The notes beneath the pieces are model-generated. The model was not told the origin of the DNA. It did not search any database and worked only from the letters and a program-made list of their open reading frames with translations. A program made the position numbers and the translations under genes. A stretch of 32,000 nucleotides of DNA from Delftia acidovorans NBRC 14950 (GTDB lineage Bacteria > Pseudomonadota > Gammaproteobacteria > Burkholderiales > Burkholderiaceae_C). Shown one piece after another: positions 1 to 32,000 of the stretch. The DNA lies in the NCBI RefSeq assembly GCF_001598795.1, contig NZ_BCZP01000009.1, positions 240,001-272,000 on the forward strand, given 5' to 3'. How positions within the stretch are numbered: the first letter of the stretch is position 1; each line of letters begins with the position of its first letter.

Positions 1-1
1 C

Positions 2-172
2 GTGGCGCACAAGCCCTGGCGTCTGGATGCTGCCGAAGCGTTGATGCCGCAGGGCGCCAGGGCCGTTGCCGACCGCCTGCTGGCGGGCGCCCGGCCCACG
101 CACGACAACGCCTTCAAACTCCCGCTGGCCGAACGCACGCTCGCCGCCGTGCTGGACCAGGCCAGGAGCTAG
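2..172 (+). CDS. FAD-binding medium subunit of a xanthine dehydrogenase-family aldehyde oxidoreductase, 3' end only (PaoB/YagS-like)
   Basis: Frame 2 is open from the window edge to TAG at 170-172. The tail ...[54 protein letters not shown] resembles the C-terminal domain of CO-dehydrogenase-flavoprotein-type subunits. It lies directly upstream of the Mo-subunit gene. Confidence 0.55.
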
Positions 173-438
173 AGCGTGTTGTGCACTTTTAAGTGCCCGC
201 GAAAGCCGGGAAAGGGGCCCGGAACGAGGCGTAGCACGCGCCGCGGTTGCCACACCGCAAGCGGGCTGCAACGAAGGGCCGGGCCCCTTTCCCGGCTTTC
301 CCGAAGGGTTGGCTCTGTGCGCAGGCGCTCGCGGCGTTGCAGCGCTTGCCAAGGCATGGGCCTTGGCTGCGCACTGCGCCTTGCGATCACCAGCGCGCAG
401 AGCCAACGCGGGTACTTAAAAGTGCACAACACGCTCTA
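170..438. repeat. MITE-like palindromic intergenic element with about 29-bp terminal inverted repeats (non-coding)
   Basis: Left arm 172-200 is gagcgtgttgtgcacttttaagtgcccgc. The reverse complement of right arm 408-436 is gagcgtgttgtgcacttttaagtacccgc (28/29 identical). Both arms are flanked by TA (170-171 and 437-438). The interior holds further dyads, for example gccaaggc/gccttggc at 348-367. Two mirror-image 87-aa ORFs on opposite strands (169-432 and 176-439) are artefacts of the palindrome. A related partial copy lies at 9639-9700. Confidence 0.75.
201..300. repeat. Inner 100-bp palindromic element nested in the left arm of the outer repeat
   Basis: Perfect 22-bp inverted repeat: gaaagccgggaaaggggcccgg (201-222) and ccgggcccctttcccggctttc (279-300). 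The sequence after it (ttggctctgtgcgc, 309-322) mirrors the outer right arm (gcgcagagccaa, 395-406). The outer palindrome therefore appears interrupted by this insert. Confidence 0.6.
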
Positions 439-443
439 AAGCC

Positions 444-2696
444 ATGAAATTCGACACCCCCGCAACGGTCAACCCCATTGACCAGCTCAAGACCATCGGC
501 CAGCCGATGAACCGCATCGACGGCCTGCTCAAGACCACCGGCACGGCGCCGTATGCCTATGAACGGCATGACGTGGTCCAGCACCCGGCCTATGGCTATG
601 TGGTGGGCTCGGCCATCGCCAAGGGCCGCATACGCAGCATCGGGCTGGCGCAGGCAAGCCGCGCGCCCGGCGTGCTCGCCATCGTCACCGCGCAGACCGC
701 TGGGAAGCTGGGCCAGGGCAAGATGAATACCGCGCCGCTGCTGGCAGGCCCCCAGGTGGCCCACTACCACCAGGCCGTGGCCCTGGTGGTGGCGGAGACC
801 TTCGAGCAGGCGCGCGCTGCCGCGCAACTGGTCCGTGTGGACTACGAGCCCGTGGCTGGCGCCTATGACCTGGCCGAGGCCAAGGACTCCGCCGTGCCAC
901 CCGACAGCATCAATGGCGATGCGCCGGATACGGCCATTGGCGATTTCGAGGGCGCCTTCGCTTCGGCCCCCATGAAGGTGGACGCCACATACACCACGCC
1001 AGACCAGTCGCACGCCATGATGGAGCCCCATGCCACGCTGGCCGCATGGAAGGGCGACCAGCTCACGGTATGGACCTCGAACCAGATGATTGCCTGGGGC
1101 CAGGGCGAGCTGGCAAAGACGCTGGGCATTCCCAAGGACAAAGTGCGCCTGGTCTCGCCATTCATTGGCGGCGGTTTTGGCGGCAAGCTGTTCCTGCGGG
1201 CCGACGCACTGCTGGCCGCGCTGGGCGCCCGCGCGGCAGGCCGGCCCGTCAAGGTCGCACTGCAGCGCCCGCTGATGGCCAACAACACCACGCACCGCCC
1301 GGCCACCATCCAGCGTGTGCGCATCGCGGCAGGGCAGGACGGAAAAATCACCGCCATCGGCCACGAAAGCTGGTCGGGCGACCAGCCAGGAGGATCGGCG
1401 GACGGTGCCGTGGACCAGACCCGTCGCATGTATGCCGGCACCCATCGCATGACCGCCACGCGCCTGGCCGTGCTGGACCTGCCCGAGGCCAATGCCATGC
1501 GCGCCCCCGGCGAGGCCACGGGGCACATGGCCCTGGAGGTTGCCATGGACGAGCTGGCGGAAAAGCTCGGCATCGATCCCGTGGAGCTGCGCATCCGCAA
1601 CGACACCCAGGTGGTGCCGGACAGCGGCAAGAAGCCGCAACCCGAGGCGAAGGAGGGCACCCCTGCCCAGGAGCACAAGCCGTTTTCCCGCCGTGAGTTC
1701 GTGCAGTGCCTGCGCACGGGCGCCGAGCGCTTCGGATGGAGCCAGCGCAATCCCCAGCCGGCCCAACGACGCGAAGGGCGCTGGCTGATCGGCCTGGGCA
1801 TGGCCGGCGCCTACCGAGGCGCCCCTGTCATGAAGTCCGCCGCCCGCGTGCGTCTGGACAGGCAGGGCATGCTCACCGTGGAAACCGACATGACCGACAT
1901 CGGCACGGGCAGCTACACCATCATTGCCCAGACGGCGGCCGAGATGCTGGGCCTGCCGCTGCAGCAGGTGCGCGTGCGGCTGGGCGATTCCGGCTTTCCC
2001 GTGTCGGCCGGTTCGGGCGGGCAATGGGGTGCGGCCAGTGCCACCTCCGGCGTCTATGCCGCCTGCGTGAAGCTGCGCGAGGCCGTGGCGCGCAAGCTGG
2101 GCATGGACCCGGCGACGGCCGAATTCTCGGATGGGCATGTGCAGGCGGGCGGCAAGCGCCGGGCCCTGGCCAGCGCTGCCGGCGACGCCGACCTGACGGC
2201 CGAGGATGCCATCGAATTCGGCGTGCTCGACAAGAAGATGCAGCAGTCCACCTTTGGCGCGCACTTCGTGGAGGTGGCCGTGGACGCCTTCACTGCCGAA
2301 GTCCGCGTGCGCCGCATGCTGGCCGTTTGCGCGGCCGGCCGCATCCTCAATCCCAAGACGGCCCGCAGCCAGGTCATCGGCGCCATGACCATGGGCGTGG
2401 GAGCGGCCCTGATGGAAGAGCTGGCCGTGGACACGCGACTGGGCTATTTCGTCAACCATGACCTGGCAGGCTACGAGGTGCCCGTGCATGCCGACATCCC
2501 GCACCAGGAAGTGATCTTTCTGGACGAGGTCGATCCCATGGCCTCGCCCATGAAGGCCAAGGGCGTGGGCGAGCTGGGCATCTGCGGCGTGAGCGCAGCC
2601 ATTGCCAACGCCATCCACAACGCCACCGGCGTGCGGGTGCGCGACTACCCGGTCACGCTGGACAAGCTGCTGGCAGGACTGGGGAGGCTGGCATGA
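444..2696 (+). CDS. Molybdopterin-binding large subunit of a xanthine dehydrogenase-family aldehyde oxidoreductase (PaoC/YagR-like)
   Basis: 750-aa ORF. The N-terminus MKFDTPATVNPIDQLKTIGQPMNRIDGLLKTTGTAPYAYE is typical of YagR-type Mo subunits. Conserved GGGFGGK and AKGVGELG blocks are present. The antisense 743-aa ORF is a high-GC shadow. Confidence 0.9.
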   Translation: MKFDTPATVNPIDQLKTIGQPMNRIDGLLKTTGTAPYAYERHDVVQHPAYGYVVGSAIAKGRIRSIGLAQASRAPGVLAIVTAQTAGKLGQGKMNTAPLLAGPQVAHYHQAVALVVAETFEQARAAAQLVRVDYEPVAGAYDLAEAKDSAVPPDSINGDAPDTAIGDFEGAFASAPMKVDATYTTPDQSHAMMEPHATLAAWKGDQLTVWTSNQMIAWGQGELAKTLGIPKDKVRLVSPFIGGGFGGKLFLRADALLAALGARAAGRPVKVALQRPLMANNTTHRPATIQRVRIAAGQDGKITAIGHESWSGDQPGGSADGAVDQTRRMYAGTHRMTATRLAVLDLPEANAMRAPGEATGHMALEVAMDELAEKLGIDPVELRIRNDTQVVPDSGKKPQPEAKEGTPAQEHKPFSRREFVQCLRTGAERFGWSQRNPQPAQRREGRWLIGLGMAGAYRGAPVMKSAARVRLDRQGMLTVETDMTDIGTGSYTIIAQTAAEMLGLPLQQVRVRLGDSGFPVSAGSGGQWGAASATSGVYAACVKLREAVARKLGMDPATAEFSDGHVQAGGKRRALASAAGDADLTAEDAIEFGVLDKKMQQSTFGAHFVEVAVDAFTAEVRVRRMLAVCAAGRILNPKTARSQVIGAMTMGVGAALMEELAVDTRLGYFVNHDLAGYEVPVHADIPHQEVIFLDEVDPMASPMKAKGVGELGICGVSAAIANAIHNATGVRVRDYPVTLDKLLAGLGRLA

Positions 2697-2748
2697 GGGG
2701 GCACTGCACCTGAGGCAGCCCGCTCAGTCCCTGGATTCTTGATGAACG

Positions 2749-2781
2749 AAGGCCGGTCACCTCTGGGTGGCCGGCCTTTTT
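2749..2781 (+). terminator. Rho-independent terminator after the oxidoreductase operon
   Basis: aaggccggtcacc / tctg loop / ggtggccggcctt gives a 13-bp stem with one G-U pair, followed by ttt. It lies 53 nt after the stop codon. Confidence 0.7.
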
Positions 2782-2987
2782 GCATGTAGCCATCAATAGA
2801 ACGCATAGCTTGCGCGTCCGTCGGCATTGGCCTGGAAAGGCTGGCGTGGAGATACTTTTTGCACTGGGGAATGTCGGCGCTGTGCGCTCCGAATGCAGGC
2901 CGCCCCCAGTTTTCCCACAAAAGAACTTGGCCTGGGCGCAAAGCGCCTGCCAGGGCAAAGAGACAACCTGCTCCGACAAGGACTTGT

Positions 2988-4328
2988 ATGAAAGATATCC
3001 GCAAGACGATGGACGAGGGCGCCATGGCGCCGTTCCAGTGGCTGGCCGTGGCCATCTGCACCTTGCTCATCATGCTGGACGGCTTCGATGTGCTGGTGAT
3101 GGCCTTCACCGCCTCGGCCGTCGCTGCCGAATGGAAGCTCAACGGGGCGCAGCTGGGCGTGCTGTTCAGCGCCGGTCTGATCGGCATGGCCCTGGGCTCG
3201 CTGTTCCTTGCGCCCGTGGCCGACCGCCGTGGCCGGCAACCCATCATCGTGCTGTGCCTGGTGCTGGTGTCCGTGGGCATGCTGCTGTCTGCGGCAGCGC
3301 GCAGCCATGTCGAGCTGGCAGCCCTGCGCGCCATGACGGGCGTGGGCATTGGCGGCATGCTGGCCAGCGTGGGGGTGATCACCTCAGAGTATTCATCGAA
3401 CAAATGGCGCAGCACGGCGATTGCGCTGCAGGCCACGGGCTATCCGATTGGCGCCACGCTGGGCGGACTCATGGCCGCCTGGCTGCTGACACACCATGGT
3501 TGGCGCTCGGTCTTTGTGTTCGGCGGCCTGGCCACGGCGCTGATGGTGCCCATCGTACTGTGGCGCCTGCCAGAGTCGGTGGATTTCCTGATGGGCCGTC
3601 GCCCGGCGCGTGCGCTGGAAAAGCTCAACCGCCTGATGGCACTCATGGGGCAACCCGCCATGCTGCAGTTGCCCGCGCAAGCCGGCGGTGACGTCCAGCA
3701 GGGCAATACCGTGGCCGCATTGTTCAGGAACGGCCTGGCGCGCCCCACGCTCATGCTCTGGGCCGGCTTCTTCCTGCTGATGTTCAGCGTCTACTTTTCC
3801 CTGAGCTGGACGCCCAAGCTGCTGGTGCAGGCCGGCCTGTCGGCACAGCAGGGCGTGACGGGCGGCGTGCTGCTCAACCTGGGCGGCATTGCCGGCGGCA
3901 GCCTGTTCGGCCTGCTGGCGGTGAAGGCCAAGCTGCGGCATCTGGCCATGGGCAGCCTGCTGCTGAATGCCTTGTTCACCGCGCTGTTCGGCCTGGCCTC
4001 GGCCAGCCTGGGCTGGGCGTTCGCCGCAGCGGTGGGCGTGGGCGTGTTCCTGTTCGCCTCCATGGCCGGGCTGTACGGGTTGGTGCCGGCCACCTATCCG
4101 GCCCAGGTGCGCGCCACCGGCATGGGCTGGGCCATAGGCATTGGGCGCATAGGCGCCATCGTGGCGCCCACCATGGCCGGCCTGCTGCTGGACGGCGGTT
4201 GGCAGCCTGCCTCGCTGTACTACGTCTTTGCCTTGCCGCTGATTGCCGCTGCGCTGGCCGTGTGGGCCACGGGCGCCGGCCGCGCCCTGGCGCCGGGGGG
4301 TGGCGCGCTGCGAGCGCCTGGTGCTTGA
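2988..4328 (+). CDS. MFS transporter, aromatic acid:H+ symporter type (PcaK/4-hydroxybenzoate-transporter-like)
   Basis: The frame is open from 2859. ATG at 2988 (MKDIRKTMDEGAMAPFQW...) is preferred because upstream residues look non-protein-like. The sequence has 12-TM-like hydrophobic periodicity and the motifs LDGFDVLVMAF and DRRGRQP. It sits immediately upstream of ligAB. Confidence 0.85.
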   Translation: MKDIRKTMDEGAMAPFQWLAVAICTLLIMLDGFDVLVMAFTASAVAAEWKLNGAQLGVLFSAGLIGMALGSLFLAPVADRRGRQPIIVLCLVLVSVGMLLSAAARSHVELAALRAMTGVGIGGMLASVGVITSEYSSNKWRSTAIALQATGYPIGATLGGLMAAWLLTHHGWRSVFVFGGLATALMVPIVLWRLPESVDFLMGRRPARALEKLNRLMALMGQPAMLQLPAQAGGDVQQGNTVAALFRNGLARPTLMLWAGFFLLMFSVYFSLSWTPKLLVQAGLSAQQGVTGGVLLNLGGIAGGSLFGLLAVKAKLRHLAMGSLLLNALFTALFGLASASLGWAFAAAVGVGVFLFASMAGLYGLVPATYPAQVRATGMGWAIGIGRIGAIVAPTMAGLLLDGGWQPASLYYVFALPLIAAALAVWATGAGRALAPGGGALRAPGA

Positions 4329-4396
4329 TCCTTGAACCCCTATCCGTGAGCACGCGCCCGAGCGCCCAAGCGCTCAAGCGCAGGAGAAACACTTCC

Positions 4397-6392
<1,996 letters not shown>

Positions 6393-6410
6393 GCGAGCGC
6401 TGCGCTCAGG

Positions 6411-7682
6411 CTAGGCCGGCGGATCGCCCACGGCCCGCCGGCAGGCCTGCATGAACAGCTCCAGGTCCTGCGATGCCGTGCTCAGCGCACGCGTGGCCAG
6501 CCCGATGCGCCTGCGTGTGGAAGGCAGGTCCACGGGCACGATGGACAACTGCCCGCCGTGGTCATCCTGCAGGGCCTGTCCGCGCGAGGCCAGGGCCAGC
6601 CGGCCCGTCTGCAGCACAAAGGCCAGCGTCATGGTCGGGCTGCTGGCGCGCAGGCTGGCGCGCGGCGGCTCCAGGCCCTGGCTGCGGAACAGCTGGACCA
6701 TGGCGCGGTCGGCCGGCGTGCCGGGCAGGGGCGACACCCAGGGCCATTGCAGCAAGTCCTCCAGAACCAGCTGGCCGCGGTCCAGGCAGGCATGGCCGGC
6801 CGGTGCCACCACGACCAGGTCATCGTCGAACAGGTGCAGCTGGCGTACCTCATCGGAGGACATGTCGGCGCGCAGGGCGCCGGCGATGGCGTCGATGTCG
6901 GCGCTCAGCAGGTGCTGCACCAGGCTCTCGTAGGTGCCGTCCACGATGCTGACCTCGATGTCCGGGTGGCTGGCGGCCAGGCTGTCGACCGCGCGCGGCA
7001 GGAAGATTCCCACCGACAGCGGCAGCACGCCGACCACCACGCGCCCCCGGATCTCGCCGCGCCAGGCGGAAATATCGCTGTCCATGCCGCGCACCTCGGC
7101 CAGGGCCAGCTTGACACGGCGCAGCAGCGCTTCGCCGGACGGCGTCAGCCGCGTGCCGAAGGCCAGCTTGTAGAACAGCTGCATGCCCAGACTGGTTTCC
7201 AGCCCCTGCAGCGCCGCATGCACGGCGGGCTGCGTCAGGCCCAGCCACTGCGCGGCCAGGGATTCGCTGCCGCAGTCGGCAATGGCCATGAGGGCGCGCA
7301 GCTGGCCCGCAGGCACGGTCTCGGCAAAACGCTCGGGCAGGGGAGGGCGCCTGGCCGCCAGCGTGGCGGCGGCCTGGGCGTCGGCCGCGCCGCTGCCCAG
7401 ATGCTGGAGCATGGCCTCGATGCGGGCGGCCAGCTGGCTGCCCAGCGGGGTCGGCATCATGCCGCGCGCCCCCCGCATGAACAGCGGCAGGCCACAGGCC
7501 TCTTCCAGTTGCAGCACCGAGCGCACCACTGCTGGCTGAGAAAGATGCATAGCCTGGGCGGCCCGCGTGGTGCTGCCATGGCGCACCACGCCCAGCATGG
7601 CGCGCATGGCTCGCAAATGGCCTGCCAACTCGGGAAAACGCGAGGGATTGCTGCTGGCCCAGGGGGCAAGAGAAAGGTTCAT
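6411..7682 (-). CDS. LysR-family transcriptional regulator with duplicated N-terminal HTH domains
   Basis: 423 aa. Two consecutive LysR-type wHTH segments are present: ...GSTTRAAQAMHLSQPAVVRSVLQLEEACGLPLFMR and ...GSESLAAQWLGLTQPAVHAALQGLETSLGMQLFYK. A normal LysR substrate-binding domain follows (RVVVGVLPLSVGIFLPRAVDSLAASHPDIEVSIVDG). Confidence 0.85.
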   Translation of the reverse strand: MNLSLAPWASSNPSRFPELAGHLRAMRAMLGVVRHGSTTRAAQAMHLSQPAVVRSVLQLEEACGLPLFMRGARGMMPTPLGSQLAARIEAMLQHLGSGAADAQAAATLAARRPPLPERFAETVPAGQLRALMAIADCGSESLAAQWLGLTQPAVHAALQGLETSLGMQLFYKLAFGTRLTPSGEALLRRVKLALAEVRGMDSDISAWRGEIRGRVVVGVLPLSVGIFLPRAVDSLAASHPDIEVSIVDGTYESLVQHLLSADIDAIAGALRADMSSDEVRQLHLFDDDLVVVAPAGHACLDRGQLVLEDLLQWPWVSPLPGTPADRAMVQLFRSQGLEPPRASLRASSPTMTLAFVLQTGRLALASRGQALQDDHGGQLSIVPVDLPSTRRRIGLATRALSTASQDLELFMQACRRAVGDPPA

Positions 7683-7851
7683 TGAAAGGCGCTTCGCGGT
7701 ACGTTGGAAGAACGTGTTTTGATTGTCCCATAAGAAAAACGCATTGATGGCCGGGGCTCCGGCATTGGCCGGATCGATGCCAGCGTGGAATGCTTGGGGC
7801 CTGGATCAAGACAGCCCATCGCAGGCTGCGAATTCCGGGGAGACAAGAAAC

Positions 7852-8304
7852 ATGAACCATGAAATCGACCGGCTGCTGGCCCGCCAGGCCTGCCTGGACC
7901 TGGTGCTGCGCGCTGCTGCCTTTGCGGATGCCGGTGATGCCCAGGCCCTGGCGCAGCTGTTTGCCGAAGACGGCCAGCTGCAACGGCCCGGCGGCGAGGT
8001 GCTGGGCGGGCGCACGGCCATCGCCGCCGCGTACTCCCGGCGTCCCGAAGGCCGCATGACCCGGCATCTGGTCACCAACACGCTGGTGGAACTGCAAGGA
8101 CCGGACCGCGCCAGCGCGCGCAGCCAGGTGCTGCTGTGGTCCTGCGACGAGGCCGATGCCATCACGCCGCACGGCCGCCCGGCCCAACCGCGCCAGCTCG
8201 TTGGCGAGTTCGATGACACCTTTGGCCGCAGTCCTGAAGGCCATTGGCTGATCACGCGCCGCGTGGCGCGCTTCGTCATGTACCGGGACCTCCCGGGCGC
8301 CTGA
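7852..8304 (+). CDS. SnoaL-like / NTF2-fold family protein
   Basis: MNHEIDRLLARQACLDLVLRAAAFADAGDAQALAQLFAEDGQL...HLVTNTLVEL...GEFDDTFGRSPEGHWLITRR fits the SnoaL_4/NTF2 pattern. GGGGAG lies upstream of the ATG at 7852. The ORF-track start at 7723 is probably too early. Confidence 0.6.
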   Translation: MNHEIDRLLARQACLDLVLRAAAFADAGDAQALAQLFAEDGQLQRPGGEVLGGRTAIAAAYSRRPEGRMTRHLVTNTLVELQGPDRASARSQVLLWSCDEADAITPHGRPAQPRQLVGEFDDTFGRSPEGHWLITRRVARFVMYRDLPGA

Positions 8305-8420
8305 AGCGCAGGGCGCCCAGCCGCTTTCTCCCATTTCCCCGCGCCCGCCACTCTCGCCTTTCCCAAGGCGCAGCGTTGCGGCGTGCCGATTCCGCAACGA
8401 CAACAACAGGAGACAAAAGC

Positions 8421-9599
8421 ATGAAACGCACTCTCAAGAGCATTCCCCAACCCCCAGCCAAGCGCCCACTGCGGGCTTGTCTGGCCCGCCTCGCCCCACT
8501 CGCCATGCTGGCAGCAGCAGGCGGCGCCCAGGCCCAGACCGCCTCGTCGGTGACGCTGTACGGTCATCTGGACACCGGCATCGAGCACCTGACGAATGTG
8601 CAAGGCGGCGGATCGCTGACGCGCATGCCCGGCCTCACGGGAACGGCACCGTCGCGCTGGGGGCTGCGCGGGAGCGAGGATCTGGGCGGCGGCCTGAGCG
8701 CCGTCTTTGCGCTGGAGTCAGGCTTTGGCCCGGATGCCGGCACCTTCAACCAGGGCGGGCGGGGTTTCGGGCGCCAGGCCTGGGTGGGACTGTCCGGCGG
8801 CTGGGGCAGCGTCTCGCTGGGGCGCAACTACACCATGCTGTACTGGGCGCTGTTCGACGCCGACCTGCTGGGTCCCAACGCCTTCGGTCTGAGCAGCCTG
8901 GACAGCTACATCCCCAACACGCGCACCGACAACTCACTGGCCTACCGGGGGCGCTTCGGCGCCTGGAGCCTGGGTGCGGCCTACAGCCTGGGACGCGATG
9001 CCGTCAACGCCGGCCCCAGCCCGGCCGGCACCAACTGCGCCGGCGAATCGGCCACGGACAGGCAGGCCTGCCGCCAGTGGTCCGCCATGCTGAAGTACGA
9101 CTCCGCGCCCTGGGGCTTTGCGCTGGCCGTGGACGAGATGCGCGGCGGCGCCGGCGCATTTGCAGGGCTGACGCGCTCGGACCTGAAGGACCGCCGCATC
9201 ATGCTCAACGGCTATGCCGCGCTGTCACCCACCATCAAGCTGGGCGCCGGCCTCATGCGCCGCGACAACGACGCGGCCCAGGCGGCCTCGGCCAGCAACG
9301 GCGCCACGCCGCGCAGCACCCTGGCCTGGGGCGGCCTGTCCTGGTCCCCCAGCGCCGCCGTCGTGGTCGATGGCCAGCTGCAGCAACTGCGCTATGCCCA
9401 GGGCGGCGACCGCTCCACCCTGCTGGCCCTGCGCGCCACCTACAAGTTCTCCAAGCGCACGGCGGTCTATGCCCAGGCCGCGCGCATTGACAACGGACAG
9501 CGCCTGGCCATCTCGGTCAGCTCGGCCGCAGCCGGTGGCAGCCCGCTGGCGGGCGCATCGCAGACCGGCCTGATGCTGGGCCTGCGCCACTCGTTCTGA
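8421..9599 (+). CDS. Outer-membrane porin (Gram-negative general porin family)
   Basis: Signal-like N-terminus ending AQAQ, then SSVTLYGHLDTGIEH, SRWGLRGSEDLGGGL, FGRQAWVGLSG and GRNYT. It ends in a C-terminal aromatic residue (...LGLRHSF). The exact start is uncertain because the leader is long. Confidence 0.85.
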   Translation: MKRTLKSIPQPPAKRPLRACLARLAPLAMLAAAGGAQAQTASSVTLYGHLDTGIEHLTNVQGGGSLTRMPGLTGTAPSRWGLRGSEDLGGGLSAVFALESGFGPDAGTFNQGGRGFGRQAWVGLSGGWGSVSLGRNYTMLYWALFDADLLGPNAFGLSSLDSYIPNTRTDNSLAYRGRFGAWSLGAAYSLGRDAVNAGPSPAGTNCAGESATDRQACRQWSAMLKYDSAPWGFALAVDEMRGGAGAFAGLTRSDLKDRRIMLNGYAALSPTIKLGAGLMRRDNDAAQAASASNGATPRSTLAWGGLSWSPSAAVVVDGQLQQLRYAQGGDRSTLLALRATYKFSKRTAVYAQAARIDNGQRLAISVSSAAAGGSPLAGASQTGLMLGLRHSF

Positions 9600-9638
9600 A
9601 ACCGAAGGCCAGGCCGGCCGCATCCAATGCGACGCCTG

Positions 9639-9700
9639 GAGCGTGTGATCAGCAGCGCGAAGAGCCAACGCGGGCACTTGAAAGTGCACACCACGCTCTA
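9639..9700. repeat. Truncated second copy (right arm) of the palindromic element at 170-438
   Basis: gtgatcagcagcgcgaagagccaacgcgggcacttgaaagtgcacaccacgctcta aligns with 382-438 (gcgatcaccagcgcgcagagccaacgcgggtacttaaaagtgcacaacacgctcta) with a few mismatches. Only about 9 nt of the left arm (gagcgtgtg) remain. Confidence 0.65.
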
Positions 9701-10444
9701 GATCTGTACAGCGCGGCCGATGAACTGAATGGGCCCTGTCGGACGTCCGCTTGGGGAGCCGCCTTCTGGCTCCAGGGTGAGCTCGAAAAGCTGATTCGGC
9801 TGCAGAGGCGGCAACTGGTCTACCGGCACTTCGATGGCTTCGCCCGGTTTGACCAGACCCAGGGACACCGGCGCCTTCCAGCCGTCGGCCTTGGTCCAGA
9901 ACTGCAGGGATTTTTCCGCCGGAATGGCATCCTTGCCCAGTGGCACAAGGCGCAGACGGCCTTCAGACTGGGCCTGGACCACCCACCCGGCGGCCTGATT
10001 CTGCGGCGCGGCCAGCACGACGAAATAACGCGGGGCAGCCGGCGGTGATGCCTCTCGCACCACCAGCACAGCCGCGAGCAGTGCTGCAGCTGCAAAGCCG
10101 CCACCCGCCAAGCCGCGCCAAAGGGCGAGGCTATCCCAGTGCCACCAGGCACCACGCTGTGCGCGAACCGCTGGCCGGGCCGGCTTGACGCTGGCCGCGA
10201 TGCGCTGCCACAGCGTTGCCGAGGGCTCGATGGGGGGAGTCAGCCGAACCAGCGGCAAGAGCCGTTGCTCCCACGCCTGCACGGCCGTGCGCAACGCAGG
10301 CTCGTAGGGCAGACGGGATTCGATGGAGCGGCGCTGGGCTGCATTGAGGGTGCCCAATACGTACTCGCCGGCCTGCATCTGGAGATCGTCCGGGGAGCCG
10401 TCATCCGTCGACTCTGAGGGATTGGGGTGGGTGTCGCCGCTCAT
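9698..10444 (-). CDS. Anti-sigma factor, RskA (anti-sigma-K)-like, single-pass membrane protein
   Basis: Start MSGDTHPN forms an ATGA overlap (10441-10444) with the sigma gene stop. It has the N-terminal anti-sigma segment AGEYVLGTLNAAQRRSIESRL, one TM helix (LAGGGFAAAALLAAVLVV), and a C-terminal domain with LQFW and FELTLEPEGGSP typical of RskA C-terminal domains. Confidence 0.8.
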   Translation of the reverse strand: MSGDTHPNPSESTDDGSPDDLQMQAGEYVLGTLNAAQRRSIESRLPYEPALRTAVQAWEQRLLPLVRLTPPIEPSATLWQRIAASVKPARPAVRAQRGAWWHWDSLALWRGLAGGGFAAAALLAAVLVVREASPPAAPRYFVVLAAPQNQAAGWVVQAQSEGRLRLVPLGKDAIPAEKSLQFWTKADGWKAPVSLGLVKPGEAIEVPVDQLPPLQPNQLFELTLEPEGGSPSGRPTGPIQFIGRAVQI

Positions 10445-11019
10445 TGCATGCACTCTCTCAGGGCACGCAGTCCGCGTTGAACCCAGGCCTTGACCGTACC
10501 AAGCGGCGCCTGCACACGCGCCGCAATTTCGCTGTGGCTGCAGCCGTCCACGTAGGCGTGCAACAGGCAGGCGCGGCGCTCGGGCTCCAGCCGGTCGAGG
10601 CAGTCGCCAAGACGACCCAGCGTCGCCTGCCGCTCCCATTCACTGCCGCCTTCCTTCCAGGCCAAAAGTGCGGCCTGGGCGTCATGCGCTTCATGGGCCG
10701 TTTCATCCAGCACGGTTTCGCGTGCGCCATCCCGTACACGGTTGAGGGCGGCGTGCCGCACCACGCTGTAGATCCACCCTCGACCACTTCCGCGATTGCC
10801 GTCGAAGGTGGATGAGCGGTTCCAGATGGAGACAAACGCATCGTGCAGCACGTCTTCCGCAGCGGCGCGCTCGCGGACGATGCGCAGTGCCACGCCGAGG
10901 AGAAAGCGCGCCTCGGCCTCATAAATCCGCTGCAAAGCATCGCGTTCGCCGCGTGCACATGCATGCAATGCTGCGTCATGGTCGAAAGCTTCGTTGTTCT
11001 GGGAGGCAGCGGGCGGCAC
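10441..11019 (-). CDS. ECF (extracytoplasmic function) sigma-70 family factor
   Basis: 192 aa. Region 2 reads DVLHDAFVSIWNRSSTFD...WIYSVVRHAALNRVR. Region 4 reads CLLHAYVDGCSHSEIAARVQAPLGTVKAWVQRGLRALRE. The only in-frame start near the N-terminus is GTG at 11019 and there is no clear SD, so the exact start is uncertain. Confidence 0.88.
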   Translation of the reverse strand: MPPAASQNNEAFDHDAALHACARGERDALQRIYEAEARFLLGVALRIVRERAAAEDVLHDAFVSIWNRSSTFDGNRGSGRGWIYSVVRHAALNRVRDGARETVLDETAHEAHDAQAALLAWKEGGSEWERQATLGRLGDCLDRLEPERRACLLHAYVDGCSHSEIAARVQAPLGTVKAWVQRGLRALRECMQ

Positions 11020-11084
11020 GAAATGGAGCGAAGGGGGCGTTGCAGGAAATCCTTCGCCCAGTGTATCCGCGCCGCTGCCGGCTC

Positions 11085-11657
11085 TTACATGGGCTTCCAG
11101 AAGATGTAGTCGGCCTGGTACTTCACGGTGGTCTTCTGGCCCTTGTTGGCGGCCATGCAGGGCTTGTCAGCCGGCGCCACTCCACCCTGGAGCGCCACGC
11201 GCTGGATGTAGCTCACACCCTCCAGCGCGCCGCTGCCCATGGCTGGGTTTGCCTTCACCAGCTGGTAAGGCAGATTGCCTGCGCCGGACGGCGCCACAGC
11301 CAGCTGGGTGGCGGTGAGTTTGGAGCCGTCGTTGGCCTCCCAGGTTGCGGGGGGACCGTAGTAGCGGCCCACTTGTTTGCCCATGCGGTCCTTCAGCACA
11401 GCATCGGGTCCCACAAAGACCCATTCCGTCTGGCCAGGCGCGTTGGCCTTGTCGCGGCACTCGTAGGTGATGTCACCGCTGCCTACGGTCTCCCACGCGA
11501 CCTTGTTCCCTGCAGGAACCTGGATGGGGGCGGGCAGCGATGCCTGGGAGAAAGTGCTGGCCGGCTTGTGCATCGAGCCACAGGCAGCGAGCAGGGCCGC
11601 TGTGGCTACAGCGAAAGAAACGGCGGCGGTGCGGGATGCGGAACGAGAGGTCAACAT
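11085..11657 (-). CDS. DUF3455-family secreted lipoprotein
   Basis: Start MLTSRSASRTAAVSFAVATAALLAACGS carries a lipobox (LAAC), with GGAGA 7 nt upstream. The mature part has VPAGNKVAWETVGSGDITYEC...WVFVGPDAVL...GRYYGPPATWEANDGS...YIQRV, as I remember for DUF3455 proteins that sit next to SigK-type ECF pairs. Confidence 0.72.
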   Translation of the reverse strand: MLTSRSASRTAAVSFAVATAALLAACGSMHKPASTFSQASLPAPIQVPAGNKVAWETVGSGDITYECRDKANAPGQTEWVFVGPDAVLKDRMGKQVGRYYGPPATWEANDGSKLTATQLAVAPSGAGNLPYQLVKANPAMGSGALEGVSYIQRVALQGGVAPADKPCMAANKGQKTTVKYQADYIFWKPM

Positions 11658-11987
11658 TGCGATTCTCCAAACAGTTTTGTGAAGGGGACTGAAGCAGCGC
11701 ATTTTTGGGCTGCTGCTGGTACTACCCGCCATCGCATCGTTTGGATGCACCCCATGCAAAAATATTTTCGACAAATGCCAGCGCCAGACTCCATCAGACT
11801 GCGGTTGGTGACATTCTTGACCTGCAGCACCCGGGCCACCTCTCCCGAGGCGCGCGGCTCCCAGTAGGCCACGCGGCCGGTGAGCCAGGGCAGGGGAGAG
11901 AACTTGACGCCTGCTTCCCAACCATCATTGATGGAGGGCCTGAGGTTGCGATCCTGCGTGCGGCAGGCGTCGATGCCCGAGCCGATC

Positions 11988-12935
11988 TCAAAGATGGGCG
12001 AGCATGTCCTTTGACGGAACGAAGAAGGCAATGCCTGTCACCGCCGCCGAGAAGTCAAGGATGCGGTCATGGAGCGGGGGCGGGCTTCCGATGAACATCC
12101 GTTCGAGCATCTGCTCGATCACCCACAAGTGCCTGGAATAACCGATGAAATAGGTCCCGTACTCCTTGAGTGCAGGCCTCGCGAAGGGCATGTTGTCTCG
12201 CAGGATGTCGTGCTCGACGCCGTCCTGCGTGATGGTGCACAGCGTCTTGTGTGACTTCTGTTCCGCCTCCGAGGCATCGGGAAGCTCGGTGTTGGTGAAC
12301 TTCTTTCGTCCAATGATCTGCTCCTGGGCTTCGGTGCTCAGGCTTTTCCATGCCGGGAGGTCGTGGAGGTACTTCTGTACAACGACATAGCTTCCGCCCG
12401 CATGTTCAGGATCTTCCTCGCCCACTATCGTTGAGGCCGGCAGCGCCAGGCCGACTGGATTCGCCGTGCCATCGACAAAATCCAGCAGGTCGCGTCCGTC
12501 GAAGTACCGGAATCCGGCGACCTCATCCATGTCCGCGACTGTCCCTTCCAGGGCCTCCAGGAGCATCTGCTCGAACGCCACGATGAGATCCATGGACCTG
12601 GCGCGGATGTGGAACAGCAGGTCCCCCGAAGTAGAGACTGCCACATGGGTGGCGCCCCGGATTTCGCGGAATGGATGGAGCTCGGCTGGAAGCGGGGTAC
12701 CGACAAGCGGACCCCACACATCGGCACCGATGCCCACGTTGCAGGTAAAGGTCCCGGTCACGTCCCGTACAAGGACGTTCTTGATCAGGCCGTCCAGATC
12801 GCCGAGCACGGATCGCACGGTGGAGAGGGACGCTGCGTCTCTTGCAACGGTCAGGACCAGGAAGGATGCGGCGATCGACAGCGCTGCATCAATTTGCTGG
12901 GGCTCGGCCTGGCGCGGGATCGTAGGTGTGGTCAT
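11988..12935 (-). CDS. Dye-decolorizing (DyP-type) haem peroxidase
   Basis: 315 aa with FRYFDGRDLLDFVDGTANP (GxxDG motif), GGSYVVVQKY, GRKKFTNTEL, ILRDNMPF and GTYFIGYSR. There is no signal peptide. GC content is visibly lower than in flanking genes. Confidence 0.9.
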   Translation of the reverse strand: MTTPTIPRQAEPQQIDAALSIAASFLVLTVARDAASLSTVRSVLGDLDGLIKNVLVRDVTGTFTCNVGIGADVWGPLVGTPLPAELHPFREIRGATHVAVSTSGDLLFHIRARSMDLIVAFEQMLLEALEGTVADMDEVAGFRYFDGRDLLDFVDGTANPVGLALPASTIVGEEDPEHAGGSYVVVQKYLHDLPAWKSLSTEAQEQIIGRKKFTNTELPDASEAEQKSHKTLCTITQDGVEHDILRDNMPFARPALKEYGTYFIGYSRHLWVIEQMLERMFIGSPPPLHDRILDFSAAVTGIAFFVPSKDMLAHL

Positions 12936-12986
12936 TGGAAGTACCGGCAGATGGACGAGATGGGCGTCAGGGATGGCGCATTATCT

Positions 12987-13013
12987 GGCCCAACCGGCCC
13001 AACCGGCCCAACC
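12987..13013. repeat. Tandem 9-mer (ggcccaacc) x3 plus a partial fourth unit
   Basis: Read directly: ggcccaacc ggcccaacc ggcccaacc ggcacc. It lies 52 nt upstream of the DyP start codon (minus strand), in intergenic DNA. Confidence 0.85.
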
Positions 13014-13029
13014 GGCACCAGGAGCAACA

Positions 13030-13350
13030 TCACGGACGGTTTCGCCAGATCCTCACTCCCATTTTTTCGGCATCTTCCCGGTACTCCTGGATTTTCTGCT
13101 TCAGGTACTCCTGCAGCGGCCTGCCGACCAGGGAGTAGGGGTACAGGTCGAAGTTCTCCAGAAGTGCCATATAGCCAGGAAGGCCCATCGCCTTTTGCAA
13201 GGTCTCGGACCAGTAGCGTATTGCCGATGGAGGCGTGCCTGCCGCCATATAGAGACCCCTGACGGTCATCTGGGTCACATCGACGCCTTGCTCCGTTGCG
13301 GTCGGGATGTGCGCGAGTTTTCCGGGTACGCGGATAATCGCATCGGGATT
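13030..13350 (-). pseudogene. C-terminal fragment of a Bug/TctC-family periplasmic tricarboxylate-binding protein
   Basis: The in-frame translation PDAIIRVPGKLAHIPTATEQGVDVTQMTVRGLYMAAGTPPSAIRYWSETLQKAM...LQEYLKQKIQEYREDAEKMG matches the last ~105 aa of Bug proteins (...PT..EqG......w.G...p.GTP...). An in-frame stop at 13351-13353 removes the rest. Degraded upstream pieces may extend to about 13600. Confidence 0.6.
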
Positions 13351-13665
13351 TCAAGAGTAAATCATGCGGTGCGAAGTGTTCGATTTACGGCTGACTGCAT
13401 CGACGCATCCCTGTACCGTGCGCGGCCATGGATACACCGTCGTTTCGCAGCCAGCACATGCCAGTTCGCCCTTCCCAGGAGCTCCCGTTCTTAGGGCGTG
13501 ATCCGCTGGACCATGGCTGTGCGATCGCTGGGCTATGTCGAGTAACGTCTGCATGGTCGCCCTCTGCGCTAGCAGAACTTCGCCAGCCACGACGGTCAGC
13601 CATTGCCGAAGTAGTTCAGTTACGGTCGGTGAACTTAGCCTTCACGTCTTACGTGACTGAGCGGG

Positions 13666-14202
13666 TCAAGCACGAGCACTTATAACCAGCGCTTCAAGAT
13701 CAAGTAGAAATGACCTGATTTGTGACTCGTTCTCGGGTAGGCATAGAAACTTCACTGCGTCTTCCGGGGATTTCCCAATGAGCGGGATACGCAAAAACAG
13801 ATGTTCAAGAAAATTGCTGCTTACGGTCGAAAGTACCAGCCTCAGCGAAGCCAACATATCGTCACCTCGGTGCGATGCATGTACCAAGGCAATCGGCTTG
13901 CCGATCACTTCGACGCGTGAAACCAACCAGTCGATTGCATTCTTGAGGCCGCCGGGAATTGCACGGATGTATTCGGGGCTCGAGATGATGATGCAATCGT
14001 GTGCGCAGACAATTTCCAGGAATTCACGCACGGCCATGGGCGTTCTCTCCCCTTGCGCATCCGGCGAGAAAACGGGTAGTGCCTGGAGACCATGAAAAAC
14101 TGAGACATCAATGCCCAGCGGCGCCAGGTTTTTCATGGTTTGCAACAACGTCGTATTCGTGGATGCTTCGCGCGTACTGCCTGAAATAGCCAGGATTTTC
14201 AT
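13666..14202 (-). CDS. NADPH-dependent FMN reductase family flavoprotein
   Basis: MKILAISGSTREASTNTTLL...IIISSPEYIRAIPGGLKNAIDWL is the classic FMN_red pattern. AAAGAGGA lies upstream. The gene is markedly AT-richer than its neighbours. Its ATG overlaps the stop of the upstream MFS gene (ATGA at 14199-14202). Confidence 0.85.
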   Translation of the reverse strand: MKILAISGSTREASTNTTLLQTMKNLAPLGIDVSVFHGLQALPVFSPDAQGERTPMAVREFLEIVCAHDCIIISSPEYIRAIPGGLKNAIDWLVSRVEVIGKPIALVHASHRGDDMLASLRLVLSTVSSNFLEHLFLRIPLIGKSPEDAVKFLCLPENESQIRSFLLDLEALVISARA

Positions 14203-15398
14203 GATGTCCTCTTTGCTTGCCAAGCATCGGCCATGCCGGGCCGGCGTCCGGACCATGGCAGGCAGGCGCACAGCGCGATCAGGCCCAGCACCAATACCGC
14301 GCCTCCAAGCACGCCGAGGCCCGTACCGAAGGCCGCGCTCACGCCCATCGCCACCAGCGCTGCGCTGCCGATCTGACAGAACCCGACCAGCCCCGATGCA
14401 GTGGCCGCATGCCCGTGTTCGCTGGCGATGGCCCCGGACACGCCCAGCGACAGCGACGAGCCATTGGAGAGACTGACCAAGCACATCGGCAGCACCACGG
14501 CTGCCGCGCCCTGCAGCCCCGATTCCACCACGGCCGCGAATGCCACGCCGCCAAGCACGAAGCACACGACGCCGGCAAAGAGGATGCGGTCGTAGGGCCA
14601 GCGATCAAGCAGCTGCCTGGCAAGCAGGTTCGCGCCGATGATGCCCGCCGTCAGCGGCAGGTACAGCCAGCCGCTTTGTTCCTCGCTCAGCCCTTGGCGC
14701 GCAAAAAGAAACGGCGACTGGGTCAGGTAGACGAACCAGGCGCAATAGATCGCGCAGACCACCAGCGTATAGCGGCGAAAAATCCGGTCCCGCAGAACAT
14801 GACTGAAGCCAGCAAAGGGCGCGGTGCGGGTACGGGCGGCAGAGGGAAGCGTTTCCGGCAGCCACTTCATCACCATCAGCAGAGCCACGACGCCAAACGC
14901 AGCGACGAACAGGAAGTCAGACCGCCAGCCGAAAGCCGCAGCCAGGTGCCCGCCGATGGCAGGCGCCAGGGCGGGCGACAGCGACACCAGCGGGTAGATC
15001 ACCGCATAGACCTTGGCAGAGGTACGTTTGTCGCAGGTGTCGGCGATCAGTGCCCGGCCCACGACCAGGCCCGCAGCCGCGCCGACCGCTTGCAGCATGC
15101 GCCACGCCAGGAAACCGTTGTAGCTGGCGGAGATGGCGCAGCCCACCGAGCCGACGATGTAGAGAGCGATGCCAGCCAGCAGCACGGGCTTGCGGCCATT
15201 GCGATCCGACAGCGGGCCGTAGGCCAGCTGGGCAATTGCCAGTGCCAGCAGGTAGAACGAGACGGTCTGCGGCATCTGCCAGTCGGCAACGCCAAACTCC
15301 GTGGCCATGCCCGGCATGGCGGGCAGATAGACGTCCGACGCGATCAGGCCGAAGGCACTGAGCATGGCGACGGTCAAGGTGAAAGATAAGCGAGGCAT
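14199..15398 (-). CDS. MFS efflux transporter, Bcr/CflA drug-resistance subfamily
   Basis: SDVYLPAMPGMATEFG, LAYGPLSDRNGRKPVLLAG and 12-TM hydrophobic periodicity. The start at 15398 (MPRLSF...) is preferred, with an alternative ATG at 15461. Confidence 0.85.
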   Translation of the reverse strand: MPRLSFTLTVAMLSAFGLIASDVYLPAMPGMATEFGVADWQMPQTVSFYLLALAIAQLAYGPLSDRNGRKPVLLAGIALYIVGSVGCAISASYNGFLAWRMLQAVGAAAGLVVGRALIADTCDKRTSAKVYAVIYPLVSLSPALAPAIGGHLAAAFGWRSDFLFVAAFGVVALLMVMKWLPETLPSAARTRTAPFAGFSHVLRDRIFRRYTLVVCAIYCAWFVYLTQSPFLFARQGLSEEQSGWLYLPLTAGIIGANLLARQLLDRWPYDRILFAGVVCFVLGGVAFAAVVESGLQGAAAVVLPMCLVSLSNGSSLSLGVSGAIASEHGHAATASGLVGFCQIGSAALVAMGVSAAFGTGLGVLGGAVLVLGLIALCACLPWSGRRPGMADAWQAKRTS

Positions 15399-15499
15399 GG
15401 CAGTTCCTGGCAGCCAGGCGAACGGGCTGCGCGTCAAGGGTTCAGAAGGGATGAGCGCCATGCTACGGAGCTGCCTTCAATGTGAAAATGCACAAAATA

Positions 15500-15514
15500 G
15501 CAGCCTATAGCTGC
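15500..15514. promoter_or_regulatory. Candidate LysR-type operator dyad in the divergent MFS/LysR promoter region
   Basis: gcagc-ctata-gctgc is a perfect 5-bp dyad inside a larger imperfect palindrome (aaatagcagcctatagctgcatattt). It lies 30 nt upstream of the LysR ATG in an AT-richer spacer. No binding data are available. Confidence 0.3.
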
Positions 15515-15543
15515 ATATTTGCAGTACGAGCAATGGGGCAGCG

Positions 15544-16413
15544 ATGAATTGGGATGACGTGCGGATATTCCTGGCAATCCACCGTGCAGGCACCCTGCGT
15601 GGGGCGGCTCAGCAACTGGCCATCGACCAGACCACGGTGGGCCGGCGCCTGGCCGGGCTGGAGCGGTCGCTGGGCAGCCGGCTGTTCCTGCGCACCACGG
15701 GCGGCCTGGTGCTGGCCGGAACCGGCCAGGAAGTGCTGCGCATGGCCGAAGACATGGAGCGCATGGCCGTCTCCTTCGAGCGCCGCGGCGAAGGTGCCGA
15801 TGCGCGTGTGGCCGGGGAGGTGCGTGTGACCACCACCGACGCCTTGGCGGTGGATTTCGTGGTTCCCGCCCTCGAACACCTGCGTGCCCGCCATCCCGAG
15901 GTGCGGGTGATCCTGAGCACCACGAGGCGCCAGCTCGATCTAGCGCGACGGGAAGCCGACATTGCTGTCCGCACCCTGCGGCCGGAGCAACCGGACCTGA
16001 TCGTTCGCCAACTCGGCTGCTGGGAAGTGGGCTTGTACGCTACCGAAGGCTATCTGGCAAAAAATGGGGAACCGCAGCCCGGAAAAGGCTTTGCAGACCA
16101 CGACATCGCGCTCTACCAGGAGGGTGTGACCGGCCGGCAGGACGACACGCTGGCAGGTGAATCCAGGGCACAGGGTCGCATAGTTGCCGAACTGGATTCG
16201 AGCCTGATGCTTGCGACCTTCGTGCGCGCTGGCCTGGCCCTAGGCGAATTACCCGAATACGTGGCCCGACGCGACCCCACGCTGGTCAGGATGTGGCCGC
16301 AGTGCCAGCGGGCCAAGCCCTACGAGGCGTGGTTGGTGTTGCACCAGGACCTGGCGCGCACGGCCAGGGTGCGTGTCGTAGTGGAGTCGATCACCGCGGC
16401 TTTCGGCGATTGA
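15544..16413 (+). CDS. LysR-family transcriptional regulator (divergent from the MFS pump)
   Basis: MNWDDVRIFLAIHRAGTLRGAAQQLAIDQTTVGRRLAGLERSLGSRLFLR is a canonical LysR wHTH. A substrate-binding domain follows. Confidence 0.9.
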   Translation: MNWDDVRIFLAIHRAGTLRGAAQQLAIDQTTVGRRLAGLERSLGSRLFLRTTGGLVLAGTGQEVLRMAEDMERMAVSFERRGEGADARVAGEVRVTTTDALAVDFVVPALEHLRARHPEVRVILSTTRRQLDLARREADIAVRTLRPEQPDLIVRQLGCWEVGLYATEGYLAKNGEPQPGKGFADHDIALYQEGVTGRQDDTLAGESRAQGRIVAELDSSLMLATFVRAGLALGELPEYVARRDPTLVRMWPQCQRAKPYEAWLVLHQDLARTARVRVVVESITAAFGD

Positions 16414-16526
16414 AAGGCAGACATGTGCAAGCCACATATTTGATTTGGGTGGCGACGGCCGAGAGGCGATAAGGACGAGCAGCGTTTCATCTTCGAACAA
16501 TGAACTGAGCTGCGGGCAGTTCAGAT

Positions 16527-17655
16527 GTGAGCACCGAGGTGAGTGCTACGACCTTGGTCGTGGCCAAGCGCTTGGCGGATTCGGTGCGCGAATGGATCAA
16601 GCGCAATGAGTCCGATGAGGCTGTACCAGGGGACTCGAAGAACGATCGGCTATTCGACACCTGGCAGGACCATGGCGTCATCGACCTGAACCCGGCTACC
16701 GGGCAGGCTATCTGGCATGTGACAGTGCAAGGAGAGGCATCCGAAGCTGCGGCAGATCGAGGAGGTTATGAGCACGACCTGGCCATGCTGCGATTTCCCT
16801 TGGCCAAGGTCTTTTCGCACGAGAGCAAGTATCCGGCGCCCATGCAAGGCAGATTGGTCCTGCGGCAAAAACGCAAGGATGAGGCCGGTGAGGGCGCTGC
16901 CTCACAGCAGGCCGTGCAGCTGCAGATTCCTGCGGCAGGTTCTGGTGGTAAGGAGGATGCGGCAGGCCATGCACCCGAAGTTGCAGCATTACCAGCCAGT
17001 GCTCGCGCGCCTGCAGCTGCTCCCAAGGTGCCCAGCAAGCAGGAATTGAAGCTTGCGGCAGTCATGCGTGAACCGGCATTCAGGGCGCCACCTGGTACGG
17101 CAAAGCGGCCTGCGGCGAAATCCGAACGCGGAACCGGCGATGCGACCGAAGAAAGGCCCACGGCCGCCGAAGCCGGCGCGGGCCAGGGAGGAGGGCGGTG
17201 CGATGCGCGAGCAATCATCGGAAGCTGCCGCAGGCCTGGACGAGGCCCCGGCTTCGCCAGAGCCTCCAGCACCGCCTACCGCCCAAATTCTTTCATCCGA
17301 AACTGCCGCAATACCCACTGAGGCGGCCATGACACGCACGCCTGTATCCGCGGCAACGAAGCGCCATATGAGCGTAGCTGCGGAGTTTCGGAGCTTGAGC
17401 GACGAACTCGATGACTTGCCACCGGTCGTGGTGCGTTCCAGGACGGAGCCGCAGGCTTCACGCGCGGATGAGCCCCAGCCGGTGCTGCTCTTGCAGCAAC
17501 GACTCAAGATCGAAGGCCAGGAAAGGCCTGCGCACGAGCCCAGCGAGTTGGCGTTGGACTTCATGCGGTGGGTACAGCAGGGCTTGGTCGATCGTGCGTG
17601 GTTCTGGTGGAGCTTGGTCTGGAGTGGCTTGCGCAATCCTCATCAGGTGTTCTGA
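16527..17655 (+). pseudogene. Remnant of an ICE relaxase (MOBH / PFL_4751-type TraI): N-terminally truncated, frameshifted, C-terminally truncated
   Basis: Two overlapping ORFs in frames 0 and +1 (16527-17321 and 17053-17655). The first has ...LFDTWQDHGVIDLNPATGQAIWHVTV...LAMLRFPLAKVF. From memory this resembles the region after the HD domain of ICEclc/PFGI-1-type TraI (...VLQDHG.L.P..DGKAIW..TV...). An Ala/Pro/Glu-rich linker follows. The second ORF ends with LALDFMRWVQQGLVDR, which resembles the very start of the TraI_2_C domain, then terminates. The only start is GTG. The HD-domain part is absent. Confidence 0.5.
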
Positions 17656-17826
17656 AAGCTTAGCGCTGGAGTCAACGAAGAAACTTCTGAACATAACGTC
17701 CGCATAGTTGGTGAATGCTACCGATATGAGTCGCTTTAAAGCTCACTTTTCTGGCCGTCATTTGATTGATACGATGTATATTATGTTAAATAACAAACGC
17801 AGATAACGGCCTGAAAACCAAGTCAT

Positions 17827-17843
17827 GGCACTCCTCCAGTGCC
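17827..17843 (-). terminator. Possible intrinsic terminator downstream of the ATPase gene (could act bidirectionally)
   Basis: ggcact-cctcc-agtgcc is a 6-bp stem. On the minus strand it is followed by atgacttggttttc, and on the plus strand by ttgcctgcttcgttttc. It lies 16 nt after the stop codon of the 732-aa gene, at the edge of an AT-rich spacer. The stem is short. Confidence 0.35.
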
Positions 17844-17858
17844 TTGCCTGCTTCGTTT

Positions 17859-20057
17859 TCAGCTGTTCAAGGCGGTTTCCAGGCCTTCAAGCTCCTGCTT
17901 CAGCAAAAGCGCAGTTTCCTGTGGCTCGAACTGACGCTGCAGCAGCGGGATGGTGAAGACGTAGCTTGCATCGTGCACGCCGTGGGTTTCATCGCGGCGC
18001 AGGACGTAGGCCAGTTGCAGGCGCGCCAGGGACCGGCGCAAGGCCTGGGCCTGGCCGGTGGCGCCGTGGGACTGGACCAGGGCGTCGAGTGCGGTCAGGC
18101 TGGTCTGTCCTTGCTGGGCCGTGTGATAGACGGCGATGCGGTCCAGGCGGCAGGCCTGTTCGTCGGTGCTCAAGCGGCCCCATCCCACCAGCGCGTCCTG
18201 CACGGGCTGGGATGCCATGGCCTGGCGCAGGTGGCGTTCTTCGATGACGCGTTCGTCGGGCCCCAGGGCTTCCAGGCATTCCTGGCAGAGGATGGCGACC
18301 AGGTTGGCGCGCCTGCCGCTGGCCTCTATCAGCCGCTCGGCCAGAGCGTCGTTGGCAAAGCCCAGGCGCAGCCTGCGCAGCGGTTCGGTGGCCAGGGCGT
18401 GACATGCCGCTGGCTCCAATCCACCAATGGCCAGGATTTCGCCGAAGTTGCGCAGCGGCGATTGGTAGTCGAGCAGCGCTGCCGCGTACAGATCCCAGAA
18501 TCCCGCCAGCATGAACCAGCAACGGCCCTCCTCGCTCAGCGCGCGCAAGGCGCTGAGCTGGGGGTAGCCATTGCGGGCTTCGTCGCGGAAGAACAGGTCG
18601 GCCTCGTCGATCAGCAGGTACAGCCGCCTGCCCTGCGACTGCTTTTGCAGGTGTTCGATGATGGCCTCCAGCGGTGTTTCCACGGGAAGGCCGAACTGCG
18701 TGGCCAGGCGCGGCGTAAGGCGGTGGTCGCGCAGCGAGATGTAGTGGCAGGCGATGGCCGGATGCTCCTGCAGCCGCCGCTGCACGGCCTTGAGCAGGCT
18801 GCTTTTGCCGAGCTGGCGTCCTCCCACGACCAGGTAGTTGGCCGGTTCGCGGTTGAGCACGCGGGCCAGCAGGCGCTCGCGGCCAAAGAAAACGTCCTCG
18901 CGCGTCACGCCGCCGCGCGTCTGGTAGGGCGATATGCGCGTGACCTGCAGCTGCGTGGCCAGCAGCCGCAGCAGCACCTGGTCCGGAGCGCCGCCCAGCA
19001 GCCATTCGGTCTGCCCCGGGCTGTCCAGCAGCACGTGCAGGTTGGCGCGGTCCTGGGCATGGCGCTGCAGCAGCGGCATGGGCGACTGGGGATGGTGCGA
19101 GCTCACGATGAGCACCACATCGCCGCCGGTTTGCAGCAGGCGCAGCTGGCGCACGAGTTCGCCCTCTTCCAGCTCCGCTGGGGGCGCATAGACCAGGCAA
19201 CGGCCCAGGGCGATGGGCAGCTCGGGCGGCAGCGTCCACTCGAACATGTCGCCGGGCACGGGCCACTCGCCTTGCGCCGGTTTGCAGACGGCGGACAGGC
19301 GTTCGGCCAGCGCCCGCACGCGGGCGCCTGGGCTTGCGCCGGCAAGGCGCAGGGCCCGCTGCCAGTCCGGCGGGCGTATGCCCGCAGCGCGCAAGACGGC
19401 GGAACGGCGGCCGGTGAGCTGCAGCAGCCGGTCCAGCTGGGGCAGATGCTGGTAGGGCTTGCGGCGCAGGCGCTCGGGCTTGAGCTGTGCCGGGCCTATC
19501 AGCGGATGGCGCACCAGCCACAGCAGGGCCAGGCAGCCAAAGACCAGTGCGCTGGTCCAGATGACGCTGCGCAGCCATCCAAAGGGTTCATGCTCGGGCT
19601 GGCCCGGCGAGGGGCTGCAGTTCAGCGGCAGGTAGCGCGGCGGAGTCGGAGGCAGGCCGCCCTGGCAGCTCCAGTCCCAGCGTTGCCTGTCCAGTTGCAG
19701 CAGGACCTGGGTTCCGGCGAGCACGCCCATCTGGCTGTCGCGCACCACGTCCGCCTGCAGCACGAATGGACTGGGCGAGCTCATGCGCACGCGTGGTTCG
19801 GCAATGTCCGGCGCCACGCTGGCCAGGTCCTGCGGCCAGCTTTCATGCTGGCGCACATAGTCCATCAGGGCCAGGCGCCACAGGATGATTTCGTTCCAGA
19901 CCCGGCCCGAGCTTTCCGCGCCCTGCAGGCTGCTGCGGGTGACGGGGTTGTAGCGGGGCAGCAGGATGGCCGTGCCGATGAACAGCGTGACCAAGGCGAG
20001 CAGCGCGGCGCGCCACCAGGATCTGGGCAGTTGCACAAGCCGACCCAGGCCGCTCAT
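17859..20057 (-). CDS. Two-TM membrane protein with a pilin-like Cys-pair ectodomain and a cytoplasmic Arch_ATPase/ORC-like AAA+ ATPase (uncharacterised architecture)
   Basis: 732 aa. TM1 is residues ~14-33 (WWRAALLALVTLFIGTAILL). The ectodomain is ~34-160 and ends ...RWDWSC(131)QGGLPPTPPRYLPLNC(147). TM2 is ~161-182 (WLRSVIWTSALVFGCLALLWLV). It has FFGRERLL-x-...VVGGRQLGKSS (Walker A, nt 18801-18824) and GRRLYLLIDEAD (Walker B, nt 18597-18617). Amino-acid composition is protein-like, whereas the antisense 781-aa ORF looks like a shadow. Confidence 0.8.
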   Translation of the reverse strand: MSGLGRLVQLPRSWWRAALLALVTLFIGTAILLPRYNPVTRSSLQGAESSGRVWNEIILWRLALMDYVRQHESWPQDLASVAPDIAEPRVRMSSPSPFVLQADVVRDSQMGVLAGTQVLLQLDRQRWDWSCQGGLPPTPPRYLPLNCSPSPGQPEHEPFGWLRSVIWTSALVFGCLALLWLVRHPLIGPAQLKPERLRRKPYQHLPQLDRLLQLTGRRSAVLRAAGIRPPDWQRALRLAGASPGARVRALAERLSAVCKPAQGEWPVPGDMFEWTLPPELPIALGRCLVYAPPAELEEGELVRQLRLLQTGGDVVLIVSSHHPQSPMPLLQRHAQDRANLHVLLDSPGQTEWLLGGAPDQVLLRLLATQLQVTRISPYQTRGGVTREDVFFGRERLLARVLNREPANYLVVGGRQLGKSSLLKAVQRRLQEHPAIACHYISLRDHRLTPRLATQFGLPVETPLEAIIEHLQKQSQGRRLYLLIDEADLFFRDEARNGYPQLSALRALSEEGRCWFMLAGFWDLYAAALLDYQSPLRNFGEILAIGGLEPAACHALATEPLRRLRLGFANDALAERLIEASGRRANLVAILCQECLEALGPDERVIEERHLRQAMASQPVQDALVGWGRLSTDEQACRLDRIAVYHTAQQGQTSLTALDALVQSHGATGQAQALRRSLARLQLAYVLRRDETHGVHDASYVFTIPLLQRQFEPQETALLLKQELEGLETALNS

Positions 20058-21304
20058 GCCTGCAGCACCGCCACGGCGGCTTCGCGGGCAATGTCGCAGC
20101 GCCAGTGCAGATGGGCACCCTCACCTGCTCCGCGCACCTGCAGCAGATTGCCCCAGAACAGGCGCCGCAGCACGGCATCCTGCAGATAGGGGCGTGCACG
20201 GCCCAGCGATGCCGCATCCACCAGCCCGCGCAGTTGCTCGCGCGTGGCAGGTTCCTGCGCCAGGGGCAGCAAGGTCTGCCACAGGCGGGCGCTGGCCACC
20301 AGATGGGCGCGCAGCAGGGGCGAGTGCACGGAAGCGACGCCCACGCCCTGCTCCATCAGCCATTGCAGCGCTTCCTCGAAAAGCGCGGGATGCCCGCCCG
20401 TCAGCGCCTGCAATGCCTCGATGACCTCGGCCGGCCAGGCCGTGCCGGGCCAGCGCTGGTGCGCCATCAGGGCCAGGTCTTCCAGCGTGGGATCGGGCCA
20501 GTGGGCCACCTGGCCGATGTTGAGCAGCGACAGGTCACCGCTGCGGTACTTGAGGTCGGCCAGGGCCTCGCTGCCGCACAGCAGCAGGTGCAGGCGGCCG
20601 CTGTGCATTTCGCTGAGGCTGCGCAGAATGCCGGCCAGTGTCTCGCGCAGCTGCGCCGTGCCCTGCTCGAAGCGGCTGACCAGGCAGAACAGCCGGCCGC
20701 CGGCCAGCAGGCGCTTTTCCAGCAGGGCCTCGAATTCGTAGTCCGAGCCCACTTCGCCCAGCCCGCATTGCCGGCCCAGGGCCGCAAAGTAGTCGGCCGC
20801 AGCCGTGCTCACGCTGTAGGGCGGCTGGATGTGCAACACCGCCTCGGCGCCATACTGGGCGCGGGCGCGCAGCAGCAGTTCCTGGCGAAACGGGGGCTGC
20901 CCCCAGTGCGCGGGCGACAGCAGCATGGTGATGGCATAGGGCCGGGCATGGGCCAGCTGGGCGAAAAGCCGGTCCATGAAGCCTGCAAAAGGCTGGGCGC
21001 CAGCGGCGGCGGCCTGCAGCGGAAACTCCGTGGCAAAGCCAGCGGCGGAGAACAGGCGATTGGTCTCCGCCTCCGTCAGACGCAGGTACTGGGCGCAGGC
21101 GGCCAGCCGGTCGCGCGAGCGCGGATTGGGCAGGGAAACCCCATTCCTCCAGTTGTTGACGGCTTCCCGGCTCAGCCCGATCTCGGTGGCCACGCCCGAG
21201 GCGCTGGCGCGGATGCGGCGCATGTACAGCCCCAGCAAATGGCCGAAATCCTCGTGAACGCCTGGTGCCACGGCAGCTCCCTGTTCAATGGCGGTGGGCT
21301 GCAT
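20054..21304 (-). CDS. XRE-type HTH protein fused to a degenerate (P-loop-less) STAND/AAA-like domain
   Basis: 416 aa. The HTH is FGHLLGLYMRRIRASASGVATEIGLSREAVNNWRNGVSLP. The central region aligns by eye with the neighbour's ATPase core but has SPAHWGQPP instead of GGRQLGKSS and LVSRFE instead of LIDEAD. A TGGHPALFEEAL lid-like motif is present. Its stop overlaps the start of the 732-aa gene (ATGA at 20054-20057). Confidence 0.8.
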   Translation of the reverse strand: MQPTAIEQGAAVAPGVHEDFGHLLGLYMRRIRASASGVATEIGLSREAVNNWRNGVSLPNPRSRDRLAACAQYLRLTEAETNRLFSAAGFATEFPLQAAAAGAQPFAGFMDRLFAQLAHARPYAITMLLSPAHWGQPPFRQELLLRARAQYGAEAVLHIQPPYSVSTAAADYFAALGRQCGLGEVGSDYEFEALLEKRLLAGGRLFCLVSRFEQGTAQLRETLAGILRSLSEMHSGRLHLLLCGSEALADLKYRSGDLSLLNIGQVAHWPDPTLEDLALMAHQRWPGTAWPAEVIEALQALTGGHPALFEEALQWLMEQGVGVASVHSPLLRAHLVASARLWQTLLPLAQEPATREQLRGLVDAASLGRARPYLQDAVLRRLFWGNLLQVRGAGEGAHLHWRCDIAREAAVAVLQA

Positions 21305-21451
21305 CAGCGACGGCTCCGCTCAGGAAAACAGCGCCTGCTGGCGCAGATCCATCCTGCCGGGGCCATGGTCCGTATCCTCATCCTGTTCACCCTCTCCTGG
21401 GATTCAGCTGGTCTTGTGCAATTTGTTTCATTTTGCCGAGCGCGGATTGTC

Positions 21452-22273
21452 TCAGGATGCGGCATCGCCGCCACCCTGCCCCGCAAACTCCCGTCGCGCG
21501 CCGGCCATGCGGTACAGAGGCAGCACCACCGCCAGCACCAATCCCAAAGCCAGCCAGAACCACAGGCCCTTGCCTCTGAAGGCCAGGGCCGCAATGACGG
21601 TGAAGGCCACGGCCTCGCACAGCCCGCGAAAGCCGGCCCGCAGCATGAACAGCCCCACGATGCCCTGCACGGGCGACACGCCGCTCTTGCGCAGGCTGGC
21701 CATGGTGTCCAGCAGGGCCTGCACGGATTCCTGGGCCTGGCGGTCACGCTCCTGGTCCCGCTCGCGCAGCCGGGTGATGGCCATGGGCTGGGCCGGATTG
21801 GTCAGGGCGGTGCCGTCGGCGCCCTCTTCCTGGCCGGGCTGCGGATAGACCTCGCCATCCGTATCGACCAGCACCTGGCGCTCCGGGTAACGGGACAGCC
21901 AGGCGTGGTGGCTGACCCATTGGCCAGCATCGAAGTGGTAGCGCTCGCTCTCGCCCACCTGGTCGTAGAAGACATGCAGCACCGCCGCCTGCAGGCCGTG
22001 CTGGAACAGCGTCTCCAGCAATCGCCAGGGCATGCCGGCCGTGGTGCGGGTGTCAAAGCCCAGCTCCAGGTGCTGGGGATGGCCCAGGGCGCTGGCATTG
22101 GCCCAGTCGTCATCCCACAGCGCGGACCGGTCCAGGGCGGGGTCCAGCTCATGGATCCAGCGCTCGGCCTGCTCCCAGGACTGCCGGGCCAAGTACTGGC
22201 AGATCAGTTGCACGCGGCGCAGCTGCAGGGGCGTATCGAAGAAAAGATAGAGGTGATGGACGTTGCTGGACAT
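21452..22273 (-). CDS. Hypothetical membrane-anchored protein (soluble N-domain, charged linker, two C-terminal TM helices)
   Basis: The frame is open from 22504, but residues before MSSNVHHLYLFFDTPLQL (ATG at 22273) are Arg/Cys/Gly-rich and look non-coding. The C-terminus has GIVGLFMLRAGFRGLCEAVAFTVIAALAF and LWFWLALGLVLAVVLPLY. No family was recognised and there is no clear SD. Confidence 0.55.
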   Translation of the reverse strand: MSSNVHHLYLFFDTPLQLRRVQLICQYLARQSWEQAERWIHELDPALDRSALWDDDWANASALGHPQHLELGFDTRTTAGMPWRLLETLFQHGLQAAVLHVFYDQVGESERYHFDAGQWVSHHAWLSRYPERQVLVDTDGEVYPQPGQEEGADGTALTNPAQPMAITRLRERDQERDRQAQESVQALLDTMASLRKSGVSPVQGIVGLFMLRAGFRGLCEAVAFTVIAALAFRGKGLWFWLALGLVLAVVLPLYRMAGARREFAGQGGGDAAS

Positions 22274-22478
22274 GGCGGGCCTGAGGCGTTTGCAGGAATG
22301 CCGCGATTGTTCAATTGCAGCCGCCAGCCGGCCCTCCCAGGCCTGTCCAGCAGGCGGCTGGCAGGCGCTCCCACCGGTTGACATTCTGTCCACTGCAAGA
22401 AGCGGGATGCAGGCGCTGCGGCGGCGCCCTAGACTGCGGCAATTGCCCACAGCGCCCATACCGCCAACCGCGCCCGCC

Positions 22479-23210
22479 ATGCACAACCTCCGTCTTTTCG
22501 ACAACGAAGCTTGCGAATCCGCCCCGCCCGGCCACTGGACGCAGATGGAGCACCAGCTCGATGAGCAAGGCTGCGCGCGCCTGCCCGGCCTGCTGGATGC
22601 GCAGCAGTGCCGCGACCTGGCCGCTCTTTACGCAAGGGAGGACGGCTTTCGCTCCCGCATCGTCATGGCACGCCACGGTTTCGGGCGCGGCGAGTACCAA
22701 TATTTCGACTACCCCTTGCCACCGCTGCTGCAGCGCCTGCGCGAGCAGCTGTATCTGCGCCTGGCGCCGGTGGCCAATCTCTGGAACCAGCGCATGGGGC
22801 TGGAGGTGCGCTATCCGGACCGGCTGCAGGACTTCCTGGCGCGCTGCCACGCGCAGGGCCAGTTGCGGCCCACGCCGCTCATCCTTCAATACGGTGCGGG
22901 CGACTACAACTGCCTGCACCAGGATGTCTATGGAGAGCATGTGTTTCCGCTGCAGGTGGTGCTGCTGCTGTCGCGGCCCGCGCGGGACTTCACGGGTGGC
23001 GAGTTCGTCATCACCCAGGCCGATGGCGACCGGCAGCGGGCCGATGTGATGGCACTGGACCAGGGCGATGCGCTGGTCCTGGCCGTGCGCCACCGGCCCG
23101 TGCCCGGGCGGCGCACCGGCTACCGCCGCGTGGCCATGCGCCATGGGGTCAGCCGCATCCACAGCGGCCATCGCCATACCGTGGGGCTGATCTTTCATGA
23201 CGCACTTTGA
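22479..23210 (+). CDS. 2OG-Fe(II) oxygenase superfamily protein (COG3826 / 'Oxygenase-NA'-like, alkB-associated)
   Basis: MHNLRLFDNE... It has an HxD in CLHQDVYGEHVFPLQVVLLLSRPARDFTGGEFV, the distal His in MRHGVSRI, and Arg in GHRHTVGLIFHD. The family assignment is from memory of alkB-linked oxygenases. Confidence 0.75.
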   Translation: MHNLRLFDNEACESAPPGHWTQMEHQLDEQGCARLPGLLDAQQCRDLAALYAREDGFRSRIVMARHGFGRGEYQYFDYPLPPLLQRLREQLYLRLAPVANLWNQRMGLEVRYPDRLQDFLARCHAQGQLRPTPLILQYGAGDYNCLHQDVYGEHVFPLQVVLLLSRPARDFTGGEFVITQADGDRQRADVMALDQGDALVLAVRHRPVPGRRTGYRRVAMRHGVSRIHSGHRHTVGLIFHDAL

Positions 23211-23222
23211 TGGATGGCCGGT

Positions 23223-23873
23223 ATGAGCACGCTGGATCTTTTCGCCGATGAACATCCCACCGGGGCCGAATCCATAGGTCCGCAATCCGTGGTGCTGCGC
23301 GGCCATGCCCTGCCCCATGCCGTGCAGTTGCTGGAGGCGGTCGAAGGCATTGCGGCGCGGGCGCCGCTGCGCCATCTGGTTACGCCGGGCGGCTTCACCA
23401 TGTCGGTGGCCATGACCAACTGCGGCGCGCTGGGCTGGACCAGCGACAGGCGCGGCTACCGCTACAGCGCCATCGACCCACTCAGCGGCCAGCCCTGGCC
23501 GGCCATGCCGGCCGTGTTTGTCCGGCTGGCGGGCGAGGCGGCCGCTGCGGCGGGGTTCGATGGCTTTGTGCCCGATGCCTGCCTCATCAACCAGTACCTG
23601 CCCGGCACCCGGCTTTCCCTGCACCAGGACCGCGACGAACACGACCTGGGCGCGCCCATTGTCTCGGTGTCCCTGGGCATGCCCGCCACGTTTCTGTTTG
23701 GAGGACTGGCGCGGACAGACAGCACGGCCAGGGTGCCGCTGCAGCATGGCGACGTGGTGGTCTGGGGCGGTGTGGATCGGCTGCGCCACCACGGCGTGTT
23801 GCCGCTCAAGGACCAGCCTCACCCGCTGCTGGGCGGGCGGCGCATCAATCTCACTTTTCGCAAGGCGGGCTGA
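23223..23873 (+). CDS. alkB: Alpha-ketoglutarate-dependent DNA/RNA alkylation-repair dioxygenase AlkB
   Basis: MSTLDLFADE..., GWTSDRRGYRYS, PWPAMP, ACLINQYLPGTRLSLHQDRDE (HxD), VSVSLG, WGG..RLRHHGV and RINLTFRKAG match E. coli AlkB blocks. An alternative ATG lies at 23214. Confidence 0.9.
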   Translation: MSTLDLFADEHPTGAESIGPQSVVLRGHALPHAVQLLEAVEGIAARAPLRHLVTPGGFTMSVAMTNCGALGWTSDRRGYRYSAIDPLSGQPWPAMPAVFVRLAGEAAAAAGFDGFVPDACLINQYLPGTRLSLHQDRDEHDLGAPIVSVSLGMPATFLFGGLARTDSTARVPLQHGDVVVWGGVDRLRHHGVLPLKDQPHPLLGGRRINLTFRKAG

Positions 23874-24575
23874 ATGGTTGGACGGTCTGAAATGGATAGG
23901 CTCAACGGCCAGGATCGCTTCGCCCGCCTGGATTGGGCGCGGATTGCCGCTGAGCTCGATGCCGAAGGCCATGCCCGGCTGCCGCAGCTGCTGACTGCGG
24001 ATGAAAGCCGCGCCTTGGCCCGCGAGGCGGCAGCCGCGTCTGGCCTGCCGCCCTGCGTGCAGGCATGGCGCCCGGTGCTGTACGGGCATCTGCTGGCCCT
24101 GGCCAACCGCTGGCGCGAACACATGGGCATGATGCCTGGGTTGCCAGGCTGCTTCGAGGATTTCATGCGTCCGGGCCGGCAAGCAGGCCAAACGCAGCCA
24201 CAGCCACATCTGCTGCGCGTGCCGCAAGCGGGTCATGCCCCGCTGCGTTCATACAGCGAAGGTGCGGCGGTGTTTCCGCTGCAGCTGGTGCTGCTGCTGT
24301 CCCGGCCGGGCCAGGATTTCGAGGGCGGCGAATTCGTGATGACCGAGCAGCGCCCGCGCATGCAATCGCGCCCCATGGTGCTGCCGCTGGGCCTGGGGGA
24401 TGCGGCCATCATCGCCACGGGGCCGCGCCCGGTGCGCGGTGCGGCGGGCTTTTACCGCGTGCATCTGCGGCATGCCATCAGCCGCGTTCACCGTGGCGAG
24501 TGGCTGGGTCTGGAGCTGCTTTTGCACGACGTGCCCCAGGCGCCAAAGGCTCTGCAAACGGACCGCTGGCTATAA
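23874..24575 (+). CDS. Degenerate paralog of the 22479-23210 oxygenase (predicted catalytically inactive)
   Basis: It shares ARLPxLL and VFPLQLVLLLSRPGQDFEGGEFVMTEQ with the upstream paralog. However, it has PLRSYSEGAA where the paralog has CLHQDVYGEH (His and Asp both lost). It also has GEWLGLELLLHD where the paralog has GHRHTVGLIFHD. Its ATG directly abuts the alkB stop. Confidence 0.7.
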   Translation: MVGRSEMDRLNGQDRFARLDWARIAAELDAEGHARLPQLLTADESRALAREAAAASGLPPCVQAWRPVLYGHLLALANRWREHMGMMPGLPGCFEDFMRPGRQAGQTQPQPHLLRVPQAGHAPLRSYSEGAAVFPLQLVLLLSRPGQDFEGGEFVMTEQRPRMQSRPMVLPLGLGDAAIIATGPRPVRGAAGFYRVHLRHAISRVHRGEWLGLELLLHDVPQAPKALQTDRWL

Positions 24576-24576
24576 T
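24571..24576 (+). promoter_or_regulatory. Possible -10 box for the riboswitch/receptor transcript
   Basis: A perfect TATAAT overlaps the stop codon of the preceding gene, about 25-50 nt upstream of the riboswitch core. No convincing -35 hexamer was found. Confidence 0.3.
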
Positions 24577-24599
24577 GCCGCGCCTGCAAAGGCATCCGT

Positions 24600-24895
24600 G
24601 CAACAGGTGTCCGCATGCCAGCCATGGGGATGAAACGGGAACAAGGTGACTGCCAGCAAATGCTTTTTGCGCTGCCGGCACAGGCCTTGGCTGCCCCCGC
24701 AACGGTAAACAAGTCAAGGCGCTCCATGCCTGTCCCGCCAGTCTCCGCAACCCTGCGGAGGGGCGATGACAGGCTGTCACTGGTTCATGGCGTGGTCTGC
24801 AACATGCAGCTTTTCGCGGGTGGATTGGGAAGACGGGGCGCTGGGCGGAAGGCATGTCCTTGCGCCGCTTGTGAGCCCGGAGACCGGCCTGCTGC
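24600..24895 (+). promoter_or_regulatory. Cobalamin (B12) riboswitch
   Basis: Conserved core elements appear in the right order: gggaacaaggtga (24637-24649), gctgcccccgcaacggtaa (24690-24708), gtcactgg (24776-24783), gggaagacgg (24827-24836), and the B12-box-like gagcccggagaccggcc (24873-24889). It is located in the 5' leader of a TonB-dependent receptor/ABC uptake operon. The outer boundaries are approximate. Confidence 0.8.
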
Positions 24896-24901
24896 GTTTC
24901 G

Positions 24902-24925
24902 CGCCTGCTGTGCAGGCGTTTTCTT
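24902..24925 (+). terminator. Candidate riboswitch expression-platform terminator (attenuator)
   Basis: cgcctgc-tgt-gcaggcg is a 7-bp GC stem followed by ttttctt. It sits immediately 3' of the B12 box and about 100 nt before the receptor start codon. Confidence 0.5.
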
Positions 24926-25027
24926 GACTGTCTGCGGGGTGCGGATGGCAACGTCCTGCGCCCTTTCCTCCCACGCTGGCTGGAGAGGTGGCAGTGCCTT
25001 GCTTTCGCATCAGACGGTCGAAGACCG

Positions 25028-27184
25028 ATGTTCGAAATGCATTCTTCCTTTTCCAGGGTTTCCAGCGCTCGCGCTGCCCAGTCCCTTTCCGTGCGGCTGA
25101 GCCCGCTGGCCCTGGCCTGCGCCTTCATCTGCCTGCCGGCGCAGGCTCAAACACAAACGCCCACGCCAACGCCCCCATCAACCGCCCTGCCCGAGGTCCA
25201 GGTCACCGGCCAGGCCGAACGCATCGGCCAGCAACTGGCCCAGCCTGCGCGCTCTGCCAGCCATACCGGCGTCTCCAACCAGGAAGTGCCGGCCAGCGTG
25301 GACGGCGTCTCTGCCGAGCAGATGCAGGAGCGCGGCGACTACGCCCTGGTGGACGCCGTCACGCGCACCGTGGGCCTGACCTCCAGCAGCACGCCGGGCA
25401 ACGGCGGCCTGGCCTTCAGCAGCCGCGGCTTTGCGGGTGTCAATTCCGTGGGCGTGGCCGAAGACGGCATGGTGCTGGGCGTGGCCGCCGGCACCACGGC
25501 GTATCCGGGTGACAGCTGGGGCTACGAGCGCATCGAAGTGCTGCGCGGCCCGGCCTCGCTGATGTATGGCAGCGGCACCATGGGCGCCACGGTCAACGCC
25601 TTCCGCAAGCAGCCCAGCCGCACCAGCTCGGCCGAGGTGCTGGTGGGCGCGGGCACGGACGACACGCTGCGCCTGGGCCTGGGCGTGACCGGCGCCCTGG
25701 GCGCCTATGCCAGCTACCGTATCGACAGCTACACCGCCCGCAGCGCAGGCGAGCGCGATCTGGACCAGTCGCGCAACGGCAAGTTCATGAGCACGCTGCG
25801 CTTGGAGCCCACGAGCGACCTGCAGATCGACCTGATCGCCGACCGCAGCGTGCAAAAGCCCAGCCGCTACTGGGGCACGCCGGGCCTGAGCGGCAAGGTG
25901 GTGGAGTCGCTGCGCGACCGCAATTACAACGCCGAAGACAGCGTGCTGCGCTATGCCGACGAGCGCCTGCGCGCCAAGGTGCAATGGAAGGCCAATGACT
26001 GGCTGACGGTGCGCAACGAGCTGTACCACGTGAAGTCCGACCGCCACTGGCGCAACATCGAGGCCTACGCGCTCAACCCCGCCACCTGGACCGTGGGCCG
26101 CTCCGACTACCTGGAAATCCTGCACGACCTGGAGCAGACCGGCAACCGCCTGGGCCTGAACGTGGACCGGGGCTCGCACAAGATCGCCATGGGCTGGGAG
26201 GCCGCGCGCATCAACCTGCGGCTGTCCAACAACTCGCCCTATGGTGGCTCGTCCACGGTCTCGGCCTGGGATCCCGTGCATGGCAGCTGGGCCAGCCCCG
26301 ATCTCACCGCCGCCAAGACAGAAACCGGCGTGACCCAGCATGCCCTGTACCTGGAAGATGCCTGGCGCATCAGCAACCGCTGGCTGGCCATGGCCGGCCT
26401 GCGCCGCGATGTCTACGACTTTGCCAGCCACTCGCTGGTGGGCGGCACGGATTTCAACAAGACGCTGGCCGCCACCTCCTGGCGCCTGGGCCTGACCTAT
26501 GAGCTGGCCCGCAACACCCATGTCTATGGGCAGATCAGCTCGGGACACGATCCCGTCAACAGCCTGGTGTCGCTGAACCTGGCCAACACGGCTTACAAGC
26601 TGAGCAAGGGCCGCCAGGCCGAGATCGGCATCAAGCAGCAGGTGGCTGGCGGGCGCGGCGAATGGACGCTGGCCGTGTTCGACATCAAGAAGGACAACAT
26701 CATCACGCGCGACCCGGACCGCCCGGCCATCTCCATTCAGGGCGGCAGCCAGTCCTCGCGCGGGGCGGAAGCCACCGCCACCTTCCAGGCCACGCCCGCC
26801 CTGCGCCTGGAGGGCAACCTGTCCTATGTGGACGCCCAGTTCGACAAGCTCATCGAGGCCGGCGGCAACCGCGCAGGCAACCGTCCGCAGAACGTGGCCA
26901 AGACCACGGCCAACCTTTGGGGCCACTACCGCGTGGGCGCCTGGCAGGCCTCGCTGGGCCTGCGCTACGTGGGTGACCGCTTTGGCAACAACGCCAATAC
27001 CGTGAACCTGCCCGCCTACACCGTGGCCGACGCCGCGCTGAGCTGGCAGGTGGACCCGCGCACCACCCTGAGCCTGATCGGCCGCAACCTGGCCGACAGG
27101 GTCTATGTGGGATCGAGCTACGGCAGCCAGTTCCTGGTCGGGCAAGGCCGCCGCTTCGAGATCGCGGCGCATATCCGGTTCTGA
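25028..27184 (+). CDS. TonB-dependent outer-membrane receptor, cobalamin-riboswitch controlled (BtuB-like by context)
   Basis: 718 aa. It has a signal peptide ending PAQAQ, a plug region (LPEVQVTGQAE, IEVLRGPASLMYGSG), a long beta-barrel and a terminal Phe (...FEIAAHIRF). An alternative start lies at 25037. Confidence 0.9.
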   Translation: MFEMHSSFSRVSSARAAQSLSVRLSPLALACAFICLPAQAQTQTPTPTPPSTALPEVQVTGQAERIGQQLAQPARSASHTGVSNQEVPASVDGVSAEQMQERGDYALVDAVTRTVGLTSSSTPGNGGLAFSSRGFAGVNSVGVAEDGMVLGVAAGTTAYPGDSWGYERIEVLRGPASLMYGSGTMGATVNAFRKQPSRTSSAEVLVGAGTDDTLRLGLGVTGALGAYASYRIDSYTARSAGERDLDQSRNGKFMSTLRLEPTSDLQIDLIADRSVQKPSRYWGTPGLSGKVVESLRDRNYNAEDSVLRYADERLRAKVQWKANDWLTVRNELYHVKSDRHWRNIEAYALNPATWTVGRSDYLEILHDLEQTGNRLGLNVDRGSHKIAMGWEAARINLRLSNNSPYGGSSTVSAWDPVHGSWASPDLTAAKTETGVTQHALYLEDAWRISNRWLAMAGLRRDVYDFASHSLVGGTDFNKTLAATSWRLGLTYELARNTHVYGQISSGHDPVNSLVSLNLANTAYKLSKGRQAEIGIKQQVAGGRGEWTLAVFDIKKDNIITRDPDRPAISIQGGSQSSRGAEATATFQATPALRLEGNLSYVDAQFDKLIEAGGNRAGNRPQNVAKTTANLWGHYRVGAWQASLGLRYVGDRFGNNANTVNLPAYTVADAALSWQVDPRTTLSLIGRNLADRVYVGSSYGSQFLVGQGRRFEIAAHIRF

Positions 27185-28227
27185 TGGCCATGGCGCGCTC
27201 CAAAAGCCTCCATGGCCTGTGCGCTGGCGCCCTGGCGGCCACCCTGCTGCTGGCCGGCTGCTCGCGCAGCGATTCCGGCACCACCAGTGAACTGCCGGCA
27301 CCGGCTGCCGCACCGCAGGCGGCCGTGACCGTCAATGTCTGCGGCAGCCCCGTGACCTACGCCAACGCACCGCTGCGCGCCGTGACCCATGACGTGAACA
27401 TCACCGAGATGTTTCTCTTTCTGGGCCTGGGCGACCGGCTGGTGGGCTACAGCGGTATCACGCAGGCCAAGCAGATCGACCCGGCCTTCCAGGCCCAGCT
27501 GGCCCGCGTGCCGCGGCTGGCGGAGCGCGAGATGAACCTGGAGGCCATTCTGGGCGCCTCGGCTGACTTCGTCTTCGGCGGCTGGAGCTACGGTTTTCGC
27601 CAGGGCCAGGTCACGCCCGAGGTGCTGCAGCGCCACGGCATTGCCTCATATGTATTGTCCGAATCGTGCATCCGCGTGGGGCCGCGCAGCCAGGTGGCGC
27701 TGGAAGACGGCCTGACCGACCTGCGCAACCTGGGCCGCATCTTCCGCATCGACGCCCATGCCGAGCAACTGGCGCAGGGGCTGGAGCGCGAACTCAAGGA
27801 CCTGCGCGAGCGCATGCAGGGCGTGCGGCAGCGGCCTTCGGTCTTCGTCTACGACAGCGGCCAGGACATCCCCGTGACCGTGGGCCGCTACGGCATGCCG
27901 CAGGCCATGATCGAGGAAGCGGGCGGGCGCAACATCTTCGACGACATTCCCAGCAACTGGCCTGCAGGCAACTGGGAGGACGTGGTGCAGCGCAACCCGC
28001 AGTGGATCGTCATCATCGACTACGGCCAGCCCCATGCGCAGGGCAAGATCGACTTCCTGCTGGCCAAGCCCGAGCTGGCGGGCGTCGATGCCATCCGCGA
28101 AAAGCGGTTCTTCGTCATGACCTATGCCGAGGCCACGCCCGGCCCGCGCAATATTGCGCGGACCCGCGCGCTGGCGCAGGCCCTGCACCCCGACCGCATG
28201 CCGGCGCCCAGCCATGCGGTCAACTGA
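27184..28227 (+). CDS. ABC transporter periplasmic substrate-binding lipoprotein (BtuF/FecB-type cluster A)
   Basis: MAMARSKSLHGLCAGALAATLLLAGCS carries a lipobox. The body matches the Fe3+-siderophore/cobalamin binding-protein pattern (PQWIVIIDYG, KRFFVMTYAEATPGPRNI). Its ATG shares one base (27184) with the receptor TGA stop (27182-27184). Confidence 0.85.
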   Translation: MAMARSKSLHGLCAGALAATLLLAGCSRSDSGTTSELPAPAAAPQAAVTVNVCGSPVTYANAPLRAVTHDVNITEMFLFLGLGDRLVGYSGITQAKQIDPAFQAQLARVPRLAEREMNLEAILGASADFVFGGWSYGFRQGQVTPEVLQRHGIASYVLSESCIRVGPRSQVALEDGLTDLRNLGRIFRIDAHAEQLAQGLERELKDLRERMQGVRQRPSVFVYDSGQDIPVTVGRYGMPQAMIEEAGGRNIFDDIPSNWPAGNWEDVVQRNPQWIVIIDYGQPHAQGKIDFLLAKPELAGVDAIREKRFFVMTYAEATPGPRNIARTRALAQALHPDRMPAPSHAVN

Positions 28228-29299
28228 CTCCCGCTGGCCCAGGCGTCCTGGCGCCGCCCGCCTCTGGTGCCTGCTGCTGTTCGCGGCCCTGTTGCTGGTG
28301 ATGACGCTGGCCATTACCTGGGGGCCAGTGGACATGCCGGCAGGCACGGTCTGGCGCATTGCCCGGAGCCGGTTGCTGCAGGCCTTGGGCATGCAGCCGC
28401 CGCCGCTGGAGGGCATCACGCCGCAGCACCAGCAGATCGTCTGGCTGATCCGCATGCCGCGCGTGCTGCTGGCGGCCCTGGTGGGCGCGGGGCTTGCCGT
28501 GGTGGGCACCATCATGCAGGCCATGGTGCGCAATCCGCTGGCCGATCCCTATCTGCTGGGCGTGTCCTCGGGTGCGTCGGTGGGCGCCGTGGCCGTGCTG
28601 GCCTTCGGTGCGCTGGCCTCGGCCGGCATGTACGCCCTCACGGCCGGGGCCTTTGTGGGGGCGCTGGCGGCCACCGTCGCCGTCTACCTGCTGGCGCGCT
28701 CCCAGGGCCGCATCCATGCCACGCGGCTGATCCTGGGTGGTGTGGCCATCGGCTATGTGCTGGCGGGCGTGACCAGCCTGATCACCCTGTCATCGGGCCA
28801 GCGTGACCTGGCCAATGCCCTGCTGACCTGGACGCTGGGCAGCCTGGCCGGCACGCAGTGGGAGGAACTGGGCATTCCCGCCGCCGTGCTGGCTGCAGGA
28901 ATGCTCTGGCTGGGGCTGCAGACGCGCCCGCTCAACGCCCTGCTGGCCGGTGACGAGGCCGCCGCCACGCTGGGCGTGGACACGGCACGGCTGCGGCGCG
29001 CACTGTTCCTGGCGGTGTCGCTGCTGACGGGCACCATGGTGGCGGTCAGTGGCGCCATCGGCTTTGTGGGGCTAATCGTGCCGCACGCCGCGCGCATGCT
29101 GGTGGGCACGGACCACCGGCGCGTGCTGCCTGTGGCCGCCCTGGCCGGCGCCCTGCTGCTGGTGCTGGTGGATCTTGTCGCGCGCACGGCCTTTGCGCCC
29201 ATGGAACTGCCCGTGGGCGTGATCACCTCGCTGATCGGCGGACCCTTCTTCGTCTGGATGCTGGTGCGCCAGCCGGTGCAGGGAGGGCGCGGCCCATGA
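28214..29299 (+). CDS. FecCD-family ABC permease (BtuC-like)
   Basis: Start MRSTDSRW... overlaps the binding-protein gene by 14 nt. It has IRMPRVLLAALVGAGLAVVGTIMQAMVRNPLADPYLLGVSSGA and GAIGFVGLIVPHAARMLVGTDHRRVLP, typical FecCD blocks. Confidence 0.9.
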   Translation: MRSTDSRWPRRPGAARLWCLLLFAALLLVMTLAITWGPVDMPAGTVWRIARSRLLQALGMQPPPLEGITPQHQQIVWLIRMPRVLLAALVGAGLAVVGTIMQAMVRNPLADPYLLGVSSGASVGAVAVLAFGALASAGMYALTAGAFVGALAATVAVYLLARSQGRIHATRLILGGVAIGYVLAGVTSLITLSSGQRDLANALLTWTLGSLAGTQWEELGIPAAVLAAGMLWLGLQTRPLNALLAGDEAAATLGVDTARLRRALFLAVSLLTGTMVAVSGAIGFVGLIVPHAARMLVGTDHRRVLPVAALAGALLLVLVDLVARTAFAPMELPVGVITSLIGGPFFVWMLVRQPVQGGRGP

Positions 29300-30084
29300 A
29301 GCTGCAAGCCCAGGACCTGTGCTGGAGTGCCGATGCCCGGCGTGTCGACGCCCGGCGCATCGTGGACCAGGCCAGCCTTGCCCTGCACAGCGGCGAATGC
29401 GTGGGGCTCATCGGCCCCAACGGCAGCGGCAAATCCACCCTGCTGCGCATGCTCTACCGCGTGTTGCGGCCCGACGCAGGCTGCGTGCTGCTGGACCAGC
29501 GCGACATCCGGGACATGACGGCGCGCGAGTTCGCGGCCCAGGTCTCGGTCCTGGCGCAGGAGGCGCCTCAGAGCTTTGACTTCACCGTGCGCGAGGCGGT
29601 GATGATGGGCCGCATCCCCCACCAGTCCCCCTGGGCGGGCGACAGCGCCGAGGACCTCGCCTGCATGCGGCAGGCGCTGGCCCAGGTGAATGCCTTGGCG
29701 CTGGAGGAGCGGCGTTTCTCCAGCCTGTCCGGCGGCGAGAAGCAACGCGTGCTCGTGGCCCGCGCGCTGGCCCAGCAGCCACGGCTGATGCTGCTGGACG
29801 AGCCGACCAACCACCTGGACATACGCCATCAGCTGGAGTTGATGTCACTGGTCCGGCGCCTGCAGATCAGCAGCATCGTCGCCCTGCACGACCTCAACAT
29901 CGCCGCCCACTACTGCGACCGTCTCTATCTCATGGAACAAGGCCGCATCGTTGCCCATGGCACACCGGCCCAGGTACTGACCCCGGCCACCATCGGCCAG
30001 GTCTACGGCGTGGCTGCCGAGGTGGACATCCATGCCGCCACCGGCCGGCTGCGCATCAGCTTCATTCCCGATGAACTCCTCTGA
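29296..30084 (+). CDS. ABC transporter ATP-binding protein (BtuD/FecE-like)
   Basis: Walker A GPNGSGKST, signature LSGGEKQRV, Walker B LMLLDEPTNHLD and H-loop ALHDLN. Its start forms an ATGA overlap with the permease stop. Confidence 0.92.
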   Translation: MKLQAQDLCWSADARRVDARRIVDQASLALHSGECVGLIGPNGSGKSTLLRMLYRVLRPDAGCVLLDQRDIRDMTAREFAAQVSVLAQEAPQSFDFTVREAVMMGRIPHQSPWAGDSAEDLACMRQALAQVNALALEERRFSSLSGGEKQRVLVARALAQQPRLMLLDEPTNHLDIRHQLELMSLVRRLQISSIVALHDLNIAAHYCDRLYLMEQGRIVAHGTPAQVLTPATIGQVYGVAAEVDIHAATGRLRISFIPDELL

Positions 30085-30853
30085 AACATCCATCCCGCCC
30101 GGGACCGACGCCGTGATCGTGCTGGGCCGCGGCGGCACGGGCGCAGCATCGCGCCAAAGCCTCATCGAATTGGCCGAGGCCTTGCGCCAGACGCTGGAGC
30201 CGGCCTGCAAGGTCGTCACATCCTTCGTGGACAAGGCCGCACCCTCGCTGCCCGAGGCGCTGCAGCAATGCCTGCCGGCGCGCTCCATCGTCGTGCTGCC
30301 CCTGTTCTCGCCCGACGAGCCTGCCCTGCTGCGCTGGCTGCACAAGCTGGCCATGCGCTGGCGCTCGCAGTTGCCGGACCAGGGCGTGCAGGTGCGGTTT
30401 GCCGACCATCTGCTGGGCGCTGCCGCCATGCCCGCGCTGCTGCTGCCGCAGATCAGGCAAGCCCTGCAGACCCCGGATGTTGCAGAAACCGCAGGCGACC
30501 ACTGGCAGCACGATCCCCAGGCCTGGTCCCAGGTGCCGGACCACCAGCACCATGCCCTGGTCTGCACGGGACCGCGCTGCACCGCCCTGGGCGCCGTGGC
30601 CGTCTGGCAAAGCCTGGGCGAGGCCGTGCAGGCCAGCAGTGAACTGCGTGCCAGGCTGCGCCTGCTGCAGACCAGCTGCCAGTACCCCTGCAACCATGGC
30701 CCGCTGGCCATCGTCTATCCGGACGGCGTCTGGTACGGGCGGCTCACGGCCGAGAATGCCGCCGAAGTGATCGAAACCCATGTGCTCTCGAGGCATGTCT
30801 GCGCGGAGCACCACGTGCACGGGCCAGTGGAGCTGGGGACGCAGGCTTCGTGA
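30071..30853 (+). CDS. CbiX/SirB-like domain fused to a thioredoxin-like [2Fe-2S] ferredoxin domain
   Basis: Start MNSSETSIPPGTDAVIVLGRGG... overlaps the ATPase gene by 14 nt. The N-half has the CbiX-like beta-alpha pattern (VIVLG..., SIVVLPLFS). The C-half has CTGPRC ... CQYPCNHGPLAIVYPDGVWYG (CX4C ... CX3C plus the YPDGVWY motif). Confidence 0.72.
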   Translation: MNSSETSIPPGTDAVIVLGRGGTGAASRQSLIELAEALRQTLEPACKVVTSFVDKAAPSLPEALQQCLPARSIVVLPLFSPDEPALLRWLHKLAMRWRSQLPDQGVQVRFADHLLGAAAMPALLLPQIRQALQTPDVAETAGDHWQHDPQAWSQVPDHQHHALVCTGPRCTALGAVAVWQSLGEAVQASSELRARLRLLQTSCQYPCNHGPLAIVYPDGVWYGRLTAENAAEVIETHVLSRHVCAEHHVHGPVELGTQAS

Positions 30854-30857
30854 TGTC

Positions 30858-31784
30858 TCAGGGCTGTGCCGCCTCCAGCTCGGCCAGCCTCACCGCCACA
30901 AAATCCCGCAACGCACGCACCAGCGGCGTGAACTGCCTGCGACTGGGTGCGACCAGGAACAGCGGCACGCACTCGGTCGTCCAGTCGGTGCACAGCGCAA
31001 GAAGGCGGCCCCGGGCCAGGTCCTCGGCCACGTCGAAATACGACTTGTAGGCAATCCCCCGCCCAGCCACGGCCCAGCGCCGCACGGCATCTCCGTCATT
31101 GGCCACATTGCGGCCGCGCACCCGGACATGGACCGGCTCAGGTACGGCAGTCCCCTGCCCTGCCGGCCAGAAGCTCCAGCGGTCGTGCACTTCCTCGCCC
31201 AGCATGAAGCACAGGCAGTCATGGCCGGCCAGGTCGTGGGGGGTGGCGGGGGCGCCGCGCTGCTGCAGATAGGAGGGCGCGGCGCAGAGCACGCGGCGGT
31301 GCGTGTCCGACAGCGGCAAGGCCACCAGGCTGGAATCCTGCGGCCTGCCATAGCGAAAGGCCGCATCCACAGGCTCGCTGTAGACATTGGCAGCGCGGTC
31401 GGACAGGTGCAGGCGCAGATCCACGCCTGCATGCTGGCTCTGGAATTCGTCCAGCCAGGGCATGAGCACGTTGCGGCCCAGGTCGGAGGGGGCGGCCAGT
31501 TGCAGCGTGCCGCGCAAAGCGGCCTGGCCGCCAGCCAACTGGTCGCGCACCTGGCGCAGGCCGGCCAGCGCGGGGCGGCAGTGCTCCAGAAACAGCTCGC
31601 CCTCCTGCGTGAGCCGCAGGCTGCGCGTGGAGCGCACGAACAGGGTCACGCCCAGCTCTGCCTCCAGCCGCTTTAGCGCTGCGCTGGCGGCAGCCGGGGT
31701 CAGGTCCAGGGCACGCGCCGTGGCCGAGAGGCTGCCGCTGTCTGCGGTGCGCACGAAGATATCCAGGTCTTGCAGGCTTTTCAT
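30858..31784 (-). CDS. LysR-family transcriptional regulator
   Basis: MKSLQDLDIFVRTADSGSLSATARALDLTPAAASAALKRLEAELGVTLFVRSTR, followed by a substrate-binding domain. The start is at 31784, with alternatives at 31790 and 31811. Confidence 0.9.
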   Translation of the reverse strand: MKSLQDLDIFVRTADSGSLSATARALDLTPAAASAALKRLEAELGVTLFVRSTRSLRLTQEGELFLEHCRPALAGLRQVRDQLAGGQAALRGTLQLAAPSDLGRNVLMPWLDEFQSQHAGVDLRLHLSDRAANVYSEPVDAAFRYGRPQDSSLVALPLSDTHRRVLCAAPSYLQQRGAPATPHDLAGHDCLCFMLGEEVHDRWSFWPAGQGTAVPEPVHVRVRGRNVANDGDAVRRWAVAGRGIAYKSYFDVAEDLARGRLLALCTDWTTECVPLFLVAPSRRQFTPLVRALRDFVAVRLAELEAAQP

Positions 31785-31950
31785 GGGCATTCGCCAGGCT
31801 TTGATTTTCAAAAACTATTTGAAGCTTAGTCCAACGAGAAAGCCATTTGTCGTGCTTGCGCCAACTGGGAGCACGGCCTGGGATGGAAGCCGGCTTCCGT
31901 CCTTTGGCAGCGGATCTTGGCGCCCCGGCAACCGTAGTATGGTTGTCGCC

Positions 31951-32000
31951 ATGCAGCTCAAACATTTCGCCGGTGCCCTGGCTGGCAGCCTGGTGTTCGC
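31951..32000 (+). CDS. 5' end of an unidentified gene with a signal-peptide-like start (partial)
   Basis: ATG at 31951 (or in-frame ATG at 31939) gives MQLKHFAGALAGSLVF..., divergent from the LysR gene. It is too short to classify. Confidence 0.3.
   Translation, partial: MQLKHFAGALAGSLVF

What the first reader, a model, noticed from the sequence alone, without database searches (positions are those of the whole stretch)
17859..21304. Translationally coupled pair: HTH/pseudo-ATPase protein plus membrane-anchored pilin-like AAA ATPase, matching no named system I know
- **Arrangement:** two minus-strand genes overlap by ATGA (20054-20057).
- **Upstream protein (416 aa):** XRE-type HTH, then a core resembling the neighbour's ATPase domain but without Walker A or B, then a TGGHP lid-like helical region.
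- **Downstream protein (732 aa):** TM helix, then a ~125-aa ectodomain with a terminal Cys pair, then a second TM helix. A ~200-aa unassigned cytoplasmic region follows, then FFGRE...GGRQLGKSS / LYLLIDEAD (Arch_ATPase/ORC-Cdc6-like P-loop), then a helical tail.
- **Novelty:** I cannot map this two-protein architecture to a known two-component, secretion, conjugation or anti-phage system.
- **Context:** the pair sits next to a decayed ICE relaxase and an AT-rich junction, so it is accessory DNA.
- **Working hypothesis (inference only):** an envelope- or pilus-associated sensor NTPase partnered with a DNA-binding inactive paralog, serving defence or envelope-stress signalling.
Basis: partly seen in the sequence, partly recalled or inferred. 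Interest (0 to 1): 0.85.

Follow-up and report, generated by a model that had tools for sequence, protein, structure and literature searches.

The report
Membrane pilin-like STAND receptor with HTH partner
Two always-adjacent Delftia genes encode an inner-membrane ATPase of the NLR/STAND kind that exposes a pilin-like domain to the periplasm and a DNA-binding partner built on a dead copy of the same ATPase fold; they belong to a large, apparently undescribed family of membrane-spanning STAND receptors whose other members carry TIR or protease effectors typical of immune systems.

Summary
Genes A (17859-20057, 732 aa) and B (20054-21304, 416 aa) overlap by ATGA on the minus strand. A reads TM helix, type IVa pilin-like ectodomain with a Cys pair, TM helix, unassigned cytoplasmic domain, then an nSTAND1/ORC-like NTPase with intact Walker motifs. 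B is a probable XRE-type HTH followed by a STAND-fold module with invariant degenerate Walker motifs.

B lies directly upstream of A in 92 of 92 loci, and A occurs in 175 species. The pair sits on the core side of an integration hotspot, so it is not ICE cargo.

- **Wider family:** A's cytoplasmic half (TM, YRHPL motif, mid domain, NTPase) recurs in at least 481 protein clusters behind other ectodomains, mostly signal peptide plus WD40 propellers. Their partners carry TIR or trypsin domains on the same dead-STAND module.
- **Operator candidate:** the palindrome TTGAC-N5-GTCAA precedes the operon in 64 of 76 loci (window 22378-22392).
- **Third gene:** the palindrome lies upstream of a small membrane-protein gene, C (21452-22273).

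My best reading is an autoregulated envelope-to-transcription signalling module of NLR-like design. It probably reads a type IV pilus-related cue. Whether it serves defence or pilus homeostasis is open. It matches no PADLOC model.

The parts
22378..22392 (-). 15-bp palindrome TGGACAGAATGTCAA (consensus TTGAC-R-NNN-Y-GTCAA). It is a candidate operator for B's HTH, 119 nt upstream of gene C's ATG.
   Evidence: It is the only match in the 32-kb window, against a chance expectation of 0.04. The same palindrome, with spacer exactly 5 and at most 1 mismatch, lies upstream of the operon in 64 of 76 loci. Elsewhere in the same loci its density is 0.016 per kb. It also stands in front of downstream DUF4132 genes in L068, L069 and L072. 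Binding by B is inferred, not shown.
21452..22273 (-). Gene C (273 aa; stop codon at 21452-21454). It has a soluble N-terminal domain, an acidic linker and a C-terminal two-helix membrane hairpin (residues 214-254, nt 21512-21634). It is the first gene of the unit.
   Evidence: The start at M78 of the 350-aa ORF is fixed by the invariant N-terminus MSxN..L.LFF in the family alignment. C lies upstream on the same strand in 55 of 92 loci. It has no match in Pfam, PADLOC, PHROGs or PDB. The palindrome lies upstream of C, not between C and B.
20054..21304 (-). Gene B (416 aa): probable XRE-type HTH plus an inactive STAND module.
   Evidence: B is directly upstream of A in 92 of 92 loci and is more conserved than A.
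21044..21250 (-). B residues 19-87: five-helix HTH domain with the invariant stretch MRRIRASASGVATEIGLSREAVNNWRNG.
   Evidence: Pfam HTH_31 matches at 8.4e-5 and HTH_3 at 0.04, both below cut-off. PHROG 638, a transcriptional regulator family, matches at 0.003. The AF2 model has helices 20-30, 35-42, 46-53, 61-74 and 78-87. Mean pairwise identity is 75%.
20057..20989 (-). B residues 106-416: inactive STAND module (NBD-like, helical and winged-helix parts). LSPAHWGQPP (nt 20891-20920) sits at the Walker A position, FCLVSRFEQG (nt 20660-20689) at the Walker B position, and GGHP at nt 20387-20398.
   Evidence: Foldseek finds ORC2 at 4.6e-9, plus NRC, Apaf-1 and MalT. The degenerate motifs are invariant. 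The same module, behind TIR or trypsin domains, is found in sister systems; hhalign gives probability 100%, E 6e-52.
20054..20057 (-). ATGA overlap: the stop codon of B overlaps the start codon of A.
   Evidence: Overlaps of 4-16 nt are seen in other genera and in TIR-type relatives.
17859..20057 (-). Gene A (732 aa): two-TM receptor-like nSTAND1 NTPase.
19608..20024 (-). A residues 12-150: pilin-like module. TM1, equivalent to pilin alpha1-N, is residues 14-34 (nt 19956-20018). It is followed by the periplasmic head, with the C131...C147 pair at nt 19617-19667.
   Evidence: The AF2 model shows helix 12-71 plus strands 90-133, with pLDDT 78-91. The family profile finds PilE and PAK pilins only. 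P34 aligns to pilin P22, and RYLPLNC aligns to KHLPSTC. Pfam PF00114 matches 13 of 26 relatives. There is no G|F cleavage site and no Glu5.
19509..19580 (-). A residues 160-183: second TM helix. It is the first element of the module shared with the whole superfamily.
   Evidence: In 111 of 121 non-pilin relatives a hydrophobic 19-mer sits at this position.
18948..19508 (-). A residues 184-370: the juxtamembrane motif (R)HPLIGPxQLxPxRL, then an unassigned helical plus alpha/beta cytoplasmic domain.
   Evidence: It is conserved across the superfamily. It has no PDB or Pfam match. The function is unknown.
18909..18941 (-). A residues 373-383: TRISPYQTRGG, a near-invariant peptide in a segment that the model leaves disordered.
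   Evidence: pLDDT is about 28, yet pairwise identity is 76%. The peptide is conserved in WD40-type relatives as VTRISPYQTxGG.
18423..18902 (-). A residues 386-545: nucleotide-binding domain. Walker A GGRQLGKSS is at nt 18798-18824 and Walker B LLIDEAD at nt 18597-18617.
   Evidence: It is the most conserved part of A, at 77% mean pairwise identity.
17862..18422 (-). A residues 546-732: helical and winged-helix domains plus a helical tail. There is no repeat array.

Best explanation
C-B-A is one autoregulated signalling unit built on the STAND/NLR principle, but laid across the inner membrane.

**Protein A.** A is a receptor. Its N-terminal helix and pilin-like head sit in the membrane and periplasm exactly as an unassembled type IVa pilin would. 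It cannot be cleaved or polymerised, because it has no prepilin site and no Glu5. A second TM helix carries the signal to a cytoplasmic module made of a mid domain and an active nSTAND1 NTPase.

**Protein B.** B is the output subunit. Its dead STAND module docks on A's NTPase module, and its N-terminal HTH binds the palindrome TTGAC-N5-GTCAA upstream of the operon.

**Proposed sequence of events.** A cue at the pilin-like module drives nucleotide-dependent assembly of A. The cue could be a change in the inner-membrane pilin pool, a change in the pilus machinery, or a pilus-borne invader. Assembly changes the oligomeric state or availability of B. That in turn changes transcription of C-B-A, and in some lineages of downstream DUF4132 genes.

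**Shown here.**
- The domain anatomy and predicted folds.
- The obligate B-A linkage.
- The superfamily with swappable ectodomains and swappable partner heads.
- The conserved palindrome.

**Inferred, not shown.**
- A-B contact.
- B binding the palindrome.
- The nature of the cue.
- The sign of regulation.
For: - **Linkage.** B lies directly upstream of A in 92 of 92 loci from four orders of beta- and gamma-proteobacteria. Start and stop overlap by 4 nt in the window, Acidovorax and Massilia and by 16 nt in Pseudomonas. B evolves more slowly than A.
- **Folds.** Both proteins have ORC/Cdc6/NLR-type folds. A has invariant Walker A and B motifs. B has invariant non-catalytic replacements.
- **Pilin homology and topology.**
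- **Conservation gradient.** A's NBD is 77% identical on average, and B's HTH and NBD-like parts are 75%. The pilin head is 38%. This is the pattern expected for a variable sensor on a fixed signalling core.
- **Modularity.** The same cytoplasmic module sits behind WD40 ectodomains in at least 481 clusters. Partner modules homologous to B carry TIR or trypsin in place of the HTH, which puts the HTH in the output position.
- **Palindrome.** It lies upstream of the operon in 64 of 76 loci, against 0.016 per kb elsewhere. Its position shifts with the presence of C or C2, and it recurs before DUF4132 genes.
- **Precedent.** Sensing of inner-membrane pilins through TM contacts is documented for PilS and PleC (PMC7196804, PMC5979040).
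Against: - No interaction, DNA-binding or expression data exist. No multimer model could be run.
- The HTH match is below Pfam's threshold, and B's HTH has no close solved relative.
- The palindrome in Delftia lies in a divergent intergenic region shared with an AlkB-like cluster, so another regulator could use it there.
- 12 of 76 loci lack the palindrome within 2.2 kb. Five of those have it further upstream.
- Sister systems with TIR or trypsin heads point to killing effectors rather than gene regulation.
- A's inter-domain geometry is poorly determined (pTM 0.38).
Confidence: 0.5

Rival explanations
1. An anti-phage or anti-invader system. The pilin-like head is an integrated decoy that catches pilus-dependent phages, or their adsorption proteins, at the inner membrane. 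A then assembles and triggers a harmful response. Either B induces the small membrane protein C (or C2) as a membrane-damaging effector, or B's HTH acts directly on invading DNA.
For: - nSTAND1 is a clade defined in predicted counter-invader systems (PMC8195603).
- Sister systems carry TIR_2 and Trypsin_2 heads, whose closest PADLOC matches are defence effectors (ThsB, SAVED_TIR, LmuA).
- One relative sits beside a caspase and another beside R-M and AAA_15/21 genes.
- The ectodomain is the fastest-evolving part of A.
- Two unrelated small membrane proteins (C, C2) occupy the operon's first position.
- A filamentous prophage integrates right next to the pair in some Delftia.
Against: - The HTH/pilin branch is not in defence islands. 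Its neighbours are metH, gyrA, cti, an AlkB-like cluster and TonB/Fec genes.
- It keeps one position across the three Delftia genome types examined.
- B is 54-76% identical across orders, an unusually slow rate for a defence gene.
- It has no PADLOC hit.
- C has no similarity to known pore-forming effectors.
Confidence: 0.27
2. A housekeeping type IV pilus or type II secretion accessory. The pilin-like domain docks into the pilus assembly platform as a non-polymerising pseudo-pilin. The NTPase works as a chaperone or checkpoint for assembly rather than as a signalling switch. B merely sets the operon's expression level.
For: - The ectodomain is homologous to major type IVa pilins, including P22, the WP motif and the D-region disulfide.
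- All host taxa are groups known to make type IVa pili (my own knowledge, not tested here).
- The locus is stable and core-like.
Against: - No pil or gsp genes occur in any of the 92 neighbourhoods.
- The same cytoplasmic module works behind WD40 or TPR ectodomains, or none at all. That argues against a pilus-specific mechanical role.
- The STAND fold is used for switching and oligomerisation rather than for pilus motors, which are PilB/PilT-type ATPases (established knowledge).
Confidence: 0.1
3. B is an ordinary repressor of a neighbouring operon and A is an unrelated membrane ATPase. Their adjacency reflects operon hitch-hiking, not a shared mechanism.
For: XRE-type regulators often head unrelated operons. 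Direct A-B sequence similarity is weak.
Against: - The two genes are adjacent in 92 of 92 loci, with overlapping codons in the window and the three other genera examined.
- A partner homologous to B (TIR, trypsin or HTH head) accompanies the receptor in 6 of 8 distinct non-pilin loci.
- B's dead STAND module is as conserved as A's active one.
Confidence: 0.03

Closest known systems
nSTAND2 two-gene operon (Kaur, Iyer, Burroughs & Aravind 2021, eLife e70394; PMC8195603)
   Same: Both are two adjacent genes that each encode a STAND module, one active and one with eroded NTP-binding motifs. [quoted passage not shown]
   Different: - The NTPase here scores as nSTAND1, not nSTAND2.
- The heads here are HTH, TIR or trypsin, rather than GT4 or HEPN.
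- The active subunit here is a membrane protein with an extracytoplasmic domain, which is not mentioned for the nSTAND2 operon.
Cytosolic bacterial STAND immune sensors (Avs, bNACHT; nSTAND1 conflict proteins)
   Same: They share the NBD-helical-winged-helix NTPase switch, a tripartite logic of sensor, switch and effector, and TIR or protease effectors in sister systems.
   Different: - Known examples are single cytosolic polypeptides with an N-terminal effector and a C-terminal repeat sensor that binds phage proteins inside the cell.
- Here the sensor is N-terminal and outside the cytoplasm, the effector sits on a separate dead-STAND subunit, and this branch's output is an HTH.
- No Avs or PADLOC model matches.
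PilS-PilR and PleC sensing of the inner-membrane pilin pool
   Same: An inner-membrane sensor reads pilins through contacts with the pilin N-terminal TM helix and changes gene expression or signalling (PMC7196804, PMC5979040, PMC6058289).
   Different: Those sensors are histidine kinases with no pilin-like domain. Here the sensor itself carries a pilin homologue and signals through a STAND NTPase and a dead-STAND HTH protein. Interaction with pilins is untested.
STAND transcription factors (MalT, LAL family, AfsR/SARP)
   Same: They couple a STAND ATPase switch to a DNA-binding domain. MalT is among B's fold matches (8bob).
   Different: Those are single soluble proteins with an active ATPase and a C-terminal sensor. 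Here DNA binding and ATP hydrolysis sit on different polypeptides, and the ATPase is membrane-anchored.
Type IVa major pilins (PilE, PilA; Pfam PF00114)
   Same: They share the alpha1 helix with Pro22, an alpha-beta roll with a four-stranded sheet, and a C-terminal disulfide loop ending in LPxxC.
   Different: A has no leader peptide, no G|F cleavage site and no Glu5. Its head is followed by a second TM helix and 550 cytoplasmic residues, so it cannot be a filament subunit.
Plant paired NLRs with integrated decoys (e.g. RRS1/RPS4)
   Same: This is an analogy only. Both are genetically linked pairs of STAND proteins, one of them signalling-incompetent on its own, with an integrated domain that mimics a pathogen's target.
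   Different: There is no homology beyond the NTPase fold. The decoy reading of the pilin-like head is speculation.

Membership tests
STAND NTPase, nSTAND1 clade (Pfam PF20703) | Pfam model score at or above the gathering threshold | tested here: met
   A scores 29.0 bits against a cut-off of 27.1, over residues 386-589, which is borderline. Relatives score higher: 86.6 bits for P0334 and 41.7 bits for the L104 receptor.
STAND NTPase, nSTAND1 clade (Pfam PF20703) | Intact Walker A GxxxxGK[ST] and Walker B hhhhDE | tested here: met
   GGRQLGKSS and LLIDEAD are invariant in 27 sequences and in WD40-type relatives.
STAND NTPase, nSTAND1 clade (Pfam PF20703) | NBD plus helical plus winged-helix fold | tested here: met
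   The AF2 model has pLDDT 84-92 over residues 430-520. Foldseek finds ORC2 at 4e-9, PAB2304 with TMt 0.59, and plant NLR resistosomes.
STAND NTPase, nSTAND1 clade (Pfam PF20703) | Usual conflict-system architecture: N-terminal effector or adaptor and C-terminal repeat or lectin sensor on one cytosolic polypeptide | tested here: not met
   A has no C-terminal repeats. Its variable domain is N-terminal and lies beyond a TM helix. The effector-position domain is on protein B.
Type IV pilin (Pfam PF00114) | Sequence match to pilin profiles | tested here: inconclusive
   The window protein alone gives no PF00114 hit. Of its relatives, 13 of 26 do (best 7e-8). The family profile hits only pilins in PDB (best E 8e-4).
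Type IV pilin (Pfam PF00114) | Long N-terminal helix, four-stranded antiparallel sheet, and a C-terminal disulfide | tested here: met
   The model has helix 12-71 and strands 90-96, 99-104, 117-123 and 128-133. C131 and C147 are invariant. All of this is predicted, not solved.
Type IV pilin (Pfam PF00114) | Class III signal peptide: G(-1)/F(+1) cleavage site and Glu5 | tested here: not met
   No conserved Gly-Phe is present. With P34 aligned to pilin P22, the Glu5 position is A17, and invariant R16 sits at position 4.
Two-gene active/inactive STAND operon (nSTAND2 system, PMC8195603) | Adjacent genes each with a STAND module, one with eroded NTP-binding motifs | tested here: met
Two-gene active/inactive STAND operon (nSTAND2 system, PMC8195603) | Inactive module fused to variable effector heads | tested here: met
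   HTH, TIR_2 and Trypsin_2 heads all occur on homologous dead-STAND modules.
Two-gene active/inactive STAND operon (nSTAND2 system, PMC8195603) | NTPase belongs to the nSTAND2 family (near CR-ATPases and S29/Dap3) | tested here: not met
   Pfam hits at E <= 1 are AAA_22, nSTAND1, AAA_14, AAA_16, ATPase_2 and similar. No nSTAND2 model appears. I did not confirm that an nSTAND2 model is in the library.
Two-gene active/inactive STAND operon (nSTAND2 system, PMC8195603) | Conserved arginine finger in both subunits | not tested
   Candidates are R536 in A (invariant SPLRNFG, before strand 5) and R220 or R228 in B (invariant across all partner types). A complex model is needed to test this.
iSTAND ternary systems (MoxR-vWA-iSTAND; PMC7159879) | MoxR AAA+ and vWA genes in the same operon as the inactive STAND | tested here: not met
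   No MoxR or vWA gene appears in any annotated neighbourhood.
Known anti-phage systems (PADLOC-DB 2.0, including Avs) | HMM match to a system component | tested here: not met
   A's only hit is PDC-S01 at E 1e-3 (15.9 bits). B and C have none. In sister systems only the TIR and trypsin heads match.
XRE-family HTH regulators | Profile match and five-helix HTH fold | tested here: inconclusive
   HTH_31 scores 23.2 bits against a cut-off of 27. The five-helix bundle is modelled with block pLDDT mostly 80-90, dipping to 68. The best PDB sequence match is only E 0.12.
XRE-family HTH regulators | Binds a palindromic operator as a dimer | not testable with these tools
   A candidate operator was found. 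Binding needs EMSA or ChIP.
STAND transcription factors (MalT / LAL / AfsR) | DNA-binding domain and active STAND ATPase on one polypeptide | tested here: not met
   B lacks Walker A and B motifs. The active NTPase is on A.

The most novel reading that the evidence does not exclude
The pair is the regulatory (HTH) branch of an unrecognised class of bacterial transmembrane NLR-like receptors that watch the periplasm or cell surface rather than the cytoplasm.

- In this class an extracytoplasmic domain (WD40 propellers, TPR, or here an integrated pilin 'decoy') is wired through one TM helix to an nSTAND1 switch.
- The switch fires an effector carried by a dead-STAND partner: TIR, protease or HTH.
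- In Delftia and its relatives, the pilin-like head would detect pilus-dependent phages or pilus retraction events at the inner membrane, before or at the moment of genome entry.
Probability: 0.3. Interest if true: 0.9.

Novelty: new variant of a known kind. Interest (0 to 1): 0.8.

Why it matters
Every bacterial STAND/NLR-like sensor whose mechanism I know of (Avs, bNACHT) detects its trigger inside the cytoplasm. A family that places the variable sensor domain outside the cytoplasmic membrane would be a bacterial counterpart of surface pattern-recognition receptors. It splits switch and effector onto an active/dead STAND pair.

This family is testable at once. It has at least 481 protein clusters at E <= 1e-30, with WD40, TPR, pilin-like or absent ectodomains and TIR, protease or HTH outputs.

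The HTH/pilin branch is the most tractable entry point:
- it occurs in culturable Delftia, Acidovorax and Pseudomonas;
- it has a predicted operator, so a reporter can read its activity;
- its pilin-like head suggests concrete ligands to try, namely pilins, the pilus machinery and pilus-dependent phages.

It would also add a third, non-kinase route by which cells read their type IV pilus state.

Tried and rejected
- **Part of the ICE (rejected).** blastn against three other Delftia genome types puts the junction at window 17706-17761. The pair is on the conserved side.
- **tRNA as the integration target.** None is present in the window.
- **k-mer palindrome GCTGTACAGC upstream of B.** It is the coding 3' end of gene C, not an operator.
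- **R16 of A as the equivalent of pilin Glu5.** Re-reading the HMM alignment puts R16 at position 4 and A17 at position 5. I dropped the salt-bridge idea as evidence.
- **Mid domain of A (184-370).** Profile searches against PDB and Pfam found nothing. The strand/helix order resembles a PD-(D/E)xK core, but no catalytic motif is conserved, so it stays unassigned.
- **Gene C against PDB, Pfam, PADLOC and PHROGs.** Nothing was found.
- **Promoter and terminator scan.** It found no sigma-70-like promoter sites, and the 3 terminator-like hairpins match the 2.3 expected by chance.
- **'HTH partners occur only with pilin-type receptors' (rejected).** A Candidatus Parabeggiatoa relative pairs an HTH partner with a receptor that has no ectodomain.
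- **Kilmury & Burrows 2016.** The paper could not be read. I do not use my recollection of a PilA-E5/PilS-R24 contact.

Full report
**1. Observation**

The two minus-strand ORFs exist as described: 17859-20057 (732 aa, 'A') and 20054-21304 (416 aa, 'B'). The sequence gcATGAgcgg shows B's stop codon overlapping A's start codon. The long plus-strand ORFs over the same DNA are the shadow ORFs usual in 68-70% GC DNA. The window comes from a Delftia of the acidovorans group. A is 100% identical to a protein of GCA_000741825.1, and B and C are 99% identical to D. acidovorans and Delftia sp. Cs1-4 proteins.

**2. Anatomy of A**

- **Profile matches.** Pfam gives AAA_22 (4.7e-8) and nSTAND1 (29.0 bits, cut-off 27.1) over residues 386-589. 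AAA_16, ATPase_2 and ORC-CDC6-like match weakly.
- **Alignment of 27 relatives at 48-91% identity.** The invariant features are Walker A GGRQLGKSS, Walker B LLIDEAD, the peptide TRISPYQTRGG just before the NTPase, W74-P75, G115, C131 and C147.
- **AlphaFold2 model (mean pLDDT 78).** It shows one long helix (12-71), four strands (90-133), a second helix (160-183), a helical plus alpha/beta region (194-369), a disordered but conserved linker, and then a P-loop domain with helical and winged-helix domains.
- **Fold search.** Foldseek against PDB returns archaeal ORC2/Cdc6 (4e-9), the Pyrococcus 'Arch_ATPase' PAB2304 (TMt 0.59) and plant NLR resistosomes.
- **Topology.** Hydropathy finds two membrane helices, both with arginine-rich flanks on the N-terminal and post-TM2 sides. 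Residues 35-150 are therefore periplasmic and the NTPase is cytoplasmic.

**3. The ectodomain is a pilin homologue**

A profile of residues 1-160 from 26 relatives was searched against all PDB sequences. Its ten best matches are all type IVa pilins (Neisseria PilE, P. aeruginosa PAK pilin and others; best E 8e-4). The alignment starts at pilin residue 6. It places P34 on pilin Pro22, keeps the WP motif, and matches RYLPLNC to KHLPSTC of the disulfide loop. Pfam 'Pilin' matches 13 of the 26 relatives (best 7e-8), though not the Delftia protein itself.

There is no G|F prepilin cleavage site and no Glu5. The head is also followed by a second TM helix. The domain is therefore pilin-derived but cannot be a filament subunit.

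**4. Anatomy of B**

- **HTH.** HTH_31 matches at 8e-5, below threshold. A PHROG regulator family matches at 0.003. The AF2 model (pLDDT 83, pTM 0.71) has a five-helix bundle at residues 20-87.
- **Dead STAND module.** The rest of B matches ORC2, Cdc6, NRC/ZAR-type NLRs, Apaf-1 and MalT by fold.
- **Degenerate motifs.** B has no Walker motifs. The corresponding positions are the strictly invariant LSxAHWGQPP and FCLVSRFEQG, and the STAND 'GxP' motif is GGHP.
- **Similarity to A.** Profile-profile comparison of A and B is weak (probability 6.7%). It does align Walker B, the sensor-1 strand and the GxP region. The proteins share a fold class, and close paralogy is not shown.

**5. Linkage and distribution**

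A scan of one genome per species found A in 175 of 185,579 species. These include Comamonadaceae (Delftia, Acidovorax, Hydrogenophaga, Simplicispira and others), Oxalobacteraceae (Undibacterium, Massilia), the Pseudomonas nitroreducens/otitidis group, and Lysobacterales (Tahibacter and others).

In all 92 loci held, B lies immediately upstream on the same strand. B is always more conserved than A, for example 74 against 64% and 55 against 48% identity. By region, A's NBD (77% mean pairwise identity) and B's HTH and NBD-like parts (75%) are the most conserved. The pilin head (38%) and TM2 (31%) are the least conserved.

**6. Context**

- The pair is not ICE cargo. In Delftia the left flank is constant: gene C, an Oxygenase-NA / 2OG-Fe(II) AlkB-like cluster, and TonB/Fec genes.
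- The DNA beyond about 100-150 nt past A's stop varies. It is an ICE remnant in the window (9610-17760, with TraI_2 fragments), an intact TraI_2 in L010, a filamentous prophage in L008 and L009, or CheW-MCP with no insert in L007 and L013.
- In other genera the neighbours are housekeeping genes such as metH, cti, gyrA and opp.

**7. A third gene and an operator**

Gene C (21452-22273, 273 aa) has a soluble N-terminal domain and a C-terminal TM hairpin, and matches no known family. It precedes B in 55 of 92 loci. Some Lysobacterales have an unrelated small membrane protein, 'C2', in the same place.

A 15-bp palindrome, TTGAC(R)NNN(Y)GTCAA with a fixed 5-bp spacer, lies upstream of the unit in 64 of 76 loci with enough upstream sequence. 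Elsewhere in the same 1.1 Mb its density is 0.016 per kb. Its position depends on the operon's first gene:

| Situation | Position of the palindrome |
|---|---|
| C present | 106-158 nt before C's ATG |
| Nothing precedes B | 195-260 nt before B's conserved MRRIRAS motif |
| C2 present | about 1 kb before that motif |

In the window the palindrome is TGGACAGAATGTCAA at 22378-22392. It is the only match in 32 kb, against a chance expectation of 0.04. Further copies sit exactly at A's stop codon, in front of downstream DUF4132 genes, in L068, L069 and L072.

B's HTH is invariant across these taxa, which makes B the obvious candidate binder. That assignment is an inference.

**8. The wider family**

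A profile of A was searched against 1.84 billion representative proteins. It found 4158 relatives: 2374 at E <= 1e-10 and 481 at E <= 1e-30. Only 12 of the 148 listed representatives re-analysed are pilin-type. The rest match only from TM2 onward, covering the YRHPL(V/I) juxtamembrane motif, the mid domain, TRISPYQTxGG, the NTPase and the C-terminus. They carry unrelated N-terminal regions with a median length of 491 aa.

- These N-terminal regions are signal peptides followed by one or two WD40 propellers, TPR repeats, or nothing. A hydrophobic helix sits directly before the shared module in 111 of 121.
- Their upstream, often overlapping, genes encode TIR_2 (L093, L094/95, L098, L111) or Trypsin_2 (L104). 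Both are fused to a module homologous to B's dead STAND. hhalign gives probability 100%, E 6e-52 and 38% identity, with the motifs LLSQA..GQ, SRFEHG and GGHP preserved.
- An HTH-type partner also accompanies an ectodomain-less receptor in Candidatus Parabeggiatoa.
- Two relatives had no adjacent partner.
- PADLOC recognises only the TIR and trypsin heads, as similar to ThsB, SAVED-TIR and LmuA. It does not recognise the receptor or the dead-STAND module.

**9. Interpretation**

The family follows one grammar. A variable extracytoplasmic domain is joined through one TM helix to a fixed cytoplasmic switch (mid domain plus nSTAND1 NTPase). A separate subunit carries a dead-STAND docking module with a swappable head.

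In the window's branch the ectodomain is a pilin homologue, the head is an HTH, and a conserved palindrome marks the unit's own promoter region. The most economical mechanism has three steps. A cue at the pilin-like module drives nucleotide-dependent assembly of A. Assembly changes B's oligomeric state or availability. That changes transcription of C-B-A, and of DUF4132 genes where present.

Sensing of membrane-resident pilins through TM-helix contacts has precedent in PilS and PleC.

Whether the biological purpose is defence or pilus-state signalling is not settled:
- **For defence:** the TIR and protease heads of sister systems, the fast-evolving ectodomain, and the small membrane proteins as possible effectors.
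- **For signalling:** the core-like location, very slow evolution, an HTH output, and the absence of defence-island context.

**10. Comparison with the literature**

- nSTAND1 was named as a counter-invader STAND clade, and dead STAND modules (iSTAND, iSTAND2) are known in MoxR-vWA systems.
- The closest organisational analogue is the nSTAND2 two-gene operon, in which an active STAND is paired with an eroded STAND carrying GT4 or HEPN heads.
- I found no description of a STAND NTPase joined to a pilin-like or other extracytoplasmic domain through a TM helix, and none of this partner family.
- The search covers open-access text only. Supplementary architecture tables of the Aravind-group papers were not checked.

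**11. Verdict**

The pair is a new variant of the STAND sensor-switch-effector theme, and it opens onto a large unstudied family. The mechanism is inferred from anatomy and comparative genomics only.

Noticed in passing
window 9610-17760 (junction at about 17706-17761): An 8.15-kb insert replaces the CheW and MCP genes that follow gene A in other Delftia. It carries an RskA-like anti-sigma gene, a DyP peroxidase, an FMN reductase, an MFS transporter, a LysR regulator and two TraI_2 fragments (16557-17138 and 17188-17595). The junction is AT-rich. No tRNA is present in the window.
   Followed up: partly
L008 12739-18609; L009 12739-18948: In other Delftia genomes a filamentous (inovirus-like) prophage is integrated at the same spot, right after gene A. 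It carries Phage_DNA_bind, RepSA/G2P and Zot genes. This may be a coincidence of an integration hotspot, or it may be relevant to a pilus-related sensor.
   Followed up: no
window 22479-24575 (+): A divergently transcribed cluster of Oxygenase-NA, 2OG-Fe(II) oxygenase (AlkB-like) and a second Oxygenase-NA. It shares the 205-bp intergenic region that holds the palindrome, so in Delftia the palindrome could also affect this cluster.
   Followed up: no
L068 10118, L069 10165, L072 10196; also L066 10170-18118: One to three large DUF4132 proteins (969-1246 aa) follow gene A on the same strand in Massilia, P. paralcaligenes, P. turukhanskensis and one MAG. In three of the four loci, but not in Massilia L066, the TTGAC-N5-GTCAA palindrome sits at A's stop codon, directly before the first DUF4132 gene.
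   Followed up: partly
L014 10197-11627; L015 2350-3810 (and about 12 other Acidovorax loci): An ankyrin-repeat protein (476 aa) and a leucine-rich-repeat protein (about 486 aa) follow gene A on the same strand, 34-62 nt downstream. Such repeat proteins are unusual in bacteria. They might act as adaptors or sensors in trans for a STAND that has no repeat array.
   Followed up: no
L081 5934-6665; L092 1702-2424; L090 231-953; L080 5486-6286: In some Lysobacterales a different small membrane protein ('C2', 240-266 aa) occupies the position of gene C, between the palindrome and B. It has a soluble N-terminal domain and several C-terminal hydrophobic helices (at least two per protein). It has no PADLOC hit.
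   Followed up: partly
window 18909-18941 (A residues 373-383): The peptide TRISPYQTRGG is invariant across the pilin-type family and conserved in WD40-type relatives. Yet it lies in the only long segment the model leaves disordered (pLDDT about 28). It is a candidate docking or regulatory site.
   Followed up: no
L111 3895-9876 (P0299, 1993 aa): A WD40-type relative carries two tandem copies of the cytoplasmic module after its TM helix. A caspase (Peptidase_C14) gene is transcribed divergently from its TIR partner.
   Followed up: no
L108 1-13716 (Candidatus Parabeggiatoa): An ectodomain-less receptor with an HTH partner sits among an R-M system (RE_XamI plus a methylase), an AAA_15/AAA_21 protein and XisI/UPF0175 genes. 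This context looks more like a defence island than any locus of the pilin branch.
   Followed up: no
window 21331-21344 (-): A short GC hairpin followed by TGTTTTCC lies between C and B, 27 nt before B's ATG. The terminator scan finds as many such sites in shuffled sequence, so it carries no weight.
   Followed up: yes

What the first reader, a model, noticed from the sequence alone, without database searches (positions are those of the whole stretch)
19518..20057. Type IV pilin-like ectodomain (N-terminal helix plus C-terminal Cys-Cys loop) bracketed by two TM helices at the front of an ATPase
Residues 14-33 form a hydrophobic helix. Next comes RVWNEIILWRLALMDYVRQHESWPQDL, which resembles the amphipathic continuation of a pilin alpha1 helix ending in a 'WP' as in many pilins/pseudopilins. 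Beta-like segments follow (FVLQADVV, GTQVLLQL). The domain ends in W-D-W-S-C131-x15-C147, resembling the disulfide-bounded D-region (W.C ... lP..C) of type IVa pilins. There is no prepilin peptidase site (G|F/M-T-L-x-E). A second TM helix (161-182) returns the chain to the cytoplasm, so this would be a fixed, non-polymerising pilin-like sensor domain. I have not seen that combination with a P-loop NTPase.
Basis: partly seen in the sequence, partly recalled or inferred. Interest (0 to 1): 0.7.

Follow-up and report, generated by a model that had tools for sequence, protein, structure and literature searches.

The report
Pilin head reused as membrane sensor
A Delftia-type gene encodes a membrane-anchored ATP-driven switch protein whose outward-facing part is a true relative of the type IV pilus subunit that has lost all features needed to build a pilus, so a filament building block appears to have been reused as a fixed receptor.

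Summary
The gene is window 17859-20057 (minus strand, 732 aa). It encodes TM1 (about residues 14-34), a 126-residue periplasmic domain, TM2 (about 161-183), an unassigned cytoplasmic domain, and an nSTAND1-type P-loop NTPase.

The periplasmic domain is a homolog of type IVa major pilins:
- Pfam Pilin (PF00114) matches 17 of 34 non-redundant family members (best E = 2.5e-8; several above the curated cut-off).
- The family profile's top PDB sequence hits are all pilins.
- A confident AlphaFold model (pLDDT 89.8) has only type IVa pilins in its top ten Foldseek PDB hits.
- Cys131 and Cys147 are invariant in 117 sequences.

No family member has a prepilin-peptidase site or a Glu5 equivalent, so the domain cannot be a polymerising pilin. 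It is under purifying selection (dN/dS about 0.19).

The gene always follows a translationally coupled partner (84 of 84 loci). The partner is an XRE-type HTH fused to a degenerate paralog of the NTPase.

The most likely function is a two-protein transmembrane STAND switch with transcriptional output. The ligand is unknown. I found no description of this fusion in the literature. I rate it a new variant of a known kind, found in about 255 species of Beta- and Gammaproteobacteria.

The parts
17859..20057 (-). Whole gene: pilin-like-domain / STAND NTPase fusion protein, 732 aa
   Evidence: ORF. 116 full-length homologs share the same architecture. 255 species genomes encode a relative.
19956..20018 (-). 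TM1 (residues 14-34), equivalent to the pilin alpha1-N helix. R16 is near-invariant, P34 is invariant, and there is no Glu5 or cleavage site.
   Evidence: Hydropathy. AF2 helix 12-32 with pLDDT 90-93. HMMER alignment to PilE residues 6-22. 0 of 117 sequences have a class III signal motif or an acidic residue in TM1.
19578..19955 (-). Periplasmic type IVa pilin-like head (residues 35-160): alpha1-C helix 38-71 ending in the invariant W74-P75, then four beta-strands
   Evidence: AF2 pLDDT 96-98 over this part. Foldseek top ten hits are pilins. PF00114 hits in 17 of 34 family members. dN/dS 0.19.
19617..19667 (-). D-region-like loop bounded by invariant Cys131 and Cys147 (W-x-C-x2-G-x-PP-x-P-x2-YLP-x2-C)
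   Evidence: Invariant in 117 of 117 sequences. Aligns to the K122-4 pilin 'W.C...kYLPktC'.
19509..19577 (-). TM2 (residues 161-183), which returns the chain to the cytoplasm
   Evidence: Hydropathy and the K/R-rich following segment. AF2 helix 160-183.
19413..19508 (-). Conserved Pro-rich juxtamembrane segment (residues 184-215; RHPLxxPxQxxPxRLxRxP)
   Evidence: P185 and P201 invariant; H184, P194 and L197 at least 90% conserved. Mean pairwise identity 0.49 against 0.26-0.29 for TM2 and the ectodomain.
18942..19412 (-). Cytoplasmic alpha/beta domain of unknown family (residues 216-372)
   Evidence: AF2 pLDDT 85.4. No Pfam or PDB sequence hit. Weak Foldseek hits to PD-(D/E)xK-fold nucleases, best HindIII at E = 0.047. 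No conserved catalytic triad in A3.
18288..18941 (-). STAND P-loop NTPase core (residues 373-590): SPYQTRG...FFGRE lead-in, Walker A GGRQLGKSS (412-420; window 18798-18824), Walker B LLIDEAD (481-487; window 18597-18617)
   Evidence: Pfam nSTAND1 29.0 bits (cut-off 27.1) and AAA_22 33.8 bits (cut-off 27). The motif residues are invariant in A2.
17862..18287 (-). C-terminal helical region (residues 591-732), with no sensor repeats
   Evidence: No Pfam repeat or other family. Conserved (mean pairwise identity 0.50).
20054..21304 (-). Partner gene (416 aa): XRE-type HTH (residues 19-84; window 21053-21250) plus a degenerate STAND-like module. Its stop overlaps the start of the fusion gene (ATGA).
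   Evidence: Present upstream on the same strand in 84 of 84 loci. HTH_31 23.2 bits and AAA_35 23.0 bits, both below cut-off. Walker A replaced by the conserved LLSxAHWGQPPFR (window 20885-20923) and Walker B by FCLVSRFEQG. hhalign to target residues 450-589, E = 2.7e-5.
21452..22270 (-). Possible accessory gene (about 272 aa from the internal Met; soluble N-domain plus C-terminal TM hairpin)
   Evidence: Homolog upstream on the same strand in 48 of 84 loci, absent from Lysobacterales and Undibacterium. No family match.

Best explanation
The gene encodes a membrane-anchored STAND NTPase whose periplasmic input domain descends from a type IVa major pilin.

Shown:
- The chain enters the membrane through a pilin alpha1-N-like helix (TM1).
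- It forms a pilin head in the periplasm, with alpha1-C, a four-stranded sheet and a Cys131-Cys147 loop.
- It returns through TM2 and continues into a conserved Pro-rich linker, an unassigned alpha/beta domain, and an nSTAND1-type NTPase with intact Walker A and B motifs.
- It has lost the prepilin-peptidase site and Glu5, and its C-terminus is tethered, so it cannot be processed or polymerised.
- It is always co-encoded with, and translationally coupled to, a partner made of an XRE-type HTH and a P-loop-less paralog of the NTPase.

Inferred:
- The pilin head binds a periplasmic or envelope ligand.
- The signal passes through TM2 and the juxtamembrane linker to switch the nucleotide state or oligomerisation of the STAND module.
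- That module pairs with the pseudo-NTPase domain of the partner and so controls whether the partner's HTH is free to bind DNA. This would be membrane sequestration and release, or co-assembly, analogous to STAND transcription factors such as MalT.

The ligand and the regulated genes are unknown.
For: Pilin homology:
- PF00114 scores 27.3, 26.2 and 32.0 bits (cut-off 22) in P0114, P0117 and P0120, over profile positions 5-108 of 108, exactly between the two TM helices.
- 17 of 34 non-redundant members match, best E = 2.5e-8, and no other family matches more than 2.
- Distant members P0131 and P0124 also score above the cut-off.
- The top four PDB sequence hits are pilins, for both the N-terminal profile and the full-length profile.
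- AF2 pLDDT 89.8. The Foldseek PDB top ten are all type IVa pilins. The viral library gave nothing, which serves as a specificity control.
- Invariant Cys pair, WP and P34.

Not a pilin in function: 0 of 117 have a class III signal or an acidic residue in TM1.

Functional domain: dN/dS 0.19 over 25 independent pairs.

STAND: nSTAND1 and AAA_22 above cut-off, with invariant Walker motifs.

Partner: present in 84 of 84 loci with a start/stop overlap. HTH. Degenerate P-loop. Paralogy to the target's NTPase core at E = 2.7e-5.

Genomic behaviour: flanking genes differ between genera but are syntenic within Acidovorax, as expected for a stable chromosomal regulatory cassette.
Against: - The window protein on its own gives no Pfam or PDB sequence hit in its N-terminal 200 residues. 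The assignment rests on homologs, profiles and a predicted structure.
- PDB profile E-values are marginal (0.06-0.5), and Foldseek E-values are about 1e-3 with TM 0.4-0.56.
- The partner's HTH_31 and AAA_35 hits are below Pfam cut-offs, and hhalign probability is only 74%.
- No ligand, operator site or regulon was identified, and the promoter and terminator scan was uninformative.
- Nothing tested here shows that the two proteins interact or that the output is transcriptional.
- The nSTAND1 clade was described in counter-invader systems (PMC8195603), which favours the defence rival.
Confidence: 0.55

Rival explanations
1. The cassette is an envelope-surveillance anti-phage or conflict system of the Avs / nSTAND type. 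The periplasmic pilin-like head acts as a decoy or detector for invaders that use type IV pili, such as pilus-specific phages or their ejection proteins. Activation of the STAND NTPase then triggers a protective or abortive response through the unassigned cytoplasmic domain, membrane disruption by the oligomerised TM helices, or the HTH partner.
For: - The NTPase falls in nSTAND1, a clade defined in counter-invader systems (PMC8195603).
- Distribution is patchy: about 255 of 185,579 species across Beta- and Gammaproteobacteria, with different flanks in different genera.
- Two divergent versions occur within Delftia (L005 at 91% and L034 at 61%).
- In the window the cassette abuts a strain-variable segment.
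- The mid-domain has weak nuclease-fold hits.
- The ectodomain is the fastest-evolving soluble part.
Against: - No PADLOC model matches beyond a weak 15.9-bit hit.
- No recognisable effector, and no conserved PD-(D/E)xK residues in the mid-domain.
- Ectodomain dN/dS is 0.19 with a highly conserved D-region, so there is no domain-wide arms-race signature.
- The locus is syntenic within Acidovorax rather than sitting in hypervariable islands.
- The obligatory partner carries an HTH.
Confidence: 0.2
2. The ligand is the cell's own type IV pilus system. The pilin-like module, with its alpha1-N-like TM helix and pilin head, docks onto membrane-embedded pilins or the pilus assembly platform and reports pilin pool size or pilus activity. 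This would be comparable to PilS sensing PilA in the inner membrane, or PleC responding to PilA in Caulobacter. This is a more specific version of the best explanation, not an alternative to the architecture.
For: - The module is homologous to type IVa major pilins including the membrane helix.
- The family is confined to Beta- and Gammaproteobacterial lineages, which by general knowledge carry type IVa pili.
- The conserved D-region and sheet surface suggest a conserved protein partner.
- There is precedent for inner-membrane pilins acting as signals (PMC7196804; PMC6058289, which cites Kilmury and Burrows 2016).
Against: - There is no genomic linkage to pilus genes: only 1 of 85 sources has a prepilin gene within about 6 kb, and no pil genes appear among recurrent neighbours.
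- Glu5 and Phe1, which mediate pilin-pilin and pilin-machinery contacts, are absent.
Confidence: 0.15
3. TM1 is not a retained anchor but a Sec signal peptide, cleaved after the near-invariant G-[ST]-A30. The mature protein would then be a single-pass type I receptor with a free N-terminal pilin head, not one 'bracketed by two TM helices'.
For: - The N-region is positively charged (R6, R12, R16).
- The hydrophobic run between R16 and P34 is only about 17 residues.
- Small residues at positions -3 and -1 (G28, A30) are conserved in most members.
Against: - TM1 is better conserved than TM2 or the ectodomain (0.37 against 0.26 and 0.29).
- P34 is invariant and aligns with pilin Pro22 inside a continuous alpha1 helix.
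- AF2 gives TM1 pLDDT 90-93 and overall pTM 0.76, which is unusual for a disposable signal peptide.
- Genuine pilins have a similar small-residue pattern and are not cleaved there (own knowledge).
- No signal-peptide predictor was available.
Confidence: 0.2
4. The pilin resemblance is a chance or convergent alpha-plus-beta arrangement with a fortuitous Cys pair, or the ORF is a fusion artefact of a pilin gene and an ATPase gene.
For: The window sequence alone has no significant family hit. Structural E-values are modest.
Against: - PF00114 matches above the curated cut-off in several homologs, covering the full profile.
- Pilins are the top hits in three independent searches.
- The architecture is conserved in 116 full-length homologs and in relatives in 255 species genomes, under purifying selection.
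- NCBI independently labels a truncated member 'pilin'.
Confidence: 0.03

Closest known systems
Type IVa major pilins (PilE of Neisseria, PilA of Pseudomonas aeruginosa PAK / K122-4; Pfam PF00114)
   Same: - Long N-terminal helix whose first half is hydrophobic and spans the membrane, with a conserved Pro at the kink (P34, equivalent to Pro22).
- Amphipathic alpha1-C ending in 'WP', as in PilE 'GEWP'.
- Four-stranded antiparallel sheet.
- C-terminal Cys-Cys D-region with 'W.C...YLP..C'.
- Same membrane topology as an unassembled pilin.

Supported.
   Different: - No leader peptide or prepilin-peptidase site, no Phe1 and no Glu5 (0 of 117).
- The C-terminus is not free. It continues into a second TM helix and about 550 cytoplasmic residues.
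- The D-region is strongly conserved rather than hypervariable.
- No linkage to pil genes.
- It cannot be extracted from the membrane into a filament.
nSTAND1-clade STAND NTPases (Kaur, Burroughs, Iyer and Aravind 2021, eLife, PMC8195603)
   Same: - P-loop NTPase core scoring above the nSTAND1 cut-off.
- 'sPYxxxxxF...FFGRE' lead-in.
- Intact Walker A and B.
   Different: - Described members are cytoplasmic, with N-terminal effector or adaptor domains and C-terminal repeat sensors.
- Here there are no repeats, the input is an N-terminal periplasmic pilin-like domain between two TM helices, and an HTH-bearing pseudo-NTPase paralog is co-encoded.
- The paper does not mention pilin.
STAND-type transcription regulators with a fused HTH (MalT-like; XRE-HTH plus NB-ARC proteins of actinobacteria). 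Own knowledge.
   Same: Combination of a STAND module with an HTH output. The partner looks like an HTH-STAND protein.
   Different: - The HTH sits on a separate, P-loop-degenerate paralog.
- The active NTPase is membrane-anchored and has no HTH.
- Input is extracytoplasmic.
Inner-membrane pilin sensing by PilS (P. aeruginosa) and PleC (Caulobacter)
   Same: A signalling protein in the inner membrane whose input involves a pilin alpha1-N-type helix or pilin head (PMC6058289, PMC7196804). Possible functional analogy.
   Different: - In those systems the pilin is a separate, genuine pilus subunit, and the sensor is a histidine kinase.
- Here the pilin-like module is covalently part of the sensor, and the transducer is a STAND NTPase.
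P0133-type multi-pilin-domain membrane protein (DnaJ + RDD + TM2 + 4 x Pilin), found here
   Same: Another non-pilus protein that carries type IVa pilin heads lacking a class III signal. It was the only other architecture retrieved by the exhaustive N-terminal search.
   Different: - Unrelated architecture with tandem heads at the C-terminus and no NTPase.
- Much stronger PF00114 score (133.9 bits).

Membership tests
Type IV pilin (type IVa major pilin, PF00114) | Pilin fold: long alpha1 helix packed on a four-stranded antiparallel beta-sheet | tested here: met
   AF2 model with pLDDT 89.8 has the expected order of elements. The Foldseek PDB top ten hits are all type IVa pilins, including truncated ones, with target-normalised TM 0.41-0.56.
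Type IV pilin (type IVa major pilin, PF00114) | Sequence match of the window protein itself to the Pfam Pilin model | tested here: not met
   No PF00114 hit even at E <= 10 for residues 1-201 (member 1).
Type IV pilin (type IVa major pilin, PF00114) | Sequence match of the protein family (homologs or profile) to pilins | tested here: met
   PF00114 scores above the 22-bit cut-off in P0114, P0117, P0120, P0131 and P0124. 17 of 34 members match at E <= 1, best 2.5e-8. Pilins are the top PDB profile hits.
Type IV pilin (type IVa major pilin, PF00114) | C-terminal disulfide-bounded D-region | tested here: met
   Cys131 and Cys147 are invariant in 117 of 117 sequences and align with the pilin 'W.C...YLP..C'. 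The disulfide bond itself was not testable.
Type IV pilin (type IVa major pilin, PF00114) | Class III signal peptide: Gly-1 | Phe/Met+1, Glu+5, cleavage and N-methylation by the prepilin peptidase | tested here: not met
   0 of 117 sequences have the motif. There is no acidic residue anywhere in TM1. Arg occupies the position next to Glu5 in 114 of 117.
Type IV pilin (type IVa major pilin, PF00114) | Free subunit able to leave the membrane and polymerise; encoded with pilus assembly genes | tested here: not met
   The head is followed by TM2 and about 550 cytoplasmic residues. Only 1 of 85 sources has a prepilin gene within about 6 kb.
STAND NTPase, nSTAND1 clade (PF20703) | Profile match above the curated cut-off | tested here: met
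   nSTAND1 29.0 bits against 27.1, residues 386-589. AAA_22 33.8 bits against 27.
STAND NTPase, nSTAND1 clade (PF20703) | Intact Walker A (GxxxxGK[ST]) and Walker B (hhhhDE) | tested here: met
   GGRQLGKSS (412-420) and LLIDEAD (481-487), invariant in A2.
STAND NTPase, nSTAND1 clade (PF20703) | Nucleotide-dependent oligomerisation switch | not testable with these tools
   Needs biochemistry or a multimer model.
STAND NTPase, nSTAND1 clade (PF20703) | C-terminal repeat (TPR/WD40-type) sensor arm typical of STAND proteins | tested here: not met
   No repeat family in Pfam. The protein ends about 140 residues after the NTPase core. This is typical of STAND proteins but not strictly defining.
Known anti-phage defence systems (PADLOC-DB 2.0; Avs-like) | Match to a defence-system protein model, and a recognisable effector | tested here: not met
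   Only PDC-S01 at E = 0.0011 and 15.9 bits for the target, and nothing for the partner or the third ORF. No effector domain was identified.
HTH-STAND transcription regulators (for the partner protein) | DNA-binding HTH plus STAND module | tested here: inconclusive
   HTH_31 23.2 bits (cut-off 27) and AAA_35 23.0 bits (cut-off 27). The best PDB profile hit is an HTH repressor, 2kpj, at E = 0.042. hhalign to the target's NTPase core gives E = 2.7e-5 and probability 74%. The P-loop is degenerate.

The most novel reading that the evidence does not exclude
The pilin-derived module is a built-in pilin mimic. Anchored by its alpha1-N-like helix among the real pilins in the inner membrane, it reports the state of the type IV pilus system to a STAND switch. 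What it reports could be pilin pool size, retraction, or attack by pilus-dependent phages. This would be the first case of a filament subunit converted into a receptor for its own filament system, and the first extracytoplasmic-sensing STAND NTPase.
Probability: 0.15. Interest if true: 0.85.

Novelty: new variant of a known kind. Interest (0 to 1): 0.66.

Why it matters
Type IV pilins are known as polymerising subunits of pili, pseudopili and related fibres. A pilin head locked between two membrane helices as the input domain of a signalling ATPase would be a new use of that fold, and an example of how a structural subunit can be turned into a receptor.

It would also extend STAND NTPases, normally cytoplasmic sensors, to sensing across the membrane. 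The split arrangement of an active ATPase with an HTH pseudo-ATPase is an unusual design.

The family is small but widespread in environmental and opportunistic Beta- and Gammaproteobacteria (Delftia, Acidovorax, the Pseudomonas nitroreducens group, Lysobacterales). It is currently annotated only as 'AAA family ATPase', so the finding gives a concrete, testable handle on an unannotated system.

Tried and rejected
- Single-sequence searches of the N-terminal 200 residues found nothing (Pfam at E <= 10; PDB phmmer). Homologs and profiles were needed.
- NCBIfam and PADLOC gave nothing useful.
- A profile search of the 5.8-billion-protein database with the N-terminal alignment returned only 4 hits, because the candidate list saturated. 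I did not run an ectodomain-only search, because family members would have filled the 120 listed rows.
- Mid-domain: no Pfam or PDB sequence hit. Foldseek gave only weak nuclease-fold hits. I rejected calling it a nuclease because no catalytic triad is conserved.
- The NTPase and C-terminal part gave no PDB sequence hit.
- The viral fold library gave nothing meaningful.
- The promoter and terminator scan of 17300-22700 was at background level.
- A plasmid search with the downstream flank found no match.
- The two genes upstream of the partner in L001 are unrelated to the window's third ORF.
- The search for prepilin genes near the cassette was essentially negative.
- Literature searches for a pilin-STAND fusion found nothing.
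Full report
**What is there**

The finding's coordinates (19518-20057) are the first 180 codons of a minus-strand ORF, window 17859-20057, 732 aa. Hydropathy shows two hydrophobic segments, at about residues 13-37 and 161-189. Cys131 and Cys147 are present. The segment after the second helix is strongly basic, with 7 K/R in 33 residues.

Pfam places a P-loop NTPase at residues 386-589: nSTAND1 at 29.0 bits (cut-off 27.1) and AAA_22 at 33.8 bits (cut-off 27). NCBIfam and PADLOC add nothing. On its own, the N-terminal 200 residues match no Pfam family and no PDB sequence.

**Is the ectodomain a pilin?**

Homologs settled this.
- The protein has 116 full-length homologs with the same architecture, in Delftia (about 90% identity), Acidovorax (about 63%), Undibacterium, Massilia and the Pseudomonas nitroreducens/otitidis group (about 55%).
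- Three of the more distant homologs carried a precomputed PF00114 (Pilin) hit. Rescanning gave 27.3, 26.2 and 32.0 bits against a 22-bit cut-off. The match covers profile positions 5-108 of 108 and residues about 48-148, exactly the segment between the two TM helices.
- Among 34 non-redundant N-termini, 17 match Pilin at E <= 1 (best 2.5e-8), and no other family matches more than two.
- The most divergent members still match, with P0131 at 22.3 bits and P0124 at 23.7 bits. NCBI itself names the truncated P0124 'pilin, partial'.
- A profile of the family's N-termini searched against all PDB sequences returns type IV pilins as its top four hits: K122-4 pilin at E = 0.06, then Neisseria PilE. 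The full-length profile does the same. These E-values are marginal, but the ranking is consistent.
- The PilE alignment begins inside TM1 and puts the invariant P34 on pilin Pro22.
- AlphaFold2 with the family alignment gives a confident model (mean pLDDT 89.8; 96-98 over the head) with the pilin order of elements: helix 12-32, a kink at P34, helix 38-71, four strands, the Cys-bounded loop, then TM2.
- Foldseek against the PDB returns only type IVa pilins in its top ten (2hi2, 1qve, 5vxx, 8p3b, 1oqw, 1ay2, 5jw8, 5kua, 4v1j). Probabilities are 0.97-1.00 and target-normalised TM is 0.41-0.56. N-terminally truncated pilins are among them, so the head is matched and not merely the long helix.
- The same model finds nothing in the viral structure library.
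- Cys131 and Cys147 are invariant in 117 of 117 sequences. W74-P75, P34 and G115 are invariant in the non-redundant set.

**Why it is not a working pilin**

None of the 117 sequences has a prepilin-peptidase motif. None has an acidic residue anywhere in TM1, so there is no Glu5 equivalent. Arg occupies the neighbouring position in 114 of 117. The head is followed by TM2 and about 550 cytoplasmic residues. Only 1 of 85 sources has a genuine prepilin gene within about 6 kb. The domain is therefore homologous to pilins but fails the defining functional features of a pilin.

It is also not decaying. Across 25 independent ortholog pairs, dN/dS is 0.19 for the ectodomain, against 0.07 for the NTPase core. 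It is the fastest-diverging soluble part, with mean pairwise identity 0.29 against 0.66. Its D-region motif is nonetheless highly conserved.

**The rest of the protein**

- After TM2 comes a strongly conserved Pro-rich juxtamembrane segment (RHPLxxPxQxxPxRLxRxP).
- Next is an alpha/beta domain (residues 216-372) that models confidently (pLDDT 85.4). It has only weak Foldseek hits to PD-(D/E)xK-fold proteins, the best being HindIII at E = 0.047, and no conserved catalytic residues. I treat the nuclease fold as a lead only.
- The NTPase has the 'SPYQTRG...FFGRE' lead-in and invariant Walker A (GGRQLGKSS) and Walker B (LLIDEAD) motifs.
- There are no C-terminal sensor repeats.

**Genomic context**

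The gene's ATG overlaps the stop codon of an upstream 416-aa gene (ATGA). A scan of one genome per species found relatives in 255 genomes, from Comamonadaceae, Oxalobacteraceae, the Pseudomonas nitroreducens group, Lysobacterales, Azoarcus and Chromatiales.

In all 84 loci examined, the partner gene lies immediately upstream on the same strand, and it is better conserved than the fusion protein. The partner has:
- an XRE-type HTH (HTH_31 at 23.2 bits, below cut-off; best PDB profile hit an HTH repressor);
- a module in which Walker A is replaced by the conserved 'LLSxAHWGQPPFR' and Walker B by 'FCLVSRFEQG'.

Profile-profile comparison aligns partner residues 175-311 with target residues 450-589 (E = 2.7e-5, probability 74%). 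The target's 'DEAD' falls opposite a gap. The partner is therefore most simply read as an HTH fused to an inactivated paralog of the same NTPase.

Other neighbours differ between genera but are syntenic within Acidovorax. A 272-aa membrane protein upstream (window 21452-22270) recurs in 48 of 84 loci.

**Most likely mechanism**

The architecture is shown. The mechanism is inferred:
- A periplasmic pilin-derived head receives a signal.
- TM2 and the conserved juxtamembrane linker transmit it.
- The STAND module switches its nucleotide state or oligomerisation.
- It pairs with the pseudo-NTPase of the HTH partner and so controls the partner's access to DNA.

I give the whole chain 0.55. The pilin homology and the periplasmic location each stand at about 0.9 or higher.

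**Rivals**

- A defence or conflict system (0.2). For: the nSTAND1 clade's known context (PMC8195603), patchy distribution, and the adjacent strain-variable DNA. Against: no PADLOC match, no effector, purifying selection, and synteny within a genus.
- The ligand is the cell's own pilus system (0.15). This refines the best explanation; it does not replace it. Pilins acting as membrane signals are a precedent (PMC7196804; PMC6058289). The lack of linkage to pil genes and the loss of Glu5 and Phe1 count against it.
- TM1 is a cleaved signal peptide (0.2). It has a plausible G-[ST]-A site. Against this are TM1's conservation, the invariant Pro and its high pLDDT. It could not be tested here.
- Chance resemblance or an assembly artefact is effectively excluded (0.03).

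**Comparison with known families, and novelty**

The domain works and folds like a type IVa pilin head, but it is not a pilin by the defining criteria of signal, processing and polymerisation. The NTPase is a member of the nSTAND1 clade by profile score and motifs, but it is atypical: it is membrane-anchored, has no repeats, and is paired with a pseudo-NTPase HTH protein.

Five literature searches found no description of a pilin-STAND fusion or of a TM-bracketed pilin sensor domain. Database names for the family are only 'AAA family ATPase', 'ATP-binding protein' or 'hypothetical protein'.

The exhaustive search of 1.84 billion representatives found the N-terminal module in only 16 clusters. 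All had this architecture except incomplete fragments of 59-351 aa and one unrelated protein (P0133) with four tandem pilin heads.

I rate it a new variant of a known kind: a STAND signalling NTPase with an unprecedented input domain derived from a pilus subunit. Interest is 0.66.

Noticed in passing
P0133 (metagenome protein, 983 aa; retrieved): An unrelated membrane protein with DnaJ, RDD and TM2 domains followed by four tandem type IVa Pilin domains (PF00114 at 133.9 bits, 4 stretches; also ComP_DUS). None has a class III signal. This is a second, independent non-pilus use of the pilin head.
   Followed up: partly
window 21452-22270 (-); L008:4150-4632 and equivalents: A 272-aa ORF (soluble N-domain plus C-terminal TM hairpin, no family match) lies upstream of the partner gene and recurs in 48 of 84 loci. 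Acidovorax loci insert a further ~156-aa TM protein between it and the partner (36 loci). These are possible accessory components of the system.
   Followed up: partly
window 9610-17760 and 17760-17858: Compared with Delftia tsuruhatensis NBRC 16741 (L005), homology stops about 100 bp after the stop codon of the fusion gene. The lower-GC window segment 9610-17760 is replaced there by a different ~3 kb. That segment carries an RskA-like anti-sigma factor, a Dyp peroxidase, an FMN reductase, an MFS transporter, a LysR regulator and an orphan 264-aa ORF. The first ~100 bp after the stop codon are conspicuously AT-rich. So a strain-variable region abuts the cassette.
   Followed up: partly
window 22263-24575 (+): Three tandem 2OG-Fe(II) oxygenase genes (Oxygenase-NA, AlkB-like 2OG-FeII_Oxy_2, Oxygenase-NA), divergently oriented next to the cassette. 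Probably a DNA/RNA alkylation-repair cluster, and not conserved next to the cassette in other genera.
   Followed up: no
P0124 (Tahibacter caeni, 221-aa fragment): NCBI annotates a truncated member of this family as 'pilin, partial', whereas full-length members are called 'AAA family ATPase'. The annotation depends on which end of the protein survives in the assembly.
   Followed up: yes
window 18942-19412 (-), residues 216-372: The cytoplasmic alpha/beta domain models confidently. Its only structural neighbours are weak hits to restriction-endonuclease-fold proteins (HindIII, N.BspD6I, Mus81, RPB5), with no conserved catalytic residues. It may be an inactivated nuclease fold used as a scaffold.
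   Followed up: partly
window 21331-21347 (-): A short GC-rich inverted repeat (GCGCC-AGCA-GGCGC) followed by a T-run lies about 27 nt upstream of the partner gene's start. It could be a terminator of the upstream ORF or an operator. The number of such sites in the region was at background level.
   Followed up: no
L034 (Delftia sp. PS-11) versus L005 and the window: Two clearly different versions of the cassette occur within the genus Delftia: 91% identity to the window protein in L005 and 61% in L034, the latter similar to the identity seen for Acidovorax members (about 61-64%). This suggests horizontal exchange among Comamonadaceae.
   Followed up: no

What the first reader, a model, noticed from the sequence alone, without database searches (positions are those of the whole stretch)
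17859..21304. Translationally coupled pair: HTH/pseudo-ATPase protein plus membrane-anchored pilin-like AAA ATPase, matching no named system I know
- **Arrangement:** two minus-strand genes overlap by ATGA (20054-20057).
- **Upstream protein (416 aa):** XRE-type HTH, then a core resembling the neighbour's ATPase domain but without Walker A or B, then a TGGHP lid-like helical region.
- **Downstream protein (732 aa):** TM helix, then a ~125-aa ectodomain with a terminal Cys pair, then a second TM helix. A ~200-aa unassigned cytoplasmic region follows, then FFGRE...GGRQLGKSS / LYLLIDEAD (Arch_ATPase/ORC-Cdc6-like P-loop), then a helical tail.
- **Novelty:** I cannot map this two-protein architecture to a known two-component, secretion, conjugation or anti-phage system.
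- **Context:** the pair sits next to a decayed ICE relaxase and an AT-rich junction, so it is accessory DNA.
- **Working hypothesis (inference only):** an envelope- or pilus-associated sensor NTPase partnered with a DNA-binding inactive paralog, serving defence or envelope-stress signalling.
Basis: partly seen in the sequence, partly recalled or inferred. Interest (0 to 1): 0.85.

Follow-up and report, generated by a model that had tools for sequence, protein, structure and literature searches.

The report
Membrane ATPase paired with dead DNA-binding twin
Two overlapping genes encode a membrane-anchored ATP-driven switch whose outer part is folded like a bacterial pilus subunit, together with a catalytically dead copy of the same kind of ATPase that carries a DNA-binding module; they are always found together in several groups of soil and water bacteria, look like a signalling device that carries a signal from the cell envelope to DNA, and match no named system.

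Summary
On the minus strand, P2 (20054-21304; 416 aa) and P1 (17859-20057; 732 aa) overlap by ATGA. P2 is an XRE helix-turn-helix fused to a dead AAA+ domain, with no Walker A or B in any of 16 homologues. P1 runs TM1, then a periplasmic domain with an invariant C131/C147 pair, then TM2, then a cytoplasmic domain, then an active AAA+ (GGRQLGKS, LLIDEAD, intact in all homologues), then a winged helix. Structure searches put both ATPase cores in the ORC/Cdc6/STAND-like class. The cytoplasmic domain resembles nuclease folds, but no catalytic motif was found. The P2-P1 pair is adjacent and co-directional in 58 of 58 related loci (Comamonadaceae, Oxalobacteraceae, Pseudomonas), usually with an upstream tail-anchored protein. 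No known defence or other system matches, and the neighbouring genes carry no defence markers. The 'decayed ICE relaxase' was not found. The 'AT-rich junction' is the chromosome's dif site (17774-17791), where filamentous phages insert in other Delftia strains. Best reading: a membrane-to-DNA AAA+ signalling complex whose trigger is unknown (~0.4). Main rival: an anti-phage system (~0.3).

The parts
17859..20057 (-). P1: bitopic membrane AAA+ NTPase, 732 aa
   Evidence: ORF; nSTAND1/AAA_22; ORC/Cdc6/NLR structural hits
19950..20018 (-). P1 TM1 (residues ~14-36), the pilin alpha1-N-like helix
   Evidence: hydropathy; long helix 12-32 continuing to 38-71 in the AF2 model
19578..19949 (-). P1 periplasmic type IV pilin-like domain (residues 37-160) with invariant C131-C147 pair (D-region-like)
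   Evidence: VIA-align: 8tum_e T4P Z 9.1, rmsd 2.9 over 105 residues; 1qve Z 8.6; 1ay2 Z 8.4; Cys invariant
19494..19577 (-). P1 TM2 (residues ~161-188)
   Evidence: hydropathy; helix 160-183
18939..19367 (-). P1 cytoplasmic nuclease-like (PD-(D/E)xK-fold-like) domain (residues ~231-373); no canonical catalytic motif seen
   Evidence: VIA: Cdn1 nuclease domain 8z4i Z 8.7, AF1548 1y88 Z 8.5, R.BspD6I small subunit 2p14 Z 8.0; region 241-534 aligns to Avs4 19-345, Z 9.1; sequence inspection
18258..18923 (-). P1 AAA+ NTPase (residues ~379-600) with Walker A 18801-18824 (GGRQLGKS, K418) and Walker B 18597-18617 (LLIDEAD)
   Evidence: motifs invariant in 16 homologues; ORC/Cdc6 Z ~10
17874..18170 (-). 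P1 C-terminal winged-helix domain (residues ~630-728)
   Evidence: VIA hits to BrxR 7t8k, MecI 1okr, TA0346
20054..21304 (-). P2: XRE-HTH plus catalytically dead AAA+ (ORC/STAND-like) protein, 416 aa
   Evidence: HTH_31, AAA_35; no Walker A/B in 16 homologues; ORC/Cdc6/NLR fold; atlas TM 0.70 to HTH+AAA_35 clusters
21053..21250 (-). P2 XRE-type HTH (residues ~19-84)
   Evidence: HTH_31; invariant recognition-helix residues
20054..20057 (-). ATGA overlap: P2 stop TGA and P1 start ATG (translational coupling)
   Evidence: sequence; same 4-nt overlap in Delftia loci L076-L079
21452..22276 (-). Third cassette gene: P0243-like tail-anchored membrane protein (~274 aa; start inferred at M77 of the 350-aa ORF), conserved upstream of P2 in 48 of 58 loci
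   Evidence: BLASTP 43% identity to the Acidovorax homologue P0243; tblastn across loci
17774..17791 (+). Chromosomal dif (XerCD) site, 68 bp beyond the P1 stop; integration point of filamentous phages in other Delftia strains
   Evidence: pattern search; hybrid vs chromosomal dif in L072-L079

Best explanation
The pair is the core of a horizontally spread three-to-four-gene operon. The gene order is: a tail-anchored membrane protein (P0243-like); in Comamonadaceae, also a small 3-TM protein; then P2; then P1. The operon encodes a membrane-to-DNA signalling complex built from AAA+ parts. P1 is a bitopic inner-membrane receptor NTPase. Outside the cell its type IV pilin-like domain, with a disulfide-bounded D-region-like loop, faces the periplasm and would sense an extracytoplasmic cue. 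Inside, P1 carries a nuclease-like domain, an active ORC/Cdc6/STAND-like AAA+ and a winged helix. P2 is made from the same operon transcript by translational coupling. It is a catalytically dead member of the same AAA+ class, fused to an XRE DNA-binding HTH. Proposed mechanism (inferred): the cue changes P1's nucleotide state. P1 then builds a mixed oligomer with P2, with active and inactive subunits side by side, as in ORC or clamp loaders. P2's HTH then binds DNA, so the output is gene regulation or DNA targeting tied to the membrane. The nature of the cue is unknown. It could be an envelope or pilus contact or an invading phage; in the last case this would be a conflict-type system.
For: Domain anatomy: TM-pilin fold-TM. 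Active Walker A/B in every P1 homologue; none in any P2 homologue. Both AAA+ cores match ORC/Cdc6/NLR structures, a class in which active and inactive subunits assemble together. The pair is co-directional and adjacent in 58 of 58 loci, with the ATGA overlap. A P1 cytoplasmic part plus P2 complex got weak support (ipSAE 0.58 vs 0.00 for controls; passes the mark, partner pLDDT >=80). Sequence conservation is highest in the NTPase (77%) and lowest in the periplasmic region (40%), whose Cys pair is nevertheless invariant: the pattern of a receptor. The conserved upstream gene is a tail-anchored membrane protein, and in Comamonadaceae a 3-TM protein as well. Together they point to a membrane-assembled complex. 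Contigs from RNA libraries contain the cassette, a weak hint that it is transcribed.
Against: No target genes, operator or trigger were identified. The scan for inverted repeats and promoters gave only chance-level hits. The nuclease-like domain of P1 does not fit a pure transcription relay, and its catalytic motif is unresolved. The complex prediction is weak and may come from likeness to solved AAA+ heteromers. Every functional step is inferred; none is shown.
Confidence: 0.4

Rival explanations
1. Anti-phage defence of the Avs/STAND kind, acting by abortive infection. P1's nuclease-like domain is an effector that is released or activated when P1 oligomerizes after sensing a phage, perhaps at the envelope through the pilin-like domain. 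P2's HTH adds a DNA-binding or inhibitory role.
For: P1 region 241-534 aligns to the N-terminal nuclease plus NTPase of Avs4 (Z 9.1). Atlas clusters of P1 relatives carry DpnII restriction-enzyme domains. PF20703 nSTAND1 is a clade first described in conflict systems (PMC8195603). Spread is patchy: 5 of 301 Comamonadaceae genomes, 41 of 67 Acidovorax. The locus moves between genera. In Delftia it sits at dif, a hotspot where filamentous phages integrate.
Against: No defence-system genes sit around the locus: a PADLOC scan of 81 neighbour proteins from 7 diverse loci gave only generic ABC-ATPase hits. P1 lacks the large C-terminal sensor (TPR/LRR/WD40) typical of Avs/NLR. No canonical PD-(D/E)xK catalytic motif was found. 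P1 is absent from sequenced phage genomes.
Confidence: 0.3
2. Cargo of a dif-integrating mobile element (IMEX/inovirus), for example a superinfection-exclusion module against filamentous phages.
For: In Delftia the cassette ends 68 bp from dif. Inoviruses (Zot, REP_ORF2-G2P, Phage_DNA_bind genes) are integrated at that dif in L077-L079 and in the IMG/VR UViGs L072-L075.
Against: The cassette is also present, with an intact chromosomal dif, in the window genome and in Delftia L076, where there is no phage. The inovirus lies on the far side of dif, away from the cassette. In Acidovorax and Pseudomonas the cassette is not next to an E. coli-type dif.
Confidence: 0.1
3. A DNA-replication, segregation or terminus function related to ORC/Cdc6 initiators: a membrane-tethered initiator-like AAA+ that, with P2, binds specific chromosomal DNA (e.g., near ter/dif in Delftia).
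For: Best structural matches are ORC/Cdc6 with a winged helix. P2 binds DNA via its HTH. The cassette lies at dif in Delftia.
Against: The genes are accessory and patchy, not essential housekeeping. The locus is not at dif in other genera. No origin-like sequence features were seen.
Confidence: 0.05

Closest known systems
ORC/Cdc6 initiator AAA+ proteins (archaeal Orc1/Cdc6, eukaryotic ORC)
   Same: AAA+ core with a C-terminal winged helix. These are the top structural matches for both P1 and P2. Their complexes mix active subunits with subunits that have lost Walker motifs (e.g., Orc2/Orc3), as P1 plus P2 would.
   Different: P1 is membrane-anchored with a periplasmic pilin-like domain and a nuclease-like domain. 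The DNA-binding module is an XRE HTH on the dead partner. These are bacterial accessory genes with no sign of a replication role.
Antiviral STAND proteins (Avs; e.g., Avs4 with an N-terminal Mrr-like nuclease)
   Same: A nuclease-like domain sits N-terminal to the NTPase; P1 region 241-534 aligns to Avs4 19-345. Both are STAND-like NTPases with patchy distribution.
   Different: No large C-terminal sensor. P1 carries a membrane anchor and a periplasmic domain. Its partner is a dead HTH-AAA+ paralog. No defence-island context was found.
nSTAND1 clade (Pfam PF20703; Kaur/Aravind conflict systems)
   Same: P1 passes the nSTAND1 gathering cut-off. Atlas neighbours are nSTAND1/AAA_22 clusters.
   Different: The described nSTAND1 contexts (EACC1, TRADD-N/bDLD systems) carry varied effectors; this membrane-pilin architecture with an HTH partner was not found described.
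STAND transcription regulators (MalT, AfsR/SARP-NB-ARC) and HTH-XRE+NB-ARC(+TPR) proteins
   Same: A STAND-like NTPase gates a DNA-binding HTH. P2 folds like HTH+AAA_35/NB-ARC cluster members (TM 0.70).
   Different: Here the HTH sits on a catalytically dead AAA+ encoded as a separate protein. The active NTPase is a different, membrane-anchored protein.
Type IV pilins / pseudopilins (PilA, PilE, GspG)
   Same: Fold of the P1 periplasmic domain: an alpha1 helix that starts as a TM segment, a beta-sheet, and a disulfide-bounded D-region (C131-C147 invariant).
   Different: No class III prepilin leader or cleavage site (no N_methyl Pfam hit). The domain is followed by a second TM and cytoplasmic domains, so it cannot be assembled into a pilus.
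FtsH and membrane-tethered one-component regulators (ToxR, CadC)
   Same: Topology: TM, periplasmic domain, TM, cytoplasmic AAA+ as in FtsH; a membrane receptor coupled to DNA binding as in ToxR and CadC.
   Different: There is no protease domain, and the AAA+ belongs to a different clade. ToxR and CadC carry their own wHTH and have no ATPase.

Membership tests
nSTAND1 (PF20703) NTPase clade | Profile match to PF20703 above the gathering threshold | tested here: met
   29.0 bits vs cut-off 27.1, E 1.1e-6
nSTAND1 (PF20703) NTPase clade | Placement inside the nSTAND clade on an NTPase phylogeny | not testable with these tools
STAND NTPase superfamily | P-loop NTPase with intact Walker A/B followed by helical and winged-helix domains | tested here: met
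   GGRQLGKS and LLIDEAD invariant; C-terminal winged-helix hits 630-728; NLR/Apaf-type structural matches
STAND NTPase superfamily | Large C-terminal sensor (TPR/LRR/WD40 repeats) | tested here: not met
   Only ~100 aa of winged helix after the NTPase
Antiviral STAND (Avs) | N-terminal effector domain (e.g., PD-(D/E)xK nuclease) | tested here: inconclusive
   Nuclease-like fold at 231-373 (Z 8.0-8.7) and Avs4-like alignment; no canonical catalytic (D/E)xK motif
Antiviral STAND (Avs) | Found in defence islands / next to other defence systems | tested here: not met
   PADLOC on 81 neighbour proteins from 7 loci: only generic ABC-ATPase hits; no defence genes in window context
Known anti-phage systems (PADLOC-DB 2.0) | Any PADLOC model matching P1 or P2 convincingly | tested here: not met
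   Only PDC-S01 at E 1.1e-3 on the generic ATPase region of P1; nothing on P2
Type IV pilin | Pilin fold with disulfide-bounded D-region | tested here: met
   8tum_e Z 9.1, 1qve Z 8.6, 1ay2 Z 8.4; C131/C147 invariant
Type IV pilin | Class III signal peptide with prepilin-peptidase cleavage site, so that it is assembled into a pilus | tested here: not met
   No N_methyl Pfam hit; the N-terminus lacks the G-F-x-x-x-E motif and TM2 follows the domain
ORC/Cdc6 initiator clade | AAA+ with C-terminal winged helix, structurally closest to Orc/Cdc6 | tested here: met
   Top Foldseek/VIA hits for both P1 and P2
ORC/Cdc6 initiator clade | Replication-origin binding / initiator role | not tested
   No experimental or origin-sequence data
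dif-integrating inovirus / IMEX cargo | Cassette lies inside the element, between hybrid dif sites, and is absent when the phage is absent | tested here: not met
   Cassette present with chromosomal dif and no phage in the window and in L076; the phage lies on the far side of dif

The most novel reading that the evidence does not exclude
P1 is a pilin-mimicking contact receptor in the inner membrane. Its pilin-like periplasmic domain could be engaged by pilus machinery or by the coat or receptor-binding proteins of pilus-dependent phages (such as the filamentous phages that integrate at the adjacent dif in Delftia). Engagement would trigger P1's ATPase to assemble with P2, and the HTH output would then shut down or reprogram the infected cell: an envelope-sensing immune receptor of a type not yet described.
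Probability: 0.1. Interest if true: 0.8.

Novelty: new variant of a known kind. Interest (0 to 1): 0.5.

Why it matters
This would be a bacterial STAND/ORC-type AAA+ system that carries a periplasmic, pilin-folded input domain across the membrane. A paralog with a dead ATPase supplies the DNA-binding output. This split of active and inactive AAA+ subunits is known from ORC and clamp loaders but, as far as we found, not from bacterial membrane signalling. If it senses envelope or pilus contact, it would be a new route from the cell surface to an NLR-like switch, relevant both to bacterial immunity and to how STAND proteins gain inputs. It is widespread in environmental Burkholderiales and Pseudomonas, so the model is testable now in genetically tractable Acidovorax, Delftia or Pseudomonas.

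Tried and rejected
1) 'Decayed ICE relaxase' next to the pair: no relaxase or mobilization domain in any window ORF near the locus (Pfam). The only structure there is the chromosomal dif site. 2) The cassette as part of a filamentous phage: rejected, because it is present without the phage and with an intact chromosomal dif. P1 is also absent from INPHARED phage genomes. 3) Defence-island context: a PADLOC scan of neighbour proteins gave mad3, AriA and GajA hits. The mad3 model finds 57-118 generic ABC ATPases per genome, so these hits are not defence signals. Targeted PADLOC scans of 10 large unknown neighbours: nothing. 4) Operator search: inverted repeats and promoter or terminator hits at chance level only. 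5) Atlas sequence-feature searches for P1 189-392 and for P0243 were uninformative. 6) The N-terminal sensor region (1-195) finds only P1 orthologues, so it is not a shared sensor domain. 7) The complex prediction gave weak support (0.58 vs controls 0.00). This may reflect likeness to solved AAA+ heteromers, so it is not counted as evidence of binding. 8) No E. coli-type dif near P1 in the Acidovorax or Pseudomonas loci, so dif adjacency is specific to Delftia. 9) The 781-aa + strand ORF (17844-20189) and 529-aa ORF (17989-19578) overlapping P1 are antisense artefacts: codon-usage scoring favours P1.
Full report
What was checked. The window holds two minus-strand ORFs, 20054-21304 (P2, 416 aa) and 17859-20057 (P1, 732 aa). 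P2's TGA stop overlaps P1's ATG start in ATGA; the same 4-nt overlap is seen in other Delftia loci. The overlapping + strand ORFs of 781 and 529 aa are antisense artefacts: a codon-usage model trained on Pfam-confirmed genes of the window favours P1.

P1 anatomy:
- TM1 at residues 14-36 and TM2 at 161-188, with a positive-inside pattern that implies the N-terminus and the C-terminal ~540 aa are cytoplasmic.
- AlphaFold2 (mean pLDDT 74, 16-sequence alignment) shows TM1 running into a long helix (38-71), then a beta-sheet (90-133). VIA-align over all solved-structure clusters matches this periplasmic part to type IV pilins: 8tum_e (PAO1 T4P) Z 9.1, rmsd 2.9 over 105 residues; 1qve Z 8.6; 1ay2 Z 8.4; 6gut Z 8.4.
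- C131 and C147 are invariant in 16 homologues, so the domain plausibly has a pilin-like disulfide-bounded D-region.
- There is no prepilin leader: no N_methyl Pfam hit, and TM2 follows the domain. It is a pilin-like fold fused into a bitopic receptor, not a pilus subunit.
- Cytoplasmic region 231-373: weak-to-middling matches to nuclease folds (Cdn1 nuclease domain Z 8.7, AF1548 Z 8.5, R.BspD6I small subunit Z 8.0). P1 region 241-534 aligns to the N-terminal nuclease plus NTPase of Avs4 (8dgf, Z 9.1). A canonical (D/E)xK motif was not found; D313, D336 and N339 are conserved.
- NTPase (379-721): ORC/Cdc6, clamp-loader and NLR matches at Z about 10. Walker A GGRQLGKS (K418) and Walker B LLIDEAD are intact in all homologues. 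It passes the nSTAND1 gathering score.
- C-terminus (630-728): winged-helix matches.
- Conservation is highest in the NTPase (77% mean identity) and lowest in the N-terminal and periplasmic part (39-40%). The N-terminal region 1-195 finds only P1 orthologues in the protein collection.

P2 anatomy. P2 is an N-terminal XRE HTH (HTH_31; invariant recognition-helix residues) followed by an alpha/beta domain, a helical region and a winged helix. Foldseek matches it to ORC/Cdc6/CED-4/NLR structures (TM about 0.4). In the ESM Atlas it matches HTH+AAA_35 and HTH+NB-ARC(+TPR) clusters at TM 0.70. None of 16 homologues (55-99% identity) has a Walker A, and most lack Walker B. P2 is therefore a catalytically dead member of the same AAA+ class as P1. 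There is no significant sequence similarity between the two, so they are distant structural relatives, not recent paralogues.

Conservation and spread.
- Homologues of both proteins at 50-99% identity come from the same contigs in Delftia, Acidovorax, Giesbergeria, Massilia, Undibacterium, Pseudomonas (nitroreducens group) and Tahibacter.
- In all 58 loci fetched with P1 from a genome collection, a P2 homologue lies immediately upstream on the same strand.
- A third gene, a tail-anchored membrane protein with no known domain (P0243-like; window 21452-22276), sits upstream of P2 in 48 loci. A small 3-TM protein (P0244-like) is present in 41 loci, in Comamonadaceae but not in Delftia or the window.
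- The operon is patchy: 5 of 301 Comamonadaceae genomes and 41 of 67 Acidovorax genomes. Its flanks differ between genera (aconitase, AtuA, hybrid histidine kinase, MetH and others), so it has moved horizontally.
- Contigs assembled from RNA libraries contain the whole cassette, a weak hint that it is transcribed.

Context in the window. The window lies at the replication terminus: cumulative GC skew peaks around 20-25 kb. The 'AT-rich junction' is the genome's single dif site (ATGTATATTATGTTAAAT, 17774-17791), 68 bp past P1's stop. In Delftia genomes the locus order is TonB receptor, two Oxygenase-NA genes plus a 2OG oxygenase, then the P0243-like gene, P2, P1, and dif. In three Delftia assemblies and four IMG/VR 'viral' contigs, a filamentous phage (genes with Zot, REP_ORF2-G2P, Phage_DNA_bind and DUF2523 domains) is integrated at that dif. 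The junction is a hybrid dif site. The window genome and another Delftia strain carry the cassette with an intact chromosomal dif and no phage. So the cassette is chromosomal and sits next to an integration hotspot; it is not phage cargo. The region on the other side of dif varies between strains. No ICE relaxase was found.

Known systems. Pfam, NCBIfam and PADLOC give only domain-level hits. PADLOC on 81 neighbour proteins from 7 diverse loci gave only generic ABC-ATPase hits. Literature: nSTAND1 was described in conflict systems (PMC8195603, PMC7159879). A 2026 survey reports defence and non-defence STAND clades interleaved, including transcription regulators (10.64898/2026.01.04.697583). 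Nothing describing this architecture was found.

Interpretation. The best-supported reading (confidence about 0.4) is a membrane-to-DNA AAA+ signalling complex:
- P1's pilin-like periplasmic domain senses an extracytoplasmic cue.
- The cue controls P1's NTPase.
- P1 co-assembles with the translationally coupled, dead HTH-AAA+ P2, in the mixed active/inactive style of ORC or clamp loaders.
- P2 binds DNA.
A folding prediction of the P1 cytoplasmic part with P2 gave weak support (0.58 vs controls 0.00); it is not relied on. The main rival (about 0.3) is an Avs-like anti-phage system using P1's nuclease-like domain. It is supported by the Avs4 likeness and by DpnII-fused relatives. It is weakened by the lack of a C-terminal sensor and of any defence neighbours. 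All functional steps are inferred; none is shown. Its context claims are corrected. Its functional idea remains open.

Noticed in passing
window 17774-17791 (+): Chromosomal dif (XerCD) site, the only copy in the genome, at the GC-skew terminus. Filamentous phages integrate here in other Delftia strains.
   Followed up: yes
L077-L079, L072-L075 (Delftia assemblies and IMG/VR UViGs): An integrated inovirus (Phage_DNA_bind, REP_ORF2-G2P, Zot, DUF2523 genes) joined to the chromosome through a hybrid dif site right after P1.
   Followed up: partly
window 22263-24575 (+): Two Oxygenase-NA (PF09859, 'oxidative methylation of damaged DNA') genes and a 2OG-Fe(II) oxygenase, divergent from the cassette. 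In Delftia they are conserved next to it; they are absent from the Acidovorax loci.
   Followed up: no
window ~9610-17760: An ~8 kb region between the porin and dif (RskA anti-sigma, DyP peroxidase, FMN reductase, MFS, LysR, an unknown 270-aa ORF) that another Delftia strain lacks; it has instead CheW/MCP genes. This points to a variable terminus region.
   Followed up: partly
window 25028-31811: TonB-dependent receptor, periplasmic binding protein, FecCD permease, ABC ATPase and CbiX-like genes: a siderophore/heme-uptake cluster.
   Followed up: no
window 444-2696 (+): Molybdopterin (xanthine dehydrogenase-like) large subunit.
   Followed up: no
window 17844-20189 (+) and 17989-19578 (-): Long antisense ORFs over P1 that are artefacts of high GC content; automated annotation could mis-call them.
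   Followed up: yes
Acidovorax loci, e.g. L002 8150-8632: A small 3-TM protein (P0244-like) conserved between the P0243-like gene and P2 in Comamonadaceae cassettes; absent from Delftia and the window.
   Followed up: partly

What the first reader, a model, noticed from the sequence alone, without database searches (positions are those of the whole stretch)
17859..21304. Translationally coupled pair: HTH/pseudo-ATPase protein plus membrane-anchored pilin-like AAA ATPase, matching no named system I know
- **Arrangement:** two minus-strand genes overlap by ATGA (20054-20057).
- **Upstream protein (416 aa):** XRE-type HTH, then a core resembling the neighbour's ATPase domain but without Walker A or B, then a TGGHP lid-like helical region.
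- **Downstream protein (732 aa):** TM helix, then a ~125-aa ectodomain with a terminal Cys pair, then a second TM helix. A ~200-aa unassigned cytoplasmic region follows, then FFGRE...GGRQLGKSS / LYLLIDEAD (Arch_ATPase/ORC-Cdc6-like P-loop), then a helical tail.
- **Novelty:** I cannot map this two-protein architecture to a known two-component, secretion, conjugation or anti-phage system.
- **Context:** the pair sits next to a decayed ICE relaxase and an AT-rich junction, so it is accessory DNA.
- **Working hypothesis (inference only):** an envelope- or pilus-associated sensor NTPase partnered with a DNA-binding inactive paralog, serving defence or envelope-stress signalling.
Basis: partly seen in the sequence, partly recalled or inferred. 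Interest (0 to 1): 0.85.

Follow-up and report, generated by a model that had tools for sequence, protein, structure and literature searches.

The report
Membrane STAND receptor with HTH adaptor
Two overlapping genes encode an inner-membrane ATPase switch with a pilin-like domain facing the periplasm and a DNA-binding, catalytically dead copy of that ATPase; they are the transcription-factor version of a wider, apparently undescribed family of immune-like bacterial receptors whose sensors lie outside the cytoplasm.

Summary
Two minus-strand genes (20054-21304, 416 aa; 17859-20057, 732 aa) overlap by ATGA.

- **732-aa protein:** TM helix, pilin-like periplasmic domain, second TM helix, a conserved cytoplasmic module, then an active nSTAND1/ORC-Cdc6-like NTPase with a winged helix.
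- **416-aa protein:** an XRE-like HTH fused to a STAND/ORC-like fold that lacks Walker A and B.
- **Linkage:** the partner gene lies directly upstream of the NTPase gene in 80 of 80 species loci (Comamonadaceae, Oxalobacteraceae, Pseudomonas, Lysobacterales). A third membrane-protein gene lies upstream in 45 of 80.

The pair is not an orphan.

- The dead-STAND module recurs in at least 296 protein clusters, mostly behind TIR, and also behind SEFIR, CHAT/caspase, trypsin, EAD2 or phosphoesterase domains.
- Where neighbours could be read, those proteins precede relatives of the NTPase. These share everything from the second TM helix onward but carry exported WD40 propellers in place of the pilin-like domain.
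- No MoxR gene lies nearby, and PADLOC does not model the constant modules.

Most likely mechanism (inferred): a periplasmic signal triggers NTP-dependent assembly with the adaptor, and here the output is transcriptional. The signal and the regulon are unknown.

The "AT-rich junction" is the chromosomal dif site.

The parts
17859..20057 (-). Gene for the 732-aa membrane STAND NTPase (P0001)
   Evidence: ORF. Pfam AAA_22 33.8 bits (cut-off 27) and nSTAND1 29.0 bits (cut-off 27.1). AF2 model with mean pLDDT 79.
19959..20015 (-). TM helix 1 (residues 15-33), equivalent to the pilin alpha1-N helix but without a prepilin cleavage motif
   Evidence: Hydropathy 2.04. AF2 helix 12-32. The sequence has no G/FxxxE motif.
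19608..19958 (-). Periplasmic pilin-like domain (residues 34-150) with invariant Cys131 and Cys147
   Evidence: hhalign of the family profile against this genome's own PilA: probability 86.6%, E 4.5e-6, 111 columns. Pfam Pilin matches 7 of 34 homologues, best E 2.6e-7. The top PDB sequence hits are type IV pilins, E 0.025.
19512..19568 (-). TM helix 2 (residues 164-182)
   Evidence: Hydropathy 2.13. AF2 helix 160-183. A basic stretch follows it.
18948..19502 (-). Conserved cytoplasmic juxtamembrane module (residues 186-370): a helical bundle then an alpha/beta domain of unassigned fold
   Evidence: AF2 secondary structure. Conserved at 38-41% identity in the WD40- and beta-rich-type relatives. 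No hit to PDB sequences or the Atlas.
18912..18941 (-). Invariant linker motif TRISPYQTRG (residues 373-382), in a segment the model predicts with low confidence
   Evidence: Invariant in 34 homologues. S/P/Y/Q/T are kept in the distant relatives. pLDDT 34-44.
18420..18890 (-). AAA+ NTPase core (residues 390-546), including Walker A 18798-18824 and Walker B 18597-18617
17928..18419 (-). Helical lid and winged-helix domain (residues 547-710)
20054..20057 (-). ATGA stop/start overlap of the two genes
   Evidence: An overlap is also present in Pseudomonas, Massilia and Acidovorax loci.
20054..21304 (-). Gene for the 416-aa HTH / inactive-STAND adaptor (P0002)
   Evidence: ORF. AF2 mean pLDDT 86.7, pTM 0.79. 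265 homologues.
21044..21247 (-). XRE-like helix-turn-helix (residues 20-87), nearly invariant across genera
   Evidence: Pfam HTH_31 E 8e-5, 23.2 bits, below the cut-off of 27. PHROG 638 transcriptional regulator, E 0.003. Relatives match HTH_3 at up to 3.5e-9. Five helices in the model.
20450..20986 (-). Inactive STAND/ORC-like alpha/beta core (residues 107-285): HWGQPP (within 20888-20920) in place of Walker A, VSRFEQG (within 20660-20692) in place of Walker B
   Evidence: Foldseek: ORC2 1w5t E 4e-8, MuB TM-score 0.60, 2qen 0.50, plus NRC, CED-4 and Avs3. Invariant motifs.
20060..20431 (-). Lid (with GGHP) and C-terminal winged helix of the adaptor (residues 292-415)
   Evidence: Pfam AAA_35 E 4e-5 on residues 258-364, below the cut-off.
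21452..22273 (-). Frequently linked third gene: a 273-aa protein with two C-terminal TM helices and no known family
   Evidence: Upstream on the same strand in 45 of 80 loci. 34% identical to the Pseudomonas counterpart. Annotated as 273 aa in Delftia. No Pfam, PHROG or Atlas lead.

Best explanation
The locus encodes a two-protein, often three-protein, transmembrane STAND-type signalling switch.

**Shown: the parts**
- The 732-aa protein is an inner-membrane receptor. Its short N-terminus is cytoplasmic.
  - TM1 is the counterpart of a pilin's alpha1-N helix.
  - The periplasmic pilin-like domain cannot be processed or polymerised, because it has no G/F...E5 leader.
  - TM2 returns the chain to the cytoplasm.
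  - A conserved helical plus alpha/beta module and an invariant ISPYQTRGG linker lead into an active ORC/Cdc6-like (Pfam nSTAND1) NTPase with a lid and a winged helix.
- The 416-aa protein is a cytoplasmic adaptor/output: an XRE-like HTH fused to a catalytically dead STAND module that keeps its lid and winged helix.
- In the wider family, the same constant modules are combined with exported WD40 sensors and with TIR, caspase or phosphoesterase outputs.

**Inferred: how it works**
1. A ligand or perturbation in the periplasm acts on the pilin-like domain. Candidates are the pilin pool, the type IV pilus or type II secretion machinery, or something that binds pilins, such as the adsorption protein of a pilus-dependent phage.
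2. This changes the TM and juxtamembrane module and relieves autoinhibition of the NTPase.
3. NTP-dependent oligomerisation then incorporates or recruits the dead-STAND adaptor.
4. Clustering, or release, of its HTH changes transcription.

In this clade a transcriptional output has replaced the NADase or protease outputs of the relatives.
For: **Architecture and folds**
- Pfam AAA_22 and nSTAND1 score above their cut-offs.
- Walker A and B are invariant.
- AF2 models have pLDDT 79 and 86.7.
- Both proteins match Orc1/Cdc6, 2qen, MuB, NLRs and Avs3.

**Pilin-like domain**
- hhalign against the genome's own PilA gives probability 86.6%, E 4.5e-6.
- Pfam Pilin matches 7 of 34 homologues.
- PDB pilins are the top sequence hits.
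- The Cys pair is invariant.

**Topology:** two hydrophobic helices, with basic residues after TM2.

**Obligate linkage:** the partner is directly upstream in 80 of 80 loci. It is more conserved (47-76% identity) than the NTPase (46-64%).

**Family logic**
- The dead-STAND module is found in 611 clusters at E <= 1e-3 and 296 at E <= 1e-10.
- Of 100 representatives, 49 carry TIR_2, 4 SEFIR, 3 CHAT, 6 HTH_3 and 3 HTH_31, with single cases of EAD2, trypsin, Metallophos and caspase.
- TIR- and Metallophos-type members sit directly upstream of proteins that match P0001 from TM2 to the C-terminus (38% identity, E 1e-113; 41%, E 4e-109).
- Several of those NTPases have an N-terminal hydrophobic segment, then WD40 repeats, then a TM helix.

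**Complex prediction: weak support only**
- Median ipSAE was 0.56 against a best control of 0.00. The runs share at least 83% of contacts and the partner's pLDDT is at least 79.
- In calibration, 58 of 80 solved complexes and 2 of 110 mismatched pairs reached the mark. Only 7 of the 80 solved complexes, and both passing mismatches, scored 0.60 or under.
- Solved ORC and BrxC-BrxB complexes could produce such a pass from memory.

**Precedent**
- HTH domains in the effector position of conflict systems, and an active/inactive STAND gene pair, are described in PMC8195603.
Against: - No ligand, DNA target or regulon is known. A simple k-mer search of the upstream regions of 20 diverse loci found no shared operator.
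- Direct binding of the two proteins has only weak computational support.
- Sequence similarity between the two ATPase-like cores is weak: hhalign probability 12%, E 0.0025.
- The fold of residues 186-370 is unassigned, and the pilin fold was not confirmed by a domain-level structure search.
- Most relatives carry TIR or protease outputs typical of immunity, so the biological role here could still be defence rather than physiological signalling.
- Contigs from RNA libraries cover the genes but cannot prove transcription.
Confidence: 0.55

Rival explanations
1. It is an abortive-infection type anti-phage system. The HTH/dead-STAND protein senses invading nucleic acid. The membrane NTPase is the effector: on oligomerisation its TM helices damage the membrane. 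The pilin-like domain only anchors or localises the protein.
For: - Relatives of the adaptor mostly carry TIR, SEFIR, CHAT, trypsin or EAD2 domains, which are typical of conflict systems.
- The N-terminal position is the usual effector position in STAND defence proteins, and the NTPase core resembles Avs3, Avs4 and Avs5.
- Inactive STAND modules have been proposed as nucleic-acid sensors (PMC8195603, PMC12839542).
- The taxonomic distribution is patchy.
- A DUF4062 gene lies next to a TIR-type relative.
Against: - PADLOC gives no system-level hit: only PDC-S01 at E 1e-3, 15.9 bits.
- The six neighbourhoods read are housekeeping or transport genes, not defence islands.
- Both proteins, and the HTH in particular, are strongly conserved (mean column identity 62%), unlike fast-evolving sensors.
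- A conserved disulfide-bonded periplasmic domain, replaced by large exported WD40 sensors in relatives, argues that the N-terminus is a sensor rather than a pore.
Confidence: 0.17
2. It is a structural or assembly accessory of a type IV pilus or type II secretion machine. The pilin-like domain docks into the pilus base and the NTPase powers or checks assembly. The HTH protein merely autoregulates the operon.
For: - The ectodomain is pilin-like, with the pilin P22-equivalent proline and the C-terminal disulfide loop.
- The genome has a canonical PilA.
- By my own knowledge (not tested here), the host genera are typically piliated beta- and gamma-proteobacteria.
Against: - The pair is never seen next to pil or gsp genes in the neighbourhoods read.
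- It is present in only 5 of 201 genera sampled in the family, so it is not a core machine part.
- The same constant modules work with WD40 sensors, or with no ectodomain at all.
- ORC/STAND-type NTPases act as switches, not as the PilB/PilT-type secretion motors (established knowledge).
Confidence: 0.08
3. It is a remnant or regulator of a mobile element: a TniB/TnsC/MuB-like AAA+ target-selection ATPase with an HTH regulator, left beside the dif recombination hot spot.
For: - Pfam TniB gives weak matches in 13 of 34 homologues.
- TnsC and MuB are among the best structural matches to the ATPase core.
- A MobH relaxase remnant and, in related strains, a filamentous prophage lie beyond the adjacent dif site.
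Against: - No transposase or integrase is linked in 80 loci.
- In Delftia the pair lies on the conserved side of dif.
- In other genera it sits in unrelated chromosomal contexts, and among the loci held here dif lies directly after the pair only in the Delftia clade.
- Membrane anchoring with a periplasmic domain has no counterpart in transposition ATPases.
Confidence: 0.03

Closest known systems
iSTAND component of MoxR-vWA ternary conflict systems (Kaur, Burroughs, Iyer, Aravind 2020; PMC7159879)
   Same: - A STAND-like module with eroded Walker motifs.
- Relatives of P0002 carry the N-terminal fusions reported for iSTAND: TIR, caspase/CHAT, trypsin, EAD2 and a calcineurin-like phosphoesterase.
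   Different: - No MoxR-like gene lies within 6-10 kb in any of 161 loci.
- The partner is a membrane nSTAND1 NTPase instead.
- The module keeps a full lid and winged helix and is highly conserved. MoxR-vWA iSTANDs are described as rapidly evolving, with a reduced helical bundle (PMC12839542).
- In the window the N-terminus is an HTH.
Two-gene active/inactive STAND system with GT4 or HEPN effectors (nSTAND2; Kaur et al. 2021, PMC8195603)
   Same: - Two adjacent genes each encode a STAND module, one with eroded NTP-binding motifs.
- The inactive one carries the variable output domain.
- A hetero-oligomer was proposed.
   Different: - Different STAND clade: nSTAND1 by Pfam.
- The active partner is a transmembrane protein with an extracytoplasmic domain.
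- The outputs are HTH, TIR, caspase or phosphoesterase rather than GT4 or HEPN.
STAND transcription regulators (MalT, AfsR/SARP, GutR)
   Same: An NTP-dependent STAND switch coupled to a DNA-binding domain, with a transcriptional output (established knowledge; cited as non-immune STANDs in PMC13581612).
   Different: - Those are single cytoplasmic polypeptides with C-terminal sensor repeats.
- Here the DNA-binding domain sits on a separate, dead paralogue, and the active NTPase is membrane-embedded with a periplasmic sensor.
Bacterial antiviral STANDs / NLR-like proteins (Avs, bNACHT)
   Same: - The ATPase core resembles Avs3, Avs4 and Avs5.
- The wider family has a tripartite sensor / NTPase / effector logic.
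   Different: - Avs proteins are cytoplasmic single chains that sense phage proteins through C-terminal repeats.
- Here the sensor is N-terminal and extracytoplasmic, and the effector is on a second protein.
- PADLOC has no model for the constant modules.
BREX BrxC-BrxB pair
   Same: - An active ORC/Cdc6-like ATPase works with an inactive STAND partner (PMC12839542).
   Different: - No BREX family (PglZ, PglX or others) matched the neighbours scanned.
- BrxB lacks the helical bundle.
- BREX has no membrane or periplasmic domain.
Type IV pilins (PilA, Pfam PF00114)
   Same: - A hydrophobic alpha1-N helix with the conserved proline, a long alpha1-C helix, a beta-sheet and a C-terminal disulfide-bonded loop.
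- Profile similarity to the genome's own PilA.
   Different: - No prepilin-peptidase site and no Glu5.
- A second TM helix and a 550-residue cytoplasmic extension follow the domain.
- It is therefore a membrane-tethered pilin-like domain, not a polymerising pilin.

Membership tests
AAA+ STAND / ORC-Cdc6-like P-loop NTPase (732-aa protein) | Walker A GxxxxGK[ST] and Walker B hhhhDE | tested here: met
   GGRQLGKSS and LLIDEAD are present and invariant in 34 homologues.
AAA+ STAND / ORC-Cdc6-like P-loop NTPase (732-aa protein) | alpha/beta core followed by a helical lid and a winged helix | tested here: met
Pfam nSTAND1 (PF20703) | Score at or above Pfam's gathering cut-off | tested here: met
   29.0 bits against a cut-off of 27.1, E 1.1e-6, residues 386-589. 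14 of 34 homologues match at E <= 0.1. The pass is marginal.
Type IV pilin (PF00114) | Class III signal peptide: Gly-1, Phe+1, Glu+5 | tested here: not met
   The N-terminus MSGLGRLVQLPRSWWRAALL has no G/FTLIE motif. The genome's own PilA has QQGFTLIELM.
Type IV pilin (PF00114) | Profile similarity over alpha1-C, the sheet and the C-terminal disulfide loop | tested here: met
   hhalign against own PilA: probability 86.6%, E 4.5e-6, 111 columns. Pfam Pilin matches 7 of 34 homologues, best E 2.6e-7. Cys131 and Cys147 are invariant. P0001 itself gave no Pfam Pilin hit at E <= 1.
Type IV pilin (PF00114) | Pilin alpha-beta roll fold | tested here: inconclusive
   The AF2 model shows a long helix plus four strands. 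The ATPase domain filled the fold-search lists, and no domain-only model could be made.
iSTAND of MoxR-vWA ternary systems (Kaur 2020) | STAND fold with eroded Walker A and B | tested here: met
   Foldseek matches ORC2, 2qen, NLRs and Avs3. HWGQPP and VSRFEQG stand in place of the motifs.
iSTAND of MoxR-vWA ternary systems (Kaur 2020) | Genomic linkage to a MoxR ATPase and a vWA protein | tested here: not met
   tblastn with this genome's MoxR found no hit at 1e-5 in 161 loci. No AAA_3 or vWA family appears among the window neighbours.
iSTAND of MoxR-vWA ternary systems (Kaur 2020) | N-terminal TIR, DRHyd, caspase, trypsin or EAD fusions | tested here: met
   Met in relatives, not in the window protein: TIR_2 in 49 of 100, plus CHAT, Trypsin_2, EAD2 and Metallophos. 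The window protein has an HTH instead.
XRE-family HTH (Pfam HTH_3 / HTH_31) | Profile match at or above the gathering cut-off | tested here: inconclusive
   HTH_31 scores 23.2 bits against a cut-off of 27 (E 8e-5). Relatives match HTH_3 at up to 3.5e-9. PHROG 638 gives E 0.003. The model shows a five-helix bundle.
Known anti-phage defence systems (PADLOC-DB v2) | HMM match of either protein to a system component | tested here: not met
   Only PDC-S01 at E 1e-3, 15.9 bits, on the P-loop. In TIR/WD40 relatives only the effector or repeat domains match, never the constant modules.
Two-component or ECF signalling | Histidine kinase, receiver, or sigma / anti-sigma domains | tested here: not met
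   No such Pfam family in either protein or in the third gene.

The most novel reading that the evidence does not exclude
The pair belongs to an undescribed class of bacterial STAND (NLR-like) receptors that sense outside the cytoplasm. An exported sensor (WD40 propeller, beta-rich domain or pilin mimic) is tethered by a TM helix to a conserved transducer and an NTPase. On activation this assembles with a dead-STAND adaptor carrying the output: mostly TIR, here an HTH. The logic is analogous to Toll-like receptor plus adaptor signalling. In the window's clade the pilin mimic would report on the pilin pool or on pilus-binding agents, such as filamentous or other pilus-dependent phages, and answer with transcription rather than cell death.
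Probability: 0.3. Interest if true: 0.85.

Novelty: new variant of a known kind. Interest (0 to 1): 0.68.

Why it matters
As far as I know, every characterised bacterial STAND/NLR-like immune receptor senses its target inside the cytoplasm. If this family really couples an extracytoplasmic sensor through the membrane to a STAND switch and a separate output-bearing dead paralogue, three things follow.

- It would add a new way for bacteria to perceive events at the envelope.
- It would be a new parallel to animal transmembrane innate-immune receptors.
- The window's HTH/pilin variant offers a non-lethal, tractable entry point, because its output is transcription. It occurs in culturable Delftia, Acidovorax and Pseudomonas nitroreducens.

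It would also give a function to a conserved "hypothetical protein / AAA family ATPase" pair found in at least 174 species genomes.

Tried and rejected
- **Juxtamembrane module (residues 186-392):** profile search against PDB sequences gave nothing below E 0.4. The Atlas feature search gave one unnamed cluster at 0.80.
- **Fold searches with the whole 732-residue model:** both Foldseek and VIA-align wide were filled by the ATPase domain.
- **Whole-protein profiles against PDB sequences:** no hit for the NTPase family and only marginal hits for the adaptor family.
- **Operator search:** 10-mers with one mismatch in 400 bp upstream of the adaptor gene, in 20 diverse loci, gave only GC-rich noise. 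Promoter, terminator and inverted-repeat scans of the window were at chance level.
- **Third gene:** no Pfam, PHROG or Atlas lead.
- **ORFs at 16527-17655:** no Pfam or PHROG hit. Only DNA-level similarity to a mobH gene was found.
- **Short contigs:** those for P0293 (caspase type) and P0251 (a distant HTH type) were too short to show a partner NTPase.
- **RNA-library contigs from three studies:** they cover all three genes of a ~98% identical strain. One 2.1-kb contig bridges the ATGA junction. Contigs cannot show transcription, strand or level, and DNA carry-over is possible.
- **Transposition-ATPase reading:** considered and rejected because no transposase is linked.

Full report
**1.

- The minus strand carries a 416-aa ORF (20054-21304) and a 732-aa ORF (17859-20057). 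The stop of the first and the start of the second overlap as ATGA at 20054-20057.
Walker A GGRQLGKSS is at 18798-18824 (K418). Walker B LLIDEAD is at 18597-18617.
- Hydrophobic helices lie at residues 15-33 and 164-182.
- In the upstream protein, HWGQPP and VSRFEQG stand where Walker A and B would be, followed by GGHP.
- The genome is a 6.6-Mb, 100%-complete assembly. The closest homologues are from Delftia lacustris and D. tsuruhatensis at about 90% identity.

**2. The 732-aa protein**

- Pfam gives AAA_22 (33.8 bits, cut-off 27) and nSTAND1 (29.0 bits, cut-off 27.1) on residues 386-589.
- An AlphaFold2 model built on 34 homologues has mean pLDDT 79. In order it shows:
  - a TM helix (12-32) continuing into a long helix (41-71);
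  - four strands (90-133);
  - a second TM helix (160-183);
  - a helical bundle (194-253);
  - an alpha/beta domain (257-370);
  - a low-confidence linker (371-394) holding the family's most conserved motif, TRISPYQTRGG;
  - the ATPase core, a lid and a winged helix.
- The refutation test "no NTPase fold for residues ~385-600" therefore fails. The fold is there.

**3. The ectodomain is pilin-like, but the protein is not a pilin**

- Pfam Pilin (PF00114) matches 7 of 34 homologues, best E 2.6e-7.
- A profile of residues 1-185 finds type IV pilins as its three best PDB sequence hits. The E-values are marginal: 0.025, 0.025 and 0.21.
- hhalign of that profile against this genome's own PilA (found) gives probability 86.6%, E 4.5e-6 over 111 columns. 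The alignment runs from the alpha1 proline to the C-terminal WxC...YLPxNC disulfide loop. Cys131 and Cys147 are invariant.
- The prepilin leader (Gly-1, Phe+1, Glu+5) is absent, and a second TM helix follows.
- The domain should therefore stay tethered in the inner membrane facing the periplasm. That topology is inferred from hydropathy and from the basic stretch after TM2.
- It is the fastest-evolving part of the protein: mean column identity is 41%, against 58% for residues 186-392 and 62% overall.

**4. The 416-aa protein**

- The model is confident: pLDDT 86.7, pTM 0.79. It shows a five-helix HTH (20-87), a five-stranded alpha/beta core (107-285), a helical lid and a C-terminal winged helix.
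- Foldseek matches ORC2 (E 4e-8), MuB (TM-score 0.60), 2qen (0.50), NRC NLRs, CED-4 and Avs3.
- Sequence evidence for the HTH is just under Pfam's cut-off: HTH_31 at 23.2 bits against 27. PHROG 638 and HTH_3 matches in relatives support it.
- A direct profile-profile comparison with the neighbour's ATPase is weak: probability 12%, E 0.0025, 29% identity over 132 columns from Walker B to the lid. "Inactive paralogue" therefore holds at fold level and is only suggestive at sequence level.

**5. Linkage and distribution**

- A scan of one genome per species found 174 species with a relative of the NTPase.
- In all 80 loci kept, the adaptor gene lies immediately upstream. It is consistently more conserved (47-76% identity) than the NTPase (46-64%). 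The alternative refutation, "not conserved neighbours", also fails.
- Hosts are Comamonadaceae (Acidovorax, Delftia, Hydrogenophaga, Simplicispira and others), Undibacterium, Massilia, an Azoarcus MAG, Pseudomonas (nitroreducens group and others) and Lysobacterales (Tahibacter, a Stenotrophomonas).
- Within the window's own family, only 5 of 201 genera sampled carry the adaptor, and one copy is broken into three frames. The flanks differ between genera. The module is patchy and presumably moves horizontally.
- A 273-aa protein with two C-terminal TM helices (window 21452-22273) lies upstream on the same strand in 45 of 80 loci. It has no detectable family.
- ORF clustering found no other conserved neighbour.

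**6. The pair is one variant of a wider binary family**

- An exhaustive profile search with the adaptor found 611 clusters at E <= 1e-3 and 296 at E <= 1e-10. In most, only the dead-STAND part (profile positions ~90-400) matches, and it sits behind a different N-terminus.
- Among 100 representatives, Pfam finds TIR_2 in 49, SEFIR in 4, CHAT in 3, HTH_3 in 6 and HTH_31 in 3. Single cases carry EAD2, Trypsin_2, Metallophos, caspase, ParA-like and ABC-like ATPases.
- Where contigs were long enough, the next gene is a relative of the window's NTPase:
  - a TIR type is followed by an 801-aa nSTAND1 protein;
  - a Metallophos type overlaps a 1363-aa protein.
- BLASTP aligns P0001 from TM2 to its C-terminus with both of these: 38% identity, E 1e-113; and 41%, E 4e-109. 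The constant unit is therefore TM helix, helical bundle, alpha/beta domain, ISPYQT motif, NTPase and winged helix.
- A metagenome scan added more pairs, in which a TIR / dead-STAND protein precedes a 970-1535-aa NTPase.
- Those N-terminal regions are WD40 propellers. They are preceded by a hydrophobic signal-like segment and followed by the TM helix. This is the same out-then-in topology as the pilin-like domain.
- One low-GC variant has an HTH adaptor and an NTPase with a TM helix but no ectodomain.
- No MoxR-like gene occurs in any of 161 loci.
- PADLOC models match only the TIR, phosphoesterase or repeat parts, never the constant modules.

**7. Relation to the literature**

- Kaur et al. 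(PMC7159879) defined iSTAND as the third component of MoxR-vWA systems, with the same kinds of N-terminal fusions.
- A later paper describes MoxR-vWA iSTANDs as rapidly evolving, with a reduced helical bundle (PMC12839542). The module here is MoxR-independent, keeps its lid and winged helix, and is highly conserved.
- Kaur et al. 2021 (PMC8195603) named nSTAND1. They described a different two-gene active/inactive STAND system (nSTAND2 with GT4 or HEPN effectors) and noted HTH domains in effector positions as signs of transcriptional outputs.
- I found no description of a transmembrane STAND with an extracytoplasmic sensor paired with a dead-STAND adaptor. The library covers only open-access papers, so absence there is not proof.

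**8. Mechanism**

- *Shown:* the domain composition, the predicted topology features, the obligate gene linkage and the modular exchange of sensor and output.
- *Inferred:* a periplasmic cue acts on the ectodomain, the TM and juxtamembrane module relays it, and the NTPase oligomerises in an NTP-dependent way, as STAND and ORC proteins do. The dead paralogue co-assembles and brings its output domain into an active arrangement. In the window's clade that output is DNA binding.
- *Complex prediction:* weak support only. Median ipSAE was 0.56 against a best control of 0.00, with contacts at least 83% shared and partner pLDDT at least 79. In calibration, 58 of 80 solved complexes and 2 of 110 mismatched pairs reached the mark. 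Only 7 of the 80 solved complexes and both passing mismatches scored 0.60 or under. Known ORC and BrxC-BrxB complexes could also yield such a score from memory.
- *Unknown:* the cue is unknown. A pilin mimic suggests pilins, pilus or secretion machinery, or pilus-binding phage proteins. That is a lead, not a finding.

**9. Context**

  - It is unique in the genome.
  - It lies 68 bp beyond the NTPase stop codon.
  - It sits just before the plateau and maximum of cumulative GC skew, about 19-25 kb.
- Synteny with other Delftia genomes (92% identity over 17761-29066) stops exactly there.
  - On the other side, an 8.15-kb strain-specific segment (9610-17760) replaces the CheW/MCP genes.
  - Its end resembles a MobH relaxase gene: 70.5% identity over 24% of the query.
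- In related Delftia assemblies, a filamentous prophage sits in dif, flanked by a second dif-like site.
- The pair is thus on the conserved side of a recombination hot spot, not inside a decayed ICE.

**10. Verdict**

- The system is a new variant of STAND-based signalling or conflict systems, with a transmembrane sensor, a pilin mimic and an HTH output.
- It belongs to a broader family that the tools and literature at hand do not name.
- Its function remains inferred.

Noticed in passing
window 17764-17791: Chromosomal dif (XerC/XerD) site, GATTGATACGA-TGTATA-TTATGTTAAAT on the plus strand. It is unique in the genome and lies 68 bp after the NTPase stop codon, just before the plateau and maximum of cumulative GC skew (about 19-25 kb).
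   Followed up: yes
window 9610-17760: An 8.15-kb strain-specific segment (FMN reductase, MFS transporter, LysR regulator, unassigned ORFs) replaces the CheW/MCP genes of other Delftia genomes and abuts dif. About 16560-17590 resembles a mobH relaxase gene of a Comamonas aquatica plasmid (70.5% identity, 24% of the query).
   Followed up: partly
L091:11290-18060 (also L099, L103): In related Delftia assemblies a filamentous prophage (ssDNA-binding protein, RstA/G2P-like replication protein, Zot) is inserted in the same dif site and is flanked by a second dif-like copy. It looks like a Xer-dependent integrated inovirus.
   Followed up: partly
window 22263-24575 (+): Three tandem 2OG-Fe(II) oxygenase genes (Oxygenase-NA, AlkB-like 2OG-FeII_Oxy_2, Oxygenase-NA) are transcribed divergently from the three-gene module. 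The arrangement is conserved in Delftia.
   Followed up: no
G030:C1:377603-378746: In another genus of the same family the adaptor gene is split over three reading frames, so it is probably a pseudogene.
   Followed up: no
L166:1056-5583: A low-GC metagenomic variant has an HTH / dead-STAND adaptor, then an intervening opposite-strand 382-aa gene, then a 565-aa NTPase that has the TM helix but no ectodomain.
   Followed up: partly
L093:1172-3646: An 824-aa DUF4062 protein is encoded next to a TIR-type relative of the pair, on the opposite strand. A 2026 preprint listed reports DUF4062 as an NADase domain of bacterial immunity.
   Followed up: no
L005:10191-18157 and L007:10227-13365: Directly downstream of the pair lie lineage-specific paralogous arrays: three DUF4132 proteins of about 950-970 aa in Massilia, and two ankyrin-repeat proteins (faint Pfam hits) in Acidovorax. 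A functional link was not examined.
   Followed up: no
window 17761-22600: Contigs from three RNA-library studies of a ~98% identical strain cover all three genes. One 2.1-kb contig spans the ATGA junction. Contigs of two of the runs (X10, X12) stop matching the window at 17761, at the dif site, and X11's at 17771, as expected for strains that differ beyond dif.
   Followed up: partly
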